Assembly: GCA_001443455.1 (NCBI GenBank)
Contig: LDXO01000001.1
Location: 3,102 to 67,101, forward strand
Direction: 5' to 3'
DNA from: Deltaproteobacteria bacterium CSP1-8
GTDB lineage: Bacteria > Desulfobacterota > Deferrimicrobia > Deferrimicrobiales > Deferrimicrobiaceae
DNA length: 64,000 nucleotides
Shown piece after piece: positions 1-64,000 of the stretch. Each line of letters starts with the position of its first letter. Position 1 is the first letter of the stretch. Both the position numbers and the translations under genes were made by a program. Below the pieces are notes generated by a model that was not told where the DNA came from, made no database searches, and saw only the letters and a list, made by a program, of their open reading frames with translations.

Positions 1-692
1 AAGCGGCGGGGAGCCCCGGTCTCCCCGTCGCCGACTACCGCCTGGCGGCGCGCGCCCCCTCCGGGCGCGGGGTCTACTCCTTCTGCATGTGCCCCGGGGG
101 CGAGGGGATGACCGCCTCCTCGGGGCCGGGGGAACTGCCGGTGAACGGGATGAGCTCCCATGCGAGGAACTCGGGGTTCGCCAACAGCGGGATCGTGGCG
201 GCCGTCACGGAGGAGGATTTCGGGACGGGCGACGTCCTGGCAGGCGTCGAACTGCAGAGGACCCTCGAGGCCCGCGCGTTCCGGAAAGGCGGAGGGGATT
301 TCGGCGTCCCCGCCATGAACCTGTCGGCGTTCCTCACGGGGAAAAACCTCAACCTCTCCCGGGGGAGGGCGCTTGCCCCCCGGGTCGTGCGGGCGAACCT
401 GGCCGGCATCCTGCCGCCCCGGGTGGAGGCGGACATCCGGTACGGGCTGGGGAGGTTCGGGGAGTCGATGCGCGGGTTCCTCTCCCAGGAGGGAACCCTG
501 TACGCGGTCGAGTCCCGCACCTCCTCCCCCGTGCGCATCGATCGGGAGAATTATGAGTCGGTTACGGTAAAAGGGCTGTATCCTGTGGGAGAGGGGGCGG
601 GGCACGCGGGCGGGATCGTCTCTTCCGCCGTGGACGGGATCCGCGCGGCGCTCCGCATCCTGGAGATATACTCCGGCCAAAGGACGGGATAG
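1..692 (+). CDS. FAD-dependent dehydrogenase (COG2509-like), 5'-partial; the open frame runs from the window edge with no upstream stop
   Basis: Frame 3 is open from nt 3. C-terminal motif 'KGLYPVGEGAGHAGGIVSSAVDGIRAA' is typical of the uncharacterised FAD-dependent dehydrogenase family. Ends at TAG 690-692. Confidence 0.55.
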   Translation, partial: AAGSPGLPVADYRLAARAPSGRGVYSFCMCPGGEGMTASSGPGELPVNGMSSHARNSGFANSGIVAAVTEEDFGTGDVLAGVELQRTLEARAFRKGGGDFGVPAMNLSAFLTGKNLNLSRGRALAPRVVRANLAGILPPRVEADIRYGLGRFGESMRGFLSQEGTLYAVESRTSSPVRIDRENYESVTVKGLYPVGEGAGHAGGIVSSAVDGIRAALRILEIYSGQRTG

Positions 693-695
693 GCG

Positions 696-1658
696 ATGCC
701 CAAGACGAAGTTCGTGAAGGACATCCAGGAAGGGGAGCAGGTCAAGGACCTTTTCCTGGTAGCCAACAAGGCGTTGCTTTCCAGCAACTCCGGGAAGCCG
801 TACATCAACCTCTCCCTGCGCGACCGGACCGGCCAGATGGAGTGCCGCGTCTGGGACCGCGCCGAAGAGATCGCGAAGCGGTTCGACCGGGACGACATCG
901 TGGAGGCGACCGGGAGCGCCATCCTGTACCAGGGTCGTATCCAGCTCAAGGTGCACGACGTCCGGAATGTGGAGGGGGAGGCGGACCTCTCCGATTATCT
1001 CCCCGTGACCCGGAAGGGGATCGACTTCCTCTGGGAAGAGCTGCAGGCGCTGGTGAGGGAATGCAAGGATCCGGATCTCTCCCGCCTGCTCAGGCGGGTC
1101 TTCCCGGACCCCCCGGCAACGGAGACGGCGCAGCGGTTCCGGCAGGCCCCGGGGGGGAAAAGCATGCACCACGACTACATCGGCGGGCTTCTGGAGCACA
1201 CGGTGTCGGTCGCCGCGATCTGCCGGTTCCTGTCCGGGCATTACCCGGGAGTGGACGCGGACTTGCTGATCGCCGGCGCGCTCCTCCACGACATCGGGAA
1301 GGTGGGGGAGCTCTCCTACGAGGGGGCGTTCGACTACACGGACGAGGGTCGTCTGCTCGGCCACCTGTACATGGGCGCCGAGTGGGTAGCCGGGGAGTGC
1401 GCGCGGATCGAGGGGTTCCCCGCCGACAAGACGATGCTCGTCAAGCACATGATCCTCTCCCACCACGGGGAGCTCGAGTACGGTTCCCCGAAACGGCCCA
1501 AAACGCTCGAGGCGATCCTTTTGCACTTCGTCGAGAACATGGACTCGAAGGCCAACGCTTTCCTCGAGGCGATGGAAGACCTGCGGGAAGGGGCGACCTG
1601 GACCGACTACCAGCGGATGTTCGAGAGGTACCTGTTCGCGGGAAAGAAAAGCAGGTAG
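696..1658 (+). CDS. yhaM: 3'-5' exoribonuclease YhaM-like (N-terminal OB-fold plus HD phosphohydrolase domain)
   Basis: 320 aa. HD-domain motifs 'HHDYIGGLLEHT' and 'LLHDIGK'; N-terminal OB-fold region. Length and layout match YhaM. Confidence 0.65.
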   Translation: MPKTKFVKDIQEGEQVKDLFLVANKALLSSNSGKPYINLSLRDRTGQMECRVWDRAEEIAKRFDRDDIVEATGSAILYQGRIQLKVHDVRNVEGEADLSDYLPVTRKGIDFLWEELQALVRECKDPDLSRLLRRVFPDPPATETAQRFRQAPGGKSMHHDYIGGLLEHTVSVAAICRFLSGHYPGVDADLLIAGALLHDIGKVGELSYEGAFDYTDEGRLLGHLYMGAEWVAGECARIEGFPADKTMLVKHMILSHHGELEYGSPKRPKTLEAILLHFVENMDSKANAFLEAMEDLREGATWTDYQRMFERYLFAGKKSR

Positions 1659-1700
1659 GCGGCCCCGCGGGGGAGGCGAAGACGGAAGGAGTCGGTTGTC

Positions 1701-2597
1701 ATGGACCGGAGAAAGACGGTGTTCTGGATCATCGGGCTTGTGGTTCTGTGCCTCGGGTCCCCGCTCTTCGCCCAGGAAGGAGCGAACCCGGGGAAAAGGA
1801 ACTTCCTCTGGAAAGTCCGGTCGGAGACTGCCACCGCCTACCTGCTGGGATCGATTCACCTGCTGAAGCCGGACATGTACCCCCTGGACCGGAAGATCGA
1901 GGAGGCCTTCGATCGGTCCGGCGTCCTTGTCGTGGAAACCAACGTCCGGGACGGGGCGGGGGAAGAACGGCAAAAGCGGATGCTTACGGGCGCCCTCTAT
2001 CCCGGTGACGACACAATCAGGAACCACCTCTCGCAGGAGACGTACGACCTGTTGAGGCGGCGGTTCCCAGAGCTTTCCCTGGACCGCGTGGGACGGTTCA
2101 AGCCGTGGGCCCTCGCGATGACCATCGCCGTGCTGGAGTATCAGAAGATGGGGTTGAACTACAATCACGGGATCGACGTCTACTTTCTCGACAAGGCGTC
2201 GAACGGGAAACGGATCCGGGAGATCGAGCGTCCCGATTCCGTGATCGACATGCTGAACGGGTTTTCCGACGAGCACCAGGACCTGTTTCTCCAGTACACC
2301 CTCCTGGACCTGGACCAGGTCAGGGAAAAGACGGACCGGATCCTCCGCGCGTGGAGCGACGGCGATGCGGCGACCCTGGAAAAGATCCTCTCCGAGAGCA
2401 TTCACGGACACCCCCGCCTGACGCCCATCTTCGACGCCCTCTTCACCAAGAGGAACGCGACCATGGCCGCGAAGATCGAGGGGTACCTGAGGGAGACGGG
2501 GGAATTCTTCGTCGTCGTGGGGGCCGGCCACCTCGTGGGGGAGAAGGGGATCGTCGAACTGCTGAAAAGGAAGGGGTTCCCCGTCGAGCAGCAGTAG
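1701..2597 (+). CDS. TraB/GumN family protein (secreted)
   Basis: 298 aa with signal peptide 'VFWIIGLVVLCLGSPLFAQ'. 'FLWKV...TAYLLGSIH' and 'GAGHLVG' blocks are characteristic of TraB/GumN. Confidence 0.55.
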   Translation: MDRRKTVFWIIGLVVLCLGSPLFAQEGANPGKRNFLWKVRSETATAYLLGSIHLLKPDMYPLDRKIEEAFDRSGVLVVETNVRDGAGEERQKRMLTGALYPGDDTIRNHLSQETYDLLRRRFPELSLDRVGRFKPWALAMTIAVLEYQKMGLNYNHGIDVYFLDKASNGKRIREIERPDSVIDMLNGFSDEHQDLFLQYTLLDLDQVREKTDRILRAWSDGDAATLEKILSESIHGHPRLTPIFDALFTKRNATMAAKIEGYLRETGEFFVVVGAGHLVGEKGIVELLKRKGFPVEQQ

Positions 2598-2608
2598 CGT
2601 CGAACCGG

Positions 2609-3979
2609 TTACCCCACTTCGTCGAAAGATCGCAGCCGGAAATGGACGCCTTCGATCGACTCCGCCAGGCGTCGCACCGCTTCGTGGTCCAGGCCGGGAA
2701 GGGCCACCGCGGTTGCTGTGACCGAGGGAACGTGCCTGGGCGCTTCCCGGAGGAAGTCGAGGAGGGCCGGGAAGGACGCCTCGCCGTACCGGTTCGGGCA
2801 GATCCGGGCGTACGTCGGGGCGTCGGGGGCGTTGAGGGAAACGGAGAGGGCATCCACCAGCCCGGCGAGCTCCGGCAGGACGTTGCGCCCGTGCACGAGG
2901 TTTGCCAACCCGTCGGTGTTGACCCGGACGAAAGCCCCCTTCGCCTTGAGCAGGGCCGCGATCTCCTTGACCTCCTGCAGCCGGAGGAGGGGCTCCCCGA
3001 ACCCGCAGAAGACGACCTCGTCGTACGCGGTGGGGTCGCCGACCTCCGCGATCACCTGTTCCACGCCGGGTTCCCCGGGAAGCTTCAGGTAATGCCCCTT
3101 CACGTGAAAATCACCCCGCTTCGCGCAGAACGTGCAGATGTTGGTGCACCGGTTGGTGATGTTCAGGTACAGGGAGTTCCGGATCCGGTATGCGACACGG
3201 ACCTCCTCGTCGACGGGAATCCGGAAGATCCGCTTCGCGTTCATCGTGGTGACGCGGGCCACGTCCTCGACGGACAACCCCTTGATCTCGGCAATCCGTT
3301 TCGCCACGAGGGGGACGTACGAGGGTTCGTTCGTCCTTCCCCGGTGCGGTACCGGGGCCAGGAACGGGCTGTCGGTCTCGATGAGCAGCTTCGCAAGCGG
3401 CAGATGGCGGACCGCCTCCGCCTGGGTCTCGGACCCCTTGTAGGTGATTGCCCCGGGGAGGGAGATGAGAAAATTCATCCCGATCGCCCGGCGCGCCATC
3501 GCCAGATCCCCGGAGAAGCAGTGGATGATCCCCCCCACCTCGGAGGCCCTCTCCTCCGAAAGGATGGCGAGCGTCTCCTCGTGGGCGTCCCGGTCGTGGA
3601 CGACGACGGGAAGATTCCGCTTCCGGGCGAGGCGCACCTGCTCCCGGAACGAGGCCCGCTGCGCGTCCCTCGGCGACCGGTCCCGGAAGAAGTCGAGCCC
3701 TGTTTCGCCGACCGCGACCACCTTGTCGCACCGCGAGAGGCGGTCGAGCCGCTCAAGGAGCTCATCCGAGCACCCGGAGGCGTCGTGCGGGTGGAGCCCC
3801 ACGGCCGCATAGACCCCGCCGTGACGGTGGGCGATCTCGATCGCCCTCTCGTCGCTCCCCGGGTGGATCCCGATCGTGACGATGTGGGTGACCCCCGCCT
3901 CGCGGGCGCGGCGGACGACGTCGTCCTCCTCGTCGCAGAGCGGTGGAAGATCCAGGTGGGCGTGTGTGTCGAAAAACAT
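2609..3979 (-). CDS. tatD: TatD-family metal-dependent hydrolase fused to a C-terminal TatD-associated radical SAM domain
   Basis: 456 aa. N-terminus 'MFFDTHAHLD...' with the TatD His/Asp/Glu metal-ligand pattern (~255 aa). C-terminal ~200 aa carries a CX3CX2C motif 'CTNICTFC' plus glycine-rich SAM-binding blocks, resembling the normally separate TatD-linked radical SAM family. Confidence 0.75.
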   Translation of the reverse strand: MFFDTHAHLDLPPLCDEEDDVVRRAREAGVTHIVTIGIHPGSDERAIEIAHRHGGVYAAVGLHPHDASGCSDELLERLDRLSRCDKVVAVGETGLDFFRDRSPRDAQRASFREQVRLARKRNLPVVVHDRDAHEETLAILSEERASEVGGIIHCFSGDLAMARRAIGMNFLISLPGAITYKGSETQAEAVRHLPLAKLLIETDSPFLAPVPHRGRTNEPSYVPLVAKRIAEIKGLSVEDVARVTTMNAKRIFRIPVDEEVRVAYRIRNSLYLNITNRCTNICTFCAKRGDFHVKGHYLKLPGEPGVEQVIAEVGDPTAYDEVVFCGFGEPLLRLQEVKEIAALLKAKGAFVRVNTDGLANLVHGRNVLPELAGLVDALSVSLNAPDAPTYARICPNRYGEASFPALLDFLREAPRHVPSVTATAVALPGLDHEAVRRLAESIEGVHFRLRSFDEVG

Positions 3980-4190
3980 CGGAGTGAGCGCTTTCTACGG
4001 GAAGACTGGATGGTCTGTCCCGGAAATAGGGCGAAGCACCGAGAGCGTCGATGCGCCGGGCCAGCAAGGCGCACGACTGAGGCGTACTGCTGGATGGTAC
4101 GCCGCAAGAAGTGCAACGATGCTGGGGCGGATGCAGCGGCGCTCGAATGCCGGCATATTGACGGGACGGGCCATTCAGTCTTCGATCCGG
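3961..4190. repeat. Partial, inverted copy of the interspersed repeat family (S/Y modules) in the tatD-metG intergenic region
   Basis: Minus strand of 4030-4090 matches 24245-24300. 'ggcgtactgctggatggtacgccgcaag' resembles 'ggcgtacggtcagtacgccgcacaag' at ~23950. The spurious ORFs 3475..4116(-) and 24011..25207(+) share the peptide 'YASV(V/A)RLAG(P/A)AHRRSRC'. Confidence 0.6.
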
Positions 4191-5707
4191 GGAAAGGCGA
4201 TCACGGATCGGGGGAGTGTGGCCCCGACGCGCAAGCCCCCCCAACGGCCCGCCTCGGAAAGGGTCGCCTTCTCCACGCGGCCGTCGCACCCGAGCGCCTC
4301 CCACATCCTCTGTGCGGCCGTGGGGATGAACGGGGACATCAGCAGGACGGAGACCCTTGCCGCCTCGAGGGCGTGGTAGAGGACGGTCCCGAGCCGGTTC
4401 TTCCTCGCGGGGTCCTTCGCCAGGGCCCAGGGGGCGTTCGTGTCGATGTACCGGTTCGCCGCGTCGGACAGGTTCAGCACGGCCGCGAGCACCTTGTGGA
4501 ACTCCACCTCTTCCATCGCCGCGTCCGCGGCGGGCAGGATCTCGCGGCCGGCGCAAAGAAGCCCCTCGTCGGAAAGTTCGGGCGCGGAGGGGGAGGGGAC
4601 GACGGAGCCGAAGTATTTCGCCAGCATGTTGAGCGACCGGTTCAGAAGATTTCCCAGGTTGTTCGCGAGGTCGGAGTTGATCCGGTCCACGAGCGCCTTC
4701 CTCGAGAAGTCGCCGTCCTTGCCGAACGGCACCTCGCGGAGAAGGAAGTAGCGGAAGGCGTCGGCCCCGTACTTCTCCACCATCTCGTACGGGTCGACCA
4801 CGTTGCCCAGCGACTTGCTCATCTTCTGCCCCTCGACGGTCCACCATCCGTGTGCGAAGACGCCCAGGGGAGGCTCGATGCCGGCGGACATGAGGAACGC
4901 CGGCCAGTAGATGGCGTGGAACCGGAGGATGTCCTTCCCGACCATGTGGACGTCGGCCGGCCAGAACGTGTCGAACGCCTCGGTACGCTTCGGGTATCCC
5001 AGCCCCGTGATGTAGTTCGTCAGGGCGTCGTACCAGACGTAGATGACGTGCCCGTCCGCCCCGGGGACCGGGATTCCCCACGTAAGCGAGGTGCGCGACA
5101 CGGACAGGTCGGTAAGCCCCGCCTCGACGAAGGCGATGACCTCGTTCCGCCGGCTCTCCGGGCGGATGAACCTCGGGTTCCTTTCGTAGTACCCGAGGAG
5201 CGGCTTCTGGAACTTCGAGAGCCGGAAGAAATACGATGGCTCCTTCCGCTTTTCCGCCGGCCGCCGGCAATCCGGGCACGTTCCGTCGACCAGCTGCAGG
5301 TCGGTCCAGTACGACTCGCAGGGCGTGCAGTACCATCCCTCGTAGGCGCCCAGGTAGATGTCTCCGTTGGCGTGCGATTTCCGGAAGATGTCCTGGACGG
5401 AGGCGTAGTGGCGCGGCTCGGACGTCCGGATGAAGCCGTCGTTGCTGATGGTGAGCGCCGACGAGAGCCCCTGGAAGCGGGTGACGACGCGGTCGGCGAG
5501 TTCCTTCGGGGGGATCCCCTGCTGCGTCGCGCTCTTGTTCACCTTCTCCCCGTGCTCGTCGGTCCCCGTGAGGAAGAAGACCTTCTGCCCCTTCATCCGG
5601 TGCCACCGGGCGAGGGCGTCGCACGCGATCGTCGTGTAGGCGTGCCCGATGTGCGGGACGTCGTTCACGTAGTAGATCGGGGTCGTGATGTAGAACGTTT
5701 CCTTCAC
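4175..5707 (-). CDS. metG: Methionine--tRNA ligase (short form, no C-terminal tRNA-binding extension)
   Basis: 510 aa. 'HIGH' motif as 'PHIGHAYT', 'KMSKS' motif present, zinc-knuckle cysteines 'CTPCESYW...CPDC'. Confidence 0.92.
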   Translation of the reverse strand: MKETFYITTPIYYVNDVPHIGHAYTTIACDALARWHRMKGQKVFFLTGTDEHGEKVNKSATQQGIPPKELADRVVTRFQGLSSALTISNDGFIRTSEPRHYASVQDIFRKSHANGDIYLGAYEGWYCTPCESYWTDLQLVDGTCPDCRRPAEKRKEPSYFFRLSKFQKPLLGYYERNPRFIRPESRRNEVIAFVEAGLTDLSVSRTSLTWGIPVPGADGHVIYVWYDALTNYITGLGYPKRTEAFDTFWPADVHMVGKDILRFHAIYWPAFLMSAGIEPPLGVFAHGWWTVEGQKMSKSLGNVVDPYEMVEKYGADAFRYFLLREVPFGKDGDFSRKALVDRINSDLANNLGNLLNRSLNMLAKYFGSVVPSPSAPELSDEGLLCAGREILPAADAAMEEVEFHKVLAAVLNLSDAANRYIDTNAPWALAKDPARKNRLGTVLYHALEAARVSVLLMSPFIPTAAQRMWEALGCDGRVEKATLSEAGRWGGLRVGATLPRSVIAFPRIED

Positions 5708-5744
5708 CTGTGCGTGCCTCCCGGTGCCAGGTGCTCGCGGGCGG

Positions 5745-5893
5745 CTTCCTCTCCGCTACGCTCGCGACCTTCGCCCGCTCGCTGCCGGTTCCGCTCGACC
5801 CAATTCACCGGGGACATTCCAAGGGGGGACATTCCTATATCGAGTACTGAGTTGAGGATTGTCCCCCCCCCAGCGCTCAGGAGTGTCCCCGCC
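5745..5893. repeat. Copy of the interspersed repeat family: G module (reverse orientation) plus P hairpin module
   Basis: 'gcttcctctccgctacgctcgcgacc...cgctcgacccaatt' is the reverse complement of the G module seen at 8415-8490 and 60225-60310. It is followed by duplicated 'GGGGACATTCC' half-sites and 'GGA(T/G)TGTCCCC' arms. Confidence 0.65.
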
Positions 5894-5895
5894 CA

Positions 5896-6642
5896 TTAAC
5901 TCTCCTCCTCGTCGCCGAACCGGAACGAGAGGTCCTCCGTCCCCTCGACGGCGGGAGCCTGCCGCCCGTCCGGGGCCGCGGCGCATGTCCCGCACGCCTT
6001 GTTCCGGGCGTATGATTCGTGCTCGTAAATGAGGCAGCACATCAGCCTGCCGCACACTCCGGAGAGTTTCGCCGGGTTGAGCGCGAGCCCCTGGTCCTTG
6101 GCCATCCTCACGGTGATCGGCTCGAAATCGGAAAGATGGGAAGAGCAGCAGAGCTCCTTGCCGCAAGGTCCGACTCCCCCCACCATCCTCGCCTCGTCGC
6201 GTACGCCGACCTGGCGCATCTCGATGCGGGTTCGCAGTTCGTGGGCCAGGTCCTTGACCAGTTCCCGGAAGTCGATCCGGCCGTCCGCCGTGAAGTAGAA
6301 GATCGACTTGCTCCGGTCCAGGAGAACCTCGGTCCGCACGAGCTTCATCGGGAGTTTTCTCGTCCCGATCCGGGAAAGGCAAAAGGCGTGGGCATCCGCC
6401 TCGCGCTTCCCGTTTTCCCGGTGGGCGTGCAGGTCGTCGGCGGAGGCCGCCCGGACCACCTTCGGGAACGAGGTTTTTTGCGAGGCGAGGGAGACGTTGT
6501 CGATCCGCTGGACGACTTCGCCCAGGATCGGCCCGCGCTCCGTCATCACGACCACGTAGTCCCCCTTCCCGAGGGGAATCCCGGTGCAGTCGTAGTGGTT
6601 CATCTTGCAGACCCCCCGGAGCCTGATTCCCGCCAGATCCAT
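5896..6642 (-). CDS. ricT: PSP1 C-terminal domain protein (RicT/YaaT-like)
   Basis: Starts at 'MDLAGIRLRG' (ATG 6642), 9 nt after the holB stop. The conserved Cys cluster 'GPCGKELCC...CGRLMCCL' is typical of PSP1/YaaT. The upstream in-frame extension of the 588-aa ORF was rejected. Confidence 0.7.
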   Translation of the reverse strand: MDLAGIRLRGVCKMNHYDCTGIPLGKGDYVVVMTERGPILGEVVQRIDNVSLASQKTSFPKVVRAASADDLHAHRENGKREADAHAFCLSRIGTRKLPMKLVRTEVLLDRSKSIFYFTADGRIDFRELVKDLAHELRTRIEMRQVGVRDEARMVGGVGPCGKELCCSSHLSDFEPITVRMAKDQGLALNPAKLSGVCGRLMCCLIYEHESYARNKACGTCAAAPDGRQAPAVEGTEDLSFRFGDEEES

Positions 6643-6650
6643 TTCGGAAC

Positions 6651-7631
6651 CTATCCCTTCCCGTGAAATTCGAACAAAAATGCCTCCACCATGAGCTGTT
6701 TTTGCGCCTGAGGAGGCATGCGAGACATGGAGAGAAGCGCCCGGAGCGCCCGGCTCCACCCTTCCGTAGTCTTCTGGCCGGCGACGGCCCGCAGCGCGTT
6801 CTTCAAATCCTCGTTTATTATACCCATTTCCGCGCCGGAAGATAGTAGGGCGAGGTCCCGCACGATGGAGAGGGGGGGTGCGACCTTCCGCGAGATGTCC
6901 CCCGTACCTCTCCACGACGCTGCGGCTGCGATGATGGCAGCCGGGTCGGGGGAGGACAGGAGGCTGACCCACTTTTCCCGCTCGCCTTCGGCCTCCTCCA
7001 GCACCTCGAGCGCCCTTCCGGGGCTTCCCCCCGAGCAGGCCGCCGCGCCGCGGAGGTCTTCGGGGGAATGGCGATCGCCGACCCCGGGGATGCCTGCAAG
7101 GATCTCCTCCACCTCCCTCGCCGAAAGGGGGGAGAAGGAGACCTTCTGGCAGCGGGAGACGATCGTGGGGGGGAGGCGGGAGATCTGGTGCGCCACGAGC
7201 AGAAGGTGCGTCCCCGGCGGAGGCTCCTCGAGCGTCTTGAGGAGCGCGTTTGCGGCCTGGACGGTCATCCGGTCGGCCGGAGCGATGACGACGGCGCGCG
7301 GGCGATCCGAGAACGCCTTCAGCGACAACTCCGCCTGGAGGCGCCGGATCCCGTCGATCAGGATGTGCTGGTTCTCCGGCGAGACGGGCAGGAAGTTCGG
7401 GTGGGATCCCGAGGAGAGAAGCCGGCAGTCGTGGCACATCCCGCACCCGCCCGCCGGCCCCCGGTGGCGGCAGAAGAGGGCCGAAACGAAGGCAAGGGCC
7501 GCCTTCTCCTTCCCGATCCCCTCTTCCCCGAAGAACAGCAGGCCCGGGGGGACGTTCCCGGACTCGAGGTAGCGCACCAGGAGGGCCACCGCCCGGTCCT
7601 GCCCCCGTATGCCCCCGAAGATCCTCACCAT
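6651..7631 (-). CDS. holB: DNA polymerase III subunit delta'
   Basis: Start chosen at 'MVRIFGGIRGQDRAV' (ATG 7631), overlapping the tmk stop as ATGA. P-loop-like 'GEEGIGK', Zn-module 'CGMCHDC', 'SRC' sensor motif. Confidence 0.75.
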   Translation of the reverse strand: MVRIFGGIRGQDRAVALLVRYLESGNVPPGLLFFGEEGIGKEKAALAFVSALFCRHRGPAGGCGMCHDCRLLSSGSHPNFLPVSPENQHILIDGIRRLQAELSLKAFSDRPRAVVIAPADRMTVQAANALLKTLEEPPPGTHLLLVAHQISRLPPTIVSRCQKVSFSPLSAREVEEILAGIPGVGDRHSPEDLRGAAACSGGSPGRALEVLEEAEGEREKWVSLLSSPDPAAIIAAAASWRGTGDISRKVAPPLSIVRDLALLSSGAEMGIINEDLKNALRAVAGQKTTEGWSRALRALLSMSRMPPQAQKQLMVEAFLFEFHGKG

Positions 7632-8284
7632 CCGAGTCGAGCCGCCACCCATCCCCGCACATGGCGGAATACCTCGTCGGCCGGGGGCGCTCCGTCGATC
7701 CGGACGATCCGGTCCGGATGCCCTGCCTGCAGGCGGAGGTACCCCTCCCGGACCTTCCGGTGGAACTCGATCGTCTCGGACTCGATGCGGTCCGGCCGCG
7801 TCCCCCGGCCGGGGAGGCGCAGAAATCCGGCTTCGGGGTCGATGTCGAAGAGGAAGGTGAGGTCCGGGACGAGCCCCCCGGAGGCGAAGGCGTTCATCTC
7901 CTCGATCCGCGCGTCGTCGATCCCGCGGGAAAACCCCTGGTAGGCGGAGGTGGCGTCGAAGAAGCGGTCGCACAGGACGGCTTTCCCGGAGGTGAGGGCG
8001 GGGAGGATGAACGCGCGGACATGCTGGGCGCGCGCCGCCTCGTAGAGGAGCAGCTCGGTCTCGGGGAAGACGCGCTCTTCGCGCGGAGAGAGCAGGAGCC
8101 GACGGATCTCGTCGGCCACGGGAGTTCCTCCCGGCTCGCGGGTCACGACGTGGGGGATCCCTTGCCCTGCGAGATATTCCGACAGAAGACCCAGTTGCGT
8201 GGTCTTGCCGGATCCCTCGATTCCCTCGAACGTGACGAACGGAGCCCGAGCCAACCCCAATGATCCCCCTCGAGGATGCGTCAA
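7625..8284 (-). CDS. tmk: Thymidylate kinase
   Basis: 219 aa. P-loop 'FEGIEGSGKTT', DRF/Y motif 'CDRFFDATSAYQG', lid region. The true start may be an internal GTG/TTG. Confidence 0.85.
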   Translation of the reverse strand: MTHPRGGSLGLARAPFVTFEGIEGSGKTTQLGLLSEYLAGQGIPHVVTREPGGTPVADEIRRLLLSPREERVFPETELLLYEAARAQHVRAFILPALTSGKAVLCDRFFDATSAYQGFSRGIDDARIEEMNAFASGGLVPDLTFLFDIDPEAGFLRLPGRGTRPDRIESETIEFHRKVREGYLRLQAGHPDRIVRIDGAPPADEVFRHVRGWVAARLGW

Positions 8285-8328
8285 AGGAGAAATCCTACCG
8301 CGTCGGGGACCCCGGAGGAAGACCTACT

Positions 8329-8575
8329 GCAGCGTCTCGCAAATCCATGGACCATCGAGTCCGTCTCCGCGCACAGGGCGCTGCGGGGGGTTCCTCGCAG
8401 CGGCCTGTGGAGCGAGGGAGAAATTGCGTCGAGCGGAACCGGCAGCGAGCGGGCGCAAGGTCGCGAGCGTAGCGAGAGGAAGCCCCCCGCGAGCCCGTGC
8501 GCGGAATTGCCGCCTGTCCGGGGCTATCCCGGCGGCGGATCGGTGCGTCAATCCATTTACGAGACGCTGCATTAG
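8329..8575. repeat. MITE-like element bounded by ~20-bp terminal inverted repeats, carrying the G module
   Basis: Left end 'TGCAGCGTCTCGCAAATCCATGG' and right end 'CCATTTACGAGACGCTGCA' are inverted copies of each other. The interior 'aaattgcgtcgagcggaaccggcagcgagcgggcgcaaggtcgcgagcgtagcgagaggaagcc' recurs at 5745, 60225 and 63385. Confidence 0.7.
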
Positions 8576-11019
8576 CACTCCGAGAAACCGCACGAACGGC
8601 ATTTGAGGCACCCCTCCTGCATCTCGACCTGGCTGCCGCAGTCGGGGCAGGCGCCCCGCGCGATCCCGAAGTCCCCGCTGCCGAGAGCGCTCACCTGCCG
8701 GGAAGTGTTCTTCGGGTTGGCCGGGAGCGGGGATCCCTCCGGCGGCGCATTGGCGATGAATATCCTGTCGATGTTGTCGATGTACCACTCGACGGCCTTG
8801 GCCACCGCGTCCGCGCACGACATGATCTTCGCACCGTTTCCGGCCCACGCCGGGAGGTGGCACGATATCCCCTTCAGCTGCTTGACGATCATGTCGGGCT
8901 TGACCCCCGATCGGAGGGCCAGGGAGGCGAGCCTCCCGATCGCCTCGGACTGCGAGGCCGCGCATCCGCCCGCCTTCCCCATCTGGTTGAACACCTCGAA
9001 GATCCCCTTCTCGTCGCGGTTCATGGTCACGTAGATCTTTCCGCAGCTGGTCTTCATCTCCCTGGTGACCCCGAGAAGAGTGTCGGGCCGCGGGCGGGTG
9101 GAGACGTAGCCTAAGCCTCTCTCCGGGGCAGCGGGCTCCCGGGCGGAGTCCGCCCGCTTCACCTCGCCGATGTTCAGCACCTGCTCATCCCGGCTCTTGT
9201 CCCGGTAGACGGTGACTCCCTTGCACCCCAGCCGGTACGCGAGCAGATAGACCTTGCGGATGTCCTCCCGGGCCGCGTCCGAGGGAAAGTTGACCGTCTT
9301 GGACACCGCGTTGTCGACGTGCTTCTGGAAGGCGGCCTGCATCCTCAGGTGCGCCTCGGGCGAGATGTCGTGAGCCGTCACGAAGATCCTGCGCACCTCC
9401 TCCGGGATCCCCTCCACATGGCGCAGGGTCCCATTCCGGGAGATCTCCTTCATCCGCTCCTGCGAGTAGATGCCGTGCTGCTTTATCTGCGCCTCGAAAA
9501 GGGGGTGCACCTCGACGAGATGATCGTTGTCCATCACGTTGCGGATGAACGACAGGGCGAAGATGGGCTCGATGCCGCTGCTGCACCCGGTGATGATGCT
9601 GATGGTCCCTGTCGGGGCGATCGTCGTCGTGGTGGCGTTGCGCCGGGGGATCTTCCCGCTGTCCGCGAACACGCTCACGTCGTAGTTCGGGAACGGGCCC
9701 CGTTCGCGCGCCAGGTGCGACGAGGCGGCGGCCGACTCCTCCTGGACGAAGCTCATCACCTCCTGGGCAACGGCCAGGGCCTCGTCCGAGTCGTAGGGAA
9801 TGCCGAGCTTGATGAGCATATCGGCGAATCCCATCACCCCCAGCCCGACCTTCCGGTTCCCCATCGTCATCTGGCGGATCTCGGGGAGGGGGTAATGGTT
9901 CATGTCGATCACGTCGTCGAGGAACCGCATCGCGTCGTGGATCGTCTCGCGCATCTTCTCGTAATCGATCCGGATGCTCCCGTTCTCGCCCGTCACCATC
10001 CCGGAGAGGTTGATGGAGCCCAGGTTGCAGCTCTCGTAGGGTAAAAGAGGCTGCTCTCCGCACGGGTTGGTGCTCTCGATGGGGCCGAGCCCCGGGGTGG
10101 GGTTGTCCCGATTGATCCGGTCCAGGAAGATGATCCCCGGTTCCCCGTTCCGCCACGCGGCGTCCACGATCTTCTCGAACACCTCGCGGGCGGGGAGACG
10201 CGCGGCGACCGTCCGGGAGTGGGGGTTGACGAGCTCGTATTCCGCGTCCGCCTCCACCGCCTTCATGAAGTCCTCCGTGAGCGCGACGGAGATGTTGAAG
10301 TTGTTCAGGCGGTCGTTCTTCGTCTTGCAGTTGATGAACTCGAGGATGTCGGGGTGGTCGACCCGCAGGATCCCCATGTTCGCCCCCCGCCGGGTTCCCC
10401 CCTGCTTGATCGTCTCGGTCGCCGCGTCGAACACGGTCATGAAGGAAATGGGCCCCGACGAGATGCCCTTGGTGGACTTGACGACGTCGTGCTTGGGGCG
10501 CAGCCGCGAGAAGGAGAAGCCGGTACCGCCTCCGCTCTTGTGGATGAGCGCGGTGTTCTTGACCGCTTCGAAGATCGACTCCATCGAGTCGTCGACGGGC
10601 AGCACGAAGCACGCCGACAACTGCTGCAGCTCTCTCCCCGCGTTCATCAGGGTGGGGGAGTTGGGCAGGAAGTCGAGTCGGCACATCATCGCGTAGAACC
10701 TCTCCGCCCACCGGAGGACGACCTCGGGCACGGTGCCTGGGTAGCGCCCTTCCGCCGTCGCGATGTTGTAGGCCACGCGCGCGAGCATCTCCTCGGGAGT
10801 CTCCATCCTCTCCCCGGAGGGGTCCAATTTGAGGTATCGGCGCTCGAGCACCTTCCGGGCGTTCTCCGAGAGCGGCATCGGGCCGTACTTCGCCCGCATC
10901 CTTTCGGCCCACTCCTTCGGAGGGTGATCCGGAAGTTCCCTGGTTCCGGAGACCAAGGAAGTCTCCTGCTTGTCGGCCTCCGGGATGGAGGGCACGGAAA
11001 CCGAGAGGTCCAGTTTCAT
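8572..11019 (-). CDS. nrdJ: Ribonucleoside-diphosphate reductase, class II (adenosylcobalamin-dependent), monomeric NrdJ type
   Basis: 816 aa from 'MKLDLSVSV' (ATG 11019). Class II hallmarks 'CFVLPV', 'NPCGEQPL', 'GGTRRGA' and a C-terminal Zn-ribbon 'CPDCGSQ...CLKCRSCG'. Confidence 0.9.
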   Translation of the reverse strand: MKLDLSVSVPSIPEADKQETSLVSGTRELPDHPPKEWAERMRAKYGPMPLSENARKVLERRYLKLDPSGERMETPEEMLARVAYNIATAEGRYPGTVPEVVLRWAERFYAMMCRLDFLPNSPTLMNAGRELQQLSACFVLPVDDSMESIFEAVKNTALIHKSGGGTGFSFSRLRPKHDVVKSTKGISSGPISFMTVFDAATETIKQGGTRRGANMGILRVDHPDILEFINCKTKNDRLNNFNISVALTEDFMKAVEADAEYELVNPHSRTVAARLPAREVFEKIVDAAWRNGEPGIIFLDRINRDNPTPGLGPIESTNPCGEQPLLPYESCNLGSINLSGMVTGENGSIRIDYEKMRETIHDAMRFLDDVIDMNHYPLPEIRQMTMGNRKVGLGVMGFADMLIKLGIPYDSDEALAVAQEVMSFVQEESAAASSHLARERGPFPNYDVSVFADSGKIPRRNATTTTIAPTGTISIITGCSSGIEPIFALSFIRNVMDNDHLVEVHPLFEAQIKQHGIYSQERMKEISRNGTLRHVEGIPEEVRRIFVTAHDISPEAHLRMQAAFQKHVDNAVSKTVNFPSDAAREDIRKVYLLAYRLGCKGVTVYRDKSRDEQVLNIGEVKRADSAREPAAPERGLGYVSTRPRPDTLLGVTREMKTSCGKIYVTMNRDEKGIFEVFNQMGKAGGCAASQSEAIGRLASLALRSGVKPDMIVKQLKGISCHLPAWAGNGAKIMSCADAVAKAVEWYIDNIDRIFIANAPPEGSPLPANPKNTSRQVSALGSGDFGIARGACPDCGSQVEMQEGCLKCRSCGFSEC

Positions 11020-11063
11020 GGTAGCTGCTCCCTTGTAAATATTATCCCACTTTAATGATAGCG

Positions 11064-11105
11064 TATCTTGTGGTGGATGTTTATCACGCATACAAGATAT
11101 GGTGT
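11064..11105 (-). promoter_or_regulatory. Candidate NrdR-box-like operator / inverted repeat upstream of nrdJ
   Basis: 'ATACAAGATATGGTGT' (11091-11106) matches the NrdR-box consensus acaCwAtATaTwGtgt at 13/16 positions. It forms an inverted repeat 'TATCTTGT...ACAAGATA' 45-80 nt upstream of the nrdJ ATG. Only one good box was found. Confidence 0.25.
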
Positions 11106-11366
11106 CCCTGTGGGGCTGTCAAGGAAAAGGCGGGGGAAAAAGGAAAATCTTCTAACTCATCTTGGATCAGCGGCTTCCCCGAGAATAAAACAGCCATCTT
11201 TTCCGCGGACGACTCGCGGCCCTTTTCGTCTTTCCCAAAGGAGCCTCACCCGCCGGGCATATCCCGTACCGCCTCCTGACCCGACAAGGGGAGGGGGAAG
11301 AGGAGCGGGCGGAGGAAACTCTCCGCCCGACTGTCGGGGCGCACCTCTTGTCCCGGACGCACCGTG

Positions 11367-11392
11367 GAATTTTTCTACAGAATTTTTCAACA
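11367..11392. promoter_or_regulatory. AT-rich 13-bp tandem direct repeat (candidate regulator binding site) in the divergent nrdJ / cytochrome-operon intergenic region
   Basis: 'GAATTTTTCTACA' followed by 'GAATTTTTCAACA', adjacent to the perfect hairpin GGGCGGAG-gaaact-CTCCGCCC (11305-11326). Lies ~160 nt upstream of the 11550 start. The AT content is anomalous for this genome. Confidence 0.3.
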
Positions 11393-11549
11393 GAAGGCTC
11401 GGATTTCCCCCCGGGGAAGGAAATTTCGTCTTGATTCTTGGCCTTTGTTGCGTTATGTATACAGTCGACAAAACTGGTCATGGGTTGCATAAAGGGAACC
11501 GGCATTGAACCCTCCTCCAACCAATCATAGCGAAAGGAAGGGAGCGACC

Positions 11550-13601
11550 ATGTTCCCCTTGCGCCCGGGAAGAACCCGCATCGCAGGCCTCTTCGCGGCA
11601 GTGGCGGTATTTCTGGCATTTACGCCCTCTTCGCCCTGGGCCCAGGGCAATTCCGATTGCCTCGACTGCCACGGGAGTTCGGACATCCTCTCATGGTCGG
11701 CCGGGGAGAAGGCGTCGAACGTCAAGCCCGGCGGTCCGGAAAAACTCCGCCGGGGCGCCGCCCCATTCCCCGGAACCAGCCTTTTCGTCGATCCCGCTGC
11801 GTACCAGGCGTCGGTCCACGCCGACCTTTCCTGCACCGACTGCCACAAGGACGAAAAGGGGCTGCCGCACACCGCGAGCCTCCGGGTGGTGGACTGTTCG
11901 GCCTGCCATTCCGAGGCGGCCGCCGTGTATGCCAAAAGCCGGCACGTGATCGCACAAAAGAGAATGGTGGGGATCGAGGCCCCCCGCTGCCAGGATTGCC
12001 ACGGGGCGCACGCGATTCCCAAATCGACTCTTTCCACCTCCCCGGTCTATTTCCGGAACGTCGCCGCAACCTGCACAAGGTGCCACGGGAGCAAGGAGGT
12101 GATCGAGCGGGGGGGGATCGCCATCCCCGGCGCGGCGAGTATGTACGCAAAGAGCATCCACAATATCGCGATCGTGGAGAAGGGGCTGAACAAATCCGCC
12201 ACGTGCGTAGACTGCCACGGGGCCCACGCACTCAAGGACCGGTTCGACCCGTCCTCCCCCATCTACCGGACGAACGTCCCGGAGACGTGCGGGAAGTGCC
12301 ACTACGGCGTGTTCACCATTTTCCGCGAGAGCGCGCACGGAGTCGCTTTTTCCCGGGGCGTCCCCGATGCCCCCGGCTGCACCGACTGCCACGGGGAGCA
12401 CGAAATCCGCCAGGCGGCGGACCCCCGGTCCCCCGTTTCCTTCATGGCCGTCTCCGAGAAGACGTGCCCCTCGTGCCACGCCGCCGAGAGGCTGTCCGAC
12501 CGGTACGGTGTCGAGACGGGAAAGGTGAAGGGATACCGCGAGAGCTTCCACGGCCTTTCGCAGCGGCTGGGGGACAGGACGGTGGCCAACTGCGCCTCCT
12601 GCCACGGGGTGCACGAGATCTTCCCCTCCTCCGACCCGCGGTCCACGATCCACCCGAAGAACCTCCCGGTGACCTGCGGCCAGTGCCACCCCGGCGCCAC
12701 GGAGAACTTCGCCAAGGGGAACATCCATGTCGGCGCAGGCGGGATCGGGGGCGTCGTCAAGTCCTGGGTGGAGAGAATCTACATCTGGCTGATCGTCCTG
12801 GTCATCGGGGGGATGGTCCTTCACAACGGCGCCGATTATATCCGGAAGATGCAGGCCCTCTACCGGGAGAGGGCGGAAATGTGGTCGCACCCCGGATACG
12901 AGCGGCTGAACCGTTCCGAGCGGCTCCAGCACTTCCTGACGCTTTCGAGCTTCTCCGTGCTCGTGATCACCGGGTTCGCCCTCAAGTTCAAGTGGTCGAT
13001 CCCGTTCCTCTCGGCCGGGGCGAATGTCTCGCTCCGGAGCAACGGGCACCGGGCGGCAGCGCTCGTGATGGTGGGGACATCCCTCTATCATGTCTACTAC
13101 GCCGTCTTCACGGCCCGCGGGCGGGACCAGTTGGGCCGGATGATGCCCCGGTGGCAGGATGCCCTGGATGTCGTGGCGATGCTTACATTCTACGCGGGGA
13201 TCTCCGGTCACAGGCCGAAGTTCGGCCGGTACAGCTACATGGAGAAGGCCGAGTACCTGGCCCTCGTGTGGGGGACGATCGTGATGATCGTCACGGGGTT
13301 CATGCTCTGGTTCGAGAACGAGACGCTCAAGCGGATCCCGATGTGGGGGCTGGACGTCGCCACCCTGATTCACTACTACGAGGCGATCCTGGCCACCCTG
13401 GCCATCTTCGTCTGGCACCTCTACTACGTGATCATCAACCCGGACTTCGCCCCCATGTCGCTCACCTGGATCGACGGGAAGATCTCCCGCCACCACATGG
13501 AGCACGAGCATCCCCTCGAACTCGAGGAGATCGAGGAGAGGGAGGCGCGCGGGGAGGGAGCCGTGCCGGGATCGACCATCCTGCTGACGGAGGAGAAATG
13601 A
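11550..13601 (+). CDS. CbcL-like fusion: periplasmic 11-heme cytochrome c domain fused to a C-terminal FdnI/HydC-type dihaem cytochrome b membrane domain
   Basis: Start 'MFPLRPGRTRIAGLFAAVAVFLAF' (signal peptide) with RBS 'aaggaaggga'. 11 CxxCH motifs (CLDCH, CTDCH, CSACH, CQDCH, CTRCH, CVDCH, CGKCH, CTDCH, CPSCH, CASCH, CGQCH). Five TM helices follow, with conserved His in TM helices ('LHNG', 'LQHFL', 'YHVYY', 'WHLYY'). Confidence 0.8.
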   Translation: MFPLRPGRTRIAGLFAAVAVFLAFTPSSPWAQGNSDCLDCHGSSDILSWSAGEKASNVKPGGPEKLRRGAAPFPGTSLFVDPAAYQASVHADLSCTDCHKDEKGLPHTASLRVVDCSACHSEAAAVYAKSRHVIAQKRMVGIEAPRCQDCHGAHAIPKSTLSTSPVYFRNVAATCTRCHGSKEVIERGGIAIPGAASMYAKSIHNIAIVEKGLNKSATCVDCHGAHALKDRFDPSSPIYRTNVPETCGKCHYGVFTIFRESAHGVAFSRGVPDAPGCTDCHGEHEIRQAADPRSPVSFMAVSEKTCPSCHAAERLSDRYGVETGKVKGYRESFHGLSQRLGDRTVANCASCHGVHEIFPSSDPRSTIHPKNLPVTCGQCHPGATENFAKGNIHVGAGGIGGVVKSWVERIYIWLIVLVIGGMVLHNGADYIRKMQALYRERAEMWSHPGYERLNRSERLQHFLTLSSFSVLVITGFALKFKWSIPFLSAGANVSLRSNGHRAAALVMVGTSLYHVYYAVFTARGRDQLGRMMPRWQDALDVVAMLTFYAGISGHRPKFGRYSYMEKAEYLALVWGTIVMIVTGFMLWFENETLKRIPMWGLDVATLIHYYEAILATLAIFVWHLYYVIINPDFAPMSLTWIDGKISRHHMEHEHPLELEEIEEREARGEGAVPGSTILLTEEK

Positions 13602-14854
13602 ACCCGTTGCGATCGTTCCTTTTTACGGTTCTCCTGGCGGCCGCGGGAGCCGGCCTGGCCGCGACGGCGGATGCCGGTCCCACGGTTACGGATTGCCTGG
13701 ACTGCCACGGTGACGCGACGATCGAGAAATCTTTTCCCGACGGGAAGACCCTGTCGCTGTTCGTCGACGAGAAGGAGTTCAGGCAGTCGGTCCACGGAAA
13801 GGGGACGTGCATGTCGTGCCACCCCGACGCGAAGGCCCCTCACGGGAAGCTGGGGGCGGTCACGTGCGGAAAGTGCCACCCCGACGCGGAGAAGTCGTAC
13901 TCCCAGAGCACCCACGGGTTGGTGCACGCGAAGGGAGTCCAGGACGTCCCGGGGTGCGACGACTGCCACGGCAGGCACGATATCCGCAAAGCGCAGGACC
14001 CGAAGGGGCGCACCTTCCGGCTCAACGTCGTCGAGGCCTGCCTTACGTGCCACGAGGACAAGGTGATCGAGGAGAGGTACGGGCTTCCCGACCAGAAGGT
14101 GATGGCGGCCTACCGGGAGAGCGTCCACGGGAGGGCCCAGAAAAAATCCGGCCTCTTGGGCGCCGCGGTCTGCCCGGACTGCCACGGGAACCACATGATC
14201 CTCCCCGGGGACCAGCCGCGTTCCGCCACCCACCGGCAGAACATCCCGACGCTGTGCGGGAAGTGCCACTCCGGCATCCTGGAGGAGTACGAGCGCTCCG
14301 TGCACGGGAAAGGGATGCGCGCGGGGATCGCGGAATCCCCGGTGTGCACCGACTGCCACGGCGAACACTCGATCACGAAGATCACCGACCCCGAGTCGAA
14401 GGTGTACGTGAAGAACATCCCGAGGACCTGCACGGCGTGCCACGGGAACGAGGCGATCGCCACGCGGTACGCCTTGCCGAAGAAGCGGTTCTCCACCTAC
14501 ATGGACTCGTTCCACGGGGTCGCCCTCGAGTACGGCATGACCACGGTGGCGAACTGCGCCTCGTGCCACGGGTTCCACGGGATCCTTCCGTCGTCGGACC
14601 CCGCCTCGTCCGTCAGCAAGGCGAACCTTCCGAAGACGTGCGGGAAGTGCCACCCCAACGCGGGGGCGAACTTCGCCAAGGGGTATGTCCACGTGGAGGT
14701 GACCCCCCAGAAGGCGATGGGCGTGTTCGTCGTCCGTGTCTTCTACACGATCTTCATCGGCACGCTCGTCATCCTGTTCGTCCTCCATATCGGTATGGAC
14801 CTCCTGGGAAGGCGCCGGCGCGGCGAACCGAAAACGGGAGGGACGAAGGAGTAA
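13598..14854 (+). CDS. Periplasmic 11-heme cytochrome c with C-terminal TM anchor (paralog of the c domain of 11550..13601)
   Basis: ATGA overlap with the upstream stop. Signal peptide 'LFTVLLAAAGAGLAATADA'. 11 CxxCH motifs. The C-terminal block 'VANCASCHGFHGILPSSDP...TCGKCHPNAGANFAKGYVHV' is conserved in all three c-type paralogs. TM anchor 'VFYTIFIGTLVILFVLHIG'. Confidence 0.8.
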   Translation: MNPLRSFLFTVLLAAAGAGLAATADAGPTVTDCLDCHGDATIEKSFPDGKTLSLFVDEKEFRQSVHGKGTCMSCHPDAKAPHGKLGAVTCGKCHPDAEKSYSQSTHGLVHAKGVQDVPGCDDCHGRHDIRKAQDPKGRTFRLNVVEACLTCHEDKVIEERYGLPDQKVMAAYRESVHGRAQKKSGLLGAAVCPDCHGNHMILPGDQPRSATHRQNIPTLCGKCHSGILEEYERSVHGKGMRAGIAESPVCTDCHGEHSITKITDPESKVYVKNIPRTCTACHGNEAIATRYALPKKRFSTYMDSFHGVALEYGMTTVANCASCHGFHGILPSSDPASSVSKANLPKTCGKCHPNAGANFAKGYVHVEVTPQKAMGVFVVRVFYTIFIGTLVILFVLHIGMDLLGRRRRGEPKTGGTKE

Positions 14855-14859
14855 CCCCG

Positions 14860-15555
14860 ATGAGCGAAGAATCCCGCAACCCGGTGTACGTGGAGCGCAT
14901 GTCGGTGCTGTTTCGCATGCAGCACATGCTGTTGATCATCTCCCTCCTGGTCCTTGCCGTGACCGGTTTCGCGCTGATGTACCACGAGAACCGGCTGGCG
15001 CAGGCCCTGATCAGCCTGGAAGGCGGGGTGCTGTACCGTGGGATCATCCACCGCGTCGCCGCCGTGTTCCTGATGGCCCAGCTGGTCTACCACGCCTTCT
15101 ACATGCTTTTTTCCCGCGAGGGGAAACGGGAGCTCAACGAGGTCTGGCTCTCGCGGCGGGATTTCGACGACTTTCTCCAGGCGATGCGGTACAACCTGCG
15201 GATGGGCAACGAATACCCGCGGTTCGGGAAATACGGGTACAAGGAGAAGTTCCAGTACTGGGGGGCCACGACCGGCGTCTTCCTCATCTCCGTGACCGGG
15301 GTCATCCTCTGGGCGGAGACCTTCTCGATGAGGTTCCTCCCCAAGTTCGTCCTGGACCTGACCCTGATCATCCACGGGTACCAGGGGCTGCTCATTTTCG
15401 TCGTCCTTCTGTTCTGGCACCTCTACATCGTCCACCTGCACCCGTCCGTATTCCCGATGAACATGGCGTGGCTTACGGGCAAGGTGGACGCCGAGTGGCT
15501 CCGGGAGGAGCACCCGCTCGAATATGAAAAACTCAAAGGAGAAGGGATCCTATGA
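14860..15555 (+). CDS. FdnI/HydC-like dihaem cytochrome b (membrane partner of the 13598..14854 product)
   Basis: 231 aa. 4 TM helices with conserved His ('RMQHML', 'YHAFYML', 'IIHGY', 'WHLYIVH'). C-terminal 'EHPLEYE' motif shared with the other two b units. Starts 6 nt after the upstream stop. Confidence 0.75.
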   Translation: MSEESRNPVYVERMSVLFRMQHMLLIISLLVLAVTGFALMYHENRLAQALISLEGGVLYRGIIHRVAAVFLMAQLVYHAFYMLFSREGKRELNEVWLSRRDFDDFLQAMRYNLRMGNEYPRFGKYGYKEKFQYWGATTGVFLISVTGVILWAETFSMRFLPKFVLDLTLIIHGYQGLLIFVVLLFWHLYIVHLHPSVFPMNMAWLTGKVDAEWLREEHPLEYEKLKGEGIL

Positions 15556-16616
15556 GGGGGAAGTTCCTCGCAGCGATGATCGTCATCGCCCTGGGGGTCG
15601 GAGCCCGGGGATTTTTCTCCCCCGCGGACGCCAGGGTTTCGCTCGAAAAGTGCACCCTCTGCCACGGAAAGCCCGAGTTCCGGAAGATCCTCGTCGACGG
15701 GAAGATCCGGGACCTGTTGGCGACGGGGGAGACCCTGAAGGGATCCGTTCACGAGAAGAAGACGTGCGTGGACTGCCATTTCGACGTGAGCGAGATTCCC
15801 CACCGCCAGCGCCCCAAGCGCGTGGTCTGCACCCACTGCCACTACAAGGGAAACGCCGAAGGGGCCCCGCAGTCGGACGCCTACCTGGAGTATTTCGGGT
15901 CGGTCCACGGCACGGCGATCGCCCGGGGGAACACGAAGGCCCCCTTATGCCAGGATTGCCACGGAAGCCACGCCATCCGCAAGGCGAAGGACCCGGCGTC
16001 GGCGGTGGCCCGCCGGGGCGTCGCAGAGACCTGCGGACGCTGCCACATCGAGATCTACGCCCAGTACAAGACCTCGATCCACGGCGTGGCGCTGTCCAAG
16101 CAGATCACGGAGGCCCCGTCATGCACCGGGTGCCACGGGGAGCACAAGATCTACGGGCACAAGGATCCGAAGTCCACCGTATTCGCGACCCACGTCGCGG
16201 AGCAGTGCTCGACGTGCCACGCCTCGGTCGCGATCATGAGCAAGTTCGGCATCGACTCCGAGCAGGTGACGACGTACCAGAACTCGTTCCACGGCGTGGC
16301 GAGCAAATTCGGCTCCCGGACCGTGGCCAACTGCGCCTCCTGCCACGGGATCCACGACATCCGCCCGCCGGAGGACCCGCTCTCGATGGTCAACCCGAAG
16401 AACGTTCCCGCCACCTGCGGGAAATGCCACCCGGGAGCGAACCCCAACTTCGCCGTGGGGAAGATGCACGTCGACTCCCACAAGAAGGAGTCCGGGGTCA
16501 TCTATTACACCGCTCTGTTCTTCAAATACCTCACGATCGGCACCATGCTCGCCCTCATCGCGCACATCTTCCTCGACATGTACGGGCGGTCAAAACGATT
16601 GCGCGGGGAGCGATAG
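15552..16616 (+). CDS. Periplasmic 9-heme cytochrome c with C-terminal TM anchor (third c-type paralog)
   Basis: ATGA start/stop overlap. Signal peptide 'FLAAMIVIALGVGARG'. 9 CxxCH motifs (CTLCH, CVDCH, CTHCH, CQDCH, CGRCH, CTGCH, CSTCH, CASCH, CGKCH). TM anchor 'LFFKYLTIGTMLALIAHIF'. Confidence 0.8.
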   Translation: MRGKFLAAMIVIALGVGARGFFSPADARVSLEKCTLCHGKPEFRKILVDGKIRDLLATGETLKGSVHEKKTCVDCHFDVSEIPHRQRPKRVVCTHCHYKGNAEGAPQSDAYLEYFGSVHGTAIARGNTKAPLCQDCHGSHAIRKAKDPASAVARRGVAETCGRCHIEIYAQYKTSIHGVALSKQITEAPSCTGCHGEHKIYGHKDPKSTVFATHVAEQCSTCHASVAIMSKFGIDSEQVTTYQNSFHGVASKFGSRTVANCASCHGIHDIRPPEDPLSMVNPKNVPATCGKCHPGANPNFAVGKMHVDSHKKESGVIYYTALFFKYLTIGTMLALIAHIFLDMYGRSKRLRGER

Positions 16617-16670
16617 AAGAGTCGCCGCCGATGCCTCTTGGACGAAAACCGGTAGCGGGGGAGTGAACGA

Positions 16671-17612
16671 ATGTCCGTGGACGAGAAGAAGAATTCGAAG
16701 AGGGAAACCCTGGAACAGGAGATCGAGGCCGCCGTAGCCGAGGGGACCGCCGACCTCGAGCCCTCCGAGGCGGAGAAGATCCGGGAGAAGGTCCGCGCCC
16801 GCGTCCTCGAGGAAGTGGAACGGGAGAGACGCATCCGCACGGCTGCGGAACGCAGGGCGGAGGAGCGCAGACGCCGCGAGGAGAAGCGGCGGGAGAAGCA
16901 CCCCGAGGAAGGGGAGATGTTCCAGCGGTTCAACCGGAACTTCCGTTTTCAGCACATCGTGATGTTCACCTCGGTCATCCTCCTGATCATCACCGGGATG
17001 CCGATCAAGTTCCCCGACTTCGTCCTGTCCCGGTTCCTGGTGAACCTGTGGGGCGGGTTCCACAACTCCACGATCGTGCACCGGATCGGCGCGGGCATGC
17101 TCATCTACTTCATGGTGCACCACCTCTTCTACACGGTGCTCTCCCGGCAGGGGCGGCGCGATTTCGTGCTCCTGATCCCCACCCCCAAGGACGCGAGGGA
17201 CCTGGTGCAGAACATCCGGCATTTCCTGGGGAAGGTCCCGGAGAAACCGAGGTTCGGCCGGTTCAGCTACATCGAGAAATTCGACTACTGGGCCGTCTAC
17301 TGGGGATGCGTCATCATGATCGGCTCGGGGCTCTTCCTCTGGGGGGAATCGATCGCCCTCAAGTATTTCCCCAAGTACATCCTGGACGTCGCCCACGAGA
17401 TGCACAGCGACGAGGCGATGCTGGCCACGCTGGCCATCGTCATCTGGCACTTCTACAACGTCCACTTCAACCCGGACCGGTTCCCCGGGACGCTGATGTG
17501 GTGGCACGGGGAGATCTCGGAGCATGAGATGAAGGAGGAGCACCCGCTCGAATACGAGGAGATGATGGCGAAGCGTTCCAAGCAGGAGGCGGCGGAGGTG
17601 ACCAACCGATGA
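16671..17612 (+). CDS. FdnI/HydC-like dihaem cytochrome b with an ~85-aa Glu/Arg-rich coiled-coil N-terminal extension
   Basis: 313 aa. N-terminus 'EERRRREEKRREKHPEEGE' is a low-complexity ER-rich stretch. It is followed by 4 TM helices with conserved His and a C-terminal 'EHPLEYEEMM' motif. Confidence 0.75.
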   Translation: MSVDEKKNSKRETLEQEIEAAVAEGTADLEPSEAEKIREKVRARVLEEVERERRIRTAAERRAEERRRREEKRREKHPEEGEMFQRFNRNFRFQHIVMFTSVILLIITGMPIKFPDFVLSRFLVNLWGGFHNSTIVHRIGAGMLIYFMVHHLFYTVLSRQGRRDFVLLIPTPKDARDLVQNIRHFLGKVPEKPRFGRFSYIEKFDYWAVYWGCVIMIGSGLFLWGESIALKYFPKYILDVAHEMHSDEAMLATLAIVIWHFYNVHFNPDRFPGTLMWWHGEISEHEMKEEHPLEYEEMMAKRSKQEAAEVTNR

Positions 17613-19642
17613 AAGAGATGTTCCTCTCCTGGTGGGACCTGGTCGTCAAGCATCGGAAGCCGCTCCTGACGGTCGGGGCGGTGGTGCTGGGGATCCTGAT
17701 CGTCATCAACGGGGCCTTCTTCGTTTCCGCCTACTTCCCCAAGTCGTGCGTCGTTTGCCATTACATGGACCCGTACTACGACCAGTGGAAGACGTCCAAG
17801 CACGCAAACGTCTCCTGCATCAAGTGCCATTCCTTCTCCCCGGTGTTCATCACGGTGACGACGCTGAAATACTGGACCGGGCTGTATCACCCGAGGCCGC
17901 ACGCCAATGTTCCCGACCGGCTGTGCCTGTCCTCCGGCTGCCACGAGGGGCGCATCGAGAAGGGGAAGGCCAAGCTGGGCAGCATCACCTTCGACCACCA
18001 GGAACACATGACGAAGCTCAAGCGCGGGGAGAAGCTGCGCTGCACGTCGTGCCACTATTCGATCGTCCAGGGAGAGCACGTCGCGGTCGACACGAACATC
18101 TGCTTCCTGTGCCACTTCAAGGGGATCAGCCAGGGGCAGGCCCTCGGCGGATGCCCGGGGTGCCACGGCACGCCCACCCGGACCGTGGACCACTCCGGCT
18201 TCCGGTTCTCCCACGAGTCCTACCTGAAGATCGGGGTGCAGTGCAAGCAGTGCCACATCCGCGTGGCGGAGGGGGACGGCCGGGTCGACGACTCCCGGTG
18301 CTACGACTGCCACGTGGGCAGGCTGGACAGGAAGACCGACCCGCTCGCCCTCCACAGGATCCACGTCACCATCAACGCGATCAAGTGCCTGAAATGCCAC
18401 GAGAAGATCCGGCACGGCGAGGTCGAGATGGTCAAGACCTTCGAGGTCCAGTGCGACGCCTGCCACAAGCGGCTCCACAACTACCAGAAGGAGATGTACA
18501 TGGGGGCCGGCGCGAGCGGCGTCCCGGACACCCCGTCGAGGATGTTCTCGGCCCAGGTGTCCTGCGACGGGTGCCACACGAAGTCCGTGGAGGTGCGCGA
18601 GTCCGGCGTCTCCTTCCCCGGCGAGAAGAAGCTCACGGCCGAGCGGAACAGCTGCGTCGCCTGCCACGGGAAGAACTACGACCGGATGCTCGACGACTGG
18701 ATCCACGCGTCCCGCATCCTCGCCGCCGACATGGGGGCGATCGTCGCCTCCGGGGAGGCGGCCGTCGGGACCGGCCCCGCGAAATCGAAGAAAGTCGGGG
18801 AGGCCCGCGCGCTGGTGGCGGATGCCCGCTCCAATCTCAACCTCCTGAAAGCCGGGCGCGGAGCCCACAACATCGAGTACGCCTACAAGATCGTGAAGGC
18901 GGGCTACGAACAGGTCTCCGCGGCGTACAAGGCCGCTGGCGTCCCCGGCGGGCCTCCCCGGCCGCCCATCCTCGCGAGCCCGTCCGCCTATTGCATGACC
19001 CTGTGCCACCAGCGGGTCAGGCCTCCGGAGAAGCTCTTCTTCCGGGAGATGGAGGTGAGCTTCCCGCACACGCTCCACGTCAAGGACGTGGGGATCCAGT
19101 GCGCCAAGTGCCACTCCCCGGACAAGCACAAGATGCGGATCGTCACCAAGTCCGAGTGCATGGCGTGCCATCACGAGTCCCGGGACATCGACTGCGGGCA
19201 GTGCCACAAGCCCCACAAGGCGCTCTACGAGGGGAAGGTGAAACCCGCCGGCGTTTCCCCGGTCCCCGACGTGATGGCCGAGGCGGGCCTGAAATGCGTC
19301 GACTGCCACGAGCTGAAAAAGGGGGCGCAGACGGTCCTCACCGTGAAGTCCAAGTGCGAGGAGTGCCACAGCGCCAAGTACGGGAAGATGCTCCTCTCCT
19401 GGAAGGAGGAGATCACCGCGAAGGAGAATGCCATCTCGGTGTCGCTCGAGGAGGCGAGGGAATACCTGGAGCGCAGCAGAAAGATCGGGAAGAACGTCGA
19501 TGAGGACATGAAGCTTTTCCAGGGGGCCGAGACGAACTATCAGATCGTCAGCAACGGGCGGGGGACCCACAATTACGCCTTGAGCCGGGATCTCCTGAAA
19601 TCGGCGCAGAGTTCCCTGGACAGGATCCTGAAGAAGAAGTGA
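17609..19642 (+). CDS. NapC/NirT-like membrane-anchored 18-heme cytochrome c
   Basis: ATGA overlap with the upstream gene. N-terminal TM 'LLTVGAVVLGILIVINGAFFV', then 16 canonical CxxCH motifs plus a variant CX4CH ('CLSSGCH') and CX3CH ('CMTLCH'). The NapC/NirT-type first motifs are 'CVVCH...CIKCH'. Confidence 0.8.
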   Translation: MKEMFLSWWDLVVKHRKPLLTVGAVVLGILIVINGAFFVSAYFPKSCVVCHYMDPYYDQWKTSKHANVSCIKCHSFSPVFITVTTLKYWTGLYHPRPHANVPDRLCLSSGCHEGRIEKGKAKLGSITFDHQEHMTKLKRGEKLRCTSCHYSIVQGEHVAVDTNICFLCHFKGISQGQALGGCPGCHGTPTRTVDHSGFRFSHESYLKIGVQCKQCHIRVAEGDGRVDDSRCYDCHVGRLDRKTDPLALHRIHVTINAIKCLKCHEKIRHGEVEMVKTFEVQCDACHKRLHNYQKEMYMGAGASGVPDTPSRMFSAQVSCDGCHTKSVEVRESGVSFPGEKKLTAERNSCVACHGKNYDRMLDDWIHASRILAADMGAIVASGEAAVGTGPAKSKKVGEARALVADARSNLNLLKAGRGAHNIEYAYKIVKAGYEQVSAAYKAAGVPGGPPRPPILASPSAYCMTLCHQRVRPPEKLFFREMEVSFPHTLHVKDVGIQCAKCHSPDKHKMRIVTKSECMACHHESRDIDCGQCHKPHKALYEGKVKPAGVSPVPDVMAEAGLKCVDCHELKKGAQTVLTVKSKCEECHSAKYGKMLLSWKEEITAKENAISVSLEEAREYLERSRKIGKNVDEDMKLFQGAETNYQIVSNGRGTHNYALSRDLLKSAQSSLDRILKKK

Positions 19643-19652
19643 CCGGGAAACC

Positions 19653-19666
19653 ATAACCCCCGGGGG
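19653..19666. terminator. Perfect 14-bp GC palindrome AACCCCCGGGGGTT between the two convergent cytochrome operons (candidate bidirectional terminator)
   Basis: Sits in the 48-bp gap between the stops at 19642 (+) and 19691 (-). There is no good U-tract, so it could equally be a protein-binding site. Confidence 0.3.
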
Positions 19667-19690
19667 TTGCCGTTCGTCCCGTACGGGGGG

Positions 19691-21289
19691 CTACCGCTTC
19701 CCGCCTTGCCCCGCCTCTCCGTCTTCCGCTTTCCTGCCTCCTTTCCCGGCCCCACTGCCGGAGAACGCCGAAAGAGCCGTTTCGGCGTCCACCCGCGCCT
19801 TTCCGAGCACCTCGGTGGCGTACTCCACGTTGTGAATCCCCTTCCCGTAGAGGATGAAGAGGTAGTTGTACTCGGCGTCCCGTGCCTGCGCAACGGCCTT
19901 CCGGTTCTCCATGCGGGAGGCGTCGGCGGATCGAAGCAGGTCACGGGCCTTCTCCACGACGGGCTTCGTCTTGGCGAGAGCGCTTTTTACCTCCTCCCGC
20001 CAGCTCCCCATCACCCCCTTGTAGTCCTGGCCGTGGCACCCGAGGCAGGCGGCCTCGGAGGCCTGGAACGTCTGGCCGAGGAACGCCACCGTGGATTCCG
20101 CCGTTTTCGGCACGAGGTGACACCCGACGCAGTCCACGTTGGCCACGAACATCGGGCTTGGCCTGTTGGGGACTCCCCGGGCGCCGATCCCCATGTAGAT
20201 CTGCTTCTGGATGTTGTGCTTCTTCTCGTGGCAGACCGTGCAGTCGTATTGCAGGGGCTCGACCGTCGTCTTGACCGCGTGCCGGATCTCCTCGTGGCAG
20301 TGCGTGCACTCGATCTTGTGGTCGGTCACGTGGTTCCTGTGCATGAAGTCGGTGTCGGCGTAGCGAGCGAGCCGGGACGGCTCGTTGTGGCACTGGAGGC
20401 AACGGTCCTTCTTCGCCTCCCCTTCCCCCTGGATCGCCTCGAGATGGCAGTTCTGGCACGCCACGTGGCGCGTTCCCACGAACTCCTTGTGGTTGAAGCT
20501 CGCGTTCCCTACCTTGATGTCCCCTTCCGGGGCGGCGTGGCAGTTTCCGCATCCCCCGATCGGGTTCTCGACGCGCCCGATCTTGGTTCCCTTGAAGTGA
20601 CACAGGAAGCAGGTGCTCTCGGTGACTTCCATGTGGTTCCCCACGACGATCTGGCTGTGACAACTCGTGCACCGGAGCTTCTTCCCTCGCTTGAGGTCCA
20701 CCAGGTGCGGCCGGTGGTCGAACTTGATCCCGCGCTTGAACGTGACCTGTCCCTGGAGGAGCCGGGTTTCGTGGCATCCCATCCGCAGGCAGGAGGCGTC
20801 GTCGATCTCGGCGTACGGCTTGGAGCTGTAGGTGCGGGTAACGTACTTGGCGACCTGCGAGAGCGCCTGGAATTTCAGAATCAGTTTCTCCCGCACCTCC
20901 GGCGGGTAATGACAGTCCACGCACGGCACGTGGTTGTGGCTGGAGGTCTTCCACGCCTGGTAATACGGCTTCATGATGTGGCAGCTGGCGCAAAAGTACG
21001 GGCTGGTCGAGAACTCGAACATCCCCGCGGAGAAGATGAGGAAAAGAACGCCGAGGAATCCGAGGAACTTGAAGAACCGGGGCTTAAGGTGGAGCCTGTC
21101 CTCCTTACCCTCGGGGATGTGCATCCCGAACTTTTCCATGACCCGCTTCTTGCGGGTTTTCTCATGGCTGGCGGGAGCCCCGGACCCTTTCTGCGGTTCG
21201 TCCATGGCCTGTCCCTTCCTTGCCGGGAATCGTTCCTGCAACCAGCATGCAAAGTCGGTATTGTATCCGCGGCACCCCGCGGAGTTCAA
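19691..21289 (-). CDS. NapC/NirT-like membrane-anchored 12-heme cytochrome c (inverted paralog of the N-terminal two-thirds of 17609..19642)
   Basis: Start overlaps the upstream stop as ATGA. TM 'FLGFLGVLFLIFSAGMF'. 11 CxxCH motifs plus the variant 'CLRMGCH'. Clear paralogy, e.g. 'LRCTSCHSQIVVGNHMEVTESTCFLCHFKG' vs 'LRCTSCHYSIVQGEHVAVDTNICFLCHFKG'. Confidence 0.8.
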   Translation of the reverse strand: MNSAGCRGYNTDFACWLQERFPARKGQAMDEPQKGSGAPASHEKTRKKRVMEKFGMHIPEGKEDRLHLKPRFFKFLGFLGVLFLIFSAGMFEFSTSPYFCASCHIMKPYYQAWKTSSHNHVPCVDCHYPPEVREKLILKFQALSQVAKYVTRTYSSKPYAEIDDASCLRMGCHETRLLQGQVTFKRGIKFDHRPHLVDLKRGKKLRCTSCHSQIVVGNHMEVTESTCFLCHFKGTKIGRVENPIGGCGNCHAAPEGDIKVGNASFNHKEFVGTRHVACQNCHLEAIQGEGEAKKDRCLQCHNEPSRLARYADTDFMHRNHVTDHKIECTHCHEEIRHAVKTTVEPLQYDCTVCHEKKHNIQKQIYMGIGARGVPNRPSPMFVANVDCVGCHLVPKTAESTVAFLGQTFQASEAACLGCHGQDYKGVMGSWREEVKSALAKTKPVVEKARDLLRSADASRMENRKAVAQARDAEYNYLFILYGKGIHNVEYATEVLGKARVDAETALSAFSGSGAGKGGRKAEDGEAGQGGKR

Positions 21290-22560
21290 CCTGTATTCAC
21301 GTCTCCCGCGCGGGGGTGTTTCGGGAGGAGGGCGAGCTTGACTCCCAGCAGGGCGGCGATCAGGAGGAGCATCGTCACGGAATACACGGCCACCGATCTG
21401 CGCTGGCGCTGTTCGTCCCGGAAGTTCCCGATCTCCTGCCGGGCCTCCCGGAGGAAGGAGTCGGACTCGTGGATCAGGGGGAGAACGCGGTCGAGGGAGA
21501 AGGTGTGGAACACCGGCTCGACCTCGGTCAGCCTGTTGCGGGCGTTTTCATGGGCCTCCTTCAGCTTGTCCACGTTCCGGCCGGCCGCCGTCGCCGCGTC
21601 GAGTTCCTTCTGGTATTCCGCGACTCCTTCCTCCAGCGCCCCCAGCAGATCACGGACGTTTTCGGCGAACTGGAGCGGCTTGCTCCCCTTTTCGTGGCAG
21701 AATCCGCATTCCCCCGGCCCCGACCCCGAAAAGACCCTGATGGTCGGTCTGCGGTTGGAGTGGTTCCCGTGGCAGGTGATGCACTTCGGCTCCCCGATTT
21801 CCCGGGCCGCGGCGAAGTGGGCGCTTTCCCGGAAGTATCCGGCCACGACGGCGTGGCAGCCTCCGCATACGTTGGCGACCTCCCCGACCCCCGGGGGCGC
21901 GGCGCCGTGCACCCCGTGGCAGGTGGCGCAGTTGGGGGCGAGAGTCGGGTTCTCCCGCCGGATTTTCCCGGCCAGGATCCGGCCGTGGATCCCGTTCTCG
22001 AAGTTCTCCCGCTGGTCCGTGGGGATGCCGTACGGCTTCATGTAGGCCGGGTCCGCGTGGCATGCTCCGCACATCCGGGGGACGTTCGTGCGGTAGACGG
22101 TCGACTCCGGGTCCGACTTCCGGCGGATCTCGTGCCGGCCGTGACAGGAGGTGCATACGGCGACCCGGGTGTCGTCCCTCTCGTACAGGAGCCTGCCGTG
22201 CCGGCTCGTCCGGTACTCGGCGAGCTGGTCGGTCCGCAGGTTGTACTGCCGCATCATGGCGACGTCCGAATGGCAGCGGGCGCAAAACCGGGGGATGTCC
22301 CGGGTCGCCGGTTTCCCGCGGAATCCGTACCGGCGGTCCATCCCCTCCTCGGTGGGCAAGGACGGATTGCCGCCGTGGCACGTCACGCAGGCAACCCCCG
22401 CCTCGCGGTGCACGCTCCCGATGTGCTCCTTGGCCGGCGCGCCGAGCTTCCCCCCGAGCCGGTTGTGGCAGGCGAAGCACTGGTCGACCTTTTCCTGGAC
22501 GGCGGCGGCGGGGGAGGCGAACAGGGTTGCGAAAAGGGCGAGCGCGGCCGCACCGGCCAT
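21286..22560 (-). CDS. Periplasmic 9-heme cytochrome c with C-terminal TM anchor
   Basis: True start 'MAGAAALALFATLFASPAAA' (ATG 22560, signal peptide). The long N-terminal extension in the ORF track was rejected. 9 CxxCH motifs (CFACH, CVTCH, CARCH, CTSCH, CGACH, CATCH, CGGCH, CITCH, CGFCH). C-terminal TM 'VAVYSVTMLLLIAALLGV'. Confidence 0.75.
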   Translation of the reverse strand: MAGAAALALFATLFASPAAAVQEKVDQCFACHNRLGGKLGAPAKEHIGSVHREAGVACVTCHGGNPSLPTEEGMDRRYGFRGKPATRDIPRFCARCHSDVAMMRQYNLRTDQLAEYRTSRHGRLLYERDDTRVAVCTSCHGRHEIRRKSDPESTVYRTNVPRMCGACHADPAYMKPYGIPTDQRENFENGIHGRILAGKIRRENPTLAPNCATCHGVHGAAPPGVGEVANVCGGCHAVVAGYFRESAHFAAAREIGEPKCITCHGNHSNRRPTIRVFSGSGPGECGFCHEKGSKPLQFAENVRDLLGALEEGVAEYQKELDAATAAGRNVDKLKEAHENARNRLTEVEPVFHTFSLDRVLPLIHESDSFLREARQEIGNFRDEQRQRRSVAVYSVTMLLLIAALLGVKLALLPKHPRAGDVNTG

Positions 22561-22595
22561 CCTCGCGGCGGATCCCGCGGGGCTCCCCGCCCGGG

Positions 22596-23030
22596 TCAAG
22601 AGAAGTACCCCCAGATCGTCATGATCAGGAAGAAGAAGACAAAGGCGATCCCGGCCCGGATGGCGGTCGGCCGCCGGTACGGGTGACGCTCGGGGTTCCG
22701 GTCCCAGAACGGCAGGAACCAGATCACCATCGCCCCGAGTCCCTGCGCGAGGATTCCGATGACCTTCGGCGCCCACGGTCCCAGAAACCCCAGTTTCTCG
22801 GACACCTTCAGGAACTGGTACGCGCCGAGGAAGTACCACGCGGGCTTCACGTATTCCGGGGTGTCGAACGGGTCCGCCTTGGGCAGCATCGGCGCCGGCA
22901 CCAGGGAGGAGAGGAGGATGAGGAGGGCGAAGAGCAGCACGAACTGGATCGACTGGCGGATGACGTGATTCGGGAAAAACGGCTCGCTTCCGTACCTGTC
23001 GTATCGTTCGCGCGGTTCCGGCTGCGCCAT
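22596..23030 (-). CDS. Cytochrome b6f subunit IV-like protein (cytochrome b C-terminal domain, split form)
   Basis: 144 aa, 3 TM helices. 'PFFPNHVIRQ' and 'PEWY'-region-like 'PEYVKPAWYFLGAYQFLK' are typical of PetD / cytochrome b C-terminal halves. Confidence 0.7.
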   Translation of the reverse strand: MAQPEPRERYDRYGSEPFFPNHVIRQSIQFVLLFALLILLSSLVPAPMLPKADPFDTPEYVKPAWYFLGAYQFLKVSEKLGFLGPWAPKVIGILAQGLGAMVIWFLPFWDRNPERHPYRRPTAIRAGIAFVFFFLIMTIWGYFS

Positions 23031-23039
23031 TTCTTCCTC

Positions 23040-23798
23040 CTACAGCGGGTCGGCGATTCCCTGCCGCCGGATCATGAGGAAGTGGAGGACCATGAACAGA
23101 AGCATCAGTGCCGGGAGGATCACCACGTGGAAGGCGAAGGTCCGGGTCAGGGCGAGCTGGCCGACCACGTCCCCTCCGCGCACGAGGTATTTCAGCGTGT
23201 CGCCCACGACCGGGATCGCCGACATGCTGTCCGTTCCGACCGTCGTGGCCCAGTAGGAGATCTGGTTCCACGGCAGCAGGTAGCCGCTGAACCCGAAGGC
23301 GAACGTGAACAGGAGCAGCATCATCCCGTTGACCCAGGTGACGTCCCGCGGAGGCCGATAGGCGGCCGTGAAGAAGACCCGCATCATGTGCAGGAGGACC
23401 GTCACGATCATCAGGTTGGCCGCCCAGAAGTGGATCCCGCGGATGAGCCACCCGTAGGGGACCCGGTTCGTGATCTCGACGACGCTGCTGTACGCCTCGG
23501 CCGTCGTGGGGCGGTAATACAATAGAAGGAGGATTCCCGTTCCCAGGAGAAAGAGATAGAGGAGGAACGCGATCCCCCCGAGGCAGGCCAGCAGGTTGCT
23601 CTCGAGCTTCGTCCGGTAGAAGCAGACCGGCTTCTCGAACTGCTTCCGTACCGCCTCGCGGAAAGGGAGCTCCTCGTCGAGCGCCCCGTAGAGGAATCCC
23701 ACCAGGGAAAAGAGGTTGACGATCTCCGTGAAGACGGTGCGCTTCTCGAACTCCTGCCGGGCCCGGTGCCGGGCGTCCCTGTCTCTTTCTTCCGTCAT
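23040..23798 (-). CDS. Cytochrome b6-like protein (cytochrome b N-terminal dihaem domain)
   Basis: Start 'MTEERDRDA' (ATG 23798). Four heme-ligand His in the classic positions ('GIHFWAAN', 'LLHMMRVF', 'FAFHVVIL', 'MVLHFLMIRRQG'). No Rieske gene lies adjacent. Confidence 0.75.
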   Translation of the reverse strand: MTEERDRDARHRARQEFEKRTVFTEIVNLFSLVGFLYGALDEELPFREAVRKQFEKPVCFYRTKLESNLLACLGGIAFLLYLFLLGTGILLLLYYRPTTAEAYSSVVEITNRVPYGWLIRGIHFWAANLMIVTVLLHMMRVFFTAAYRPPRDVTWVNGMMLLLFTFAFGFSGYLLPWNQISYWATTVGTDSMSAIPVVGDTLKYLVRGGDVVGQLALTRTFAFHVVILPALMLLFMVLHFLMIRRQGIADPL

Positions 23799-23820
23799 CT
23801 CCTTCGCTCCGGTGCCCGCC

Positions 23821-24312
23821 CTAGTGCACCGTCTCGCAAATCCCTTGGCATTCGATCGCCGCTGCAGGGGGCCGGTCCCCGGAAGGGTTTCGTCGCGAGA
23901 CAAGGGAGACCCGAGGCGAGGCGGGCAAGCGCAGGAGCGAGTGCGGAGGCGTACGGTCAGTACGCCGCACAAGCGAGCGACGAGCACGCCCGACGCAGCC
24001 CGGGGATCGCTTGTCGCAGCAGAAAAGGCAGCCCTGTTGGCGACCGGCGCCTGCGGCGAGGGAACGCACCGCCAGACCTTTGTCGGACTCCCTGCGCCCG
24101 GCTCGGCGTACCGCCAGTACGCCTGCGCCGTGCTCGGTCGTCCTTCGCGGTCTGACGGCGCATCCGCTTCGCCTCGGCTGCCGACCCTTCCGGGGACAGG
24201 CCCCTCGCTCCCGCTTCGTTGCGCTTCTTCACCATACTCAACGGTATGCCTCAGTCGCGCGCCTTGCTGGCGCGGCGCATCGACGCTCTCGGTGCGTCAA
24301 GCTATTTACGAG
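23821..24312. repeat. ~490-bp MITE-like element bounded by inverted terminal repeats of the T motif
   Basis: Left end 'GTGCACCGTCTCGCAAATCCC', right end 'CTATTTACGAGACGGTGCAC'. Internal inverted repeats 'gcgtacggtcagtacgcc' / 'ggcgtaccgccagtacgcc'. The interior is shared with 3961-4190 (opposite orientation). Confidence 0.65.
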
Positions 24313-26506
24313 ACGGTGCACCAGGGCGGCATTTCGACGGGCTTTCCCCTTCGGTGCCAGAAATGAAAAACTCGTGCACCGTGGGGGAACCGGTCACGTC
24401 CCATGTCCCCTTGACCCGGTTCGTCCCCTCCGAGAAGACCAGGTAACTGTATTTCCCGTAATGGGGGATCTTGCGGGCCGCCATCGCGGCGGCCTCCGGC
24501 GACAGGGGCAGGAAGAGGGCCGCGACCCGGTCCTTGTCCGACGGGTGGGGCAGGACGACGAAGAGGGAGTCTTCCCGCGAGCCGTATTCCGTCCCCCCGA
24601 TCACGAACCCCTTCGGGGACACCGAGAGTTCCCGGGGCAGGGCGGGCAGATACTTCTTCCCTCCCGGCAGGCCCAGGTAGAGCACGTCGCGTCCGGCCAG
24701 CCGGGAAGGGGGCGTATCCTCTTCCCGGAGGATCCCGATCTTCTCCTTCCCCATGGCGGCGAGGAGGACGTTCGAGGCCTCCAATATGTCGGCGGGGAGA
24801 CCGCGCGCGGCCACGACCAGGAGGTCCGCCGATCCCCGGATCCCATTGACGGAAGGGGGGATCTCGGTTGCGTCGAGTCGGCGGAACAGATCCACGTCGG
24901 GGTCGACGATCAAGCGAAGGGGGCGGGACGCAGACGCCATGGCGAAACGGGCCTCCTTCCCGGAAACTTTTATCATGGTATCTGTTTTTCCGTCTTCGGC
25001 GATGAGGCGAAGGGGAACGCTCAGGGTGTAGTACGGCTTTTCCTGCGTGACTTTTCCGGACACCCGCCACCCCTTCCCCGCCCGGTCCGCCCTGACCCCT
25101 TTGAGGGCGATGACAGGGGCGCCGGGGCGGTCGACCCACTGCCGGAAGAGGGGGGCGAAATCGGTGCCGGAGTTCTTTCCGAGCGCCCGGGCGAAGTCGT
25201 CCCATGACGCTTCCTGGAACATCTTCTCCCGGACCACGTCCTTCAGGCCCTTCCAGAACGCCTCGTCACCGGCCAGACGCCTGGCCATGTGAAAGACCAT
25301 CGCCCCTTTTCCGTACCCGACGGCACTCGACGCGGGGTTGTCCCGTCCAGCGAACGAGGCCAGGGGAAAGTCGCTCCCCAACAGGACGAGGGCACTGTAG
25401 TCCCGCAGGATCTTGAGACGGTACTCCCGCCCTTCCTCGGATGAGGACCTTTCCTTGTACAGGTAGTCGGCGACGTAGGTGGTAAGCCCCTCGGACCAGT
25501 TCCCCCGACCATGGTCGACGTGGACCCCGTTTCCCCACCAGGAGTGCGCCACCTCATGACCCAGGCTGGTGTCGAGGATGAAGGGGAGTCGCACGACGGA
25601 GGATCCGAGCAGCGTGTAGGAGGGAAAGCCGTACCCCGTGGGGAAGAAATTCTCCACCACGGCGAACTTCTCGAACGGGTAGGGCCCGAACAGCTTCCGG
25701 TAAAGGTCGAGATACCTGGCGACCGCCTGGATATATTTTTCCGAAAGCGCGTCGGTCTCCGGATAAAAGTAGGTGAAGATCCTCGTCGCCCCGGAAGATC
25801 CCTCCCGGACCCGGTAGGGGCCCGCCGAGAGGGACAGGCCTTCCAAAGGATCCCGGGTCTCCCATTCCGACCTCGTTTCGCCTCCTGACGTCTCCCGCCG
25901 GACGGGCCTTCCCGCCGCCACCGCCTCGTACCCTGCCGGCCCTTCAACACGCAGTCGGAAGGTCGGTCGGCTCCCGGGGATCTCGGGGTACCAGCCGGCC
26001 CCGCTGCTCAGGAAAGTTCCCTTATTCCGGATGGTCCCCCGGACCCCGTAGCCCGGGTCTTCGCTGTTCACGGGGTCTTCGGGGACCGGATCGTGAAACG
26101 TTCCGAAGTACGAGATGGTCAGGGACCAATCGGCGCTGCCGGCCAGGTCCTGGGGGACGTCGACGCGGACAACTCCCCCGGCGCTTGAGAAAGGGATCTT
26201 CCACCCCCCCGCGGTGACGGAATCCACGGCCGCCCCGGCAGACAAGGAGAAAACAAGGAAGGAATCCCCGGCGGGTCGTATCGTGAGCGTGTCTTTTCCG
26301 GCGAGGGAGTGGTTTTGAGGGTCAAGCCTAACCGTCAGGTCGTGATGCACGACCGCCGGCTGTCCGAATGCCCGTGCCGCCGATAACAGCAGGAGGACCG
26401 CGAGGAGGGAGGCGACGCGACGGAAGGAGGCGGCGCAACCGTTGCCCGCCCGGCACCGGATCGATCTGGCCGGGCCGGCATGTGCCGTCTTCGGGAATCC
26501 CGCCAT
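24302..26506 (-). CDS. M1-family zinc aminopeptidase (secreted)
   Basis: Zinc motif 'GHEVAHSWWGN' with a downstream Glu, and a GAMEN-like region. Start chosen at 'MAGFPKTAHAG' (ATG 26506), upstream of signal peptide 'ASLLAVLLLLSAARAFG'. Confidence 0.7.
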   Translation of the reverse strand: MAGFPKTAHAGPARSIRCRAGNGCAASFRRVASLLAVLLLLSAARAFGQPAVVHHDLTVRLDPQNHSLAGKDTLTIRPAGDSFLVFSLSAGAAVDSVTAGGWKIPFSSAGGVVRVDVPQDLAGSADWSLTISYFGTFHDPVPEDPVNSEDPGYGVRGTIRNKGTFLSSGAGWYPEIPGSRPTFRLRVEGPAGYEAVAAGRPVRRETSGGETRSEWETRDPLEGLSLSAGPYRVREGSSGATRIFTYFYPETDALSEKYIQAVARYLDLYRKLFGPYPFEKFAVVENFFPTGYGFPSYTLLGSSVVRLPFILDTSLGHEVAHSWWGNGVHVDHGRGNWSEGLTTYVADYLYKERSSSEEGREYRLKILRDYSALVLLGSDFPLASFAGRDNPASSAVGYGKGAMVFHMARRLAGDEAFWKGLKDVVREKMFQEASWDDFARALGKNSGTDFAPLFRQWVDRPGAPVIALKGVRADRAGKGWRVSGKVTQEKPYYTLSVPLRLIAEDGKTDTMIKVSGKEARFAMASASRPLRLIVDPDVDLFRRLDATEIPPSVNGIRGSADLLVVAARGLPADILEASNVLLAAMGKEKIGILREEDTPPSRLAGRDVLYLGLPGGKKYLPALPRELSVSPKGFVIGGTEYGSREDSLFVVLPHPSDKDRVAALFLPLSPEAAAMAARKIPHYGKYSYLVFSEGTNRVKGTWDVTGSPTVHEFFISGTEGESPSKCRPGAPSRK

Positions 26507-26606
26507 GATACCCGTTAGAATACAGACTCTTCCCGGACGATTCCCGTCTTTCCGCGGCCATATTTCCTGATCACGAATCGTAGGGAATTTTTCACGCACC
26601 TAACGC

Positions 26607-27128
26607 GTGATGGGACGAGGGATGCGCAAAGACCCGGATGAGGTGGGCAGGAGGTCGTCGACGCTTGCCGGGAGCGTCCTGGTCCTGTTGGGCATTCTGC
26701 TGTTCGTGCCCGCGGGGGAAGGAAAGGATCCGGTGGCTGCCAAGCCATGCCAGCCCACCCGGGCCGACAGCGAGGGGCCTTTCTACAAGCCGGGGGCTCC
26801 CTTGCGTACGTCCACGGGCAGCGGGCTTGTGGTCAGGGGCCGGCTCCTCGGGGATCCCGACTGCAAGGCCTTGCCCGGGGGGCGGATCGAGTGGTGGCAG
26901 ACGGACCGGCGTGGTCGCTATGATGACGAACACCGGGGGAGCCAGAACGTGGATTCGGAGGGGGGCTACCGGTTCTCCACCGATTTCCCCGGCGTCTATC
27001 CCGGTCGTCCGCCGCACATCCATTTCAAGGCGCAAGCCCCCGGGTACCGGGCCCTCACCACCCAGCTCTATCTTCGCGGGGGGGAGCCGGAGGTCGAGTT
27101 CGACATCGTCCTCGTCCCGGAAAGGTGA
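26607..27128 (+). CDS. Intradiol ring-cleavage dioxygenase-like small secreted protein
   Basis: 173 aa with signal peptide. 'GRIEWWQTDRRGRY' and 'PPHIHF' blocks are typical of the dioxygenase C-terminal-domain family. Confidence 0.55.
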   Translation: MMGRGMRKDPDEVGRRSSTLAGSVLVLLGILLFVPAGEGKDPVAAKPCQPTRADSEGPFYKPGAPLRTSTGSGLVVRGRLLGDPDCKALPGGRIEWWQTDRRGRYDDEHRGSQNVDSEGGYRFSTDFPGVYPGRPPHIHFKAQAPGYRALTTQLYLRGGEPEVEFDIVLVPER

Positions 27129-27242
27129 GGATCCCCGGCGGTATTCCTTCCTGCCGGTCTTTCGTATACTGGGTTACGAATTCCACAGCATGGTTCCGCC
27201 TGAAGAGAACTTCCTGTTCCCGCGGTGCGCAGAGGGGGAGGG

Positions 27243-28196
27243 ATGAAAGTTCTCGTCACCGGATCGACCGGGTTGGTCGGATCGGCTCTTCTTCGTGTGC
27301 TTTCCGACGGGGGGCACATTGTCGACCGGCTCGTGCGCTCCTCCCCGGGGGATGAGGGTGGCGGGGGCCGGTGGGACCCGGAGGCCGGGATCCTGGACCC
27401 GGGGGGGCCGGGGGGGCATGAGGCCGTCGTTCACCTGGCCGGAGAGAACATCGCGGGAGCACCTTGGACCCCGGAGAGGAAGGCGAGGATACGGGACAGC
27501 CGTGTCAACGGCACCCGCCTCCTGTGCGAGTACCTCCATCGCCTCGAGCGCCCCCCCGAAACGCTGGTGTGCGCGTCGGCCGTCGGATACTACGGCGACA
27601 GGGGGAATGAGGTTCTCCGCGAGGAGAGCCCGCCGGGGAAAGGGTTCCTCGCCGGGGTCTGCCGGGAGTGGGAGGAGGCCACCGGGGAGGCCGCCCGGAA
27701 AGGGGTGCGGGTGGTCAACCTGCGCATCGGGATGGTCTTGAGTGCGGACGGCGGGGCGCTGGGGAAGATGCTGCCGGCCTTCCGGGCGGGCGTGGGGGGC
27801 CGGATCGGAAGCGGGAAGCAGTACGCGAGCTGGATCGCCCTATCCGACCTCGTCGGGGTGATCCTCCACGTCCTTGCGACGAATTCCCTTACGGGGCCCG
27901 TGAACGCGGTGGCGCCCCAGCCGGTGACGAACCGGGAATTCACGAAAACCCTGGGGCGAGTCCTCGGACGCCCCGCCATCGCCCTCCTGCCTGCCTTCGC
28001 CGCTCGCTTTCTTTTCGGGGAAATGGCGGACGAACTGCTTCTGGCCAGCACGCGCGTCGAGCCCGCGAAACTCCTTGCCTCGGGGTACCGGTTCCGTTTC
28101 CCCGAACTGGAAGGGGCGTTGCGGTGTCTTCTCGGGAGGGGTGATCCGGCGGGTTTGGACCGAAAAGAGCAGGAGCCTCAACAGGTTGATTCCTGA
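27243..28196 (+). CDS. Epimerase family NAD-binding protein (YfcH/SDR39U1-like, with C-terminal DUF1731-like region)
   Basis: Starts 'MKVLVTGSTGLVGSAL' (Rossmann GxxGxxG) and carries the C-terminal 'GPVNAVAP...FRFP' region typical of this family. Confidence 0.65.
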   Translation: MKVLVTGSTGLVGSALLRVLSDGGHIVDRLVRSSPGDEGGGGRWDPEAGILDPGGPGGHEAVVHLAGENIAGAPWTPERKARIRDSRVNGTRLLCEYLHRLERPPETLVCASAVGYYGDRGNEVLREESPPGKGFLAGVCREWEEATGEAARKGVRVVNLRIGMVLSADGGALGKMLPAFRAGVGGRIGSGKQYASWIALSDLVGVILHVLATNSLTGPVNAVAPQPVTNREFTKTLGRVLGRPAIALLPAFAARFLFGEMADELLLASTRVEPAKLLASGYRFRFPELEGALRCLLGRGDPAGLDRKEQEPQQVDS

Positions 28197-28201
28197 TCCA
28201 A

Positions 28202-28693
28202 TTATCCTTTGTCGATGATGATCTCAGCAGCAATCCGCACGGCACTCGCGACAACTTCCGCGCATTTCTCAGGCCCGCCGGAGGCGAAGTACAATGCAGA
28301 CTCTATGGGATTTGCCAGGTTGTACCTCTTTCCCAGCTTGGCCTCCAGGATGGCGCTGCACATGGTATTGCCTTGCTCTTTTTCGAACTGGCGACAGAAT
28401 TTCCGCGCGGGCGGTAATGAGCGCAGGTATCCTGGCATATCATCGATATTGTCGCGCCCGAAGACCAACCCGAGGGCCATGAGGGAGCCGATCACAGCAC
28501 CGCACGTCTCACCTCGGAGAGCAACCCCCGGAAAAGGTGTGAGGGCTTTTACAATCATGCCGTCGTCGAGGTTGAACTGTTCTTTAAGCACAAGGAAGGA
28601 AGTCTGAGCGCAGTTCCCGGATCGCAACAGTATCTGGTGGGCATGATCGCCAATTTTCTTCAGCACTTCCTCTTTGGAAGCTTCTCTATACAT
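28202..28693 (-). CDS. C_GCAxxG_C_C family protein
   Basis: Contains 'GNCAQTSF' (C-GCAxxG) and a second 'TCGAVIGS' block. Start at 'MYREASKEEV' (ATG 28693) with a good RBS. Confidence 0.6.
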   Translation of the reverse strand: MYREASKEEVLKKIGDHAHQILLRSGNCAQTSFLVLKEQFNLDDGMIVKALTPFPGVALRGETCGAVIGSLMALGLVFGRDNIDDMPGYLRSLPPARKFCRQFEKEQGNTMCSAILEAKLGKRYNLANPIESALYFASGGPEKCAEVVASAVRIAAEIIIDKG

Positions 28694-28894
28694 ATACCGA
28701 GGCCTCCTTTCATCGGGCAGATACTGCCTGCCTGACGCCAACGGGACGGAACTGCATAGATAATAGTTGAATTAGGGATGAGGCGGCAATTGGGTAGTGG
28801 GGTATCCAAGGGAGAAAGAGTGTCGGAAGGGAGACGGGGAAGGAACGTCGGGGAACGGCGGGGGAAACCGGGACGGGGGAGTTCCCGGGCCCGT

Positions 28895-29629
28895 TCAGTG
28901 CCGGAGGATCCTGGAGAGGAACAGCTGGGCGCGATCGGACCGGGGGGTGCCGAAGAAATCCTCCGTCGTGGCGTCCTCGACGATGCGGCCTTCGTCCATG
29001 AAAATCACGCGGTGGGCCACGTTCCTCGCGAACCCCATCTCGTGGGTCACCACCATCATGGTCATCCCTTCCCTGGCCAGGTCCTGCATGACGGCTAAGA
29101 CCTCCCCGATCATCTCGGGGTCGAGGGCCGACGTCGGCTCGTCGAAGAGCATGCAGATCGGGTCCATCGCGAGGGCCCGCCCGATCGCCACCCGCTGCTG
29201 CTGCCCGCCGGAGAGCTCGCCGGGATTCTTCTGCTCGAAGTCCTTGAGTCCCACCCGCTCGAGGAGGGCGTGGGCCTTCCGGAGCGCCTCGTCCCTGCTG
29301 CGGCCCAGGACCTTGATCTGCCCGACCGTCAGGTTCTCGATGACCTTCATGTGGGGGAACAACTCGAAGTGCTGGAACACCATCCCCACGTTCGAGCGGA
29401 GCTTGGGCAGGTTCGTCCCGGGAGCACCCACCCCGATGCCGTTGACGAGGATCTCGCCCTTCTGGAAGGGCTCCAACCCGTTGACGCACTTGATGAGCGT
29501 CGACTTCCCCGAGCCGGAGGGTCCGCAGATCACGACCACCTCCCCCTTTTCCACCTGGGAGGTGCATTCCGCGAGAACCTGGAAGGTTCCGTACCACTTG
29601 CTCACGTCCCGGATCTCGATCATGGCCAT
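28895..29629 (-). CDS. Polar amino-acid ABC transporter ATP-binding protein
   Basis: Walker A 'GPSGSGKST', signature '[15 protein letters not shown]', Walker B '[11 protein letters not shown]'. GlnQ/GltL-like. Confidence 0.9.
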
Positions 29630-29650
29630 GGGCTTATCCCCTCCGGGTCG

Positions 29651-30322
29651 TCAACGGACAACGGCGAGCTTTATCTGCAGCCTCTTCACGATCGAGGACA
29701 GGGTATAGCAGAGGGCGAAGTAGATAACCGCGGAGAACAGGTACATCTCCACGGGCCGGTTGTAGTTCTTTCCCGCAATATCCGCGGCCTTGAGCAGGTC
29801 CTTCGCGCCGATGGCGTAGACGAGCGAGGTGTCCTGGAAGAGGATGATCGTCTGGGTGAGCAGCACGGGGATCATGTTCCGGAAGGCCTGGGGGAGCACC
29901 ACGAGAGCCATCGTCTGCCAATAGGTCATGCCGAGGGCGTATCCCGCCATGACCTGGCCCTTCGCCACGCTCTGGATGCCGGCGCGCATGATCTCGCTGT
30001 AATAGGCCGCCTCGAAGGCGGTGAAGGTGATGAGCGCGGAGTACTCCGCGCCGATCGGCTTTCCGATGATCAGCGGGATCACGAGGAAGAACCAGAGGAT
30101 CACCATGAGCAGCGGGATGGAGCGCATGAGGTTCACGTACGCCGATGCGACCGCGGTCAGGGGCCGGCTTTTTCCCAGCCGCGCCATGGCCAGCAGCGTG
30201 CCGATCGCGATCCCCCCGCTCATCGCGATCAGGGTGAGGTTGGCGCTGAACTTCAGGCCGGTCCAGAGGAACGGGAGGCTCGGTTTGAGAACGCTGAGAT
30301 CGAGCTGGCCCAGCATCCCCAC
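29651..30322 (-). CDS. Polar amino-acid ABC transporter permease
   Basis: 223 aa, multi-TM, His/Glu/Gln/Arg/opine permease family pattern. Operon partner of the adjacent genes. Confidence 0.8.
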   Translation of the reverse strand: MGMLGQLDLSVLKPSLPFLWTGLKFSANLTLIAMSGGIAIGTLLAMARLGKSRPLTAVASAYVNLMRSIPLLMVILWFFLVIPLIIGKPIGAEYSALITFTAFEAAYYSEIMRAGIQSVAKGQVMAGYALGMTYWQTMALVVLPQAFRNMIPVLLTQTIILFQDTSLVYAIGAKDLLKAADIAGKNYNRPVEMYLFSAVIYFALCYTLSSIVKRLQIKLAVVR

Positions 30323-30329
30323 GCGCCTC

Positions 30330-31067
30330 CTACTTTGCCGCTGCGATATAGCCGGGCACGCGGCTTCTCTTTTCGATGAAGGCCATCATCCGGTTCGCGA
30401 TGAAGGCGCAGACGAAGTAGAGGACCGTGACGGCCAGGTAGGTCTCGATCCCCTGCTCGGAGTCCTCCTGCATCTGGCGGGCCTGGAAGGTCAGCTCCAG
30501 CACCCCGATGGCGAACGCCACGGACGAGTTCTTGAAGACGTTCATGAACTCCGAGGTGAGCGGCGGGATGATGATCCGGAACGCCATGGGCAGGAGAATG
30601 TACCGGTAGGTCTGGGGGAGCGTGAGGCCCATCGCCAGGCCGGCCATCCGCTGCCCCCGGGGGAGGCTCTGGATCCCCGCCCGCACCTGCTCGGCGATCC
30701 GGGCGGATGTGAACAGGCCGAGGCAGACCGTCGCGGTGACGAACTCCTTGGCCGGCATCTCCTGCTTGACCCACAGGGAGAGGTTCCGGGGGAGGAATTC
30801 CGGCACCACGAAGAACCAGAGAAACATCTGTACCAGGAGAGGAATGTTCCGGAACAGCTCCACGTAGGCGTTCCCCAGCCGGACCAGCCAGGTCCGGGGG
30901 GTCGTGCGGACGGTGCCGATCGCGAACCCAAGGAGGAGGGCGATGACCCACGAGGCGAGGGAGACGGCCACGGTCCAGCCCAGGCCGCTGATCAGCCACG
31001 AGAGGTACGTCTCGTCGCCGTACTTGATCTGCTCGAAGAAGATCCCCCAGTTCCAGTGGTACTTCAT
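30330..31067 (-). CDS. Polar amino-acid ABC transporter permease (second permease)
   Basis: 245 aa multi-TM permease; 7-nt gap to the downstream permease gene. Confidence 0.8.
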   Translation of the reverse strand: MKYHWNWGIFFEQIKYGDETYLSWLISGLGWTVAVSLASWVIALLLGFAIGTVRTTPRTWLVRLGNAYVELFRNIPLLVQMFLWFFVVPEFLPRNLSLWVKQEMPAKEFVTATVCLGLFTSARIAEQVRAGIQSLPRGQRMAGLAMGLTLPQTYRYILLPMAFRIIIPPLTSEFMNVFKNSSVAFAIGVLELTFQARQMQEDSEQGIETYLAVTVLYFVCAFIANRMMAFIEKRSRVPGYIAAAK

Positions 31068-31129
31068 TTCTCCTCCGGATTTGGGAAACGACGGGGCAGG
31101 GGGAGGCCCCCCTGCCCCGTCCGGCCGGG

Positions 31130-32041
31130 CTATTTCTTGTTATAGAACTCCGCCGGTGCGTCGCTCGGGTTCTTGATCAGCCCCTTGAGCGTCTCGCTCA
31201 TCGCGAAGTTCATGTTGACGTTCTTCGGCGGGATCGGCGACAGGAACCACTTGTTGTAGAGCTTCTCGATCTCGCCGCTCTTGATCAGTCCCCGGATGGT
31301 GTCGTCCGCGATCTTCTTGAACGCGGGGTCGTCCTTGCGCATCATGATCGCGATCGGCTCGATGTTGAGCACCTCGCCGACGATCGCGTACTCCTGGGGG
31401 TTCTTCGAGCTGGTGACGAGCCCGGCCAGCAGGTTGTCGTCCATCACGAAGGCGACGGCCCGGTCGGTCTCCAGGAGGAGGAAGGAGTCGGCGTGGTCCT
31501 TCCCGTACACCTCCTTGAAGTTGACGTTCTTCCCCTTCTCGTGGGCGCGCATGAGCTGCACCGAGGTGGTCCCCGAGGTGGTGGCCACCGGCTTGCCGTC
31601 CAGCTGGGACAGGCTGGTGATGCCCGACGCCTTCTTGACCACCATGCGCACGTTCGTCACGAACGTGGTCACGGCGAAGGCCACCTGCTTCTGGCGCGCC
31701 TCGTTGTTCGTGGTCGACCCGCACTCGATGTCCACCGTGCCGTTGGTGACCAGGGGGATCCGGTTCTGGGAGGTCACCGGCTGGTGCTGGACCTTGAGGT
31801 TCGCCTCTAGTTCCCTCTTCACCGCCTCCACGATCTTGTTGCAGATTTCGATGTGGTAGCCGATCGGTTGCTGCTTGTCGTCGAGGTAGGACAGCGGGTA
31901 CGAGGATTCCCGGATCCCCATCACGATGGTCCCGGATTCCTTCACCTTCTTGAGGGTTCCCGAAAGCTCCTGGGCGAAGGCGGGAGTCGTTGCCAGCAAT
32001 CCGGCGAGCAGGAAGAGCGACAGACGAAACCGGTAGATCAT
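31130..32041 (-). CDS. Amino-acid ABC transporter periplasmic substrate-binding protein (glutamate/aspartate-type)
   Basis: 303 aa with signal peptide 'LFLLAGLLATTPAFAQ'. Family-3 solute-binding blocks ('GTIVMGIRESSYPLSY', 'ECGSTT'). Confidence 0.8.
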   Translation of the reverse strand: MIYRFRLSLFLLAGLLATTPAFAQELSGTLKKVKESGTIVMGIRESSYPLSYLDDKQQPIGYHIEICNKIVEAVKRELEANLKVQHQPVTSQNRIPLVTNGTVDIECGSTTNNEARQKQVAFAVTTFVTNVRMVVKKASGITSLSQLDGKPVATTSGTTSVQLMRAHEKGKNVNFKEVYGKDHADSFLLLETDRAVAFVMDDNLLAGLVTSSKNPQEYAIVGEVLNIEPIAIMMRKDDPAFKKIADDTIRGLIKSGEIEKLYNKWFLSPIPPKNVNMNFAMSETLKGLIKNPSDAPAEFYNKK

Positions 32042-32296
32042 GGTCTTCTCCTTTCTTTGGTGGTTGCTGGGACGGATATGCCGGCATCCGCGGTATCCAC
32101 CCGTTTCCGTTCCTTAAAAAGACATTCCAAGGTGGACCCCTTCGAACCGGAATGTTCCGTTTTGCGGAGTAGACGTAGTATATAGCACATTTCATCGATT
32201 CCGGAATTCCTTCGTTGCCTTGAGGGAGCGGCCTGCGGGCGTACCGGGCCCCCCGTGTGGAGTCGATGCGGGGAACGCGATACACTGGAGCGCGAG

Positions 32297-33331
32297 ATGA
32301 TCGAGATCGACGGAAGCCGGGGGGAAGGCGGGGGGCAGATCCTGCGGACGGCCCTTGGCCTTTCCTGCCTTTCCGGCAAGCCGTTCCGGATCGTCAACAT
32401 CCGCAAGGGGCGGAAAAAACCGGGGCTTGCGCCCCAGCACCTTGCCTCCGTCCGCGCGGCGCGCGAGATCTCCGGCGCGGAAGTGGCGGGCGACCGGGAG
32501 GGGTCCGTCGAACTCGTCTTCTCGCCGGGAGCGGTTACGGGGGGCGACTTCTCTTTTGATGTGGGCACGGCGGGTTCCACCCTCCTCGTGCTGCAGACGA
32601 TCGTGCCGGCCCTCCTGTTCACCCGGAAGGAGAGCACCATCGCGATCCGGGGGGGGACGCACGTGCCGTTTTCCCCCTCCTTCCACTACGCGGCTTTCGT
32701 GCTTTTCCCGATGCTGAAAACGATCGGGTGCGTGGCGACCGTGGCCATCGAGTCGTACGGGTTCTACCCCAGAGGAGGAGGAAAGATCCGCGCGGAGATT
32801 CATCCCGCGAAAGGAGTCCGGCCTCTTCGCCTCGTGGAGAGAGGGAAAGCCCTTGCCGTGAGGGGGGTTTCCGCAGCGGGGAACCTGCCGCAGTCGATCG
32901 CCCTGCGTCAGCGGGACGCTGCGATCCGGGCGCTCCGGTCCCGGATGCGGGCCGAACCGTTCCCCGTCGACATCGAGGTCCTCTCCGTGCCGACGCCGGG
33001 ACAGGGAACATTTCTCTTCCTCTCGGTTGAGACGGAGCACTCCGTCGCCGGGTTCGCCTCCCTCGGGGAAAGGGGGAAGCGGGCGGAAGACGTTGGGGAA
33101 GAGGCCGCCGCGGCACTCGCGGCGCACTGGGAGACCGGCGCGGCCCTCGACCCGCACCTTCCGGACCAGCTGGCGCCATTTCTCGCCATGTGCGGAGAGG
33201 GCTCCGCCTTCACCACATCCCGGGTTACCGAACATCTGGTGACCAATCTCTGGACGATCGGGTTGTTCCGGGAATTTCGCTGCGCCGTGGAGGGGAAGAT
33301 CGGGGAAGCGGGGGAGGTACGGATCAACTGA
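32297..33331 (+). CDS. rtcA: RNA 3'-terminal phosphate cyclase
   Basis: Start 'MIEIDGSRGEGGGQILRTALGLS' (conserved RtcA N-terminus). Adenylation His region '...HLPDQL'. Confidence 0.8.
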   Translation: MIEIDGSRGEGGGQILRTALGLSCLSGKPFRIVNIRKGRKKPGLAPQHLASVRAAREISGAEVAGDREGSVELVFSPGAVTGGDFSFDVGTAGSTLLVLQTIVPALLFTRKESTIAIRGGTHVPFSPSFHYAAFVLFPMLKTIGCVATVAIESYGFYPRGGGKIRAEIHPAKGVRPLRLVERGKALAVRGVSAAGNLPQSIALRQRDAAIRALRSRMRAEPFPVDIEVLSVPTPGQGTFLFLSVETEHSVAGFASLGERGKRAEDVGEEAAAALAAHWETGAALDPHLPDQLAPFLAMCGEGSAFTTSRVTEHLVTNLWTIGLFREFRCAVEGKIGEAGEVRIN

Positions 33332-33650
33332 CCTCGACGGAGAAAAGAGGGGCGGAGATCGATTCCCCCCGGCAGACTGGGCATCTGCCCGGCTTGCTCG
33401 GCCTCTCCCGCTTCCGGAACACGAAGCCGCAGCCATTGCATTCGGCGGGCGTGACCGTCATGCGTCCCCCGAGCTGGCCGACGGTCTTTCTTACGTGGGG
33501 GAGGTGGGCGCACACCTCCTTCTCCGGAATGCCGGCGTGCGCGGAGATCTGCCGCGCGCTGAGGGGGCGTCCCGAGAGAAGGGAGAGGATCCTCCGGCGC
33601 ACCGTCTCCTTCCTGTCGGGGGGCGCGATCGGTTTGCCCCGTTCGGTCAT
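33324..33650 (-). CDS. Small transcriptional regulator: winged HTH fused to a C-terminal zinc ribbon
   Basis: 108 aa. 'ARQISAHAGI' HTH-like region plus the ribbon 'CNGCGF...CPVCRG'. Confidence 0.5.
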   Translation of the reverse strand: MTERGKPIAPPDRKETVRRRILSLLSGRPLSARQISAHAGIPEKEVCAHLPHVRKTVGQLGGRMTVTPAECNGCGFVFRKRERPSKPGRCPVCRGESISAPLFSVEVS

Positions 33651-33852
33651 GAACCGCGTCCCCTTCGTTTCCGCAGGTCTCCGGGGGAAAAAAGACGGAT
33701 ATCCCGGGTTCGGTGGTATCCCCGGGGTATTGTATCCTGTCCGGAAGCGGTAGGGGGGGGCAAGGTCCGGCCGTCATTCGGGGGGGGAGGAATCCCGTCG
33801 GACGGTTTTACGATCCAAAGGGTATTCTTCGACGAACGCCGGAGGTCGTTTC

Positions 33853-34266
33853 ATGGGACGGAAACAGGGTTCGCTTCTCGTCGTGTTTCTGGCCGTGCTT
33901 TTCGCCTGGTCGGCGACAGTGTCGGCAGCCGGGGGAGACGGGGTTCCGAGGTTTTCGAAGGACGAGCTGAAAGGTCTTCTCGGAAACCCGGACGTGGTGG
34001 TCCTGGACGTGCGCTTCGACGGCAACCTCGCACCGAGCCGGATCGCGGGGGCGGTTCACGAGGACCCGGAAAAGGTCGATTCCTGGGCGGGAAAGTACGC
34101 GCGGGAGAAAAGAATCGTCCTGTACTGTTCCTGAGTCAACGAGGCCACGAGCGCCCGGGTGGCGCTGCGTCTCAAGGCTCTCGGGTTCGCGAAGGTCTAC
34201 GCCCTGAAGGGCGGATGGAACGAATGGACCGCCGCCGGATTCCCGACGGAGCGGACGGGGAGATAA
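33853..34266 (+). CDS. Secreted single-domain rhodanese-like protein interrupted by an in-frame TGA (candidate selenocysteine codon, or pseudogene)
   Basis: Signal peptide, then a rhodanese fold ending '...RIVLYCS' at TGA 34132-34134. The same frame continues 'VNEATSARVALRLKALGFAKVYALKGGWNEWTAAGFPTE' to TAA 34264-34266. A hairpin AGCGCC-cgggt-GGCGCT lies ~15 nt after the TGA. Confidence 0.45.
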
Positions 34267-34273
34267 CGGAACG

Positions 34274-34945
34274 ATGTGCGGGCGCTTCACCCTGTTCGAT
34301 TCCTCCGATTCCCTGGCCGAATGGTTCGGCCTGGGGGAAGGGACATCCCTCTCGCCGCGCTACAACATCACTCCGGCCCAGGCGGTGGCGGTCGTGCGGA
34401 TTCCCGCGGAGGGGGCGGACCGGGAACTTGCCCTGCTGCGCTGGGGGCTCGTCCCCTCCTGGGCGAAGGACCCCTCCGTCGGATACAGGATGATCAACGC
34501 CCGCGCGGAGACCGTGGCCGAAAAGCCCGCCTTCCGCTCGGCGATCCGGCGGAGGCGTTGCCTGGTCCCCGCCGACGGGTTCTACGAGTGGAAGCGCACC
34601 GGGGGGAGGAAGCAGCCGTACTACGTCCGGATGCGCGACGGCGCGACCTTCGCCTTCGCCGGGATCTGGGAGTTCTGGAAGGGGGAAGGGGGCGACACGA
34701 TCGAGTCGTGCGCGCTGCTCACTACCGGTCCGAACGAACTTCTCGAACCGATCCACGACCGGATGCCCGTGATCATCCCCTCCCGGGGCTACGACATCTG
34801 GCTTTCCCCGATGGTTCAGGACCCGTCGGCGCTCACCTCCTTTTTCGCCCCCTATCCCGCCGGGGAGATGACCGCATACCCGGTGCGGACCCTCGTGAAC
34901 AACCCGAAAATGGACGAGCCGGCCCTGATCGAACCGCTCCACTGA
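34274..34945 (+). CDS. SOS-response-associated peptidase (SRAP/YedK family; abasic-site processing)
   Basis: Starts 'MCGRF' (catalytic Cys2), with conserved 'RYNIAP'-like 'RYNITPAQ' and 'DGFYEW' blocks. Confidence 0.8.
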   Translation: MCGRFTLFDSSDSLAEWFGLGEGTSLSPRYNITPAQAVAVVRIPAEGADRELALLRWGLVPSWAKDPSVGYRMINARAETVAEKPAFRSAIRRRRCLVPADGFYEWKRTGGRKQPYYVRMRDGATFAFAGIWEFWKGEGGDTIESCALLTTGPNELLEPIHDRMPVIIPSRGYDIWLSPMVQDPSALTSFFAPYPAGEMTAYPVRTLVNNPKMDEPALIEPLH

Positions 34946-35120
34946 CCACTTTCCCCTTCCCCGCACCGTTCCGGGGAAATTCCCGATGGAAAACAACCGG
35001 AACCGTATCTCCGGGGATGAGGAACCACTGCTGCCAGGAATTCATCTCAATAAAAGGAGTGGGCATTTTGGGGACCCAAGAGCAACACCTGGAGAAGTTT
35101 CGTGGAAGGAGGAACCGGAA

Positions 35121-36017
35121 ATGGAACAGACAACGGATCGCAGTTTCGATTTCCTTCCCATCAACGAACGGGGTCGAAAGCCGCGCAAAACCGGGATCAC
35201 GGAGATGCGGGGTCCGTACTACGCGCCGGTGGGGAAGCGGTACCTGCAGGACATCTTCGAGACGATGGGCACGTACGTCGACATCTTCAAGTTCAGCGGC
35301 GGTTCCTTCCGCCTGATGCCGAAGAAGGCGGTGAAGGAGTTGATCGATACGTGCCACGAGCACGACGTCCTGGTGTCCACGGGGGGGTTCATCGAACGGG
35401 TGCTGACCTACGGCCCCGACATGGTGGACCGGTATCTCGCGGAGTGCCGGGAGACGGGGTTCGACGTCGTGGAGGTGTCCAGCGGCTTCATCAGTGTGCC
35501 GTTGGATGACCTGCTGGGCATCGTGGAGAGGGTGAACGAGCTCGGGATGAAGGCGAAGCCCGAGATCGGCATCCAGTTCGGAGCCGGGGGGGCAAGCTCC
35601 GTCGAGGAACTCGAGGCGGAAGGGACCTCGGACCCGTCCCAGGCCATCCGTGCGGCAAAACGATACCTGGACGCCGGCGCCCACCTGATCATGGTGGAGT
35701 CGGAAGGGATCACCGAGAACGTCAGGAGCTGGCGCACCGACGTGGTCGCGAAGATCGTCAACGAGCTCGGGCTGGAGAAGGTGATGTTCGAGGCCGCCGA
35801 CCCGGCGGTGTTCAGCTGGTACATCAAGAATTTCGGCCCGGACGTGAACCTTTTTGTCGACCATTCCCAGGTGGTCCAGCTGGAAGCGTTGCGCTCCGGC
35901 ATCTGGGGGACGAAGAGCACGTGGGGCCGCATCGTGACCTACCGGGGGAAACCGGGAAAGGCGACGGCCGACCGGCCGAAACTGGTCGAGCCGGCGGCCA
36001 AGAGCGGGAAGAGGTGA
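35121..36017 (+). CDS. (2R)-phospho-3-sulfolactate synthase family protein (ComA-like)
   Basis: Start 'MEQTTDRSFDFLPINERGRKPRKTGITEM' with RBS 'ggaaggagg'. The block 'KPR..G.T' is typical of the ComA family. Confidence 0.65.
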   Translation: MEQTTDRSFDFLPINERGRKPRKTGITEMRGPYYAPVGKRYLQDIFETMGTYVDIFKFSGGSFRLMPKKAVKELIDTCHEHDVLVSTGGFIERVLTYGPDMVDRYLAECRETGFDVVEVSSGFISVPLDDLLGIVERVNELGMKAKPEIGIQFGAGGASSVEELEAEGTSDPSQAIRAAKRYLDAGAHLIMVESEGITENVRSWRTDVVAKIVNELGLEKVMFEAADPAVFSWYIKNFGPDVNLFVDHSQVVQLEALRSGIWGTKSTWGRIVTYRGKPGKATADRPKLVEPAAKSGKR

Positions 36018-36022
36018 TCGCC

Positions 36023-37423
36023 ATGGCGAGCTTTGCCCATCCCGCGGAGGCGATCGGAACCGGGCGCGGGCTGTCGCGCTCGGAGGAACTGGCGGCGTTC
36101 GTGGAGCGGGCGACATGGGAGGATATCTCGCCCGCGGCGCGCGAAGCCCTCAAAATCCGCGTTCTCGATTCCCTGGGGTGCGCCCTCGGGGCGTTCCGGG
36201 GAGAGCCGATCCGGATGATCCGCCGGGACATCGACGAGTTCGGGGGAAACCCGCTGTGCACCCTGATCGGGGGGGGGAAGACTTCCCCCGACCGGGCCGC
36301 CTTCGGGAACGGGGCGCTGATCCGGTACCTGGACTTCAACGACTCCTACCTGGCCCCGGGCGAGACGTGCCATCCCAGCGACAACATCGGGGCCGTCCTC
36401 GCCGCGTCGGAGTACGCCCGGGCCTCGGGCCGGCAGTTCCTCGCGGCGCTGGCCGTGGCGTACCAGGTGCAATGTCGCCTGTGCGACGAGGCACCGGTTC
36501 GGGCCAGAGGGTTCGACCACACGACCCAGGGGGCGTTCGCGAGCGCCGCCGGCGTGGCCAAGGCGCTTGCGCTTCCCATGGCGCAGGTCGCCAACGCCCT
36601 GGGCATATCGGGGACGGCGAACAACGCGCTGCGCGTGACCCGCACCGGAGAGCTGTCCCACTGGAAGGGGCTTGCCTACCCGGACACGGCGTTTAACGGC
36701 CTGCGCGCGGCGTTCCTTGCGATGCGGGGGGTGACGGGCCCCCGGGAGGTCTTCGAGGGAAACAAGGGGTGGTGCCAGACGATCGCGGGCGACTTCGAAC
36801 TCGACTGGTCGCGGGAGAACCTCGAGAGGGTCCTGCGCACGATCATCAAGAAATACAACGCCGAGATCCACTCCCAGTCGGCGCTCGAGGGGATGATCGA
36901 GCTGATGCGTGAGAGGGGGTTCTCCGGGTCCGACATCGACCGGATCCGCATCGACATCTTCGACGTCGCCCACCTCATCATCGGCGGCGGCGTGGAGGGG
37001 GACAAGACGATCGTCCGGACGAAGGAGGAGGCCGACCACAGCCTGCACTACATGGTCGCCGCGGCTGCACTGGACGGGCAGGTGATGCCCGCCCAGTACG
37101 AACCGGAGCGGATCGGGCGCAACGACATCCAGTCGCTCCTCCGCAGGGTGACGGTGGTCCCGAACCCGGAATATTCGAAGCGGTTCCCGGACGAGCACCG
37201 CTGCAGGATCACGGTGACCCTTACGGACGGCAGATTCTTTACGAAAGAAAAGGTCGACTACGAGGGATTCCACACCCGGCCGATGTCGTGGGAGCGGGTG
37301 ACGGAGAAGTTCATGGGGCTCGCGGAGGAGGCGTTCGAGTCTTCGCGCCGGAGCGAGATCGTCGATGCCGTGAAGCGCCTCGACGGGATCGCCGTGAAGG
37401 ACCTGATGGCTCTGTTGGGGTAG
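36023..37423 (+). CDS. MmgE/PrpD family protein (2-methylcitrate dehydratase-like)
   Basis: 466 aa starting 5 nt after the comA-like stop. Family blocks 'ALGNGALIRYLDFND' and 'HPSDNIGAVLAA'. Confidence 0.7.
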   Translation: MASFAHPAEAIGTGRGLSRSEELAAFVERATWEDISPAAREALKIRVLDSLGCALGAFRGEPIRMIRRDIDEFGGNPLCTLIGGGKTSPDRAAFGNGALIRYLDFNDSYLAPGETCHPSDNIGAVLAASEYARASGRQFLAALAVAYQVQCRLCDEAPVRARGFDHTTQGAFASAAGVAKALALPMAQVANALGISGTANNALRVTRTGELSHWKGLAYPDTAFNGLRAAFLAMRGVTGPREVFEGNKGWCQTIAGDFELDWSRENLERVLRTIIKKYNAEIHSQSALEGMIELMRERGFSGSDIDRIRIDIFDVAHLIIGGGVEGDKTIVRTKEEADHSLHYMVAAAALDGQVMPAQYEPERIGRNDIQSLLRRVTVVPNPEYSKRFPDEHRCRITVTLTDGRFFTKEKVDYEGFHTRPMSWERVTEKFMGLAEEAFESSRRSEIVDAVKRLDGIAVKDLMALLG

Positions 37424-37648
37424 ATTCGCCGCAAAAGGCGACAAGGGACGGAAAGACATTGCCCCGGAGGTGTTCGCCCCCCGGGGCTTCCCCCATCTAT
37501 CCCGGAAAACGGTCCGCGCCTGCGGGTTCGAAGTCGCAGACGATCCCGTAATCCCCCCGCCACCCATGGATATTGCCGGGTTCCTCAGGGAAATGAAATC
37601 CTTTCAGGGAGTTGGAAATCGCAATATCATGGGAGTTCAAGTGGATCG

Positions 37649-38740
37649 GTGACAGAATCACCACATGACCCGGCAACAAGAGGATTTTCCGCGGTCCGTG
37701 CCGCAGGGGGAAACGGGAGCCAGCAGATGGGCGGCACGAAACGGTCGAATTCTTCCGAGTCGGACAGGGACAGGATGCGCGTGACCAGGGAGGAGGCGCT
37801 GGCCCTGTTCCGTAAGATGAGCCAGATCCGGCGCTTCGAGGAACGCGCGGAAGAGGCGTACGGGCGGGGCATGATCGGCGGGTTTCTCCACCTGTACATC
37901 GGGGAGGAAGCCATCGCGGTCGGAGCCTTGGCCGGACTTGAGCCGGAAGATGACGTCATCACGCATTACCGGGACCACGGCTATGTCCTGGCGAGGGGCG
38001 TCGACCCCAAACGGGTGATGGCGGAACTGTACGGCAAGTCGACCGGACTCGGCAAGGGAAAGGGCGGGTCGATGCACCTGGCGGACGTCTCTCGCCATCT
38101 CTGGGGTGGGTACGCCGTCGTCGGGGGGCACGTCCCGCTTGCGGCGGGGTTGGCGCTGGCGAACCAGTACCGGAATCTGCCGAGGGTCGTCTCCTGTTTC
38201 CTGGGCGACGGCGCGACCAACATCGGCACGTTCTTCTCCAGCCTGAACATGGCGGCATTGTGGAAATTGCCGCTCGTCGTCATCGTCGAAAACAACCGCT
38301 ACGGGATGGGCACGGCGGTCAAGCGCGCTTCCGCGGTCGAGGACATATATCGGAAGGCGAGTGCGTTCAATATCCCGGCGGTCCGGATCGACGGGAACGA
38401 CGTCCTCGCCGTACGGGACGCCGTGCGCGACATGGCACGGACGGCGCGGGCAGGCGGCGGTCCGCAGATGATCGAGGCGATGACGTATCGGTTCCGCGGC
38501 CACTCGATGGGAGACCCGCAGCGGTACCGCAGCCGGGAGGAGGTGGAAGCGGCGAAAGCGGCCGACCCGATCGATCGGTGGCGCCGATACATCCTGGAAA
38601 GGAATCTGGCGGAGGAGGAGGAATTGGAAAGGGTGATCGGCGAGATCGAGACCGAGTTGGAGGAGGCCGTCCGGTTCGCGGAAGAGAGCCCCGCTCCCGA
38701 GCCGGCCGAGCTTTGCTTCGACGTCGTGGTCGAGGAATAG
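37649..38740 (+). CDS. pdhA: Pyruvate dehydrogenase (acetoin dehydrogenase-type) E1 component alpha subunit
   Basis: TPP motif 'GDGATNIGTFFSSLNMAALWKLPLVVIVENNRYGMGT'. The start is uncertain; an internal 'MRVTREEALALFRKM' at 37775 is possible. Confidence 0.8.
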   Translation: MTESPHDPATRGFSAVRAAGGNGSQQMGGTKRSNSSESDRDRMRVTREEALALFRKMSQIRRFEERAEEAYGRGMIGGFLHLYIGEEAIAVGALAGLEPEDDVITHYRDHGYVLARGVDPKRVMAELYGKSTGLGKGKGGSMHLADVSRHLWGGYAVVGGHVPLAAGLALANQYRNLPRVVSCFLGDGATNIGTFFSSLNMAALWKLPLVVIVENNRYGMGTAVKRASAVEDIYRKASAFNIPAVRIDGNDVLAVRDAVRDMARTARAGGGPQMIEAMTYRFRGHSMGDPQRYRSREEVEAAKAADPIDRWRRYILERNLAEEEELERVIGEIETELEEAVRFAEESPAPEPAELCFDVVVEE

Positions 38741-38749
38741 GAGACTGCC

Positions 38750-39721
38750 ATGGCCCTGAAGACCTACCGGGAAGCCCTGCGTGAGGCGCTACGCGAAGAA
38801 ATGATCCGCGACGAGCGCGTGCTGATCATGGGGCAGGAGGTCGGCGTGTGGGGAGGGACGTACGCGGTCACGCGCGGACTCCTGGACGAATTCGGGGAGA
38901 AGCGCGTCATCGACACGCCGATAGCGGAAGAAGCGATCGTCGGCGCGGCGATCGGCGCGGCGATGGGGGGGTTACGCCCGGTCGCGGAGCTGATGACGAT
39001 CAATTTCAGCCTGGTGGCGATGGACCAGATCGTCAACAACATGGCGAAGATCCGCTTCATGTTCGGGGGGCAGATGACGATTCCGCTGGTCGTCCGCACG
39101 CCCGCCGGCTGGGGGCAGCTGGCGGCGACCCATTCGCAGACCTTCGAATCCTGGTTCGCCCATATCCCCGGGCTGACCGTGGTGATGCCGTCGACTCCGG
39201 CCGACGCCAAGGGCCTGCTGAAAACCGCGATCCGGTCCGAGAACCCGGTGATGTTCATCGAGCACGCGCGCCTTTACGGCACCAAGGGCGAGGTTCCGGA
39301 GGTCGAGTACACCTTGCCGATGGGCGTTCCGGACGTCAAACGCGCGGGACGTGACGTGACGATCGTGACGTATTCGCGGATGGTGAACGTCGCCCTGGAG
39401 GCGGCGGAAACGCTCGCGAGGGACGGCATCGAATGCGAGGTGGTCGACCTGCGCACGCTGCGGCCGCTCAACCTGGCGGCGGTCTACGGGTCGGTGGAAA
39501 AGACGCATCGTGCGATCATTCTCGAAGAGGATTGGACGACGTGCGGGATGGGCGCCGAGATCGCCGCGCGCATCGGCCGCGACCGGTTCGACTCCCTCGA
39601 CGCCCCGGTGGAGCGCCTCGGCCAGGTGGAGGCGCCGATACCGTACGCCAAGAATCTCGAGGCGTTGATGTTTCCCGACGAGGCGCTGCTCATCGGTAAG
39701 GTCAGGGGGATGCTTGCGTAA
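38750..39721 (+). CDS. pdhB: Pyruvate dehydrogenase E1 component beta subunit
   Basis: 323 aa with transketolase-like pyrimidine-binding and C-terminal domains ('MGQEVGVWGGTYAVTRGL'). Confidence 0.85.
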   Translation: MALKTYREALREALREEMIRDERVLIMGQEVGVWGGTYAVTRGLLDEFGEKRVIDTPIAEEAIVGAAIGAAMGGLRPVAELMTINFSLVAMDQIVNNMAKIRFMFGGQMTIPLVVRTPAGWGQLAATHSQTFESWFAHIPGLTVVMPSTPADAKGLLKTAIRSENPVMFIEHARLYGTKGEVPEVEYTLPMGVPDVKRAGRDVTIVTYSRMVNVALEAAETLARDGIECEVVDLRTLRPLNLAAVYGSVEKTHRAIILEEDWTTCGMGAEIAARIGRDRFDSLDAPVERLGQVEAPIPYAKNLEALMFPDEALLIGKVRGMLA

Positions 39722-39802
39722 GCCGCCCCCCCGGCCCCCGTCCTCGCGCGAACGGGACCCGCTGACGTTCGGGAAGATTCTCTTGCCCTAAGCGGAAAGG
39801 AG

Positions 39803-41065
39803 GTGCGTATGGCGACCGAGGTGATCATGCCCTCCCTGGGGTTCGACATGGTCGAGGGAGTCGTGGCCCGCTGGCTGAAGAAGGAAGGGGATCCGGTGGA
39901 AAAGGGGGAGGCCATTGTCGAAATCGAGACGGAAAAGGCCAGCGTCGAGGTCGAGGCGGCCGTCTCGGGAGTCCTGCAAAAGATCATCGTTCCCGCGGGA
40001 GAAACCGTGGTGGTCGGGACGGTGATCGGCATGATCGCCGCCCCCGGTGAGATGCCCGCCGGGAAACCCGGGGAAAAACCCGAAAGGCGGGAACCGTCGC
40101 CTCCTCCGTTCGTATCACCCGCGGACGGACCGGAGAAAGCCCGGGAGAAGCCGAAAAAGCCGGCGGAGGAACGGAAAGAAGAGCCCGAAGAGGCCGAACC
40201 GCCGGGGCGCAGGATAAAAGCCTCTCCCGTCGCGCGCAAGATGGCGGAAAAAGCGGGTATCGATCTGGCCCGAATCAAGGGGAGCGGCCCCGACGGCCGC
40301 GTCATGGAGCGCGATGTTCAGGCGACGATGGGTGAAAAACCGTCACCGGCGGAGCCGAAAACCGGGGCCGGCGTTCCCGCCGGCGAGATTGTCCCCATGA
40401 GCCGGATGCGGAAGGCGATCGCCCGAAGGATGACCGAGAGCAAGGCGAAGGCGCCGCATTTTTACGTCACCGTCGACGTCAACATGGACGAAGCGATGAA
40501 CATGCGGGAACAACTGAACCGTCTCGCCCCCGAATCCGAAAAAATTTCCGTCAACGACCTGATCGTGGCGGCGGCGGCCAGGACGCTGGCCCGGTTTCCG
40601 GATATGAACGCGACGTATCGCGGGGAGACTCTCGAGAAACATTCCCGGATCGATATCGGCATCGCGGTGGCACTCCCGGACGGGCTGATCCCCCCCGTGC
40701 TGCGCAATGCGGACAGGAAAACGCTGCGTGAGATCGCGGCCGGGTCCAAAGAGCTGAGCGAGCGCGCACGCGCCGGCAGGCTGCGTTCCGAGGACCTGGG
40801 CTCCGGGACGTTCACGATATCCAACCTGGGGATGTTCGACGTGGAGGAATTCATCGCGATCATCAACCCGCCGGAAGCCGCCATCCTCGCGGTCGGGGCG
40901 GTGACCCCGCGTCCGATCGCAGCCGGAGGGGAGGTCCGGATCGCCTCGATGATGAAAGCGACATTGTCGGTGGACCATCGCGTGGCCGACGGGGCGCAGG
41001 CCGGCCGCTTCATGCAGGAACTCAAGAAGCGGTTGGAGAACCCGGTCCATCTCCTTGTCGAGTAG
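39803..41065 (+). CDS. pdhC: Dihydrolipoamide acetyltransferase (E2)
   Basis: N-terminal lipoyl domain ('IETEKASVEVEA', lipoyl-Lys), Ala/Pro linker, E3-binding domain ('ASPVARKMAEKAGIDLARIKGSG'), and catalytic domain with 'DHRVADG'. Confidence 0.85.
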   Translation: MRMATEVIMPSLGFDMVEGVVARWLKKEGDPVEKGEAIVEIETEKASVEVEAAVSGVLQKIIVPAGETVVVGTVIGMIAAPGEMPAGKPGEKPERREPSPPPFVSPADGPEKAREKPKKPAEERKEEPEEAEPPGRRIKASPVARKMAEKAGIDLARIKGSGPDGRVMERDVQATMGEKPSPAEPKTGAGVPAGEIVPMSRMRKAIARRMTESKAKAPHFYVTVDVNMDEAMNMREQLNRLAPESEKISVNDLIVAAAARTLARFPDMNATYRGETLEKHSRIDIGIAVALPDGLIPPVLRNADRKTLREIAAGSKELSERARAGRLRSEDLGSGTFTISNLGMFDVEEFIAIINPPEAAILAVGAVTPRPIAAGGEVRIASMMKATLSVDHRVADGAQAGRFMQELKKRLENPVHLLVE

Positions 41066-41071
41066 GCGGAC

Positions 41072-41323
41072 ATGATGCGGATTCGACAGGGAATTCTCCT
41101 TTCCGCCGTCGCGGTCGGCCTTTTGCTGATTGCCGTCGTTTGCTGGCATTCCGTGGAGGAGATCCATTATCTGAAGTCGTTCTTCCCGGCAAGGTTTACC
41201 GTGGAAGAAGCCGGTTACGCCAGTATCGTGGAGCTGGTGAAAATAGCGATCATCACCGTACCGGTCCTGGTCGTCATCGCTACCTGCCTTTGTCTGCTGC
41301 ACTATTTCCGCAAGGAACCTTGA
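41072..41323 (+). CDS. Hypothetical small membrane protein (2 predicted TM helices)
   Basis: 83-aa ORF directly after pdhC; hydrophobic segments 'ILLSAVAVGLLLIAVV' and 'IAIITVPVLVVIATCLCLL'. No recognised family. Confidence 0.3.
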   Translation: MMRIRQGILLSAVAVGLLLIAVVCWHSVEEIHYLKSFFPARFTVEEAGYASIVELVKIAIITVPVLVVIATCLCLLHYFRKEP

Positions 41324-41340
41324 AGCGAGAACGATTGCCC

Positions 41341-42355
41341 GCAGAGGGGTATCCACTTTACTCCAGTACCCACAATATGTAGTGTTACTACCCATGGAGG
41401 ACTATCCGAGGACCCTTGCCGAATTCGAGAAACGGTTTGCCACGGAGGCGGCGTGCCGCGCCTACTTGATCCACTGTCGCTGGCCGTCGGGGTTTCGGTG
41501 CTCGCGGTGCGCCACCGACGATGGATGGGAAACCAGCCGGGGCTTGCGGATGTGTCCCCAGTGCGGACACCAGACCTCCGTGACAGCGGGGACGATTTTC
41601 CACCGGAGTCACCTTCCGTTGCGGACCTGGTTCCGGGCCATGTGGTGGGTCACCAACCAAAAGCACGGGGTCAGCGCTCTGGGATTGCAGCGCCTGCTCG
41701 GGTTGGGGAGCTACGAGACAGCTTGGTCCTGTCTCCAAAAACTGAGGCGTGCGATGGTGCGGCCTGACCGGGACCGGCTGGGCGGCGAGGTGGAGGTGGA
41801 TGAAACATACCTTGGCGGCGTCCAGGCTGGTGGAGGCCGTAGACACTTGGGAAACAAGGCCTTGTTGGCCATCGCCGCGCAGGTCGACGGCCAAGGGATC
41901 GGCCGGATTCGGATGCGTCGGATTCCGGATGCCTCCTCCAAGACACTCCTCTCGTTCGTCAAGATGGCGGTCGAACCGGGGGCCGTGGTCGTCACCGACG
42001 GATGGGGTCCTTACGACGGGTTGCAGAAGGAGGGCTTCACGCACAACCCCCGGGTGATCAGCGGGAGCGGAAAAACGGCATCGACTCTTCTGCCGCGGGT
42101 GCATCGGGTCGCGTCTTTGTTGAAACGGTGGCTGTTGGGAACCCATCAGGGTGCTGTATCCCGCAAGCAACTGGAATATTACCTCGACGAGTTTACGTTT
42201 CGGTTCAACCGCAGGACATCCAGGCATCGCGGTAAGCTGTTCACACGGCTTATTGAACAGGCAGTCGCAATTGGACCTACGCCTTACGAAAAACTGATCG
42301 TCGGTCCGGACCACAATATGTAGGGGTCACTGGAGTAAAGTGGATACCCCTCTGC
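41341..42355. mobile_element. IS1595-family insertion sequence with perfect 27-bp terminal inverted repeats
   Basis: Left IR 'GCAGAGGGGTATCCACTTTACTCCAGT' (41341-41367) is the exact reverse complement of the right IR (42329-42355). Subterminal direct repeats 'CCACAATATGTAG' lie at 41370-41382 and 42311-42323. Single transposase ORF inside. Confidence 0.85.
41394..42323 (+). CDS. IS1595-family (ISXO2-like) transposase
   Basis: N-terminal Zn-ribbon 'CRWPSGFRCSRC...CPQCGH', then a DDE domain. The ORF track starts at GTG 41382; ATG 41394 'MEDYPRTLAEF' is preferred. Confidence 0.8.
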   Translation: MEDYPRTLAEFEKRFATEAACRAYLIHCRWPSGFRCSRCATDDGWETSRGLRMCPQCGHQTSVTAGTIFHRSHLPLRTWFRAMWWVTNQKHGVSALGLQRLLGLGSYETAWSCLQKLRRAMVRPDRDRLGGEVEVDETYLGGVQAGGGRRHLGNKALLAIAAQVDGQGIGRIRMRRIPDASSKTLLSFVKMAVEPGAVVVTDGWGPYDGLQKEGFTHNPRVISGSGKTASTLLPRVHRVASLLKRWLLGTHQGAVSRKQLEYYLDEFTFRFNRRTSRHRGKLFTRLIEQAVAIGPTPYEKLIVGPDHNM

Positions 42356-42677
42356 CCGCAAACCGGTGTTCGGTCCGGTCGCGACGTCCCCGCATCCTCC
42401 GGGAAAGGTCGTTCCCGACGGGAAACCGGGTCGCCTCGAGCCAAATCTAAGTAGTTGGGGTGGCGCCCATCCCGGTGTCGTCTAGGCAAGGGACGTCCAA
42501 CCTCCCGGCCGGGGAGACGCCAACCAGGGATGGATACCGGATGCCGGGCGATTCCCGGCGAGGACGCGTCACCCTTTTTCGTCGTCGGGTGACCGAACCG
42601 GGGGTGTTCTCTCTTTCATCGATGGTCAAAAGCATACGGTCGCCGGCGAATTCCGGGTGCACGGAAGCGGCTTCGGG

Positions 42678-44054
42678 ATGGCGACGCGGGCGGCTGGACA
42701 GACGAGGAGGAGCTTGCAGGAAAAACCGGACGGGAGGCGGCCGCGAGCGGTGATCGTGGGCGCGGGATTCGGAGGGTTGTGGGCGGCGCGGGAATTGGCC
42801 CGATGCCCCGTGGATGTCCTGCTCCTCGACCGGAGGAACTACCACCTGTTCCTGCCGCTGCTCTACCAGGTAGCCGCGGCGGAGCTGGAATCGGAAGATA
42901 TCGCATATCCCGTGCGGAGCATCCTGCGGGGCCTTCCGAACGTGAACTTCGTCCTGTCCCGGGTCCGTGGGGTCGATCTGCGGACAAGGGAGGTGACAAC
43001 CGATGATGGGAGGATCCCGTTCGATTATCTCGTCCTCGCGGCGGGTTCCACGTCCCATTTCTTCGGCATACCCGGCGCGTCCGAGCATTCCTTTCCCCTG
43101 AAGACCCTGGGCGATGGCGTCGCGCTCCGAAACCAGGTTCTCCGCGCGTTCGAGCGGGCTGCCGGCGAGCCCGATCCGGAACGGCGCCGGGCCGCGTTGA
43201 CATTCGTGCTCGTCGGCGGCGGCGCGACCGGCGTGGAGTTCAGCGGCGCCCTCGCGGAGCTGATCCGCGGGCCGTTGCGGAAGGATTTTCCGTCCCTTGA
43301 TTTCCGGGAGGTGAAGGTGCTTCTGGTCGAGGCGAAGGAAGGGCTCCTGTTCGGGATGACGGAGGCGCTTCGGCGCTATGCGTTGGAAAGGCTTTCCCGG
43401 AAAGGGGTCGATGTGCGCCTGGGGGCGAGTGTGCGGCGGGTCGCGAAAGACGGCATCCACCTGGAAGACGGCGCCTTCATCCCCTCGGAAACGACGGTGT
43501 GGACGGCCGGGGTGTGCGGCGAATCCTTCGAGGGAATCCGAAGCGTACCGATTTCCCCGGACAGGCGGGTGAAGGTGACGCCGACCCTCGAGCTGCCGGG
43601 ATGTCCCGGGATATACGCCGTCGGCGATCTGGCGTACTTCGAGGAAGCCGGAAAAGCGCTCCCGATGATGGCGCCGGTCGCCATCCAGATGGGAGCGGCA
43701 GCAGCCCGCAACATCGCGAGGCAGGTCGCCGGCCAGGCACCGCTCCCGTTCCGGTACAGGGATCCCGGCTCCATGGTGATCCTGGGCCGCAATGCGGCGG
43801 TGGCGCATCTCCGCGGGCGGGACTACACGGGATTCCCCGCGTGGATCGTCTGGCTTGCCGTCCACATCTTTCAGCTGATCGGATTCCGCAACCGCCTGGT
43901 CGTGATGATCAACTGGGCCTGGGACTACTTCCTGTACGAGCGGGCGGTTCGCATCATTCTTCCCGAATCACGGCCGGGAGAAGGCATCCCCGCCGACGAG
44001 GCGTCGCAACCGGCCGCGGACAACGGAAAGAAGGCGCACGGGGGACGATGGTAG
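42678..44054 (+). CDS. ndh: Type II NADH:quinone oxidoreductase (NDH-2)
   Basis: Two dinucleotide-binding motifs '[16 protein letters not shown]' and '[17 protein letters not shown]'. Amphipathic C-terminus typical of NDH-2. Confidence 0.75.
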
Positions 44055-44092
44055 GATCCCGGGTTGGGTGACGGGTTTGGGCAGGCGGACTT

Positions 44093-44344
44093 TCATTCAT
44101 CGCTTCTCGCCGGCTTTCCTGTACGCCACGGACTTGGCCTGTTTTTTCCCGGGATGGGACCTTCCTCTTCCGGGAACCGGCACAGCACCGGATCGTTTTG
44201 CGGTACCTGGCTCAATCCCGCCGATTCCCGCGCCTCCCGGATCATCATACCGATTTTGAACTGCTCGTATCCCCCGTCGTATCCGTAGGCGAATTCCGGG
44301 TCGCGATTCTTCCTTTCCTCGATATATTTCTTAAGGTCGCTCAT
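44093..44344 (-). CDS. Small XRE/HigA-like DNA-binding protein, possibly degenerate
   Basis: 'MSDLKKYIEERKNRDPEFAYGYDGGYEQFKIGMMIREARESAGLSQ' is a typical antitoxin-like HTH N-terminus. The rest ('VPQNDPVLCRF...') lacks the usual 'EELAE...ISR.E' HTH core. No partner toxin gene is present. Confidence 0.4.
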   Translation of the reverse strand: MSDLKKYIEERKNRDPEFAYGYDGGYEQFKIGMMIREARESAGLSQVPQNDPVLCRFPEEEGPIPGKNRPSPWRTGKPARSDE

Positions 44345-44491
44345 GGTCCTTTCTCCCCGGCATGAGGGAAGGTTAACCCTCGTCAAGGGACCGATTGTTG
44401 AGCGATCTTGCGGCTCGGGGTTCTTGCCGCCGCCGGACACCCCTCGTGCCGGGTTCCCCGGGGGGGTTCTCCCGCCCCGGGGTGATTTCGC

Positions 44492-45745
44492 TCAGATTGC
44501 CCGCAACGCCTGGTCGAAGTCCTCCAGGATGTCCTCGATCGCCTCGATCCCCACCGAGACGCGCAACAGGTCCGGGGTGATGCCGTTCGCCAGACGCGAC
44601 TCCTCGGTGAAGCTTATGTACTGGGACGACCACGGGTGGATGACCAGCGTCTTGCAGTCACCCAGGTTCGCCAGGTGGTAGACGAGCTTCACGTTCCGGA
44701 TGAGGTCGAAGCACGCCTTCTCGTTCTCCAGGCCGAAGGTGAGAAGCGCCCCGTACCCTTTTCCCCGGAACTGGGTTTTGGCCGTCTCGTGCGCCGGGCT
44801 TTTCGGGAGCCCCGGGAAGTTCACCCACTTCACCCTTGGGTGCCGGTCCAGGAACTCGGCCACCCGGTTCGCGTTGCTCATGTGCCGCTCCATCCTGACC
44901 GCCAGGGTGTCCAGCCCGATCAGGGTCAGGTACGACTGGAACGGCGACTGGGTGGTTCCGAAGTTGATGTGGATCTCCCGCCAGACCTTGTCGATGTAGG
45001 CCAGTTTCCCCTTGCGCTCCTTGAACAGCCTGAAGTCCGGGTATTTCTCCTCCGGCCAGTCGAACCGTCCGGCATCGATCACCACCCCCCCCACGGCTGA
45101 GCCGTGCCCGTTCAAGTACTTGGTGGTGGAATAGGCGAGAATGTCGGCCCCGTGGTCGATCGGCAGGAACAGGTAGGGCGTGGCGAGCGTGTTGTCCACG
45201 ATCAGGGGCGCCCGGTTCGCGTGGGCCAGATCGGCCAGCTCGCGGATGTTCGGCACGTCCATCTTCGGGTTCCCGATCGTCTCCACGAACAACGCCTTGG
45301 TCCTGGGCGTCACCGCCGCCTTCCAGGCCCCGAGGTCGCCGCTCTCGACCAGCTTGACCGTGATCCCCAGTTTTTTTAAGACGTTGTTGAAGAGAAGGAA
45401 CGTGGACATGAACAGGGAGTTGCCCGAGACGATCTCGTCCCCGGCCTGGCAGATCGCGAGCAGCGCGTTGTTGATCGCCGCCATCCCCGATCCCGTAACC
45501 ACCGCGTCGATGCCGCCCGTGAGCATGCACATCCGTTTCTCCAGCACCTCGTTCGTCGGGTTGCGCAACCGCTGGTAGATGAAGCCCGCCTTCTTACCCG
45601 CGAACACGTCCGAGAGCTCCTCGGCGGTGTCGAACCGGTGCGAGGCGGTCTGGTAGATCGGGGCCAGGGTCGCGCTTTTCCACTCCCCCGGCGCCTGCGC
45701 GCCGTGAATGACGACCGTGTCGAACTTCCACCTGACGTCGGTCAT
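44492..45745 (-). CDS. metY: O-acetylhomoserine aminocarboxypropyltransferase (PLP-dependent Cys/Met-metabolism enzyme)
   Basis: 417 aa. PLP-Lys region 'AYSTTKYLNGHGSAVGG'. Full-length match to the MetY/MetZ family pattern. Confidence 0.8.
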   Translation of the reverse strand: MTDVRWKFDTVVIHGAQAPGEWKSATLAPIYQTASHRFDTAEELSDVFAGKKAGFIYQRLRNPTNEVLEKRMCMLTGGIDAVVTGSGMAAINNALLAICQAGDEIVSGNSLFMSTFLLFNNVLKKLGITVKLVESGDLGAWKAAVTPRTKALFVETIGNPKMDVPNIRELADLAHANRAPLIVDNTLATPYLFLPIDHGADILAYSTTKYLNGHGSAVGGVVIDAGRFDWPEEKYPDFRLFKERKGKLAYIDKVWREIHINFGTTQSPFQSYLTLIGLDTLAVRMERHMSNANRVAEFLDRHPRVKWVNFPGLPKSPAHETAKTQFRGKGYGALLTFGLENEKACFDLIRNVKLVYHLANLGDCKTLVIHPWSSQYISFTEESRLANGITPDLLRVSVGIEAIEDILEDFDQALRAI

Positions 45746-45842
45746 GGTCTCCTCCCTCCTTCCCGTTTAGGATCGTTCGCGCCATCCTCCCTGGTGCGCT
45801 CTCCCCCTTGCCTCCGGCGGACGGACGCGGAAAGATTTTCCA

Positions 45843-45888
45843 AAGGAATAAAGAATCGCCCCGGGGCCTCCCCCTGCGGGCCCGGGGA
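45843..45888 (-). terminator. Rho-independent terminator candidate downstream of the DCC gene
   Basis: Minus-strand hairpin CCCCGGGCC-loop-GGCCCCGGGG followed by 'CGAUUCUUUAUUCCUUUG'. Confidence 0.45.
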
Positions 45889-46036
45889 TACCGGTCGGGA
45901 AAACGGTTTCGCAGACGGCGCCATCTGGAATGAATCTTATTCAATTTGTGCGATGTCGGTCAAGCCATTCCCGGGGCTTTTCCGCCAGGCGGCGATCGCT
46001 CGAACCTTCCGAAGTATCGGGACGGGTGCGGCCCCG

Positions 46037-46417
46037 TCAACGGGTCGGTTTTCCGAAATGGCGGGAAATACGATGCCTCCTTGCGGCGAACCACCGGTAG
46101 AAGGCGCGGGAGAGAATTTTTGCGCCAGGGAGGCGGAACAGGGCGGCGGCCCACCGCCATCGCCGCAGCCGGAGAAGGATCTCGGGCGCGGCCAGCTCGC
46201 CGGCGAGCACCTTCCCGTCAGGCAGGGCCAGGTGCATCGCCGCAAGGCATGCGCTCTTCCCGATGTGCGGAAAACGGAAGGGAAGGTCCTCCGAGTGGCA
46301 GGAGAAAAACTCGAAATCTTCCGGGCCGGACCGTGCCCGTATCCATTCGACCGCGCCTCGGCAGACGGAGCACTCGCCGTCGTAGATGAGCACGGGTTTC
46401 TCCGGCCCCTTTCTCAT
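46037..46417 (-). CDS. DCC1-like thiol-disulfide oxidoreductase family protein (DUF393)
   Basis: Starts 'MRKGPEKPVLIYDGECSVCRGAVEWI' with a CxxC motif near the N-terminus, characteristic of DCC/DUF393. Confidence 0.6.
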   Translation of the reverse strand: MRKGPEKPVLIYDGECSVCRGAVEWIRARSGPEDFEFFSCHSEDLPFRFPHIGKSACLAAMHLALPDGKVLAGELAAPEILLRLRRWRWAAALFRLPGAKILSRAFYRWFAARRHRISRHFGKPTR

Positions 46418-46717
46418 CTCCAGCGGGATGCGAAGAAGTCCTCCCCGTCCCCGACCTCGCTGTACGTTTTCTCCATCTCTTCCCGGGCGCGCCCGTATTG
46501 GCCCATTTCTTCATTATACCTTGCGATGCCCTTATGCCCGGACTTGGCGGCCAGGGGAAGGAGGGCCCCCCTGACGAGTGGCGGGAAGGAGTTTCGTCAT
46601 ATACTAGTACCCGTACGAAGCGGAACGGCTGTCCCGTGGCTGCCGTGCTTAGCCGGCATGCCTGCAGCACCGGGGGTTGCGCCGAAAGCAGATCGAGGGG
46701 TTTTTTAAGGAGGACGA

Positions 46718-49333
46718 ATGGACACTGGAATGGGAATTCCGGGGACCGGGCTTCCCAGTCTGGACCGGGTGATCCAGGGGGTGATCCCGGGGGACAACAT
46801 CGTCTGGCAGATCGACCTGATCGGGGACTACGCCGTCCTGGTGGAGTCGTTCTGCGACAACGCGCTCCGGAACGGCAGGAAGCTCGTCTACTTCCGGTTC
46901 GCCCGCCATCCCGCGCTCCTTCCCGCCGACTGCGGCGCGGAGATCCACGTCCTCTCCCCCGAAGTCGGGTTCGAGACCTTCACCGCACAGATCCACAAAG
47001 TGATCGGAAATTCCGGGAGGGGAACGTACTATGTGTTCGACTGCCTGTCGGACCTGGCCGCCGACTGGTACAGCGACATGATGCTGGGGAACTTCTTCAT
47101 GGTGACGTGCCCGTACCTCTTCGAGCTGGAGACCGTGACGTACTTCGCGCTGCTGCGGGGCTTTCACTCCTTCGATGCCGTCTCCGCCATCCGGGAGACG
47201 ACGCAGCTTCTGCTCGACATCTTCAGGCACGGGGACAAGCTCTACGTGCATCCCCTCAAGGTTTACCAGCGGCACTCTCCCACGATGTATCTTCCCCACG
47301 TCTGGGAGCAAGACGATTTCCTGCCGGTGGCGGAGAGCTCCGTCCTGGCGGACGTTCTGGACGGGATCACTTCCCTGCGCGTCGACTCCGCCTCCCGGAC
47401 GCTCGACATCTGGGACCGGAAGTTCCTCCAGGCGCAGGAAGTCCAGGAAGACATCAAAAGGGGGACGAAACCGGCCGGGGAGGCGCAAGAGCTCTACCGG
47501 TGGCTTCTGCGCATGGCGGTGACCCGCGACGAGCGGATCACCGCCCTGGCTTCGAAGTATCTCGACCTGCCCGACATTCTCGCCATCCGGAAGCGCATGA
47601 TCGGAACGGGGCTGATCGGCGGGAAGTCGGTCGGTATGCTCCTGGCTCGCGCCATCCTGTGCCGGACGGACGGGAAGTGGCGGAGCAAGCTGGAGAGGCA
47701 CGACTCGTTCTACATCGGGTCGGACGTCTTTTACACCTACCTCGTCCGGAATGGCTGCTGGGGGATTCGCCGCGGCCAGCGAACCTCCGCGACCTTCCTC
47801 GACGGTGCCGAGGAGGTGCAGCGGAAGATCCTGTCGGGAACGTTTCCCCGTTTCATCCGGGAGCAGTTCGTGGCCATGCTCGAATACTTCGGCCAGTCCC
47901 CGATCATCGTCCGGTCGAGCAGTCTCCTCGAGGACGGGTTCGGCAACGCCTTCACGGGAAAGTACGAAAGCGTCTTCTGCCCGAACCAGGGGTCGCCGGA
48001 GGAGCGGCTCTCCTCCTTCCTGTCCGCGGTCCGGACCGTCTACGCGAGCAGCATGAGCCGGGAGGCCCTTCTTTACCGCGCCCACCGGGGGCTGCTCGAC
48101 AGGGACGAGCAGATGGCGATTCTCGTGCAGCGGGTGTCCGGCGCCATTCACGGCCACATGTTCTACCCGCAGATCGCGGGCGTCGGGCTTTCGTACAATC
48201 CGTACGCATGGAGCGAGTACATCGAGCCCGAAGCCGGTGTCATCCGGCTGGTCTTCGGGCTGGGCACCAGGGCGGTCAACCGGAGCGACGACGACTACAC
48301 TCGGGTAATCGCCCTGAACGCGCCGCTTCGGCGCCCGGAGGCGAACCTCGACGAAGTGATGGAGTACGCCCAGAGACGGGTCGACGTCCTCGACCTCGCG
48401 GAGAACCGGTTCCGTTCCCTCTTCTTCGACGAGGTCGTGAAGGCCAGCCCTTCCCTGCCGGTCGGGATGTTTGCCTCCCGGAAGGGCCTTTCCCGGGAAC
48501 GCGGAGGAGGCGGCGAGGGAGGCGCGGCCTCCCCGGGGATCCTGACGTTCGACCGGCTTCTTTCGGAGACGACGTTCGTGGAGGACACGCGGGAGATGCT
48601 GAAAATCCTGCGGGACGCCTACGAATACCCCGTCGACATCGAATTCACCGGAAATTTCCTGTCCGACGGGGGCTGCCGGATCAATCTCGTCCAGTGCCGC
48701 CCGCTGCAGGTGCGGGAGGGCGGACGGATCGTCCCCGTTCCCTCCCGCCTCCCCGCGGAGGATATGGTCCTCGAGGCCCAGGGGACGATCGTCGGGCAGA
48801 GCTCGTTCACCACCGTGGACCGCCTGATCTACGTCGTGCCCGCCGCCTATATGAAGCTGCCGATCGCCGACCGGTATTCCATCGCGCGGATGATCGGGAG
48901 GCTGACCCACGCGGAGGAGAAAGGGGAGACGGGGAAGACCATCATGCTGCTCGGGCCGGGCCGGTGGGGGACGAGCACCCCGTCGCTCGGGGTCCCCGTC
49001 TCCTTCGGGGAGATCAACACGGTGTCGGTCCTGTGCGAAATCGTGGGCATGCACGGGACCGTCGTGCCCGACGTCTCCCTCGGCACCCACTTCTTCAATG
49101 ACCTGGTCGAGGCGGACATGCTCTATCTCGCCCTCTTCCTCGGGAGGAAGGGGAATTTCCTCAACGAGGATTTCTTCCGGCGGAGCAGGAACCGTCTCGC
49201 CGACCTGGTGCCGGAAGAGGCCGAGTGGTCCGATGTCGTCCGCGTCATCGACATCCCCGAGGCCCCCGGAGGTCGCGCTCTCTACCTGAACGCCAATTCC
49301 CCGGGCCAGAGGGCGGTCTGCTACCTTGCCGGC

Positions 49334-49360
<27 letters not shown>
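46718..49360 (+). CDS. PEP/pyruvate-binding (PPDK N-terminal ATP-grasp-like) domain protein with a KaiC/RecA-like N-terminal domain lacking Walker A
   Basis: 880 aa with RBS 'aaggagga'. Central block 'LIGGKSVGMLLARAIL' is typical of PEP-utilising enzyme N-terminal domains. N-terminus 'LDRVIQGVIPGDNIVWQIDLIGDYAVL' is RecA-like but has no GxxxxGK[ST]. Confidence 0.55.
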
Positions 49361-51918
<2,558 letters not shown>

Positions 51919-51946
51919 TCAGGAAAGGATAGTAAGACAGCGCGAG

Positions 51947-51975
51947 GGCCGCCTGCGGAAGCAGGCGGCCTTTTT
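51947..51975 (+). terminator. Rho-independent terminator of gdhA
   Basis: GGCCGCCTGC-ggaa-GCAGGCGGCC followed by TTTTT, 29 nt after the stop. Confidence 0.8.
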
Positions 51976-52246
51976 CCCTCACCCCTTCGTCCCTCGAAAG
52001 AGCGTTAACCCCCCCACCAGGGTTGCGCGAGCCGCAAAGATCCCATCGAACGGTATTCGAGGGGTCCTTTGGACGATGCCGGGCACCGGCATATCTATTG
52101 CTAACAGTTCCCACAAAACACCAACTTGATACGCCCGCGCTGGGATTTTTAAAGAAAAAATCAGATGGAAAGGGGGAGAAATTTATGTCCGTAGAAGGAG
52201 TTATACATTTTTCCCGGAAAAGACCTGCCGGAAGGGGGGAATAACG

Positions 52247-54376
52247 ATGAATAACATAATTGGGATTCGTTATCACAAATTTAGGATCGTGTTGTTCTGT
52301 TTTCTGGCGATCTTTGCTTTCGCAGCATTTACACCAGGCGCTAATGCATCGTCAGGTTTCTTTGCCGATCCCACTAAGGGGGACTGCAGCAGCTGCCACA
52401 CCGGACAGACGGGGAGCAGTTTCTGCGGGATGTGTCATGCGCACGGGGCGCATCCAAACAACCAGAAATCCAGCGTCAACGTGACGGCTGCAACGAACAA
52501 GTCCGACTATGCACCAGGTGAGACCGTCAGCGTGACGATCAGCGGAGGATACCGGCCCAGCCAGGCGCGTGCAATTTTATACAACCAAAGCATGACGCAG
52601 GTTGCCATCAGCACGGGCACGCCCTCCAGCGGCGGGGGACCGGTGAACGCTCCGGCCTGGACCGGCATGACTGTGAACGGGATTGCTACTTACGGGAGGA
52701 CCCTCAGCGCGCCGGCGCCGACCGCGCCGGGAACTTATACATGGAAGGCCGCCTGGTACGGGAACCTGTACGATAAGAGTGGGGCGGCGTTCGGCGGCGC
52801 GAACTGGGTTCCGGACCCCTCCAATGCCGACCACGGCGAAGAGAGAGCAAGCGTTACCTTCACGGTGACGGCCCCTGCTCCGATTCTGACCAGCATCAGC
52901 GTATCCCCCTCGTCGGCCAGCGTTGCGGCAAACGGGACACAGCAGTTCACGGCGACGGCCAAAGATCAATTTGGCAACGCCCTGGTAACGCAACCCGTCT
53001 TCACCTGGACGGTGAGTGGCGGCGGAACGATCAACGGCAGCGGACTTTTCACTGCCGGGAGCACGGCGGGTGGCCCGTACACGGTGAGGGCAGCGAGCGG
53101 CGTGGTGAGCGGAACGGCCAGCGTGACGGTGACGGCCCCTGCTCCGATTCTGACCAGCATCAGCGTATCCCCCTCGTCGGCCAGCGTTGCGGCAAACGGG
53201 ACACAGCAGTTCACGGCGACGGCCAAAGATCAATTTGGCAACGCCCTGGTAACGCAACCCGTCTTCACCTGGACGGTGAGTGGCGGCGGAACGATCAACG
53301 GCAGCGGACTTTTCACTGCCGGGAGCACGGCGGGTGGCCCGTACACGGTGAGGGCAGCGAGCGGCGTGGTGAGCGGAACGGCCAGCGTGACGGTGACGGA
53401 CGTGCCGGGAGACACGACGGACACGGTGCCTCCGACCGTGATCTCCACCAACCCGCCCGATCTCGCGGTGGATGTCTACGTGAATACCGCGATCGAGGCG
53501 ACCTTCAGCGAACAGATCGACCCGTCTTCCCTGGAATCGGGCAACATCCGGGTCAGGGATCCGGCGAATATCGAAGTGCCGGGCGCGGTGAGTTACAGCG
53601 AAACCAGTAAGACAGCGACGTTTTCCCCGTCCACCCCCCTTGCGTACGGTACCGTATACACCGCCGAGGTCAAGCTCGGGGTGACAGACTTGGCCGGAAA
53701 CAGGATGGCGTCCCTTTACAAGTGGACGTTTACGACCCAGCAGGCGTCGCCCGATTCTGACGGCGACGGCGTGGGGGACGACGACGACGAGTCTCCGCAC
53801 GACTGCCGCAACGCGACGCCAAGGACCCCGAGGGGGAACGGCAAGATCCAGGTCGAGCTGGTAGGAAGCGCCCCCGGGTGCCTGAAAAACGTTAAAACCT
53901 CAACGGAGACGAGTTCCTCCATAACCATGGCGGTGAAACCCGCGGGGTACGAGTTCCCCGACGGGCTGGTGTATTACGAGGTGGAGGGGATTCCTCCCGG
54001 GAGCACGGAAACCGTGCTTCTCACCTATCCGCAGCCCCATTCCGCCGGGTCGAAGGTGTTCAAGGTCGACGCCAGCGGGTTCCAGGAGTTTTCCGGGGGG
54101 TCCATCAGCGGGAAAACCGTCACCCTGATTGTCACGGACGGCGGAGCGGGTGACCTGGACGGGCTGCGCGACGGCGTGATCACCGACCCGGTCGGCGTCG
54201 GGTCTCCCGTTGATCCGGGCGGGAGCATCGATCTGGGAACGAGCGCCTCGGGCGGCGGCTGCTCCGTGGTCGGCGCCGGCGGAGGGTGGAAGGAGGCCGC
54301 AGGGTTTTACGGTCTCATTGCCCTTGCGTGGCTCGGGCTGGCCCTCCGGAGGAGGAGACCGAAGACCGGGAAGTGA
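52247..54376 (+). CDS. Large secreted protein: N-terminal diheme cytochrome c region, two identical Big_2-like Ig domains, an SbsA-Ig-like domain, an Asp-rich Ca-binding-like repeat, and a MYXO-CTERM-like sorting tail
   Basis: Signal peptide 'IVLFCFLAIFAFAAF'. Heme motifs 'CSSCH' and 'CGMCH'. 88-aa Ig-like unit repeated twice. 'DSDGDGVGDDDDE' stretch. C-terminus 'GGGCSVVGAGGGW...GLIALAWLGLALRRRRPKTGK' has a GC motif, a TM helix and an Arg cluster. Lower GC than its surroundings. Confidence 0.65.
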   Translation: MNNIIGIRYHKFRIVLFCFLAIFAFAAFTPGANASSGFFADPTKGDCSSCHTGQTGSSFCGMCHAHGAHPNNQKSSVNVTAATNKSDYAPGETVSVTISGGYRPSQARAILYNQSMTQVAISTGTPSSGGGPVNAPAWTGMTVNGIATYGRTLSAPAPTAPGTYTWKAAWYGNLYDKSGAAFGGANWVPDPSNADHGEERASVTFTVTAPAPILTSISVSPSSASVAANGTQQFTATAKDQFGNALVTQPVFTWTVSGGGTINGSGLFTAGSTAGGPYTVRAASGVVSGTASVTVTAPAPILTSISVSPSSASVAANGTQQFTATAKDQFGNALVTQPVFTWTVSGGGTINGSGLFTAGSTAGGPYTVRAASGVVSGTASVTVTDVPGDTTDTVPPTVISTNPPDLAVDVYVNTAIEATFSEQIDPSSLESGNIRVRDPANIEVPGAVSYSETSKTATFSPSTPLAYGTVYTAEVKLGVTDLAGNRMASLYKWTFTTQQASPDSDGDGVGDDDDESPHDCRNATPRTPRGNGKIQVELVGSAPGCLKNVKTSTETSSSITMAVKPAGYEFPDGLVYYEVEGIPPGSTETVLLTYPQPHSAGSKVFKVDASGFQEFSGGSISGKTVTLIVTDGGAGDLDGLRDGVITDPVGVGSPVDPGGSIDLGTSASGGGCSVVGAGGGWKEAAGFYGLIALAWLGLALRRRRPKTGK
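52871..53398 (+). repeat. Perfect intragenic tandem duplication, 2 x 264 bp (Ig-like domain unit)
   Basis: 52871-53134 and 53135-53398 look identical at nucleotide level. Both encode 'APAPILTSISVSPSSASVAANGTQQF...GTASVTVT'. The antisense ORFs 52735..52962(-) and 52966..53226(-) share the identical prefix 'MAVAVNCCVPFAATLADEGDTLMLVRIGAGAVTV'. Confidence 0.85.
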
Positions 54377-54417
54377 TTCCCGCGTTCTTCCGCCGAAAGA
54401 GAGGAGGCAGGAAAAAG

Positions 54418-54452
54418 GGGGCGGCCGTTTCGTGGCCGCCCCCTTATCACGT
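54418..54452. terminator. Bidirectional rho-independent terminator between convergent genes
   Basis: AAAAAGGGGGCGGCC-gtttcgt-GGCCGCCCCCTT. The minus strand reads GGGGGCGGCC...GGCCGCCCCCUUUUU. Confidence 0.7.
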
Positions 54453-54529
54453 GCGTTCCGGACGGCGGGAGCGAGTGCCGCCTTATCCCGTTCCCGTCGC
54501 CCTATCGCCCCTCTTCCCCCGCGCCGGGG

Positions 54530-55189
54530 CTACTGCGAATGCATGTGCGGAGGACCCGGCTTCCCGTGGTGCCCGGCTCCCATCATCTTTTCCATGTGGT
54601 TCAGGTGGGACTCCTGGAGGTCGTCGAGTCTCTTCAGGTGCTCTAAGACGGCTGCGCGGAACGCCTCGGGTTCTTTCGTCGCCTCCATCTTCTTCTCGCT
54701 TTCCCGCAGGTCCGAAACCGCCTTCTTCATCTCTTCAAGATGCCCCATCATCTTCTCCCTCATCGGGGGCATCCCGTCCTTTCCGTGCCGATGCGGGCAA
54801 TCTTTCGGGCACCCCTCCCGGCAGTGAGGGCAGCCGCACCCGCAGGGGGTCCCGGCATCCGCCAGGGACTTGTCCATCGGGGCGCCTTCCGCAGCGGCGG
54901 GTGCTGCTGCGGCCGGGGCGGGGACAGCGGCGGGGACGGACGCCGGCGCAGGAGCGGCCTTCGCCGGCGCCTTCGTCTCCTCCCCGAATCCCTTCAGGGT
55001 GTGATTCTTGCCGTAGAACTTCCCGGCGTCCGTGAAGACCTTGTCGCCCGTCTTCCCCACGTGGCAGAAGCTGCATGGCTTGTTCTCGGCCTTCCCGTAG
55101 GCGGGCTTCGCGTCGGCCGGCCACGATGAGGCGGTAAGCAGGCCCAACCCGGCGGCGACGGCGACCGCCCATTTCCCGAAATTCTTCAT
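54530..55189 (-). CDS. Periplasmic monoheme cytochrome c with a Cys-rich and His-rich putative metal-binding C-terminal region
   Basis: Start 'MKNFGKWAVAVAAGLGLLTASSWPADA' (ATG 55189, signal peptide). Heme motif 'CSFCH'. Ala/Pro linker. Cluster 'CGCGCPHCREGCPKDCPH'. C-terminus 'MMGAGHHGKPGPPHMH'. Confidence 0.55.
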   Translation of the reverse strand: MKNFGKWAVAVAAGLGLLTASSWPADAKPAYGKAENKPCSFCHVGKTGDKVFTDAGKFYGKNHTLKGFGEETKAPAKAAPAPASVPAAVPAPAAAAPAAAEGAPMDKSLADAGTPCGCGCPHCREGCPKDCPHRHGKDGMPPMREKMMGHLEEMKKAVSDLRESEKKMEATKEPEAFRAAVLEHLKRLDDLQESHLNHMEKMMGAGHHGKPGPPHMHSQ

Positions 55190-55401
55190 CTCCGTTCCTC
55201 CTGTCGTTTTTATCTTCCGGCGTCCCGATGAAAAACCCCTTTCCCCGGGGGCGCGGACAACAGTGTACCCCGTTTCTCCCCCGGGGATGTGAGGGATGCT
55301 TTCCCGGGATGAATCGGGAGGGGCAGGCATTATAATGGGGGCGGTACCCGGCGCACATCTGACCGCTCGCGGTTAAACCTCGTAACGTCTGGGGGTGGGT
55401 C

Positions 55402-56046
55402 ATGCTGGTAGGCAAGAGGATGACAAGGGACCCGAAAACGGTGGGGCCCGACGATCCCCTGACGCGCGCCGCGGACATCATGCGGAAGTTTCGGATCAAT
55501 CATCTTCCCGTGGTGGAAGAGGGAAAGCTCGTCGGCATCCTGTCGGACACCGACTTGAGGAACGTATCGCTTACGGGCGAACGGATCGCCGGTCCGGGGG
55601 AGCCTCAGGTCCGGGACCGGCATGTGCGGGAGGTGATGATCCAGGAGGTGTGGTCGCTGACGCCCGAGGACTCCGTGGAGGACGCGCTCCTCATCATCCA
55701 GCGGAAGAAGTTCGGGGCGCTTCCCGTCCTCGCCGGCGACCGGCTGGTGGGGATCATCACCAAGATCGATCTGATCAACGCCTTCATCGACGTGCTGGAC
55801 ATCGACGGCGTGGGCCTGCGGGTCGAGGTGGTCCTCCCCCGGTCCCTCGGGAGGTTCGAGGAGCTGCTCGGGGTTGTCCGGGAGCTCGGCGTGGAGCTGC
55901 GCAGCTGCCTCATCACCCAGGAGACGAAGGGGGCCGACCGGATGGTGGTTCTTCTCCGCCTCGACACGGTCAACGGGCCGATGGTCCGCGGCGCTCTCCG
56001 GGCGAAGAAGTTCGAGGTTCTGGACCCCGGCACCGACTCCCTGTAG
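55402..56046 (+). CDS. CBS-pair plus ACT domain protein (AcuB-like)
   Basis: 'MLVGKRMTRDPKTVGPDD...INHLPVVEEGKLVGILSDTDL' and a second CBS 'LPVLAGDRLVGIITKIDL', then an ACT-like C-terminal domain. Confidence 0.7.
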   Translation: MLVGKRMTRDPKTVGPDDPLTRAADIMRKFRINHLPVVEEGKLVGILSDTDLRNVSLTGERIAGPGEPQVRDRHVREVMIQEVWSLTPEDSVEDALLIIQRKKFGALPVLAGDRLVGIITKIDLINAFIDVLDIDGVGLRVEVVLPRSLGRFEELLGVVRELGVELRSCLITQETKGADRMVVLLRLDTVNGPMVRGALRAKKFEVLDPGTDSL

Positions 56047-56050
56047 CGGG

Positions 56051-58837
56051 TTACTTCGCCTTCCTGCCCACCAGACGCCGAAGGACGTACTGGAGGATCC
56101 CCCCGTTGTTGTAGTACCGGACCTCCTCCGGGGTGTCGATCCGGGCGATCGTCGCGAAGGTTTTTACAGCGCCGTCCAAGGTGGCGCTCACGGAAATGCG
56201 CTTTCCCGGGGTGACTCCACCGGAGATCCCCTCGATCGCGAACGTCTCCATGCCCGTCAGGCCGAGGGACTCCCGGCTCTCCCCGCTCTCGAACTGCAGG
56301 GGGAGGACCCCCATCCCGATGAGGTTGCTCCGGTGGATCCGCTCGAAGCTCTCCGCCACCACCGCCTGTACGCCGAGAAGTTTCGGCCCCTTGGCCGCCC
56401 AGTCCCGCGAGGAGCCGGAGCCGTACTCCTTCCCTGCGATGATGAGGAGGGAGACGCCCTCCTCCGCGTACCGCATCGCCGCGTCGAAGATCGTCATCTT
56501 CCCCCCGTCCGGGAGGTGCGAAGTCCACCCCCCTTCCGTGCCGGGGACGAGAAGGTTGCGCAGGCGGATATTGGCGAACGTCCCGCGCATCATGACCTCG
56601 TGGTTCCCCCGTCGGCTCCCGTAGGAATTGAAATCCTCCCTCGCCACGCCGTGCCCGATGAGGTACTTCCCCGCCGGGCTGTCCGCCGGGATGTCTCCCG
56701 CGGGGGAGATGTGGTCGGTGGTCACCGAGTCCCCCAGCACCGCAAGGACCCTCAACCCCCGGAGGTCTCCCGGGGGCGTCGGCCTGGACGCGAGGTCCGC
56801 GAAGAAGGGGGGATGCTTGACGTAGGTGGAGGAGGGCTCCCACGCGAAACACTCCTCCTTCGGGACCGGGAGTCCCTTCCACTCCTCGTCGCCCTCGAAC
56901 ACCGCCGCGTATTCCTTCCGGAACATCTCCGCCCCGACGGAGGACCGGACCGCTTCCGAGATCTCCTCCGGCGCCGGCCAGATCTCCGGCAGCATGACGG
57001 GAAGGCCGTTGGGGTCGAACCCCACGGGTTCCTTGGTCAAGTCGATGTCCATGGTGCCCGCGAGCGCGTAGGCGACGACGAGGGGCGGAGAGGCGAGGTA
57101 GTTGCCCCGGCACATCGGGTGAATGCGCCCCTCGAAGTTCCGGTTTCCCGAGAGGACGGAGACAGCGACCAGGTTCCCCTTCCGGATCCCTTCGGCGATC
57201 GGTTCCGGGAGCGGCCCCGAGTTCCCGATGCAGGTGGTGCAACCGTACCCGACAAGGTGGAACCCCAGCGCCTCGAGATAGGGGGTAAGGCCCGCCTTGT
57301 CGAGGTAGCGGCTCACGACCTTGGAGCCGGGGGCGAAGCTGGTCTTCACCCACGGCATTGCTCGGAGTCCCCGTTCCACCGCCTTCTTCGCGAGGAGCCC
57401 CGCGCCGAGCATCACCGCGGGGTTGGAGGTGTTCGTGCAGCTGGTGATCGCGGCCACCACCACCGACCCGTCGACGAGGGGGAAAGAGGCCCCCCGGTAC
57501 GAGACCGGCACCCCCGCCTCCCCGGGTTCCCCGGGGGGAGGCAGATCGGGGCTCTCCGACGGGCACCCCCCTTCGGCGTACCACCGGCCCTGCTCGTGGG
57601 CGGAAACCGGCCTCGGTTCCCTCCCCCATCCGGCAAGGGCTTTCCGGAACGACGCCCGCGATTCCTTGAGCGGCACGCGGTCCTGCGGCCTTTTCGGGCC
57701 GGCGAGGCTGGGCTCTACCGCGGAGAGGTCGAGCGACAGGGTGTCCGAGAAGACGGGGTCGGGGGAGTCGTCGGAGCGGAACAATCCCTGGACCTTGCAA
57801 TATGCCTCGACGAGGGTTACCTGCTCCCGGTCCCGGCCGGTGAACAGGAGGTAGGAGAGCGTCTCCCGGTCCACCGGGAAGAAGCCGATGGTGGCGCCGT
57901 ACTCGGGGGACATGTTGGAGATCGTCGCCCGGTCGGGCAGGGAGAGGGAGGTAAGCCCCGGGCCGTAGAATTCGACGAACTTGCCCACGACCCCTTTCGC
58001 CCGCAGCATCTGGGTGACGGTCAGCACGAGGTCGGTCGCCGTGGCCCCGGCGGGAAGCCGCCCGGAGAGCCGGAATCCCACCACTTCGGGCACGAGCATG
58101 GAAACCGGCTGACCGAGGAGCGCGGCCTCCGCCTCGATGCCCCCCACGCCCCACCCCACGACCCCCAGCCCGTTGATCATCGGCGTGTGGGAATCGGTCC
58201 CGACGAGCGTGTCGGGGTAAGCCTGTGTTCCCCGACCGGTCCTCTTCCGGAATACCACGGGGGCGAGATACTCGAGGTTCACCTGGTGGCAGATCCCGGT
58301 TCCCGGGGGGACCACCCGCAGATTCCGGAACGACTCCTGCCCCCACCGCAGGAAGGCGTACCGCTCGCCGTTGCGCTCCATCTCGCGAGCCACGTTCGCC
58401 CCGAAGGATCCTTTCGACCCGAACCGGTCCACCTGGACGGAGTGGTCGATGATCAGGTCCGCGGGCATGAGCGGGTTGATCTTCCCGGGGTCGCCCCCCA
58501 TCCGGCGGGCGGCGTCGCGCATGGCGGCGAGGTCGACCAGGGCCGGAACCCCGGTGAAATCCTGAAGCAGCACGCGGGCGGGGCGAAACGCGATCTCCCG
58601 GTCCGGGGGGGAGCCCGGTTCCCAGCGGGCCAGCGCCTCGATGTCCTCGGAACGAACGGACGTACCGTCCTCGTGGCGCAGCAGGTTCTCCAGAAGCACC
58701 TTGAGGGAGAGCGGCAGGCGCGAGACCGCCCCCACGCCCCGTTTCTCGAGAGCGTCCAGGCGAAAGATCTCGTAGCTCCTTCTTCCGACGGTCTCCCTCG
58801 TCCTGGCGCCGAAACTGCCGGCCGGCTTCTTTCCCAT
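56051..58837 (-). CDS. acnA: Aconitate hydratase A
   Basis: Start 'MGKKPAGSFGARTRE' (ATG 58837). The Fe-S ligand Cys regions 'CTNTSNP' / 'GCTTCIGNSG' and the overall ~930-aa AcnA/IRP-type layout. Confidence 0.85.
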   Translation of the reverse strand: MGKKPAGSFGARTRETVGRRSYEIFRLDALEKRGVGAVSRLPLSLKVLLENLLRHEDGTSVRSEDIEALARWEPGSPPDREIAFRPARVLLQDFTGVPALVDLAAMRDAARRMGGDPGKINPLMPADLIIDHSVQVDRFGSKGSFGANVAREMERNGERYAFLRWGQESFRNLRVVPPGTGICHQVNLEYLAPVVFRKRTGRGTQAYPDTLVGTDSHTPMINGLGVVGWGVGGIEAEAALLGQPVSMLVPEVVGFRLSGRLPAGATATDLVLTVTQMLRAKGVVGKFVEFYGPGLTSLSLPDRATISNMSPEYGATIGFFPVDRETLSYLLFTGRDREQVTLVEAYCKVQGLFRSDDSPDPVFSDTLSLDLSAVEPSLAGPKRPQDRVPLKESRASFRKALAGWGREPRPVSAHEQGRWYAEGGCPSESPDLPPPGEPGEAGVPVSYRGASFPLVDGSVVVAAITSCTNTSNPAVMLGAGLLAKKAVERGLRAMPWVKTSFAPGSKVVSRYLDKAGLTPYLEALGFHLVGYGCTTCIGNSGPLPEPIAEGIRKGNLVAVSVLSGNRNFEGRIHPMCRGNYLASPPLVVAYALAGTMDIDLTKEPVGFDPNGLPVMLPEIWPAPEEISEAVRSSVGAEMFRKEYAAVFEGDEEWKGLPVPKEECFAWEPSSTYVKHPPFFADLASRPTPPGDLRGLRVLAVLGDSVTTDHISPAGDIPADSPAGKYLIGHGVAREDFNSYGSRRGNHEVMMRGTFANIRLRNLLVPGTEGGWTSHLPDGGKMTIFDAAMRYAEEGVSLLIIAGKEYGSGSSRDWAAKGPKLLGVQAVVAESFERIHRSNLIGMGVLPLQFESGESRESLGLTGMETFAIEGISGGVTPGKRISVSATLDGAVKTFATIARIDTPEEVRYYNNGGILQYVLRRLVGRKAK

Positions 58838-59077
58838 GGCCTCCTCCGATTGCAGGTGATAAAAAAAATGGTACCACGGAGAAGGCTTCCCGTGCCCGGC
58901 TGCCTGCATCCTCGACGGGCAGGGGGTGGTCCGCGCGGGGATGGCGGACCGACCATACCGTGCGGATGGAGATTCAGGAGATCCTTAACGGCACGGGAAC
59001 CAATCCGCGCCGGAAGGTAGGGAGGGAATCGGCCGATAGACGCCCTCACGCTGGCCGGAATCGCCCTGGGGCTTGCG

Positions 59078-59599
59078 ATGGACGCCTTCGCGGTGGCCAT
59101 CGCCACGGGGATCGTCCTCGGGACGGTTTCCCCCCGCCAGACCTTTCGCCTCGCGTGGCACTTCGGCTTATTCCAGTTCCTCATGCCCGTCGTCGGATGG
59201 ATGGCCGGGCTGTCCGTCGAAAGGTTCCTCTCCGCGTACGACCACTGGCTCGCCTTCGGCCTGCTTGCGGTCATCGGGGGAAAGATGATCTACGAGGCGA
59301 CGACGAGGGAGGGAAGGGAGGAGGCCGGACGCGACCCGACGCGCGGCGTCTCGCTGGTCGTCCTGTCCGTGGCCACGAGCGTGGACGCCCTGGCCGTGGG
59401 CTTGAGCCTGGGCGTTCTCCGCGTCGGGATCTGGTACCCCGCCGTGGTGATCGGAATGGTCGCCTGCTCGCTGACCGCCGCGGGGCTGCACCTGGGGCGC
59501 CGCATCGGGGAAACGGCCGGGAGGCGGATGGAAGTCGTCGGCGGGGCGATCCTGGTCGGTATCGGCGTCAAGATCCTTTTCGGGCATCTTTTCGGGTAG
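59078..59599 (+). CDS. mntP: Manganese efflux pump MntP
   Basis: 173 aa. Tandem 'MDAFAVA' / 'VDALAVG' DUF204 half-repeats. The N-terminus may be longer: the upstream in-frame 'TLAGIALGLA' is hydrophobic but no start codon was found. Confidence 0.7.
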   Translation: MDAFAVAIATGIVLGTVSPRQTFRLAWHFGLFQFLMPVVGWMAGLSVERFLSAYDHWLAFGLLAVIGGKMIYEATTREGREEAGRDPTRGVSLVVLSVATSVDALAVGLSLGVLRVGIWYPAVVIGMVACSLTAAGLHLGRRIGETAGRRMEVVGGAILVGIGVKILFGHLFG

Positions 59600-59828
59600 G
59601 CGGCCGCCCTGGAGCCTGCATGAGGACGATCTCCCATTCGTCCGCGTTTCGGTCGTACCGGAGAACGTACCGGTTCCCGTCCGAGGCGTCGAGCTTGACG
59701 TATTCGTGGTCCTCCCCCCTCCACCGGTCGAGGACGGAAGTGACCTCGAGGGGGCGCTCCCCCATGGTGAAGGACCGAGGCGTCTCTCCCGCGCAGTACC
59801 CCTCGTAGCAGACGACTCGGACCTTCAT
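59568..59828 (-). CDS. Hypothetical small protein
   Basis: 86 aa from 'MKVRVVCYEGYCAGETP' with a strong RBS GGGAGGAG. Overlaps the mntP 3' end convergently. No recognised family. Confidence 0.35.
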   Translation of the reverse strand: MKVRVVCYEGYCAGETPRSFTMGERPLEVTSVLDRWRGEDHEYVKLDASDGNRYVLRYDRNADEWEIVLMQAPGRPPTRKDARKGS

Positions 59829-60162
59829 CGCGCTCCTCCCGGCTTGCGCAGGGCCTCTCATAGATATTTTCTCACGGTTTGCCACGGGATGTCTTATGCA
59901 CCGGTTGCGGGGTAAAGGGACGTTCGTTTTTGCCGCTTCCGGAAACGGACCGCGGAGGGGTATCATCGTACAGGGCGATGGGGGAGAAGCCACGGGGCGC
60001 GATGCGTTCGCCCCGCGTCCGGGGCCGTCGGCAAGGGAGGGAAACCCCGGGGAAGGGCGATGATAAGATGAAGTCTGAAAACACGCGCGGTCAGGCTAAG
60101 TACTCCGCTTCACAAATATGGCAACGTATCCTTGCATGCCCCCCGTTGCCAAGGGGCGCAGC

Positions 60163-60345
60163 GGGGGATTCCTCGAAGCGGGGGGACATTCCTATATCGA
60201 GTTGTACGTTGAGGAGTGTCCCGCGAAAGGCGAAAATTGCGTCGAGCGGAATGGCAGCGAGCAGTCGCAGGTCGCGAGCGTAGCGGAGAGGAAGCCGCCC
60301 GCGAGCACCTGGCACCGGGAGGGGAAACGCCTCGGGCGTCGGCCC
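60163..60345. repeat. Composite P-G-T copy of the interspersed repeat family
   Basis: P hairpin 'GGGGACATTCCtatatcgagttgtacgttgaGGAGTGTCCC', then the G module 'aattgcgtcgagcgg...gcgagcgtagcggagaggaagcc', then T motif 'gatacgagaccgtaattacgagacgcagcac'. The spurious ORFs here share 'STRYRNVPP' with ORFs at the 5.8-kb copy. Confidence 0.7.
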
Positions 60346-60423
60346 GATACGAGACCGTAATTACGAGACGCAGCACTTAGCGGAACGCATCGTGTTTTCC
60401 ACACACCACGAAAGGGGAACGAG

Positions 60424-61113
60424 ATGAGGAAGAACCTGCGAAACAGGATTCTCGGCGCCTCATTGGCTGCCCTGCTTGTGCTCCCGGCCGGATGCGCCAC
60501 CAACCCCGACGGGACCACCGAGTACAAGAGGACCGCGATCGGCGCCCTGGCGGGCGGTGCGGTCGGCGCAGGGGCCGGCGCGCTCATCGGGGGGAAACGG
60601 GCCGGCCGCGGCGCGCTGATCGGCGGCGTGACCGGGGCGGTGGTCGGCGGAGCGATTGGCAACTACATGGACCGCCAGGCCGCCGAGTTGAAGAGGCGCC
60701 TTCCGGATGCGGCGGTGGAGCGGCAGGGGGACAAGCTCTACGTCGCCCTTCCCTCCGGGATCCTCTTCGACGTCGACAAGGACCAGGTTCGGCCCGAAGC
60801 CAAACAGTCGCTCACGACGGCTGCCGATGTGCTGATCAAGTACCCGGATACGTACGTGACGGTGGAGGGGCACACCGACTCCACCGGCTCCAACGAGCAC
60901 AACCAGTCGCTTTCCGAGCGCCGGGCGATGCGGGTCCGGGACGTCCTCGCCGATAGCGGGGTTCCCCCCCAGCGGCTCAGCGCGCGCGGGTACGGGGAGA
61001 CCGACCCGATCTCCGACAACTCGACGCCGGAAGGACGGCAGTTGAACCGGCGGGTCCAGCTGGAGATCCGGCCGAACGAGAAACTGCAGGCGCAGCAGAA
61101 GCAGGGGGGGTAG
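60424..61113 (+). CDS. OmpA-family lipoprotein (OmpA/MotB peptidoglycan-binding C-terminal domain)
   Basis: Lipobox 'LVLPAGC', glycine-zipper '[18 protein letters not shown]'. C-terminal OmpA-like block '[25 protein letters not shown]' and 'NRRVQLEI'. Confidence 0.75.
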
Positions 61114-61205
61114 CCGCTTTCCCCCCGGCGCCCCTTTCCCCGCGAAGGGGGTTTCCGGGGGGACCCCCGCATTCCGTTCGGAAAACCGATCAGGGGGCGA
61201 CTCTC

Positions 61206-63224
61206 GTGGAGTACGGATCTCTTGCCTGGCGTTCGATCAACGCCATCCGGTTTCTCTCCGTAGACGCGGTGCAGAAGGCGAAATCCGGTCATCCCGGCAC
61301 TCCCATGGCGCTTGCCCCGCTGTCGTACCTTCTCTGGACGAGAACCCTCCGGTACAACCCGAAGAATCCGGACTGGCCCGGCAGGGACCGGTTCATCCTC
61401 TCCTGCGGGCACGCGTCGATGCTCCTGTACTCCCTGCTGTACCTCACCGGGTTCGACCTTCCCCTCGAGGAGCTCAAGGCGTTCCGCCAGTGGGGGAGCA
61501 AAACGCCGGGGCACCCGGAGGCGGGGCACACGCCAGGGGTCGAGGTAACCACCGGGCCTCTCGGGCAGGGGATCGGAAACGCCGTGGGGATGGCGATGGC
61601 GTCGCGGTTGCTGGCCCACCGGTTCAACCGCCCCGGGCACGAGATCGTGTCCCACCGGATCGTGGCGCTGTGCTCCGACGGGGACCTCATGGAGGGGGTT
61701 GCCTCCGAGGCCGCGTCGCTGGCCGGGTTCCACCGGCTCGGCAACCTCGTCGCCTTCTACGACGACAACCGGATCACGATCGAGGGGTCGACCGACCTGG
61801 CGTTTCGCGAGGACGTCGCCGGCCGGTTTCGCTCCTACGGCTGGAACGTCCTGACGGTCGCCGACGGGAACACCGATCTCGAGGGGACCTCGGCGGCGAT
61901 CGGGGCGGCCTTTGCGGAGAGGGAGCGACCGACGCTCGTGATCGTACGGACGAACATCGCCTTCGGCAGCCCGAACAAGCAGGACACCGCGGAAGCGCAC
62001 GGATCCCCCCTCGGGGAGAAGGAGGTGGCGCTCACGAAGGAGGCGCTCGGCTGGCCGAAGGAGCCGGATTTTTTCGTGCCCGTCGATGTCCTGGCGCACT
62101 TCCGGGAGGCGATTCCCCGAGGGGAGGCGATGGAGCGTGAGTGGCGCCTCAAGATGGCGGCATACATGAGCGCCCATCCGGACCTGGCCATGGAATGGGA
62201 ACGGGTCATGTGGGGGGATCTTCCGGAGGGTTGGGAGAAGGACCTCCCTTCCTTCTCCCCCGGGGCCGGCCCGATGGCGACGCGGAAGGCGTCGGGGAAA
62301 GTGATCAATGCGATCGCCCGGAGGGTCCCCGAGCTTGCGGGGGGGTCGGCCGATCTCGCCCCGTCCACGGAGACGCTGATCGAGGGAGGCGGGGAGTTCC
62401 TCCCGGACGCCTCTCCGGGGGGGAGGAACTTCCACTTCGGCGTGCGCGAGCACGGGATGGGGGCGATCCTCAACGGGATGTCGCGCCACGGGGGGGTGAT
62501 CCCGTACGGGGCCACGTTCCTGATCTTCTCAGACTATATGCGGGCCTCCATTCGCCTGGCGGCGCTTTCGGGTGTCCGGGTGATCTACGTCTTCACCCAC
62601 GATTCCGTGGGGCTCGGCGAGGACGGCCCCACCCACCAGCCGATCGAGCATCTGCCGTCGCTGAGGGCGATCCCGAACCTGTACGTCTTCCGGCCGGCGG
62701 ACGCCAACGAGACGGCAGCGGCGTGGAAGATGGCGATGGAGCGGTCCACGGGACCCTCCGCGATCGCGCTCACCCGGCAGAGCGTCCCGATCCTTCCCCC
62801 GGAGGAGGTGTTCCGCGATGGAAACGTATACCGGGGCGCGTACATCCTCAAAGAAGGGGGGAAGGGCCATCCCGCGGTGATTCTGCTGGCCTCCGGCTCG
62901 GAGGTGCACGTTGCCCTGGGGGCCGCCGAACTCCTGGAGACGGAAGGGATATCCTCGCGGGTGGTGAGCTTCCTTTGCTGGGAACGGTTCGAGGAGCAGC
63001 CCGACCTGTACCGCCAGTCCCTGCTTCCGTCGTCGGTTCGCGCGAGGGTTTCGGTGGAGGCGGCGGCGACCTTCGGGTGGGACCGGTACCTGGGCGGCGG
63101 CGGTGCCTCCGTGGGAATCGACCGATTCGGCGCCTCGGCGCCTGCGGCGCGCATCTTTCAGGAGCTGGGAATCACACCCGAAAACGTCGCGGCCCTGGCG
63201 AAGGCCTTGCTCGGGAAAGCGTAG
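61206..63224 (+). CDS. tkt: Transketolase
   Basis: 672 aa. TPP-binding '[18 protein letters not shown]', transketolase pyrimidine-domain and C-terminal-domain layout. Confidence 0.9.
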
Positions 63225-63264
63225 AGGTGCTGTGCTTTCCGAAATACGGCACTGTGACCCGGGG

Positions 63265-63545
63265 CGCGGCGGGGGATTCCTCGAAGCATGGGCGGGGGCA
63301 CTCCTCTCCCGCATCCCGGTGGGCGGGGACACTCCTCAACGTGTAACTTGAGATAGGAATGTCCCCGGAGGGTCCCCGGGAAATCGCATCGAGCGGGCGC
63401 AGTTTCGCGGGTGCCGAAAAAGCGTAGCAAGCCGAAGGAGTGGGGGCGCAGTGAGGTTAAGCCACGAACGGAGCCCCCCTCCGAGGCTGCGGAGCGATCG
63501 CCGCCCGCGGGCCCCGGGCACGATACGAGGCCGTAACTACGATAC
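63265..63545. repeat. Composite P-G-T copy of the interspersed repeat family (P module inverted relative to the 60.2-kb copy)
   Basis: 'gggggattcctcgaagc' is shared with 60163. 'GGACACTCCtcaacgtgtaacttgagataGGAATGTCCCC' is the reverse complement of the 60181 hairpin. A diverged G module follows, then T motif 'gatacgaggccgtaactacgatacgctgcac'. Confidence 0.65.
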
Positions 63546-63593
63546 GCTGCACTAAGGAACCGGTATCGAATTTTTCCCGGGAAAGGAGCGTGC

Positions 63594-64000
63594 ATGGGAA
63601 CGAATCCTCTCGTGGAACTGCGGAAGCTCGGCCAGAGCCCGTGGCTGGACTTCATCGAGCGCGGGCTGATCTCTTCGGGAGGGCTGATGCGCATGGTGTC
63701 GGGAGACGGGATCACGGGGGTCACCTCCAACCCGACGATCTTCGAGAAGGCGATCTCCGGGGGCCGGGAATACGACCACCAGATCCGGGCCCTGGCGGAC
63801 CGGGGCACCGGCGTGATGGAAGCGTACAAGGAGATCGTGGCGGAAGACATCCGGAATGCCGCCGACGTGCTGCGGCCGGTCTACGACGCCTCTTCCGGTG
63901 CGGACGGCTACGTCTCCCTCGAGGTCGACCCGGACCTGGCGTACGACACCGACCGGACGATCGCGAGGGCGGAGGAACTGTTCCGGGCGGTTTCGCGCCC
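63594..64000 (+). CDS. tal: Transaldolase (3'-partial at window end)
   Basis: 'MGTNPLVELRKLGQSPWLDFIERGL...GVTSNPTIFEKAI' with RBS 'gaaaggag'. The frame is open to the window edge. Confidence 0.8.
   Translation, partial: MGTNPLVELRKLGQSPWLDFIERGLISSGGLMRMVSGDGITGVTSNPTIFEKAISGGREYDHQIRALADRGTGVMEAYKEIVAEDIRNAADVLRPVYDASSGADGYVSLEVDPDLAYDTDRTIARAEELFRAVSR

Follow-up and report, generated by a model that had tools for sequence, protein, structure and literature searches.

The gene at positions 2609-3979 (minus strand) of the window, the 64,000-nucleotide stretch of DNA from Deltaproteobacteria bacterium CSP1-8 (GCA_001443455.1, LDXO01000001.1:3102-67101) that was analysed, almost certainly encodes a bifunctional protein in which a TatD hydrolase is fused to a radical SAM (rSAM) domain of the TIGR04038 family, an architecture that is already catalogued and widespread, with members in thousands of bacteria. 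The open reading frame (ORF), supported by an ORF call, Pfam and NCBIfam, is complete, starts at an ATG and encodes 456 aa. In Pfam, TatD_DNase covers aa 3-253 with 284.1 bits (cutoff 27), and Radical_SAM (PF04055) covers aa 272-441 with 65.9 bits (cutoff 29.5). In NCBIfam, aa 2-253 match TIGR00010 (YchF/TatD family) with 270.5 bits against a cutoff of 206, and aa 262-453 match TIGR04038 (tatD_link_rSAM) with 255.3 bits against 129.7, the latter match running over model positions 2-192 of 192; when the rSAM domain was searched alone, it scored 258.4 bits against TIGR04038. Because all of these scores lie above curated cutoffs, the presence of both domains in one polypeptide is far beyond chance. 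An earlier note on this DNA had described a single 456-aa ORF with a full TatD fold followed by a CX3CX2C rSAM core (CTNICTFC), and had called for a profile search for the two domains; the profiles and the motif agree with that description. A member of TIGR04038 is expected to be fused to, or to lie beside, a TatD-family hydrolase, and here the two share one ORF, joined by a linker of 8 residues. No second TatD or rSAM paralogue was found in the 64-kb window.

Split forms of this gene pair are known, and one of them, in an Elusimicrobia genome (L071), differs from the fusion by one in-frame stop codon: the stop codon of tatD is at 5992-5994, and the ATG of the rSAM gene follows at 5995 in the same frame. 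An artefact in which a frameshift or a lost stop codon joined adjacent tatD and rSAM genes, a concern that the earlier note had raised for positions near 3210-3230, is nevertheless virtually impossible in the window. The inter-domain linker (IPVDEEVR, aa 254-261; positions 3197-3220, minus strand), which is the gap between the two HMM envelopes, contains no stop and no change of frame, and GC3 in the annotated frame is 0.77-1.00 in every 30-codon window of the ORF, leaving the periodicity unbroken over the junction. The best 120 database homologues listed, which were drawn from JGI, ENA, NCBI and Logan assemblies and are 77-91% identical, contain both Pfam domains in 120/120 cases and are 456-463 aa in length, except for two partial entries (P0098, 401 aa; P0101, 436 aa). 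A profile search listed 120 further homologues, 45-61% identical and 455-474 aa long, again with both domains in all; these include the isolates Geoalkalibacter halelectricus, Geothermobacter ehrlichii, Pelobacter seleniigenes and Malonomonas rubra. Alignments of homologues cross the TatD-rSAM junction nearly gap-free, with the length of the linker conserved. In the finished chromosome of the G. halelectricus isolate (CP092109.1), a single gene encodes a 461-aa product. With the continuity of GC3, 240 listed homologues, a finished genome and single-frame fusions at 76 of the best 80 species-level loci (below) all in agreement, a merged-gene artefact was excluded.

The fusion is ordinary for the TIGR04038 family. 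The rSAM domain alone (aa 258-456) was used as the query against 50%-identity cluster representatives of ~15 billion proteins, yielding 1318 matches at E<=1e-3 and 241 at E<=1e-30. An N-terminal TatD domain was present in 97 of the best 150 cluster representatives (65%; 82 complete and 15 truncated) and absent in the other 53, several of which are fragments, so that the fused share of the 241 strong clusters is 40% or more even if all unseen clusters are unfused. When GTDB was scanned with one genome for each species, at least 597 genomic matches were obtained, and TatD and rSAM lay in one unbroken frame at 76 of the best 80 loci; both surveys rank matches by similarity to a fused query, and fusions may be over-represented in these counts. 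Judged by record titles, the fused loci come from Deferrimicrobium-like 'Deltaproteobacteria', Desulfuromonadales, Geobacter, Geomonas, Nitrospirota, Thermodesulfovibrionales, Nitrospinota, Planctomycetota (Brocadiaceae), Acidobacteriota, Bacteroidota, Verrucomicrobiota, Firestonebacteria and Omnitrophota, as well as from beta- and gammaproteobacterial metagenome-assembled genomes. Judged by the same titles, the family occurs mainly in anaerobes and microaerophiles. NCBIfam types the TIGR04038 model as a 'subfamily_domain', and we take its TIGRFAMs description to name the fusion to TatD already. The contention of the earlier note that the rSAM family is usually a separate gene finds no support in these counts across many phyla.

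Stand-alone forms exist alongside the fusions. In a Thermoanaerobacterales locus (L057), metG and tatD are followed by an inserted glycine-reductase gene pair, then by an rSAM gene on its own, a YabE-like gene and ksgA, and at two other loci (L042 and L066) a stand-alone rSAM gene has no tatD inside the flank examined. In a rough neighbour-joining tree of 134 rSAM domains, fused and stand-alone forms are interleaved, with about 24 state changes, a number that is not relied on here since some 'stand-alone' entries may be fragments at contig edges. This interleaving suggests that fusion and fission may have occurred repeatedly within the family.

The TatD half (aa 3-253; positions 3221-3973, minus strand; PF01026 and TIGR00010) belongs to the class II, YcfH/YabD-type metal-dependent nuclease fold. 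Class II TatD enzymes, among them YcfH, YjjV, TATDN2 and TATDN3, are defined by an N-terminal HxH (PMC10085689), and in the window protein HxH stands in place of (G/A)xN within D-T-H-A-H-L-D at aa 4-10, with the metal-binding motif H6-A-H8 read off the sequence at positions 3956-3964 (minus strand). H6, H8, E92, H128, H153, E201 and D203 are invariant across 146 fused homologues; for E. coli TatD, a passage of PMC10711561 that cites Chen 2014 gives E91, E201 and D203 as catalytic. The domain thus combines an above-cutoff TatD HMM match with the full set of metal-binding and catalytic residues of the family. Its closest solved sequences are S. aureus TatD (2gzx and 6l25; 230 bits), with which it shares 42-43% identity, the HxH motif and every metal ligand, both acidic and His, followed by T. 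maritima 1j6o; on the S. aureus structures, the TatD model superposes with an rmsd of 1.1 Å and a TMt of 0.96-0.97. Among E. coli structures, YcfH (1yix, 184 bits) scores above YjjV (147 bits) and TatD (132 bits). Of the models for the three E. coli paralogues, that of YcfH likewise gives the highest score, which falls below the equivalog cutoff (NF008075/PRK10812; 212.4 bits versus 438), and the domain is therefore termed YcfH/YabD-like as opposed to an equivalog. From the conservation of these residues, we infer that the TatD half is a metal-dependent 3'-5' exonuclease or AP-endonuclease. E. coli YcfH itself acts as a 3'-exonuclease on single-stranded DNA and as an AP-endonuclease on double-stranded DNA (PMC10085689), and, according to a passage of PMC10711561 that cites Wydau 2009, both E. 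coli YcfH and Synechocystis DTD3 (dtd3) have been reported to hydrolyse D-aminoacyl-tRNA. What sets the window protein apart from YcfH, YabD and S. aureus TatD is the rSAM domain at its C-terminus.

The rSAM half (aa 262-453; positions 2621-3196, minus strand; delimited by the NCBIfam match and a domain model) was modelled with a pLDDT of 93.9 and a pTM of 0.90, and in this model it is a minimal partial (β/α) barrel without an auxiliary-cluster domain. Superfamily motifs are present, namely the CX3CX2C motif read off the sequence as CTNICTFC (C278/C282/C285; positions 3125-3148, minus strand) and an invariant G326-x-G328-E329, together with the above-cutoff match to PF04055. A [4Fe-4S] cluster is predicted at C278, C282 and C285, as is a GGE-type SAM site. 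The latter was located by alignment with MoaA and RlmN, in which C325-G-F-G-E329-P (positions 2990-3007, minus strand) lies opposite GGEPL of MoaA and GMGEPL of RlmN. The Cys triad is conserved in 146/146 fused proteins. So is C325, directly before the SAM motif, which is also found in 31/33 members of a mixed alignment; it is the sole extra invariant Cys and is specific to the family, and no second cluster-binding Cys set was found in the domain. Also conserved are FCGxGEP, R333, R352, R448, R450, Y264, Y271, Y390 and an SxSLNA strand, and the Cys triad, GxGE and the four arginines are retained in both the fused and the stand-alone forms. The domain has a pI of 6.1 (family median 7.2) and, not being basic, is no obvious binder of nucleic acid on its own.

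By fold, the rSAM domain most resembles PFL-activating enzyme (PFL-AE; TMq 0.70-0.73 in Foldseek), followed by the NifB core, viperins, QueE and MoaA; the matches to PFL-AE, NifB, viperin and QueE each have a probability of 1.00. PFL-AE (3c8f, 3cb8, 8fo0) shares the minimal partial barrel and the single cluster, but its identity to the window domain is just 17-20%, its profile match is slight (E-value 8e-4, 22 bits), and the window domain is ~45 residues shorter. The partners also differ, with a glycyl-radical enzyme in the case of PFL-AE and a TatD hydrolase here, and no glycyl-radical enzyme gene was found among the annotated neighbours at 696-11091. An activase of glycyl-radical enzymes was rejected for want of both sequence membership and such a partner, leaving a likeness of fold only. 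Among solved families, MoaA (8.2e-8) and RlmN (1.3e-7) come closest in profile comparisons, with scores of only some 35 bits. A sequence search of the PDB turned up no structure from the TIGR04038 family itself, and the profile search gave remote matches only. MoaA and RlmN/Cfr share with the window domain the cluster loop, the GGEP motif, a TNG strand and an SxSL strand. Membership was rejected for MoaA (GTP 3',8-cyclase), with 26.4 bits versus 284 and a domain that stops after the core and has no second Cys cluster, and for RlmN/Cfr, with 19.3 bits versus a cutoff of 290; the Cys pair and the N-terminal RNA-binding domain of RlmN have no counterpart in the window protein. Other HMMs of named rSAM families fall far below cutoff, and the only close family is TIGR04100 ('rSAM_pair_X'), a sister that matches over the whole rSAM domain at 164 bits, below its cutoff of 262. 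TIGR04100 is presumably characterised by its pairing with another small protein and not with TatD. All 33 members of the mixed alignment match both models. In full-text literature, no paper on the TIGR04038 rSAM family was found beyond one incidental mention of IPR023821; matches to T. pallidum, C. thermocellum and Halobacteria literature were irrelevant to the family and were set aside.

Taken as a whole, the identity of the protein together with the mechanism that follows is probably the best explanation of the gene. The mechanism itself is put forward tentatively, as a possible coupling of radical chemistry, with a nucleic acid or a nucleotide as the substrate, to phosphoester hydrolysis by TatD. 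A reduced cluster in the rSAM domain would split SAM to give a 5'-deoxyadenosyl radical, which would take a hydrogen atom from a phosphate-bearing substrate held between the domains. The likeliest substrate would be a nucleotide or a nucleic-acid end that is damaged or blocked. The two-metal centre of TatD would next hydrolyse the phosphoester, in the manner of a 3'-5' exonuclease or an AP-endonuclease. Closure of the active site in such a minimal open barrel, as in PFL-AE, would depend on a macromolecular partner or on the TatD domain. Pointing toward such a mechanism are the intact catalytic motifs of both halves, their covalent link, and the nearest profiles, MoaA acting on a nucleotide and RlmN on RNA. 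The earlier note had held that the fusion speaks for a functional coupling of the two activities, and we accept this as an argument; its suggestion of a possible radical-based processing or repair of nucleic acid is a reasonable guess. Observations that count against the proposed mechanism are the non-basic character of the rSAM domain (pI 6.1) and the D-aminoacyl-tRNA hydrolysis reported for YcfH-type enzymes in the cited passage of PMC10711561, which would imply another substrate.

The same profile and fold matches could also be read as free-nucleotide chemistry, in which the rSAM domain acts like MoaA, viperin or QueE and TatD, as a phosphohydrolase, acts on either the substrate or the product. 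MoaA is the top sequence-profile match among solved structures (8.2e-8), 22/33 family members match a MoaA-like tungsten-cofactor maturase model, viperin and QueE both appear in the list of similar folds, and the conserved arginines would suit phosphate binding in a domain that is not basic overall. We consider this reading unlikely. The MoaA model scores 26 bits versus a cutoff of 284, the C-terminal auxiliary-cluster domain with which MoaA binds GTP is missing, and Arg17 of MoaA aligns with an invariant Tyr. Characterised TatD enzymes, moreover, act on polynucleotides, and the barrel is smaller still than that of PFL-AE, with small barrels probably, as a rule, pairing with macromolecular substrates.

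The genomic context of the fusion is that of a housekeeping gene. On the minus strand of the window, the order is nrdJ (8572-11091), tmk (7625-8284), holB (6651-7631), ricT (5896-6642), metG (4175-5707) and tatD::rSAM, with metG, which encodes methionine-tRNA ligase (NF008900, 719 bits), directly upstream of the fusion; metG, ricT, holB and tmk are its context and no part of it. The tmk-holB-ricT-metG-tatD block that the earlier note had recognized is thus present, and it recurs elsewhere: among 60 fused loci with enough flank, metG is immediately upstream in 30, and ricT and holB are present as well in 25. The finished G. halelectricus chromosome has tmk-holB-PSP1-metG-tatD::rSAM. The nrdJ-tmk-holB-ricT-metG-tatD::rSAM neighbourhood recurs across phyla, although half of the fused loci lack an upstream metG and the signal is therefore not universal. 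Location after metG, holB and tmk is shared with yabD and ycfH, for which co-evolution with dnaE and linkage to metG and ksgA have been noted (PMC3814617), and the conserved context on the metG side indicates that the fusion sits in the housekeeping tatD slot. Split forms stay linked to tatD as well, with the rSAM gene directly after it in the Elusimicrobia locus and within a metG-tatD...yabE-ksgA block in the Thermoanaerobacterales locus. Neither the surroundings of the gene nor the 195-nt gap between metG and tatD gave a match in Rfam, tRNA or promoter scans, and a terminator scan of the same region gave two terminator-like matches (2331-2348 and 2456-2471), no more than in shuffled sequence. 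A role in defence was rejected, as PADLOC matches were weak and generic in a housekeeping neighbourhood; specifically, the anti-phage candidates QatD and pVip gave 98 bits versus 230 for QatD and a PADLOC match of E=1.7e-4 only for pVip.

With metG directly upstream here and at 30/60 loci, and with the rSAM gene inside the metG-tatD...ksgA block of the Firmicute-type locus, the protein could instead be linked to translation. TatD would then be an aminoacyl-tRNA or D-aminoacyl-tRNA deacylase, and the rSAM domain would act on the same tRNA or aminoacyl group, for example by modification or by epimerase-like hydrogen-atom chemistry with Cys325 as the hydrogen donor. The D-aminoacyl-tRNA hydrolysis reported for Synechocystis dtd3 and E. 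coli YcfH (in the passage of PMC10711561 noted above) is consistent with this reading, as are the extra invariant Cys beside the SAM motif and the presence of an RNA methylase (RlmN, 1.3e-7) and an rSAM epimerase (YydG/EpeE, 4.3e-5) among the nearest solved profiles. The likeness to RlmN and EpeE, however, is remote (26-35 bits) and confined to the common rSAM core, with the RlmN equivalog model scoring 19 bits versus its cutoff of 290, and the protein has no tRNA-binding domain. The gene order also holds the DNA-replication genes holB and tmk, so translation is not singled out by the presence of metG. A link to translation of this kind appears improbable.

A full-length AlphaFold model of the protein has a pLDDT of 94.7 and a pTM of 0.82. 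Most 10-residue blocks have a pLDDT above 93, as compared to 81-89 for the linker, 84-85 for the blocks at aa 281-300 and 59 for the C-terminal tail. With the larger domain comprising 257 of 456 residues, confidence within domains only would cap the pTM near 0.56, as inferred from the definition of the TM-score. Because the pTM of 0.82 exceeds this value, a fixed packing of the two domains is predicted, and the model suggests that TatD::rSAM may adopt a fixed two-domain arrangement. No PDB entry spanning both domains was found (best TMq 0.55).

A fixed arrangement would also suit an rSAM domain that does not catalyse a reaction on an outside substrate but serves as a redox- or oxygen-sensing Fe-S module gating the TatD nuclease, or as a maturase whose target is the TatD domain itself. 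The concentration of the family in anaerobes and microaerophiles, as judged by record titles, fits with such a role, and TatD nucleases probably need regulation, according to Dorival and Eichman (PMC10085689). A mere sensor, however, is not expected to keep the GxGE SAM motif and many non-cluster residues invariant, a fused maturase with a single turnover would be unusual, and the rSAM gene also exists by itself, at times with no tatD nearby (L042 and L066). Taken together, these points make a sensor or maturase very unlikely.

A rather unlikely, though still conceivable, reading is that the family represents a radical-based enzyme for the repair or processing of nucleic acid, close to a housekeeping function and found mainly in anaerobes, or else a new activity in the quality control of tRNA or aminoacyl-tRNA. 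The rSAM domain would then convert a lesion or a blocked 3' end so that it can be excised by the TatD nuclease to which it is fused. If the repair reading held, this would be only the second radical SAM activity in nucleic-acid repair, after spore photoproduct lyase. Under either the repair or the quality-control reading, the window gene would be one ordinary member and no special case.

The window gene is an ordinary member of a known and very common fusion family and adds no evidence on function. Within TIGR04038 (IPR023821), it has the same full-length model match, the CX3CX2C motif and the TatD fusion seen in most of its nearest relatives, with nothing distinctive of its own, and it is 91% identical to existing metagenome proteins. 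As the fusion with TatD is already built into the name of the family in the database, the gene by itself matters little. The weight rests on the family, in which a very widespread rSAM domain is tied to a YcfH/YabD nuclease in a replication and translation block. The occurrence of the fusion in cultivable Geobacter, Geomonas, Geoalkalibacter and Malonomonas, the invariant extra Cys and the confidently predicted two-domain arrangement offer starting points, and together they make the function of the family experimentally approachable.

In the fused TatD::rSAM protein (456 aa), which joins a TatD nuclease domain to a TIGR04038 radical SAM (rSAM) domain, the invariant fourth cysteine of the rSAM family and the GxGE SAM-binding motif form the sequence FCGFGEP (window 2990-3007, aa 325-330). 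This cysteine is placed directly N-terminal to the GxGE motif in all 146 aligned fused proteins, and in 31 of the 33 members of a mixed alignment that also includes stand-alone rSAM proteins. MoaA and RlmN, in contrast, lack a cysteine at this position. The residue could serve as a hydrogen-atom donor or link the substrate.

Among the genome loci matching the family, the two domains can also be found as separate genes. In an Elusimicrobia MAG (L071:5080-6609), the tatD ORF stops at 5992-5994 and the ATG of the rSAM ORF follows at 5995 in the identical frame, so that a single stop codon is all that distinguishes the split from the fused form. A Thermoanaerobacterales MAG (L057:1-8038) has the gene order metG, tatD, a hypothetical gene, grdE/grdB-like (glycine reductase) genes, stand-alone rSAM, a YabE-like gene with DUF348/G5/3D domains, and ksgA. 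Despite the 3.7 kb insertion separating it from tatD, the rSAM gene has retained its position within the Firmicute metS-yabD-yabE-ksgA block. No tatD was present in the fetched flanks, ∼4-6 kb per side, of the stand-alone rSAM genes from a Geobacteraceae MAG (L042) and a gammaproteobacterial MAG (L066), and the link between rSAM and TatD is therefore not absolute. Neighbors of the latter gene encode a ferric-reductase-like flavoprotein and a DUF1631 protein.

In the window, tmk is immediately preceded on the same strand by nrdJ (8572-11091; NrdJ match, 1205 bits), which encodes a B12-dependent ribonucleotide reductase, extending the block to nrdJ-tmk-holB-ricT-metG-tatD::rSAM. This arrangement is kept in loci L001 and L003-L006, while L002 has no upstream sequence. 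A non-coding gap of 195 nt (3980-4174) separates the stop codon of metG from the start of tatD::rSAM, as compared to ∼60 nt in L001, the closest genome locus; searches of the gap for an Rfam family, a sigma-70-like promoter, or a terminator-like site found none. Convergent with tatD::rSAM are two plus-strand genes (696-2597). One encodes a YhaM-like OB/HD 3'-5' exoribonuclease (207 bits, short of the 460 required of an equivalog); the other, whose 298-aa product matched nothing in an NCBIfam comparison, has its stop codon just 11 nt from that of tatD::rSAM. In L001 and L002, too, YhaM-like genes lie beside the fusion.

Follow-up and report, generated by a model that had tools for sequence, protein, structure and literature searches.

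A probable family of hairpin-forming, non-autonomous inverted-repeat elements with CTAG-like flanks in the Candidatus Deferrimicrobium (MBNT15) lineage

Results

Genes and repeats in the window

The DNA analysed here (the window) is a stretch of 64,000 nucleotides from Deltaproteobacteria bacterium CSP1-8 that carries, at two places, inverted pairs of the 17-nt end motif TGCA[G/C]CGTCTCG[C/T]AAAT. One pair bounds element A, which sits between the stop of the class II ribonucleotide reductase gene (nrdJ) and the thymidylate kinase gene (tmk); the other bounds element B, upstream of a cytochrome b (cyt b) gene (Table 1). A search of the window with TGCASCGTCTCGYAAAT gave four exact matches, which form two inward-facing pairs and coincide with the terminal inverted repeats (TIRs) of A and B, so both elements lie where an earlier note on this DNA had placed them, with the ends quoted there. 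Two degenerate matches were found at 60359-60375 (-) and 63535-63551 (-). The six matches compare with 0.26 expected, and six or more were obtained in none of 100 shuffles. For the second element the location given in the note was right, but its end is at 24320-24321 rather than 24312, and its length is 496-498 nt.

Self-comparison of the window and a family profile identified three members of one repeat family, called T here: A, B and F. The two elements listed in the note are thus real, but copy F and also C and D, which belong to a sister family T2, had been missed. Although A and B do possess T ends, neither is a simple member of the family, as the standard T copy is a non-coding imperfect hairpin of ca. 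160 nt and both elements hold other, inserted repeats. Their interiors differ, as was claimed: B is split by a 339-nt insert (Z), whereas profile comparison showed that A is homologous to T over only ca. 35 nt at each end and that its interior consists of a module X. The interiors are different because several repeat families are nested, X in A and Z in B. Five such families (T, T2, X, Y and Z) are nested or stacked in this region.

Table 1. Positions of repeat elements, modules and adjoining genes in the 64-kb window
Feature	Position	Strand	Remarks
Element F, near-complete T copy	4009..4175	-	profile E = 1e-33; decayed ends ATGGTCTGTCCCGGAAAT / ATTGACGGGACGGGCCAT
Block E	5708..5895	-	modules Y and X without T ends
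Element A, T derivative	8327..8572	+	T ends around a foreign interior
TIRs of A	8328-8344 and 8555-8571	+ / -	
Module X in A	8376..8507	+	GC-rich repeat of ca. 125 nt; own inverted ends GCGCTGCGGGGGGTTCC / GGAAGCCCCCCGCGAGC
Module X elsewhere	5717-5805, 60153-60322, about 63261-63520		
nrdJ, class II ribonucleotide reductase	8572-11091	-	Ribonuc_red_lgC, 6e-143
cyt b gene	23040-23798	-	
Element B, complete T copy with insert	23824..24321	+	profile positions 1-46 (at 23821-23866) and 49-167 (at 24206-24323)
TIRs of B	23825-23841 and 24304-24320	+ / -	
Flanks of B	23821-23824 and 24321-24324		CTAG and CCAG
Z, 339-nt insert in B	23867..24205	+	own inverted ends of ca. 20 nt, GGGGCC[G/T]GTCCCCGGAAGGG
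M1-peptidase-like ORF	24302-26599	-	stop codon 24302..24304
IS1595-family insertion sequence	41335-42361		complete, sole IS in the window; terminal inverted repeats of 50 nt
ORF of the IS1595-family element	41382-42323		313 aa; DDE_Tnp_IS1595 (3.6e-30) and IS1595 zinc ribbon
Element C, sister family T2	60088..60378	+	ends CTAAGTAC... / ...GCACTTAG
Element D, degenerate T2 copy	63225..63557	+	X- and Y-like modules inside
Module Y	5815-5872, 60180-60222, 63321-63366		inverted repeat of ca. 45 nt, GGGGACA[T/A/C]TCC ends

Element A is flanked by TA (8325-8326 and 8573-8574) inside C...G, and the TAA stop codon of nrdJ (8572-8574, minus strand) is composed of the flanking TA and the terminal base of A. 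ORFs that overlap A are artefacts of its GC-rich hairpin, and both strands of A give a good fold (z about -5). Comparison of 80 loci around tmk showed that A is also present in a contig with a 100% identical tmk gene and in one with 89% tmk identity. Relatives at 85-86% tmk identity carry X alone at the nrdJ-tmk site, and in more distant relatives the site is empty and reads GAGTGCTAG, where the final Cys codon together with the TAG stop gives CTAG. An element of the A type (T ends plus X) also occurs at a different site in another species (locus L103), and therefore the composite itself has been copied.

The M1-peptidase-like ORF beside element B has its stop codon inside the right TIR, and the last residues of its product (...GAPSRK*) are element-encoded. 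B is present in all ten contigs that carry an identical cyt b gene, and seven of these ten contigs break inside B. The loci compared with the window at B are L197, L198 and L229-L234. The gene on the far side depends on the assembly: the M1 peptidase gene in the window, the TAG stop of a Rieske protein gene in L197 and an AP endonuclease gene in L198. Relatives with 82-86% identical cyt b genes show the order MTHFR-GcvH-Rieske-cyt b, with the Rieske and cyt b genes overlapping or 25 nt apart, and no Rieske gene is found in the 64-kb window. Because the Rieske gene directly precedes cyt b in the relatives, B must have been inserted into a conserved operon junction (Rieske/cyt b). Given the differing far flanks of B, the Rieske-cyt b order of the relatives and the missing Rieske gene, the window contains either a rearrangement between repeat copies or a mis-join through B. 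The neighbour named by the note for A, nrdJ, is right; the gene on the far side of B is uncertain, as the assemblies differ there. Insert Z was found at a single site in the sampled DNA, inside B.

Copy F separates the metG stop codon (4175-4177) from the next gene, and D starts directly 3' of the TAG stop of a transketolase gene (63222-63224). The ends of T2 are related to those of T but distinct (CTAAGT[A/G]C... / ...GCACTTAG). Element C carries module X, which in turn is split by module Y. X has the sequence frame GGCGCAGCGGGGGGTTCC ... GGAAGCCCCCCGCGAGC, matches no Rfam family, and is conserved across species, where it occurs in T or T2 shells and also alone in the same spacers of other species (X loci outside the window are L103, L120, L121, L130, L143 and L144). 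Module Y is often nested in X, and contig L228 is without one 31-nt Y-like direct repeat of D. Block E fills the spacer between a ricT-like gene and metG, which measures 191 nt in the window and 5-17 nt in all relatives (L117, L118, L120-L149). The module content of this spacer varies among contigs with 99.5-100% identical tmk genes, which is either strain-level turnover or assembly ambiguity.

Element C is present in three and absent from six contigs with an identical neighbouring gene (loci L217-L226), the flanks being otherwise identical, which is proof that the element was gained or lost recently. Contigs without C have the sequence GGTCAGG-TTGCG-CGGAACG, those with it GGTCAGG-[CTAAG...CTTAG]-CGGAACG; the empty site has no TA, five target bases seem to be replaced rather than duplicated, and the insertion of C is not a simple TA duplication.

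Repeats of other kinds are also present in the window. An ORF of 710 codons (52247-54376) contains two tandem copies (52834-53361) of a 264-nt unit that are 95% identical. Large multihaem cytochrome genes are clustered between 11505 and 22500; they contain numerous diverged repeat units with CXXCH, and these units make up the bulk of the 'direct repeat families' that had been reported for this DNA.

Occurrence in related genomes

The note had proposed to look for further copies outside the window. In a collection with a single genome for each species, the exact 17-mer was matched in at least 116 stretches; about half of these are single chance matches in unrelated taxa, as expected with 17 nt and about 600 Gb of sequence. 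At least 48 loci match the full-length T profile (E < 1e-8), and these come from at least 24 species-level assemblies, so the ends do recur, and the outcome that the note had named as a refutation, a lack of further copies genome-wide, is clearly contradicted. The labels of the 24 assemblies are Candidatus Deferrimicrobium, Deferrimicrobiaceae and 'Deltaproteobacteria bacterium', with one Gemmatimonadota; the uncultured Deferrimicrobium/Deferrimicrobiaceae lineage corresponds to candidate phylum MBNT15 (PMC9386147).

Pairing of ends yielded 45 complete elements among the matches listed, including the two in the window. These have a standard form: 36 of the 45 are 158-162 nt long, with a mean column identity of 90%. 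Across the 36 aligned copies the terminal 17-21 nt are (near-)invariant and read GTGCA[C/G]CGTCTCGCAAAT on the left and ATTT[G/A]CGAGACG[G/C]T[A/G]CAC on the right. T occupies 44 different sites with distinct flanks, again among the matches listed.

T-type ends of 17-20 nt with a CTAG-like flank are also present in metagenome-assembled genomes of Verrucomicrobiae (L006, L031, L076/L102) and Chloroflexota (L029, L108). They adjoin different sequence, and at the inspected loci neither a partner end nor a transposase is visible. At L031 an ORF tail ...APSRK* is element-encoded, as in the M1 peptidase of the window. The shared end and flank in these two groups hint at a widespread parent IS.

Element boundaries and target sites

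Beyond 4 nt, the flanks of the 44 copies are unrelated to one another, and no direct repeat was found outside the flanking four bases. The left flank has C in 38, T in 40, A in 41 and G in 43 of the 44 copies; the corresponding numbers for the right flank are C 42, T 37, A 32 and G 39. Common decayed flanks are CCAG and CTGG. Such sequences would be expected as products if very-short-patch-type repair acted on CTAG.

Reconstructed empty sites were searched against all fetched DNA, which gave two orthologous filled/empty pairs. Locus L040 is occupied (CATCGCG-CTAG[280 nt]CTAG-AAAGAAAG) and L105 is empty (CATCGCG-TTAA-AAGGAAAG), whereas in the other pair L055 is occupied (GGGGGGG-CTAG[160 nt]CTGG-CCCGAAGG) and L036 empty (GGGGGGA-CCGA-CCCGAAGG). 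The TTAA/CTAG difference in the first pair consists of a synonymous TTT/TTC exchange plus a TAA/TAG exchange of the stop codon, both in an ORF of 427 codons that terminates on the flank. In both pairs the inserted length equals the element plus exactly 4 nt, which bears on the note's suggestion to look for a target-site duplication. The unrelated flanks and the filled/empty orthologous sites contradict the idea that all copies stand at orthologous positions, as a non-mobile structure passed on vertically would. For T itself no filled/empty pair within a population is on record via the metG, tatD-like or M1-peptidase products, and all cyt b contigs carry B.

The filled and empty lengths fit equally well with duplication of TA (by an element with the ends G...C), with duplication of CTAG, and with a CTAG target joined by an element-borne CTAG. 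The sequence detail favours TA within CTAG, and not CTAG, as the unit that would be duplicated, because deviations from CTAG are more frequent at the outer flank positions (11) than at the inner ones (3), because deviating flanks are mirrored as direct repeats in 0 of about 11 cases, and because the flanks of T2 read C-TA-AGT...ACT-TA-G. Elements of the IS630 family insert at TA and duplicate it (PMC2170065), with a preference for TA within CTAG to judge from the title of Tenzen & Ohtsubo 1991 in the reference list of that paper. Insertion into palindromic targets was rejected, as the complementarity of the outer flanks was 3.5 of 14 compared with 4.0 of 14 in shuffled pairings.

The tetranucleotide CTAG is rare here. 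There are five occurrences in the window, compared with the 207 that its base composition would give and with a Markov estimate of 30 (observed/expected 0.02 and 0.17, respectively). GATC and TCGA are over-represented in the window (2.7x and 2.3x). The loss of CTAG is not a T-specific effect, since related loci sampled without T are equally depleted. About a third of the copies abut or cap a stop codon: at 8 of the 45 a long ORF with high GC3 ends exactly on the flanking TAG or TAA, and at 6 others an ORF ends within the first 25 nt of a TIR. The stops at elements in the window are those of nrdJ (abutting A), metG (abutting F) and the transketolase gene (abutting D).

Hairpin conservation and functional signals

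The 36 standard copies share one hairpin of 54 pairs, with 98.2% of the cells of the alignment paired. At eight pairs (74 cells) compensatory changes have altered both sides; columns 9/165, for instance, show CG19/GC16 and columns 25/149 show UA18/CG17. This level of covariation was reached in none of 500 shuffles and in no slid register. The T consensus also folds well as DNA (z -6.3).

Wobble-type mismatches amount to 89 cells, from three positions, when one strand is considered and to 45 for the other, with similar singleton numbers, and relative to co-directional neighbours T is oriented 14 against 7. As such mismatches occur on both strands and the orientation is 14 against 7, there is no sign of a strand-specific RNA, and selection for one was rejected as unsupported. 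The constraint could apply to the hairpin as DNA or to RNAs of both orientations, or it could reflect mismatch correction within the hairpin.

No match was found when the whole 64-kb window was searched against Rfam 15 at gathering thresholds, and permissive Rfam searches of A and B gave only chance-level matches (E about 3). Simple scans detected neither a sigma-70-type promoter nor a hairpin-plus-T-run terminator in A, B or the standard copy. The proposal in the note that the elements could supply promoters or terminators is not supported by these scans.

Search for a transposase

Neither the window nor about 1.7 Mb of related DNA, a plasmid collection or viral contigs yielded a transposase associated with T ends; the plasmid collection gave chance matches only and the viral contigs none or chance matches. 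The IS1595-family element of the window was rejected as the parent of T, as its ends are unrelated. Among IS-sized inverted-repeat pairs in all GC-rich loci, only MITE pairs and this IS1595-family element were detected, and no T-like IS. Loci with a single end, including those of Verrucomicrobiae and Chloroflexota, contain ordinary genes and no partner end. Searches of the lineage loci by tblastn with IS630, RAYT and IS608 transposases gave no matches, which is a weak test; the fetched loci also showed no ORF of the Y1-transposase type (again a weak test).

Discussion

Nature and mobility of the T family

The best explanation of the two elements, to which we assign a probability of about 0.7, is that A and B are copies of T and that T is a non-autonomous MITE family of the Candidatus Deferrimicrobium (MBNT15) lineage. 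That T is a mobile, non-autonomous repeat family is very probable. T has the size of a MITE, being shorter than ca. 500 nt and without coding capacity (158-162 nt for the standard copy), its TIRs are common to all copies, there are many copies at unrelated sites (44 with unique flanks among the matches listed), and at orthologous sites it is present or absent, with a gain of the element plus 4 nt as a short target duplication (TA or CTAG) would give. An autonomous partner IS with T ends was absent from the DNA searched. Several accepted MITE families, for example Correia, are likewise without a known partner. Of the note's view that non-autonomous elements are mobilized here by a shared transposase, the multi-copy, non-coding TIR family with filled and empty sites is borne out, but a matching transposase was not found. 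Identity with integron attC sites was rejected: the ends read GTGCA.../...TGCAC without GTTRRRY, and the neighbours are housekeeping genes in conserved order. The attC sites are imperfect palindromes bounded by RYYYAAC/GTTRRRY, located 3' of promoterless cassettes near an integrase. Since a search of the literature gave no description of these repeats or of the T end sequence, T is an ordinary MITE family that is new to the literature but of a well-known element kind.

The opposite reading, which sees in A and B local palindromes or operator-like sites formed where they now stand, without any family, is suggested only by the inverted-repeat appearance. It can be practically dismissed, being refuted by at least 48 loci in at least 24 assemblies, the unrelated flanks and the filled/empty orthologous sites.

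Proposed mechanism and alternatives

The enzyme that moves T would most likely be a DDE transposase of the IS630/Tc1-mariner type acting in trans; for this type, together with TA duplication, we consider the odds about even. Such an enzyme would insert T at the TA of CTAG and duplicate the TA. CTAG survives mainly where a TAG stop follows C, which would be why copies often stand exactly at gene ends, and TA together with the first base of the element, G, would rebuild the stop codon. Older copies would gather other repeats inside, such as X in A and Z in B, while their flanks would decay to CCAG or CTGG. Arguing against an IS630-type enzyme are the polymorphism of C at TTGCG, a site without TA, and the lack of a transposase in the DNA searched. 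The compensatory pairing along the whole hairpin also argues against a DDE enzyme in general, as a cut-and-paste DDE mechanism does not require it.

The flanks themselves bear on an IS5-type transposase that would produce a 4-bp YTAR/CTAG target duplication, with TGCA...T[A/G]CA as the element proper. IS5 duplicates a CTAG-like target of 4 bp. Both the CTAG on either side of most copies and the insertion size of element plus 4 nt would follow from such an enzyme. However, deviating flanks are never repeated on the opposite side (TTAG/CTAG, TTAG/CTAC, CTAG/CTAA), although mutation after insertion could contribute to this, the inner bases (left G in 43 of 44, right C in 42 of 44) are conserved like the element and the outer ones less so (38 and 39 of 44), and T2 has CTAAG...CTTAG, which is an inverted and not a direct 4-mer. 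We consider this enzyme type unlikely, and a HUH tyrosine transposase equally so. The latter would move a single-stranded hairpin in the manner of REPIN/RAYT or IS200/IS605, with CTAG as cleavage or target site and no true duplication. It would account for the whole-element hairpin and its compensatory changes (eight pairs, 74 cells, 0 of 500 shuffles), for mismatches that are symmetric on the two strands, for the T2 polymorphism without duplication and, by way of a CTAG target plus an element ending in CTAG, for the filled/empty lengths. On the other hand, the ends of T are not small palindromes like those of REP or IS608, so that pairing needs both ends of the 160-nt element, both flanks decay alike, and the fetched loci contain no ORF resembling a Y1 transposase, a weak test. 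REP or REPIN identity was also rejected, as the ends hold only the 6-nt palindrome GTGCAC and pair end-to-end.

A further reading, compatible with mobility, attributes the hairpin chiefly to host selection for an RNA or DNA structure at gene 3' ends, where it could be an mRNA stabilizer, a processing site or a protein-binding site. The covariation is conserved across 24 species among the matches listed, the elements often directly follow stops or lie between co-directional genes (nrdJ-tmk, metG-tatD, Rieske-cyt b), and effects of this kind on transcripts are known for ERIC and Correia elements (PMC10969869). Yet there is no Rfam match and no T run, no orientation bias beyond 14 to 7 and no strand bias in wobble-type mismatches, and the orthologous sites in relatives function without the element. 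We regard this reading as very unlikely. A mixed scheme, which is speculative and rather unlikely, would make T an element that seeks out stop codons and is tolerated or exploited by its host: it would land on the few remaining CTAG sites, mostly TAG stops with a C before them, rebuild the stop and leave a hairpin of ca. 75 bp after the ORF. This hairpin, whose pairing has been maintained by compensatory change in at least 24 species, might act as a 3'-end stabilizer or processing signal where gene ends lack T-run terminators. In connection with this scheme, the near-total loss of CTAG in the lineage might be tied to pressure from such CTAG-targeting elements, and the 5-nt replacement at the polymorphic T2 site might reflect a mode of insertion different from TA duplication. 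For the movement of T itself we retain the IS630/Tc1-mariner-type enzyme as the preferred proposal.

Significance

In metagenome assemblies, T repeats cause contigs of this environmentally widespread, iron-cycling lineage to break and to be joined wrongly. They can extend or cap ORFs, as with the tail ...GAPSRK*, and the consensus allows them to be masked. T is a clean example of target choice that would be shaped by oligonucleotide scarcity, CTAG being left almost only at stops, and an example of a MITE hairpin maintained by compensatory change. By splitting the conserved operon junctions Rieske/cyt b and nrdJ/tmk, T may influence neighbouring genes, which raises the questions of polarity and of how the mRNA is processed. 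These elements leave current concepts of mobile DNA in bacteria as they are.

Comparison with known repeat systems

The Correia elements of Neisseria (CREE/NEMIS), which carry promoters and an IHF site, belong to another phylum, and T has no sequence similarity to them, no promoter-like hexamers and a distinct association with CTAG and stop codons. Similar to T, they are non-coding, ca. 100-160 nt long and TA-flanked, have TIRs of ca. 20-26 nt and occur in many copies; both are mostly intergenic, form a long hairpin when transcribed, and are without a known cognate transposase (in part after PMC10969869). T also resembles ERIC/IRU and the 168-nt YPAL/RU-2 of enterobacteria, which are imperfect palindromes of 127-168 nt, located in transcribed intergenic regions and often at gene 3' ends, and vary in size by internal insertions or deletions (PMC10969869; PMC2759123). 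Unlike in ERIC and YPAL, other repeat families are nested inside T, its ends are more sharply conserved, and its sequence is unrelated.

Among MITEs of the IS630 type, such as RUP of pneumococcus and Nezha of cyanobacteria, parent IS elements with matching ends are known. IS630 has a TA target with TA duplication (PMC2170065), as do the MITEs derived from IS630/Tc1-mariner, and this is also the favoured reading for T. Unlike for RUP and Nezha, no parent IS was found for T in the DNA searched. REP units are short palindromes with a 5' GTAG, are moved by RAYT and have no flanking duplication. Like T, the REPINs are mobile, hairpin-forming intergenic doublets whose arms evolve to stay paired, but the ends of T are not palindromes in themselves, and the lineage loci showed no RAYT. 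Finally, BIMEs and the pneumococcal BOX elements resemble the present case in that one and the same intergenic spacer contains several repeat families, stacked or nested, and repeat clusters with elements inserting into one another have been noted in a review (PMC10969869). The component families are different from those of BIMEs and BOX, and the outer shell described here is a TIR element.

Follow-up and report, generated by a model that had tools for sequence, protein, structure and literature searches.

A probable selenocysteine-containing, exported rhodanese of the CxU family encoded across an in-frame UGA in a Deferrimicrobiaceae contig

A reading frame opening with ATG at 33853 was found on the forward strand of the window, the whole 64-kb (64,000-nucleotide) stretch of DNA that was analysed. 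The frame runs for 93 codons to ...RIVLYCS and is then interrupted by a TGA (34132-34134), past which it continues for 43 further codons, beginning VNEATSARVALRLKALGFAKVYALKGGWNEW and reading in full VNEATSARVALRLKALGFAKVYALKGGWNEWTAAGFPTERTGR, up to a TAA at 34264-34266. Exactly 15 nt separate the TGA from the stem of a hairpin, AGCGCC-cgggt-GGCGCT, whose two arms (34150-34155 and 34161-34166) enclose a loop at 34156-34160. The initial annotation had described this open reading frame, the TGA, the 43-codon extension, the TAA, and a hairpin some 15 nt downstream; all proved exact on re-reading, and the sequence observation is confirmed. When translated through the TGA, the product matches the Pfam Rhodanese domain (PF00581) over residues 36 to 128 and over profile positions 2 to 102 of 102 (E value, 1.4e-16). 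Because the match covers these residues, the rhodanese domain spans the stop. The features of the locus are collected in Table 1.

Table 1. Features of the rhodanese locus, in coordinates of the window
Feature	Coordinates	Strand	Basis
Shine-Dalgarno-like GGAGG, 7 nt upstream of the ATG	33841..33845	+	Read from sequence
Complete predicted selenoprotein gene, member of NF041203 (rhodanese_LYCAU); 137 codons including the Sec codon, then TAA	33853..34266	+	Translation, NF041203, Pfam
Predicted Sec-type signal peptide, MGRKQGSLLVVFLAVLFAWSATVSA followed by AGG; probable cleavage after VSA	33853..33927	+	Composition; family presequences
Rhodanese domain, aa 36-128, with the TGA inside	33958..34236	+	Pfam PF00581; solved homologues
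Cys92 (TGT), conserved, at -2 to Sec; proposed resolving partner	34126..34128	+	170-locus comparison
UGA predicted to be read as Sec94, canonical catalytic position	34132..34134	+	169/170 loci; 6mxv alignment; GG spacing
Six-residue active-site loop U-V-N-E-A-T, predicted Sec94 first	34132-34149	+	Alignment to solved rhodaneses
Predicted bacterial SECIS hairpin	34150..34166	+	Covariation (150 sequences) and published criteria
True terminator TAA	34264..34266	+	Sequence, translation

The N terminus of the window protein combines a positive n-region, a hydrophobic core (mean Kyte-Doolittle value, 3.36), and a small-x-small c-region. A signal-peptide core is present in 144 of 145 unique family presequences; a twin-arginine-like motif occurs in only 11 of the 145 and a lipobox-like motif in 5. 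We infer from this composition that the window protein would be exported through the Sec translocon. The surroundings of the gene were less informative. Clustering over about 160 loci revealed no conserved operon partner, the best cluster being present in 22 loci, and the neighbours in the window are clade specific (a PF0610-like HTH regulator, SRAP, ComA, and PrpD), as are O-methyltransferase neighbours. Because there is no conserved operon partner, the genomic context does not constrain function. A large multihaem cytochrome cluster lies about 10 to 20 kb from the gene in the window's organism. A search of the window for other TGA-interrupted coding frames, with strict and with relaxed filters, found none, the matches being adjacent genes or antisense frames. 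A nearby C_GCAxxG_C_C gene is of the plain Cys form.

The read-through product is assigned to NF041203.1 ('rhodanese_LYCAU', rhodanese-related (seleno)protein), an NCBIfam equivalog model with a cut-off of 115 bits. Its score is 142.1 bits when C stands for the Sec residue and 135.2 bits when X does, the match extending over profile positions 4 to 125 of 126, and the second-best NCBIfam model reaches 39 bits. Where the family has the motif L-Y-C-x-U, the window has L-Y-C-S-TGA. The window gene shares with rhodanese_LYCAU the L-Y-C-[A/S]-U motif, a length of about 135 aa, the signal peptide, and the predicted SECIS element at codons S-A-R-V-A, and it differs only in having Ser, not Ala, between Cys and Sec (LYCSU), which is typical of the Deferrimicrobiaceae-like clade. 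The initial annotation had counted rhodanese-related sulfurtransferases among the reported selenoprotein families; this is correct, and the gene lies above the cut-off of NF041203, the curated model for one of them.

The CxU rhodanese family appears in the selenoprotein lists of PMC13188914 and PMC9312934, where it is credited to Zhang & Gladyshev 2005; the second of these, a 2022 review, names 'COG0607 form 2 (CxU)' among predicted selenoproteins and describes the functions of such families as not clear (PMC9312934). A U-x-U variant from Olavius symbionts was published in 2007, also by Zhang & Gladyshev (PMC1976440). No characterization of the CxU rhodanese family was found in the literature searched, and reviews list it as predicted only. 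The present finding is therefore the correct recognition of an already described family, known since 2005-2007. Other rhodanese selenoproteins have been described, namely form 1 with UxxS, forms 2 and 4 with UxxG, and TsoB with UxxxxU (PMC13188914). They share with the window protein a rhodanese domain and a Sec in the active-site region but differ from it in their motifs and in their NCBIfam and Pfam assignments; the window protein reaches only 27 bits with the TsoB model (NF045694), whose cut-off is 805.

About 30 clusters at 59 to 95% identity came back from a protein search, nearly all of them called at exactly 93 aa and ending in ...LYCS. Homologue DNA was gathered by exact look-up and by scanning metagenome and genome collections for patterns, which gave 170 homologous loci (45 to 100% identity), with Cys-x-TGA in 162, TGA-x-TGA in 7, and Cys-x-Cys in 1. 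The Sec codon is TGA in 169 of the 170, and the -2 position is Cys in 163 and TGA in the remaining 7 (L009, L074, L084, L103, L166, L167, and L169). Carriers belong to the Deferrimicrobiaceae, the Thermodesulfobacteriota (many), the Methylomirabilota, the Nitrospirota, and the Geobacteraceae, and they include the cultured Desulfacinum infernum DSM 9756, D. hydrothermale DSM 13146, and Desulforhabdus sp. TSK. The closest named relatives are Candidatus Deferrimicrobiaceae MAGs of the phylum Deferrimicrobiota (61 to 67% identity). Such MAGs are often labelled 'Deltaproteobacteria', the group that the initial annotation had guessed at, and the guess was a reasonable one. Two sense-codon relatives were found, L162 with C-S-C and P0035 with C-A-C; both have their second Cys at the Sec column, which makes for the usual Sec/Cys pairing.

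The family profile carries X at the Sec column, so that its alignment to solved structures is unbiased toward Cys. Among solved structures, 6mxv matches best (E value, 5.5e-23); it aligns without gaps, and its catalytic loop, C-GGGFR-S, falls on U-VNEAT-S. The catalytic Cys stands 26 residues ahead of the invariant GG in 6mxv, 6ku1, and YnjE; counted from the GG motif of the window protein, the TGA codon stands at -26 and Cys92 at -28. Given the gapless 6mxv alignment and the 26-residue GG spacing, the predicted Sec94 is at the canonical rhodanese nucleophile position and Cys92 is the added residue at -2. The same alignment and spacing rule out Cys92 as the catalytic Cys with Sec at +2; weak 8-bit HMMER alignments that place Cys92 on the catalytic Cys do so only by opening a 2-residue gap in compensation, and they are artefacts. 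The initial annotation had located the TGA within the rhodanese active-site loop and had suggested an alignment to Cys homologues. The TGA codon turns out to be the first position of the loop, and its column coincides with the catalytic Cys of solved rhodaneses as well as with the Cys of L162 and P0035. In canonical Cys rhodaneses of the GlpE/PspE/Sud type, a Cys heads the loop, whereas here a TGA/Sec codon does; the window protein is predicted to work like a rhodanese but to be a Sec variant.

The hairpin downstream of the TGA was analysed comparatively in 150 nonidentical sequences. RNAalifold found a sole helix, pairing alignment columns 26-30 with 36-40, which correspond to 34151-34155 and 34161-34165; the inner 5 bp of the window's hairpin are the core that is conserved family-wide. 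At least one compensatory double change was found in each of the five core pairs. Pair 27-39 is U-A in 105 sequences, C-G in 40, U.G in 5, and broken in none, and because its changes fall at synonymous third positions of Ser (AGY) and Ala (GCR) codons, protein coding offers no explanation for them. Other stems are rebuilt despite amino acid changes (GUCUC/GAGAC in L152 and CUCCGC/GCGGAG in L128), and in L072 and L138 an A-U pair replaces C-G in the stem, again with changed amino acids. Overall, 99.7% of the cells are paired, compared with 20 to 64% when the 3' arm is slid by 1 to 3 columns, and 0 of 500 shuffles matched the observed pairing on any of five measures. When the 75-nt region was folded as a single sequence against dinucleotide shuffles at 65% G+C, no extra stability was found (z = 0.07); a hairpin in a lone sequence therefore proves nothing here, and significance comes from the comparative analysis only. 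A search of Rfam at the gathering threshold gave no match.

The bSECIS model of Zhang & Gladyshev 2005, in the form in which PMC13188914 quotes it, has a loop of 3 to 9 nt on an upper stem of 4 to 16 bp, a G among the first two loop positions that is usually followed by G or U, a distance of 16 to 37 nt from the UGA to the apical loop, and a minimum free energy of -7.5 kcal/mol or lower. In the window, a 5-nt loop, C-G-G-G-U, tops a 6-bp stem, the distance is 21 nt (34135-34155), and the 17-nt hairpin folds at -9.2 kcal/mol; the 51 nt after the UGA fold at -23.1 kcal/mol. Across the family, the second loop nucleotide is G in 149 of the 150 sequences, the distance is invariant throughout the gapless alignment, and the median energy is -8.2 kcal/mol. 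The window and 130 of 150 relatives lie within all four limits, and the other 20 depart mainly from the -7.5 kcal/mol rule, with the 17-nt core alone folded. The initial annotation had proposed the hairpin as a possible SECIS element to be checked with a SECIS predictor. By every test applied, that is, all four published properties together with covariation, the hairpin at 34150-34166 is a predicted SECIS element.

With the E. coli fdhF and fdnG SECIS elements and the bSECIS consensus, it shares a stem-loop that lies inside the gene shortly 3' of the UGA, an apical loop of small size in which an early G is followed by G/U, and the 16- to 37-nt spacing. In contrast to these, the core in the window's family is short, at 5 to 6 bp; RNAalifold on the 150 sequences detected no conserved lower stem or bulged U. 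The hairpins of the two Cys forms are a mismatched one in L162 (-4.4 kcal/mol) and one in a different register in P0035 (-6.6 kcal/mol); on loss of the hairpin in Cys forms these two are equivocal, and they are not counted as evidence. The U-x-U double-Sec forms belong to the same family and have the same hairpin, but the window gene retains Cys at -2. The first of the two UGAs in the U-x-U forms is 27 nt from the loop, inside the 16- to 37-nt range, and one hairpin could in principle serve both UGAs, which are 6 nt apart. In one U-x-U locus, L009, a U-A-U rhodanese appears to form a single reading frame with an eight-haem HAO/HDH-like cytochrome c.

No selA, selB, selD, or tRNA-Sec was found in the 64-kb window by a tRNA search, which gave no tRNA, and by Pfam on 40 ORFs, and ARAGORN found no tRNA-Sec in 172 sequences (1.68 Mb) comprising the window and homologous loci. 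The Sec competence of this organism is deduced from the comparative argument. These negative searches are what speaks for SECIS-independent read-through or regulated truncation, in which the hairpin would slow the ribosome and a near-cognate tRNA (Trp, Cys, or Arg) would read the UGA, or the gene would yield a mixture of a 93-aa product and a full-length product that is not a selenoprotein. The site in question, however, is that of the catalytic nucleophile, with Cys in the sense-codon relatives, which is the classic Sec/Cys signature, and the hairpin has SelB-type bSECIS geometry down to the nearly invariant G of the loop. The family also occurs in lineages documented as selenoprotein-rich (PMC1976440), and a 93-aa fragment made by regulated truncation would be devoid of the active-site loop and of two conserved domain elements. 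We consider SECIS-independent read-through a remote rival to selenocysteine insertion.

The frame downstream of the TGA is under strong constraint. There are no gaps in the 72-nt alignment around the TGA (150 sequences), and in 156 of 157 unique sequences the frame is open over the 40 codons that follow the TGA. In the window's clade, differences per pair over these 40 codons amount to 4.2, 4.7, and 9.6 at codon positions 1, 2, and 3, respectively; synonymous and nonsynonymous differences downstream of the TGA stand at 923:480 in the window's clade and at 140,117:55,004 overall. Purifying selection holds the downstream 40 codons tighter than the upstream 40. By its pattern of substitution, the sequence after the TGA appears to be translated.

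This pattern bears on the fallback offered by the initial annotation, a very recent pseudogene, in which a nonsense mutation (e.g., TGG or TGT to TGA) would have struck an ordinary rhodanese whose frame had not yet decayed. Gene callers do stop at 93 aa, and three database homologues have an apparent Trp at the TGA site, TGG being one step from TGA; the DNA of these three has TGA, and the W is a code-4 translation on short contigs. The fallback is refuted by the presence of TGA in all but one of the loci, down to 45% identity, and by the purifying selection downstream. Copies of one recent allele are excluded by the range of identity (45 to 100%) and the spread over several phyla, and neither relaxed selection, nor frame decay, nor a lineage-restricted disabling mutation was found downstream. 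With purifying selection acting on an open downstream frame, we therefore treat a pseudogene as excluded and leave it very little probability.

An error in sequencing or assembly that altered one base of a Cys or Trp codon has in its favour only that a TGA can arise by a single base change. It is excluded as well, with next to no probability left to it. Exactly this 93-aa product turns up in 35 indexed blocks of the assembly collection; of the 21 contigs read that carry it, the four examined (L001-L004, from ENA and JGI samples that are independent of one another) all have the TGA, as do more than 160 diverged relatives. The window's genetic code is standard, because TGA terminates 17 of the 46 coding-like ORFs in the window, with complete, well-formed Pfam domains before the stop. 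An alternative code, in which TGA would be a sense codon for an ordinary residue (Trp or Gly), is thus equally negligible, although code 4 is used by some pipelines for relatives: TGA is the true terminator in 64 of the 170 family genes, L007 among them, and each such gene thus has a first TGA that is read through and a second that ends translation. To our knowledge, the TGA-reassigned lineages known so far are unlike the 65% G+C found here.

We put the probability at about 0.93 that 33853-34266 encodes an exported single-domain rhodanese, made as a 137-residue precursor, in which a catalytic Sec is inserted at UGA 34132-34134 by SECIS-dependent decoding. A selenoprotein had been the main reading of the initial annotation, and it is supported by the conserved TGA, the covarying hairpin, and the alignment to the catalytic Cys. 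The decoding steps set out here are taken from the established bacterial Sec pathway, and the chemistry is taken from that of rhodaneses. The in-gene hairpin would recruit SelB-GTP-Sec-tRNA(Sec) to a ribosome positioned at the UGA, which precedes the loop by 21 nt; Sec would be inserted there, and translation would proceed to the TAA at 34264. The signal peptide would then direct the product to the Sec translocon, yielding a mature protein of about 112 aa in the periplasm. In this protein, the selenolate of Sec94 would act as the nucleophile, accepting sulfane sulfur (or selenium) from, for instance, thiosulfate or polysulfide. The Sec94 adduct would most likely be resolved as a selenenylsulfide by Cys92, which precedes Sec94 by two residues on the same strand and the same face. 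The outcome would be a redox-active C-x-U pair and not a plain carrier; the substrate, like the part given to Cys92, is conjecture.

Among Cys rhodaneses, Sud of Wolinella succinogenes (PDB 1qxn) and GlpE (1gmx) resemble the window protein in having a single rhodanese domain and a similar size. The family profile matches them at a distance (E values, 1e-6 for 1qxn and 2e-6 for GlpE; about 31 to 32 bits), and their nucleophile is Cys, whereas that of the window protein would be Sec. Sud is exported to the periplasm, where it serves as a polysulfide-sulfur transferase. It is the best working analogy for the function of the window protein.

A more specific role is conceivable but unlikely, namely that the C-x-U rhodanese is not a sulfur carrier but belongs to periplasmic multihaem sulfur or selenium reductases, as their catalytic module or as one that handles the substrate. 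What suggests this role is the apparent rhodanese-cytochrome fusion in L009, together with the multihaem cytochrome cluster of the window's organism. If that were so, the free-standing form would pass Se-S-bound sulfane to such cytochromes or exchange electrons with them. MccSep, reportedly a recently described Cys/Sec multihaem polysulfide reductase, would be a parallel.

The scientific weight of the finding is small, since the family, its CxU motif, its SECIS element, and the UxU variant were published in 2005-2007 and a curated NCBI model exists. Its practical bearing is on annotation. Public records of the CxU rhodanese family are mostly 93-aa products or carry a false Trp at the TGA; the former omit the active-site loop, and the code-4 records, from short contigs, place Trp at the catalytic position. 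Rhodanese alignments and selenoproteome counts built on such records mislead, and they do so for a family of rhodaneses that occurs widely in anaerobic sediment and groundwater bacteria and is predicted to be exported.

Public protein records of the exported rhodanese selenoprotein family (NCBIfam NF041203; clusters P0001 to P0032) were found to end, nearly without exception, at the selenocysteine (Sec) codon, giving products of 93 aa. Family proteins on short JGI contigs were translated with genetic code 4. This gives P0024 and P0029 a spurious Trp where the catalytic residue belongs, and the same error probably accounts for the Trp in P0030. Two DNA loci bearing on these errors, L170 and L171, are listed with the other features in the table.

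Features in the window and at homologous loci (L numbers)
Location	Strand	Feature	Details
Window:2612-3979	-	456-aa ORF	TatD-related DNase (aa 3-253, complete) and radical SAM (aa 272-441) domains
Window:11505-23987		Large multihaem cytochrome c cluster	698, 354, 677, and 532 aa; MtrC/MtrF-like and NapC/NirT-like domains
Window:41382-42323	+	IS1595-family transposase	DDE_Tnp_IS1595 and zinc ribbon
Window:52247-54376	+	Big_5 (bacterial Ig-like) domain protein gene
Window:52735-53475	-	Antisense repeat	Identical 41-residue peptide window twice, ~245 nt apart
L009:151-1531		Apparent rhodanese-cytochrome fusion	ENA ERZ27283508 k119_71682
L143:10283-10410		Family gene with disrupted downstream frame	Desulfacinum hydrothermale DSM 13146, NZ_FWXF01000005.1
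L162:10196-10267		Cys relative	C-S-C
L170:377-790		Locus bearing on record errors
L171:505-897		Locus bearing on record errors
L172:207-665		Cys relative (P0035)	C-A-C

Only two relatives carry Cys in place of Sec. The hairpin of L162 contains a G.G mismatch (-4.4 kcal/mol), and L172 retains two of the five homologous pairs and has a 6-bp hairpin in a different register (-6.6 kcal/mol); two relatives are too small a sample for inference on decay of the SECIS element after Sec replacement.

In the cultured strain D. hydrothermale, the family gene contains an additional in-frame TAA 19 codons downstream of the Sec TGA (GMGF*KVYALKGGW). Because this is the sole disrupted downstream frame among the 157 unique sequences, it is probably a pseudogene or an assembly error.

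Just one of the 170 loci, L009, encodes an apparent fusion of the rhodanese with a multihaem cytochrome c. Its NF041203-type rhodanese has two in-frame TGAs (Y-U-A-U-P), and the frame runs without a stop into a cytochrome with eight CxxCH motifs, in a gene that is incomplete at the contig end. The top-scoring NCBIfam model is that for hydrazine dehydrogenase; its 95 bits fall well short of the cutoff of 900. No published description of such a fusion was found in literature searches, which were not directed at it.

Elsewhere in the window, the transposase gene is flanked by genes for a 2-oxoacid dehydrogenase E2 and an NDH-2-type oxidoreductase, and at the corresponding place contig L003 has an ORF that is shorter but encodes this transposase domain as well. 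The antisense repeat lies inside the Big_5 gene, and its identical peptide windows point to a near-perfect tandem duplication within that gene. Genes for split cytochrome b/b6 and a cytochrome b561-like protein are also part of the multihaem cytochrome c cluster, suggesting a module for electron transfer in the periplasm or outside the cell.

Follow-up and report, generated by a model that had tools for sequence, protein, structure and literature searches.

Nested hairpin repeats in a Deferrimicrobiaceae-like bacterium as probable IS630-type composite MITEs

Introduction

The window analyzed here, a stretch of 64,000 nucleotides from Deltaproteobacteria bacterium CSP1-8, carries at several places hairpin-forming sequences that are assembled from a small set of modules, and the copy at positions 60163-60345 raises the question of what kind of element such a mosaic belongs to. 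An earlier note, made from the letters alone, had recognized an imperfect hairpin (P), a G+C-rich block (G) and an end segment (T) that recur in different combinations, and had likened the family to REP/BIME elements. The reading favored by the analysis that follows is that the repeats are, very probably, non-autonomous DNA transposons (MITEs) of the IS630/Tc1-mariner type. To judge from how the genomes with the same G core are labeled, the family appears to be one of IS630-type composite MITEs in Deferrimicrobiaceae-like bacteria. A nested IS630-type MITE would be a known kind of selfish DNA that is newly seen in an uncultivated sediment bacterium; the nesting is unusually rich, and the nested modules, together with the folding of one strand, are the only features that go beyond a routine MITE description.

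The six units of the window

By blastn inside the window the modules are genuine and collinear, with G blocks of 74-89 nt that match at 91-95% identity (E 1e-21 to 1e-33; positions 5717-5805, 8421-8494 and 60234-60322). P likewise recurs over 41-43 nt at 88-90% identity (5823-5865, 60180-60222 and 63326-63366), and T over 32-40 nt at 85-91% identity (8540-8571, 24289-24320, 60341-60380 and 63517-63556). An independent repeat search gives the same module pairs, and the P arm GGGGACAYTCC, at one mismatch or fewer, occurs 14 times in the window against 6.1 occurrences expected, a count that none of 100 shuffles reached. When the window was searched with 15 related elements from other contigs, the six sites that had been listed were returned and no more. 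The description of a dispersed, modular, hairpin-forming family in both orientations was thus sound, as was the advice that its spurious ORFs deserve masking: the shared pseudo-peptides exist, with STRYRNVPP at 5822-5848 and YASVVRLAG at 4060-4086, both on the minus strand, and YASVARLAG at 24245-24271 on the plus strand.

The locations given to the copies were correct but their boundaries were not, the units being wider. Named after the reading preferred here, they are:

4001-4183, no strand assigned: E5, diverged relative of the basic 161-bp MITE, with different ends (ATGGTCTGTCCCGGAAATAG...)
5708-5895, minus strand: E4, truncated copy with nested P hairpins, the G core and part of the right shell
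8327-8572, plus strand: E1, composite MITE of 246 bp with T ends and G core, without P; TA at 8325-8326 and 8573-8574
23824-24321, plus strand: E6, MITE of 498 bp; TA on the left, CA on the right
60099-60377, plus strand: E2, complete composite MITE of 279 bp; TA at 60097-60098 and 60378-60379
63224-63552, plus strand: E3, composite MITE of 329 bp, of the E2 subfamily; TA at 63222-63223 and 63553-63554

Together such DNA makes up about 1.7 kb (2.7%) of the window. The flagged segment, 60163-60345, is the interior of the longer unit E2, within which the following parts can be distinguished:

60099-60133, plus strand: left terminal inverted repeat, AGTACTCCGCTTCACAAATATGG...
60158-60305, plus strand: G core, with the closing inverted repeat GCAGCGGGGGATTCCTCG / GAGAGGAAGCCGCCCGCGAG around the G block 60235-60305 and with P at the apex
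60182-60223, plus strand: P hairpin, GGGGACATTCC, a loop of 20 nt, then GGAGTGTCCCg
60341-60377, plus strand: right terminal inverted repeat, ...ATTACGAGACGCAGCACT, the T module of the earlier note

The G core of E2 is 93% identical to 5717-5805 and 91% identical to 8421-8494 (blastn inside the window). T does recur as had been claimed, but it is not a module standing alone; it is one arm of a terminal inverted repeat, and its mirror image lies at the left end of the four units that have such repeats, E1, E2, E3 and E6. TA is found on both sides of E1, E2 and E3.

The remaining units vary on this plan. E3, which was found in all six of the related contigs checked, carries two P hairpins, one nested in the other, at 63294-63377, together with a diverged G, and E4 is without T ends and without the left arm of the core. 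The interior of E5 is 80-82% identical to the basic 161-bp MITE, and its flanks show no clear TA duplication. E6 consists of the basic 161-bp T-ended MITE (43 + 116 nt, 95-99% identical to L050) and a 339-bp insert at 23867-24205 that has its own inverted repeats at its borders, the whole being 96% identical to L099 across 498 nt. Copies like E1, 90-95% identical to it, sit in the unrelated flanks of three other contigs (L013, L015 and L019), each bordered by TA or TG. One of these contigs, L015 (DATHRT010000168.1), is binned as 'Candidatus Limnocylindria'; its right flank is identical to the Deferrimicrobiaceae contig L019 (JBAUKK010000222.1) and its left flank is similar, which suggests faulty binning and not a transfer between phyla.

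Ends, target sites and relatives in other contigs

A scan of metagenomes for GTGCASCGTCTCGYAAAT returned at least 120 loci. Among the matches listed, at least 57 distinct elements are complete from end to end, with lengths of 68-498 bp (most often 161-164 bp), and related contigs contain at least 58 pairs of terminal inverted repeats. The common end of these elements is GTGCAsCGTCTCGyAAAT. Among the same listed matches, TA stands to the left of 37 of the 57 elements, to the right of 39 and on both sides of 24, so that it is found at 65-68% of ends, against a background dinucleotide frequency of 1.5%; a CTA...TAG context surrounds 17 of the 57. Flanks other than TA are, among these matches, mostly CA, TG, GA or TC, and in a few elements the boundary is probably misplaced by a base or two. 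IS630-family elements insert at TA within CTAG and duplicate the TA. A clean empty site is seen in an orthologous pair of contigs, in which L126 reads GCGC-TA-GAACC and L147 reads AAC-TA-[element]-TA-GAACC. The size classes, of 68, 161-164, 173, 189, 201, 241, 324 and 493-498 bp, represent one shell with different internal inserts; one-base indels separate copies, and the elements are non-coding.

The G core was followed separately, with one genome per species, to 20 loci, which sit in metagenome-assembled genomes labeled Candidatus Deferrimicrobiaceae or 'Deltaproteobacteria', many of them at contig ends. In viral contigs the G core is absent, and P is present in two. One of these (L175 1-260; IMG/VR UViG_3300038466_000104) has P and a segment homologous to the interior of E3 (window ~63440-63490) directly upstream of a tRNA gene, near one end of a stretch from a 42.9-kb viral-classed contig; a host origin, next to an integrated prophage, is probable for this DNA. 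In the literature, the sequences of the ends and of P turned up as chance primer matches only.

Presence and absence of E2 between strains

An exact look-up of a protein encoded next to E2 led to aquifer-sediment metagenome contigs with 98-99.9% identity to the window. Four of ten such near-identical contigs, from different samples, carry E2, and the other six lack exactly window 60096/7-60379, the flanks of the filled and empty alleles being 99% identical. By the SNPs of these flanks the filled allele is nested within a clade of empty alleles, and gain of E2 is therefore the simpler reading. The empty site reads CAGG-TTGC-GCGG in all six empty contigs, whereas a TA duplication would predict CAGG-C-TA-GCGG; the discrepancy points either to a non-canonical insertion, with four bases replaced, or to a true target allele outside the sampled set. 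Exact-protein look-ups with three other genes flanking the units gave no record. Because E2 is polymorphic between strains whose flanks are 99% identical, the family records that transposons were recently active in this uncultivated lineage of the subsurface, and polymorphism of the E2 type could give a strain marker.

An autonomous relative and the proposed mechanism

An autonomous relative with the same ends is found in L138, an IS630-family insertion sequence of 1128 bp (~1.13 kb) that originates from an unrelated metagenome contig and has an intact transposase gene. Its layout is, in order, TA, GTGCACCGTCTCGCAAATAGGTTGAC..., a 357-aa ORF, ...CTTGAGACGGTGCAC and TAG. The ORF matches Pfam DDE_3 (1.8e-23) and also HTH_29, HTH_23 and HTH_32, N-terminal helix-turn-helix domains that are typical of IS630-family transposases, and it has more than 8000 homologues at E < 1e-30, for some of which the NCBI name is IS630 family transposase. 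It ends in ...ETVH within the right end of the element, where the flanking TA completes the stop codon. The ends of L138 open with the same 12 bases as the MITEs (GTGCACCGTCTC), and the left end agrees with the end of the 161-bp MITE at 25 of 28 bases. In an alignment of element ends, those of E1 and E6 share the common sequence given above with the insertion sequence, and those of E2 also align with IS630 ends, E2 and E3 forming a diverged end subfamily, (A)GTGCTGCGTCTCGTAATTACGG. Copies of the insertion sequence in other contigs (L157-L163) have the same ends and TA flanks. The MITEs, at 68-498 bp, compare with 1128 bp for the parent insertion sequence.

Neither the window nor the Deferrimicrobiaceae loci examined contain an IS630 transposase gene, and a source of transposase presumably lies elsewhere within this organism. 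The sole transposase gene identified in the window is of the IS1595 family:

41335-42361: complete IS1595 insertion sequence of ~1 kb, with 50-nt terminal inverted repeats that are 82% complementary
41382-42323, plus strand: IS1595 transposase ORF of 313 aa, with DDE_Tnp_IS1595 (3.6e-30) and the IS1595 zinc ribbon

This insertion sequence has unrelated ends and was rejected as a parent of the MITEs. So was L077, in which two T ends 1063 bp apart enclose a response-regulator gene and belong to two separate small elements.

Since the terminal repeats match IS630 ends, and since TA targeting is known from the RUP elements discussed below, T is best read as a transposon end and the T-bounded unit as a MITE. 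The T sequences at both ends of a complete unit form a terminal inverted repeat of ~20-35 bp matching the ends of an IS630-family insertion sequence, and an insertion-sequence transposase acting in trans would bind both ends and excise the unit, which would then be pasted into a TA, usually within CTAG, with duplication of the TA. A transposase of the L138 type may be the enzyme that mobilizes the units in trans. G and P are not ends but inner segments with inverted repeats of their own, nested at the center of the outer hairpin, and the variety of modules would most likely have come from nested insertion, from recombination of dispersed copies and from arm-to-arm inversion. The hairpins may also have an effect on host transcripts, such as the mRNA stability or insulation put forward in the earlier note.

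The nested modules

The G core is ~120 nt long, is closed by GCGGGGGGTTCCTC / GAGGAAGCCCCCCGC, and is ~90% identical across the 20 genome loci, although the shells around it are of at least six kinds. From shell to shell the arms beside the core change in sequence but stay complementary (GCGCAC/GTGCGC, GTGCCA/TGGCAC, GGACCC/GGGTCC and GCGGGGT/ACCCCGC), and apart from the closing stem no significant fold was obtained for the core. A comparison of duplex energies between own and foreign arms at the core (-25.4 vs -20.9 kcal/mol, sd 6.7) was set aside as uninformative in such G+C-rich sequence with some false hits. MITEs usually conserve their ends best; here the G core is more conserved than its shells, and G and P are not accounted for by IS630 transposition.

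P is a smaller unit of 42-47 nt, with the arms GGGGACAyTCC and GGArTGTCCCC, and comes in at least four loop families and in both orientations. It is found at the tip of G (E2, L016 and L026), at the center of a plain MITE (the 201-bp class) and inside another P (E3, E4 and L147), and it is present in some and absent from others of the E6-type copies that are otherwise 96-98% identical. Between E2 and E3 the whole of P is flipped relative to G (repeat search). Instead of adding to its site, P swaps out a displaced segment of 16-21 nt, and in 1 Mb of related DNA no lone P was found, the hairpin always lying beside G-type or T-type elements. Other inserts with inverted repeats of their own are the 339-bp insert of E6 and one of ~80 bp in the 241-bp class. 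Neither G nor P is flanked by TA, and no pair of empty and filled sites was found for G.

Rearrangement within elements is also seen. L147, which comes from the same metagenome as L001, a near-identical copy of the window, is collinear with E1 at its ends and has its central 140 nt inverted at 97-100% identity. The differences between L027 and L028 cluster in ~100 nt, as gene conversion would give.

Folding of the elements

E1, E2 and E3 each fold over their full length into a long, imperfect rod; the z-scores range from -2.5 to -4.9, those of E2 being -3.1 for the plus strand and -4.9 for the minus strand. When E2 was folded as single-stranded DNA the score was -1.3, which is not significant. 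The basic family was examined in an alignment (A1) of 41 copies of the 161-164-bp MITE (loci L040-L154); because these copies share ancestry, few independent events lie behind its folding numbers, in which 13 of 59 predicted pairs have compensatory changes, G.T mismatches at predicted pairs outnumber A.C mismatches by 161 cells to 6, and the top strand folds better in all 41 copies, by a mean of 18.6 kcal/mol. Two further shared C.A positions in this alignment fall in symmetric loops. The strand asymmetry of the 161-164-bp family is unexpected under a purely double-stranded model of transposase binding.

Rfam 15 has no match to the whole window at gathering score, and none to E1 and E6 at E up to 1; scans of the elements for promoter-like and terminator-like sites gave none. 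With respect to the upstream gene, 8 copies are sense and 16 antisense, a difference that is not significant and that depends on ORF calling that is rough in 65% G+C DNA.

Alternative explanations

The conserved core in changing shells suggests another way of reading the composites, namely that G, P and similar inner units are mobile elements themselves, which enter or replace the centers of palindromes by a mechanism other than that of IS630. We consider this unlikely. In its favor, the core stays ~90% identical in at least six shells while differing arms remain complementary, P turns up at the tip of G, at the center of the 161-bp MITE, inside another P and in E6-type copies, and the inserts of 339 and ~80 bp are likewise bounded by inverted repeats. 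If it were true, the composites would be parasites of parasites rather than products of recombination. However, no empty and filled pair was found for G, no consistent target duplication at G or P, and no candidate enzyme; P replaces 16-21 nt, the pattern of L027 and L028 resembles gene conversion, and an alignment of the E1 and E2 shells is possible at the ends, which leaves room for a common ancestry of whole elements. Equally doubtful is the proposal that G and P form a second tier of mobile or selected DNA inside the MITEs that moves between unrelated shells. Such units would always land at the center of a host palindrome without TA duplication, for example by hairpin template switching or through an unknown enzyme, or alternatively G and P would be kept for doing something for the shell or the host. 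Were this second tier real, the fact that the 161-164-bp family folds better on one strand would hint at some importance of a single-stranded form.

The folding results bear on the idea that the family is a structured RNA, either a gene or a cis-acting element, whose stems are kept by selection on the RNA fold and whose transposon features are secondary. The rods and their z-scores, the compensatory changes in 13 of 59 pairs among the 41 copies, and the better fold of the top strand in every copy, with G.U-type mismatches shared and A.C-type mismatches at predicted pairs confined to singletons, all speak for it. We nevertheless regard it as very improbable, given the lack of an Rfam match even at E = 1 and of promoter-like or terminator-like sites, the occurrence of the core and P in both orientations within one shell, the placement of copies both sense (8) and antisense (16) to neighboring genes, and presence or absence between strains whose flanks are 99% identical. 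Furthermore, the compensatory changes are few and shared by subfamilies, and templated repair can also make inverted repeats evolve in concert. The identity suggested in the earlier note, that of REP/BIME-type palindromes moved by RAYT, an IS200/IS605-like tyrosine transposase, and assembled into mosaics, has least to recommend it and can be considered highly improbable. REPs are 20-40 bp long, are tagged by GTAG/CGTC and are linked to RAYT tyrosine transposases (PMC3733652). REP/BIME and REPIN sequences can affect mRNA stability. The present family resembles them in consisting of dispersed, mostly intergenic palindromes in mosaics and in both orientations, and P, at 42-47 nt, is near the size of a REP. 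The units are much longer, however, at 180-500 bp, they have TA-flanked terminal inverted repeats, and their ends match those of an IS630-family (DDE) element and not of a RAYT locus. The insertion polymorphism of E2 also speaks against this identity, as does P, which has no GTAG or CGTC tag at either end (PMC3733652) and was never found alone in 1 Mb of related DNA.

Comparison with known elements

Read as IS630-type MITEs, the repeats have counterparts in several other groups. Stowaway-type plant MITEs, which are derived from Tc1/mariner elements, show TA duplication, terminal repeats related to those of Tc1/mariner, hairpins and mutual insertion. The present family is also TA-flanked, hairpin-forming and nested; unlike it, Stowaway elements are eukaryotic and have no sequence relationship to the repeats described here, in which nesting occurs at the exact center of the palindrome and the inner units are without TA.

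Among bacteria, the RUP element of pneumococcus is a TA-targeting MITE that is mobilized by an IS630 relative, IS630-Spn1 (PMC2229807). Shared with RUP are small non-coding units, IS630-like terminal repeats, insertion at TA, many mostly intergenic copies and a trans-acting transposase (PMC2229807), the last of these being proposed in the present case. RUP is, however, a simple unit of 107 bp, whereas the units here contain nested palindromes (G, P and the 339-bp unit), range from 68 to ~500 bp, and belong to an unrelated uncultivated lineage. The Correia or NEMIS elements of Neisseria similarly have terminal inverted repeats, a terminal TA, and long and short forms that differ internally (PMC2229807), their transcripts form long hairpins, and the elements are often co-transcribed with neighboring genes (PMC2229807). 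No transposase is known for Correia elements, whereas an autonomous IS630 relative with the same ends can be named here; furthermore, Correia elements carry an IHF site and promoters, and none were found in the present elements.

Neighboring genes and annotation

It had been stated that every copy lies between genes. This is roughly true, but three units share stop codons or codons with the genes that adjoin them. The last base of E1 and the following TA make up the TAA stop of a ribonucleotide reductase gene, the right end of E6 holds the last 5-6 codons and the stop of an M1-peptidase ORF, and the TAG stop of a transketolase gene consists of TA and the first base of E3. Because the element starts with G and the TA is duplicated, a TAG stop that lies within the CTAG target survives the insertion. 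Junctions that abut a stop in this way are:

window 8572-8574
window 63222-63224
L027 3476-3478
L028 1056-1058

Targeting of stop codons was considered and rejected. Of 60 insertions, 34 have a junction stop (TAG, or TAA for E1) that terminates a long ORF; 31% of ordinary CTAG readings do likewise, which predicts ~53% per site, so that there is no enrichment.

The practical consequences are for annotation and assembly, as MITEs here create false ORFs, supply or abut real stop codons, and interrupt the assembly of metagenomes; in many related contigs the sequence stops within a copy. An E6-type element lies upstream of a cytochrome b gene in three contigs (window 23824-24321, L027 3479-3998 and L028 1057-1620), and on its far side is a Rieske protein gene in L027, an AP-endonuclease gene in L028 and the M1 peptidase gene in the window, which contains no Rieske gene. 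The three junctions stem either from rearrangement by recombination among copies or from assemblies that are chimeric at the repeat, and most other contigs with an E6-type element break inside it.

Several further features of the window were observed in passing. The methionyl-tRNA synthetase gene (4175-5707, minus strand) has a GTG start and an upstream purine-rich stretch that adjoin the shell remnant of E4 (window 5707-5740), and its start region perhaps lies inside that remnant. Positions 11500-22500 hold a cluster of multihaem cytochrome genes with many internal repeats that encode CxxCH, and within it paralogous stretches lie on opposite strands (17979-18128 vs 20584-20733). Finally, a 264-bp tandem duplication of 95% identity, at 52834-53361, falls within a long ORF on the plus strand (52247-54376).
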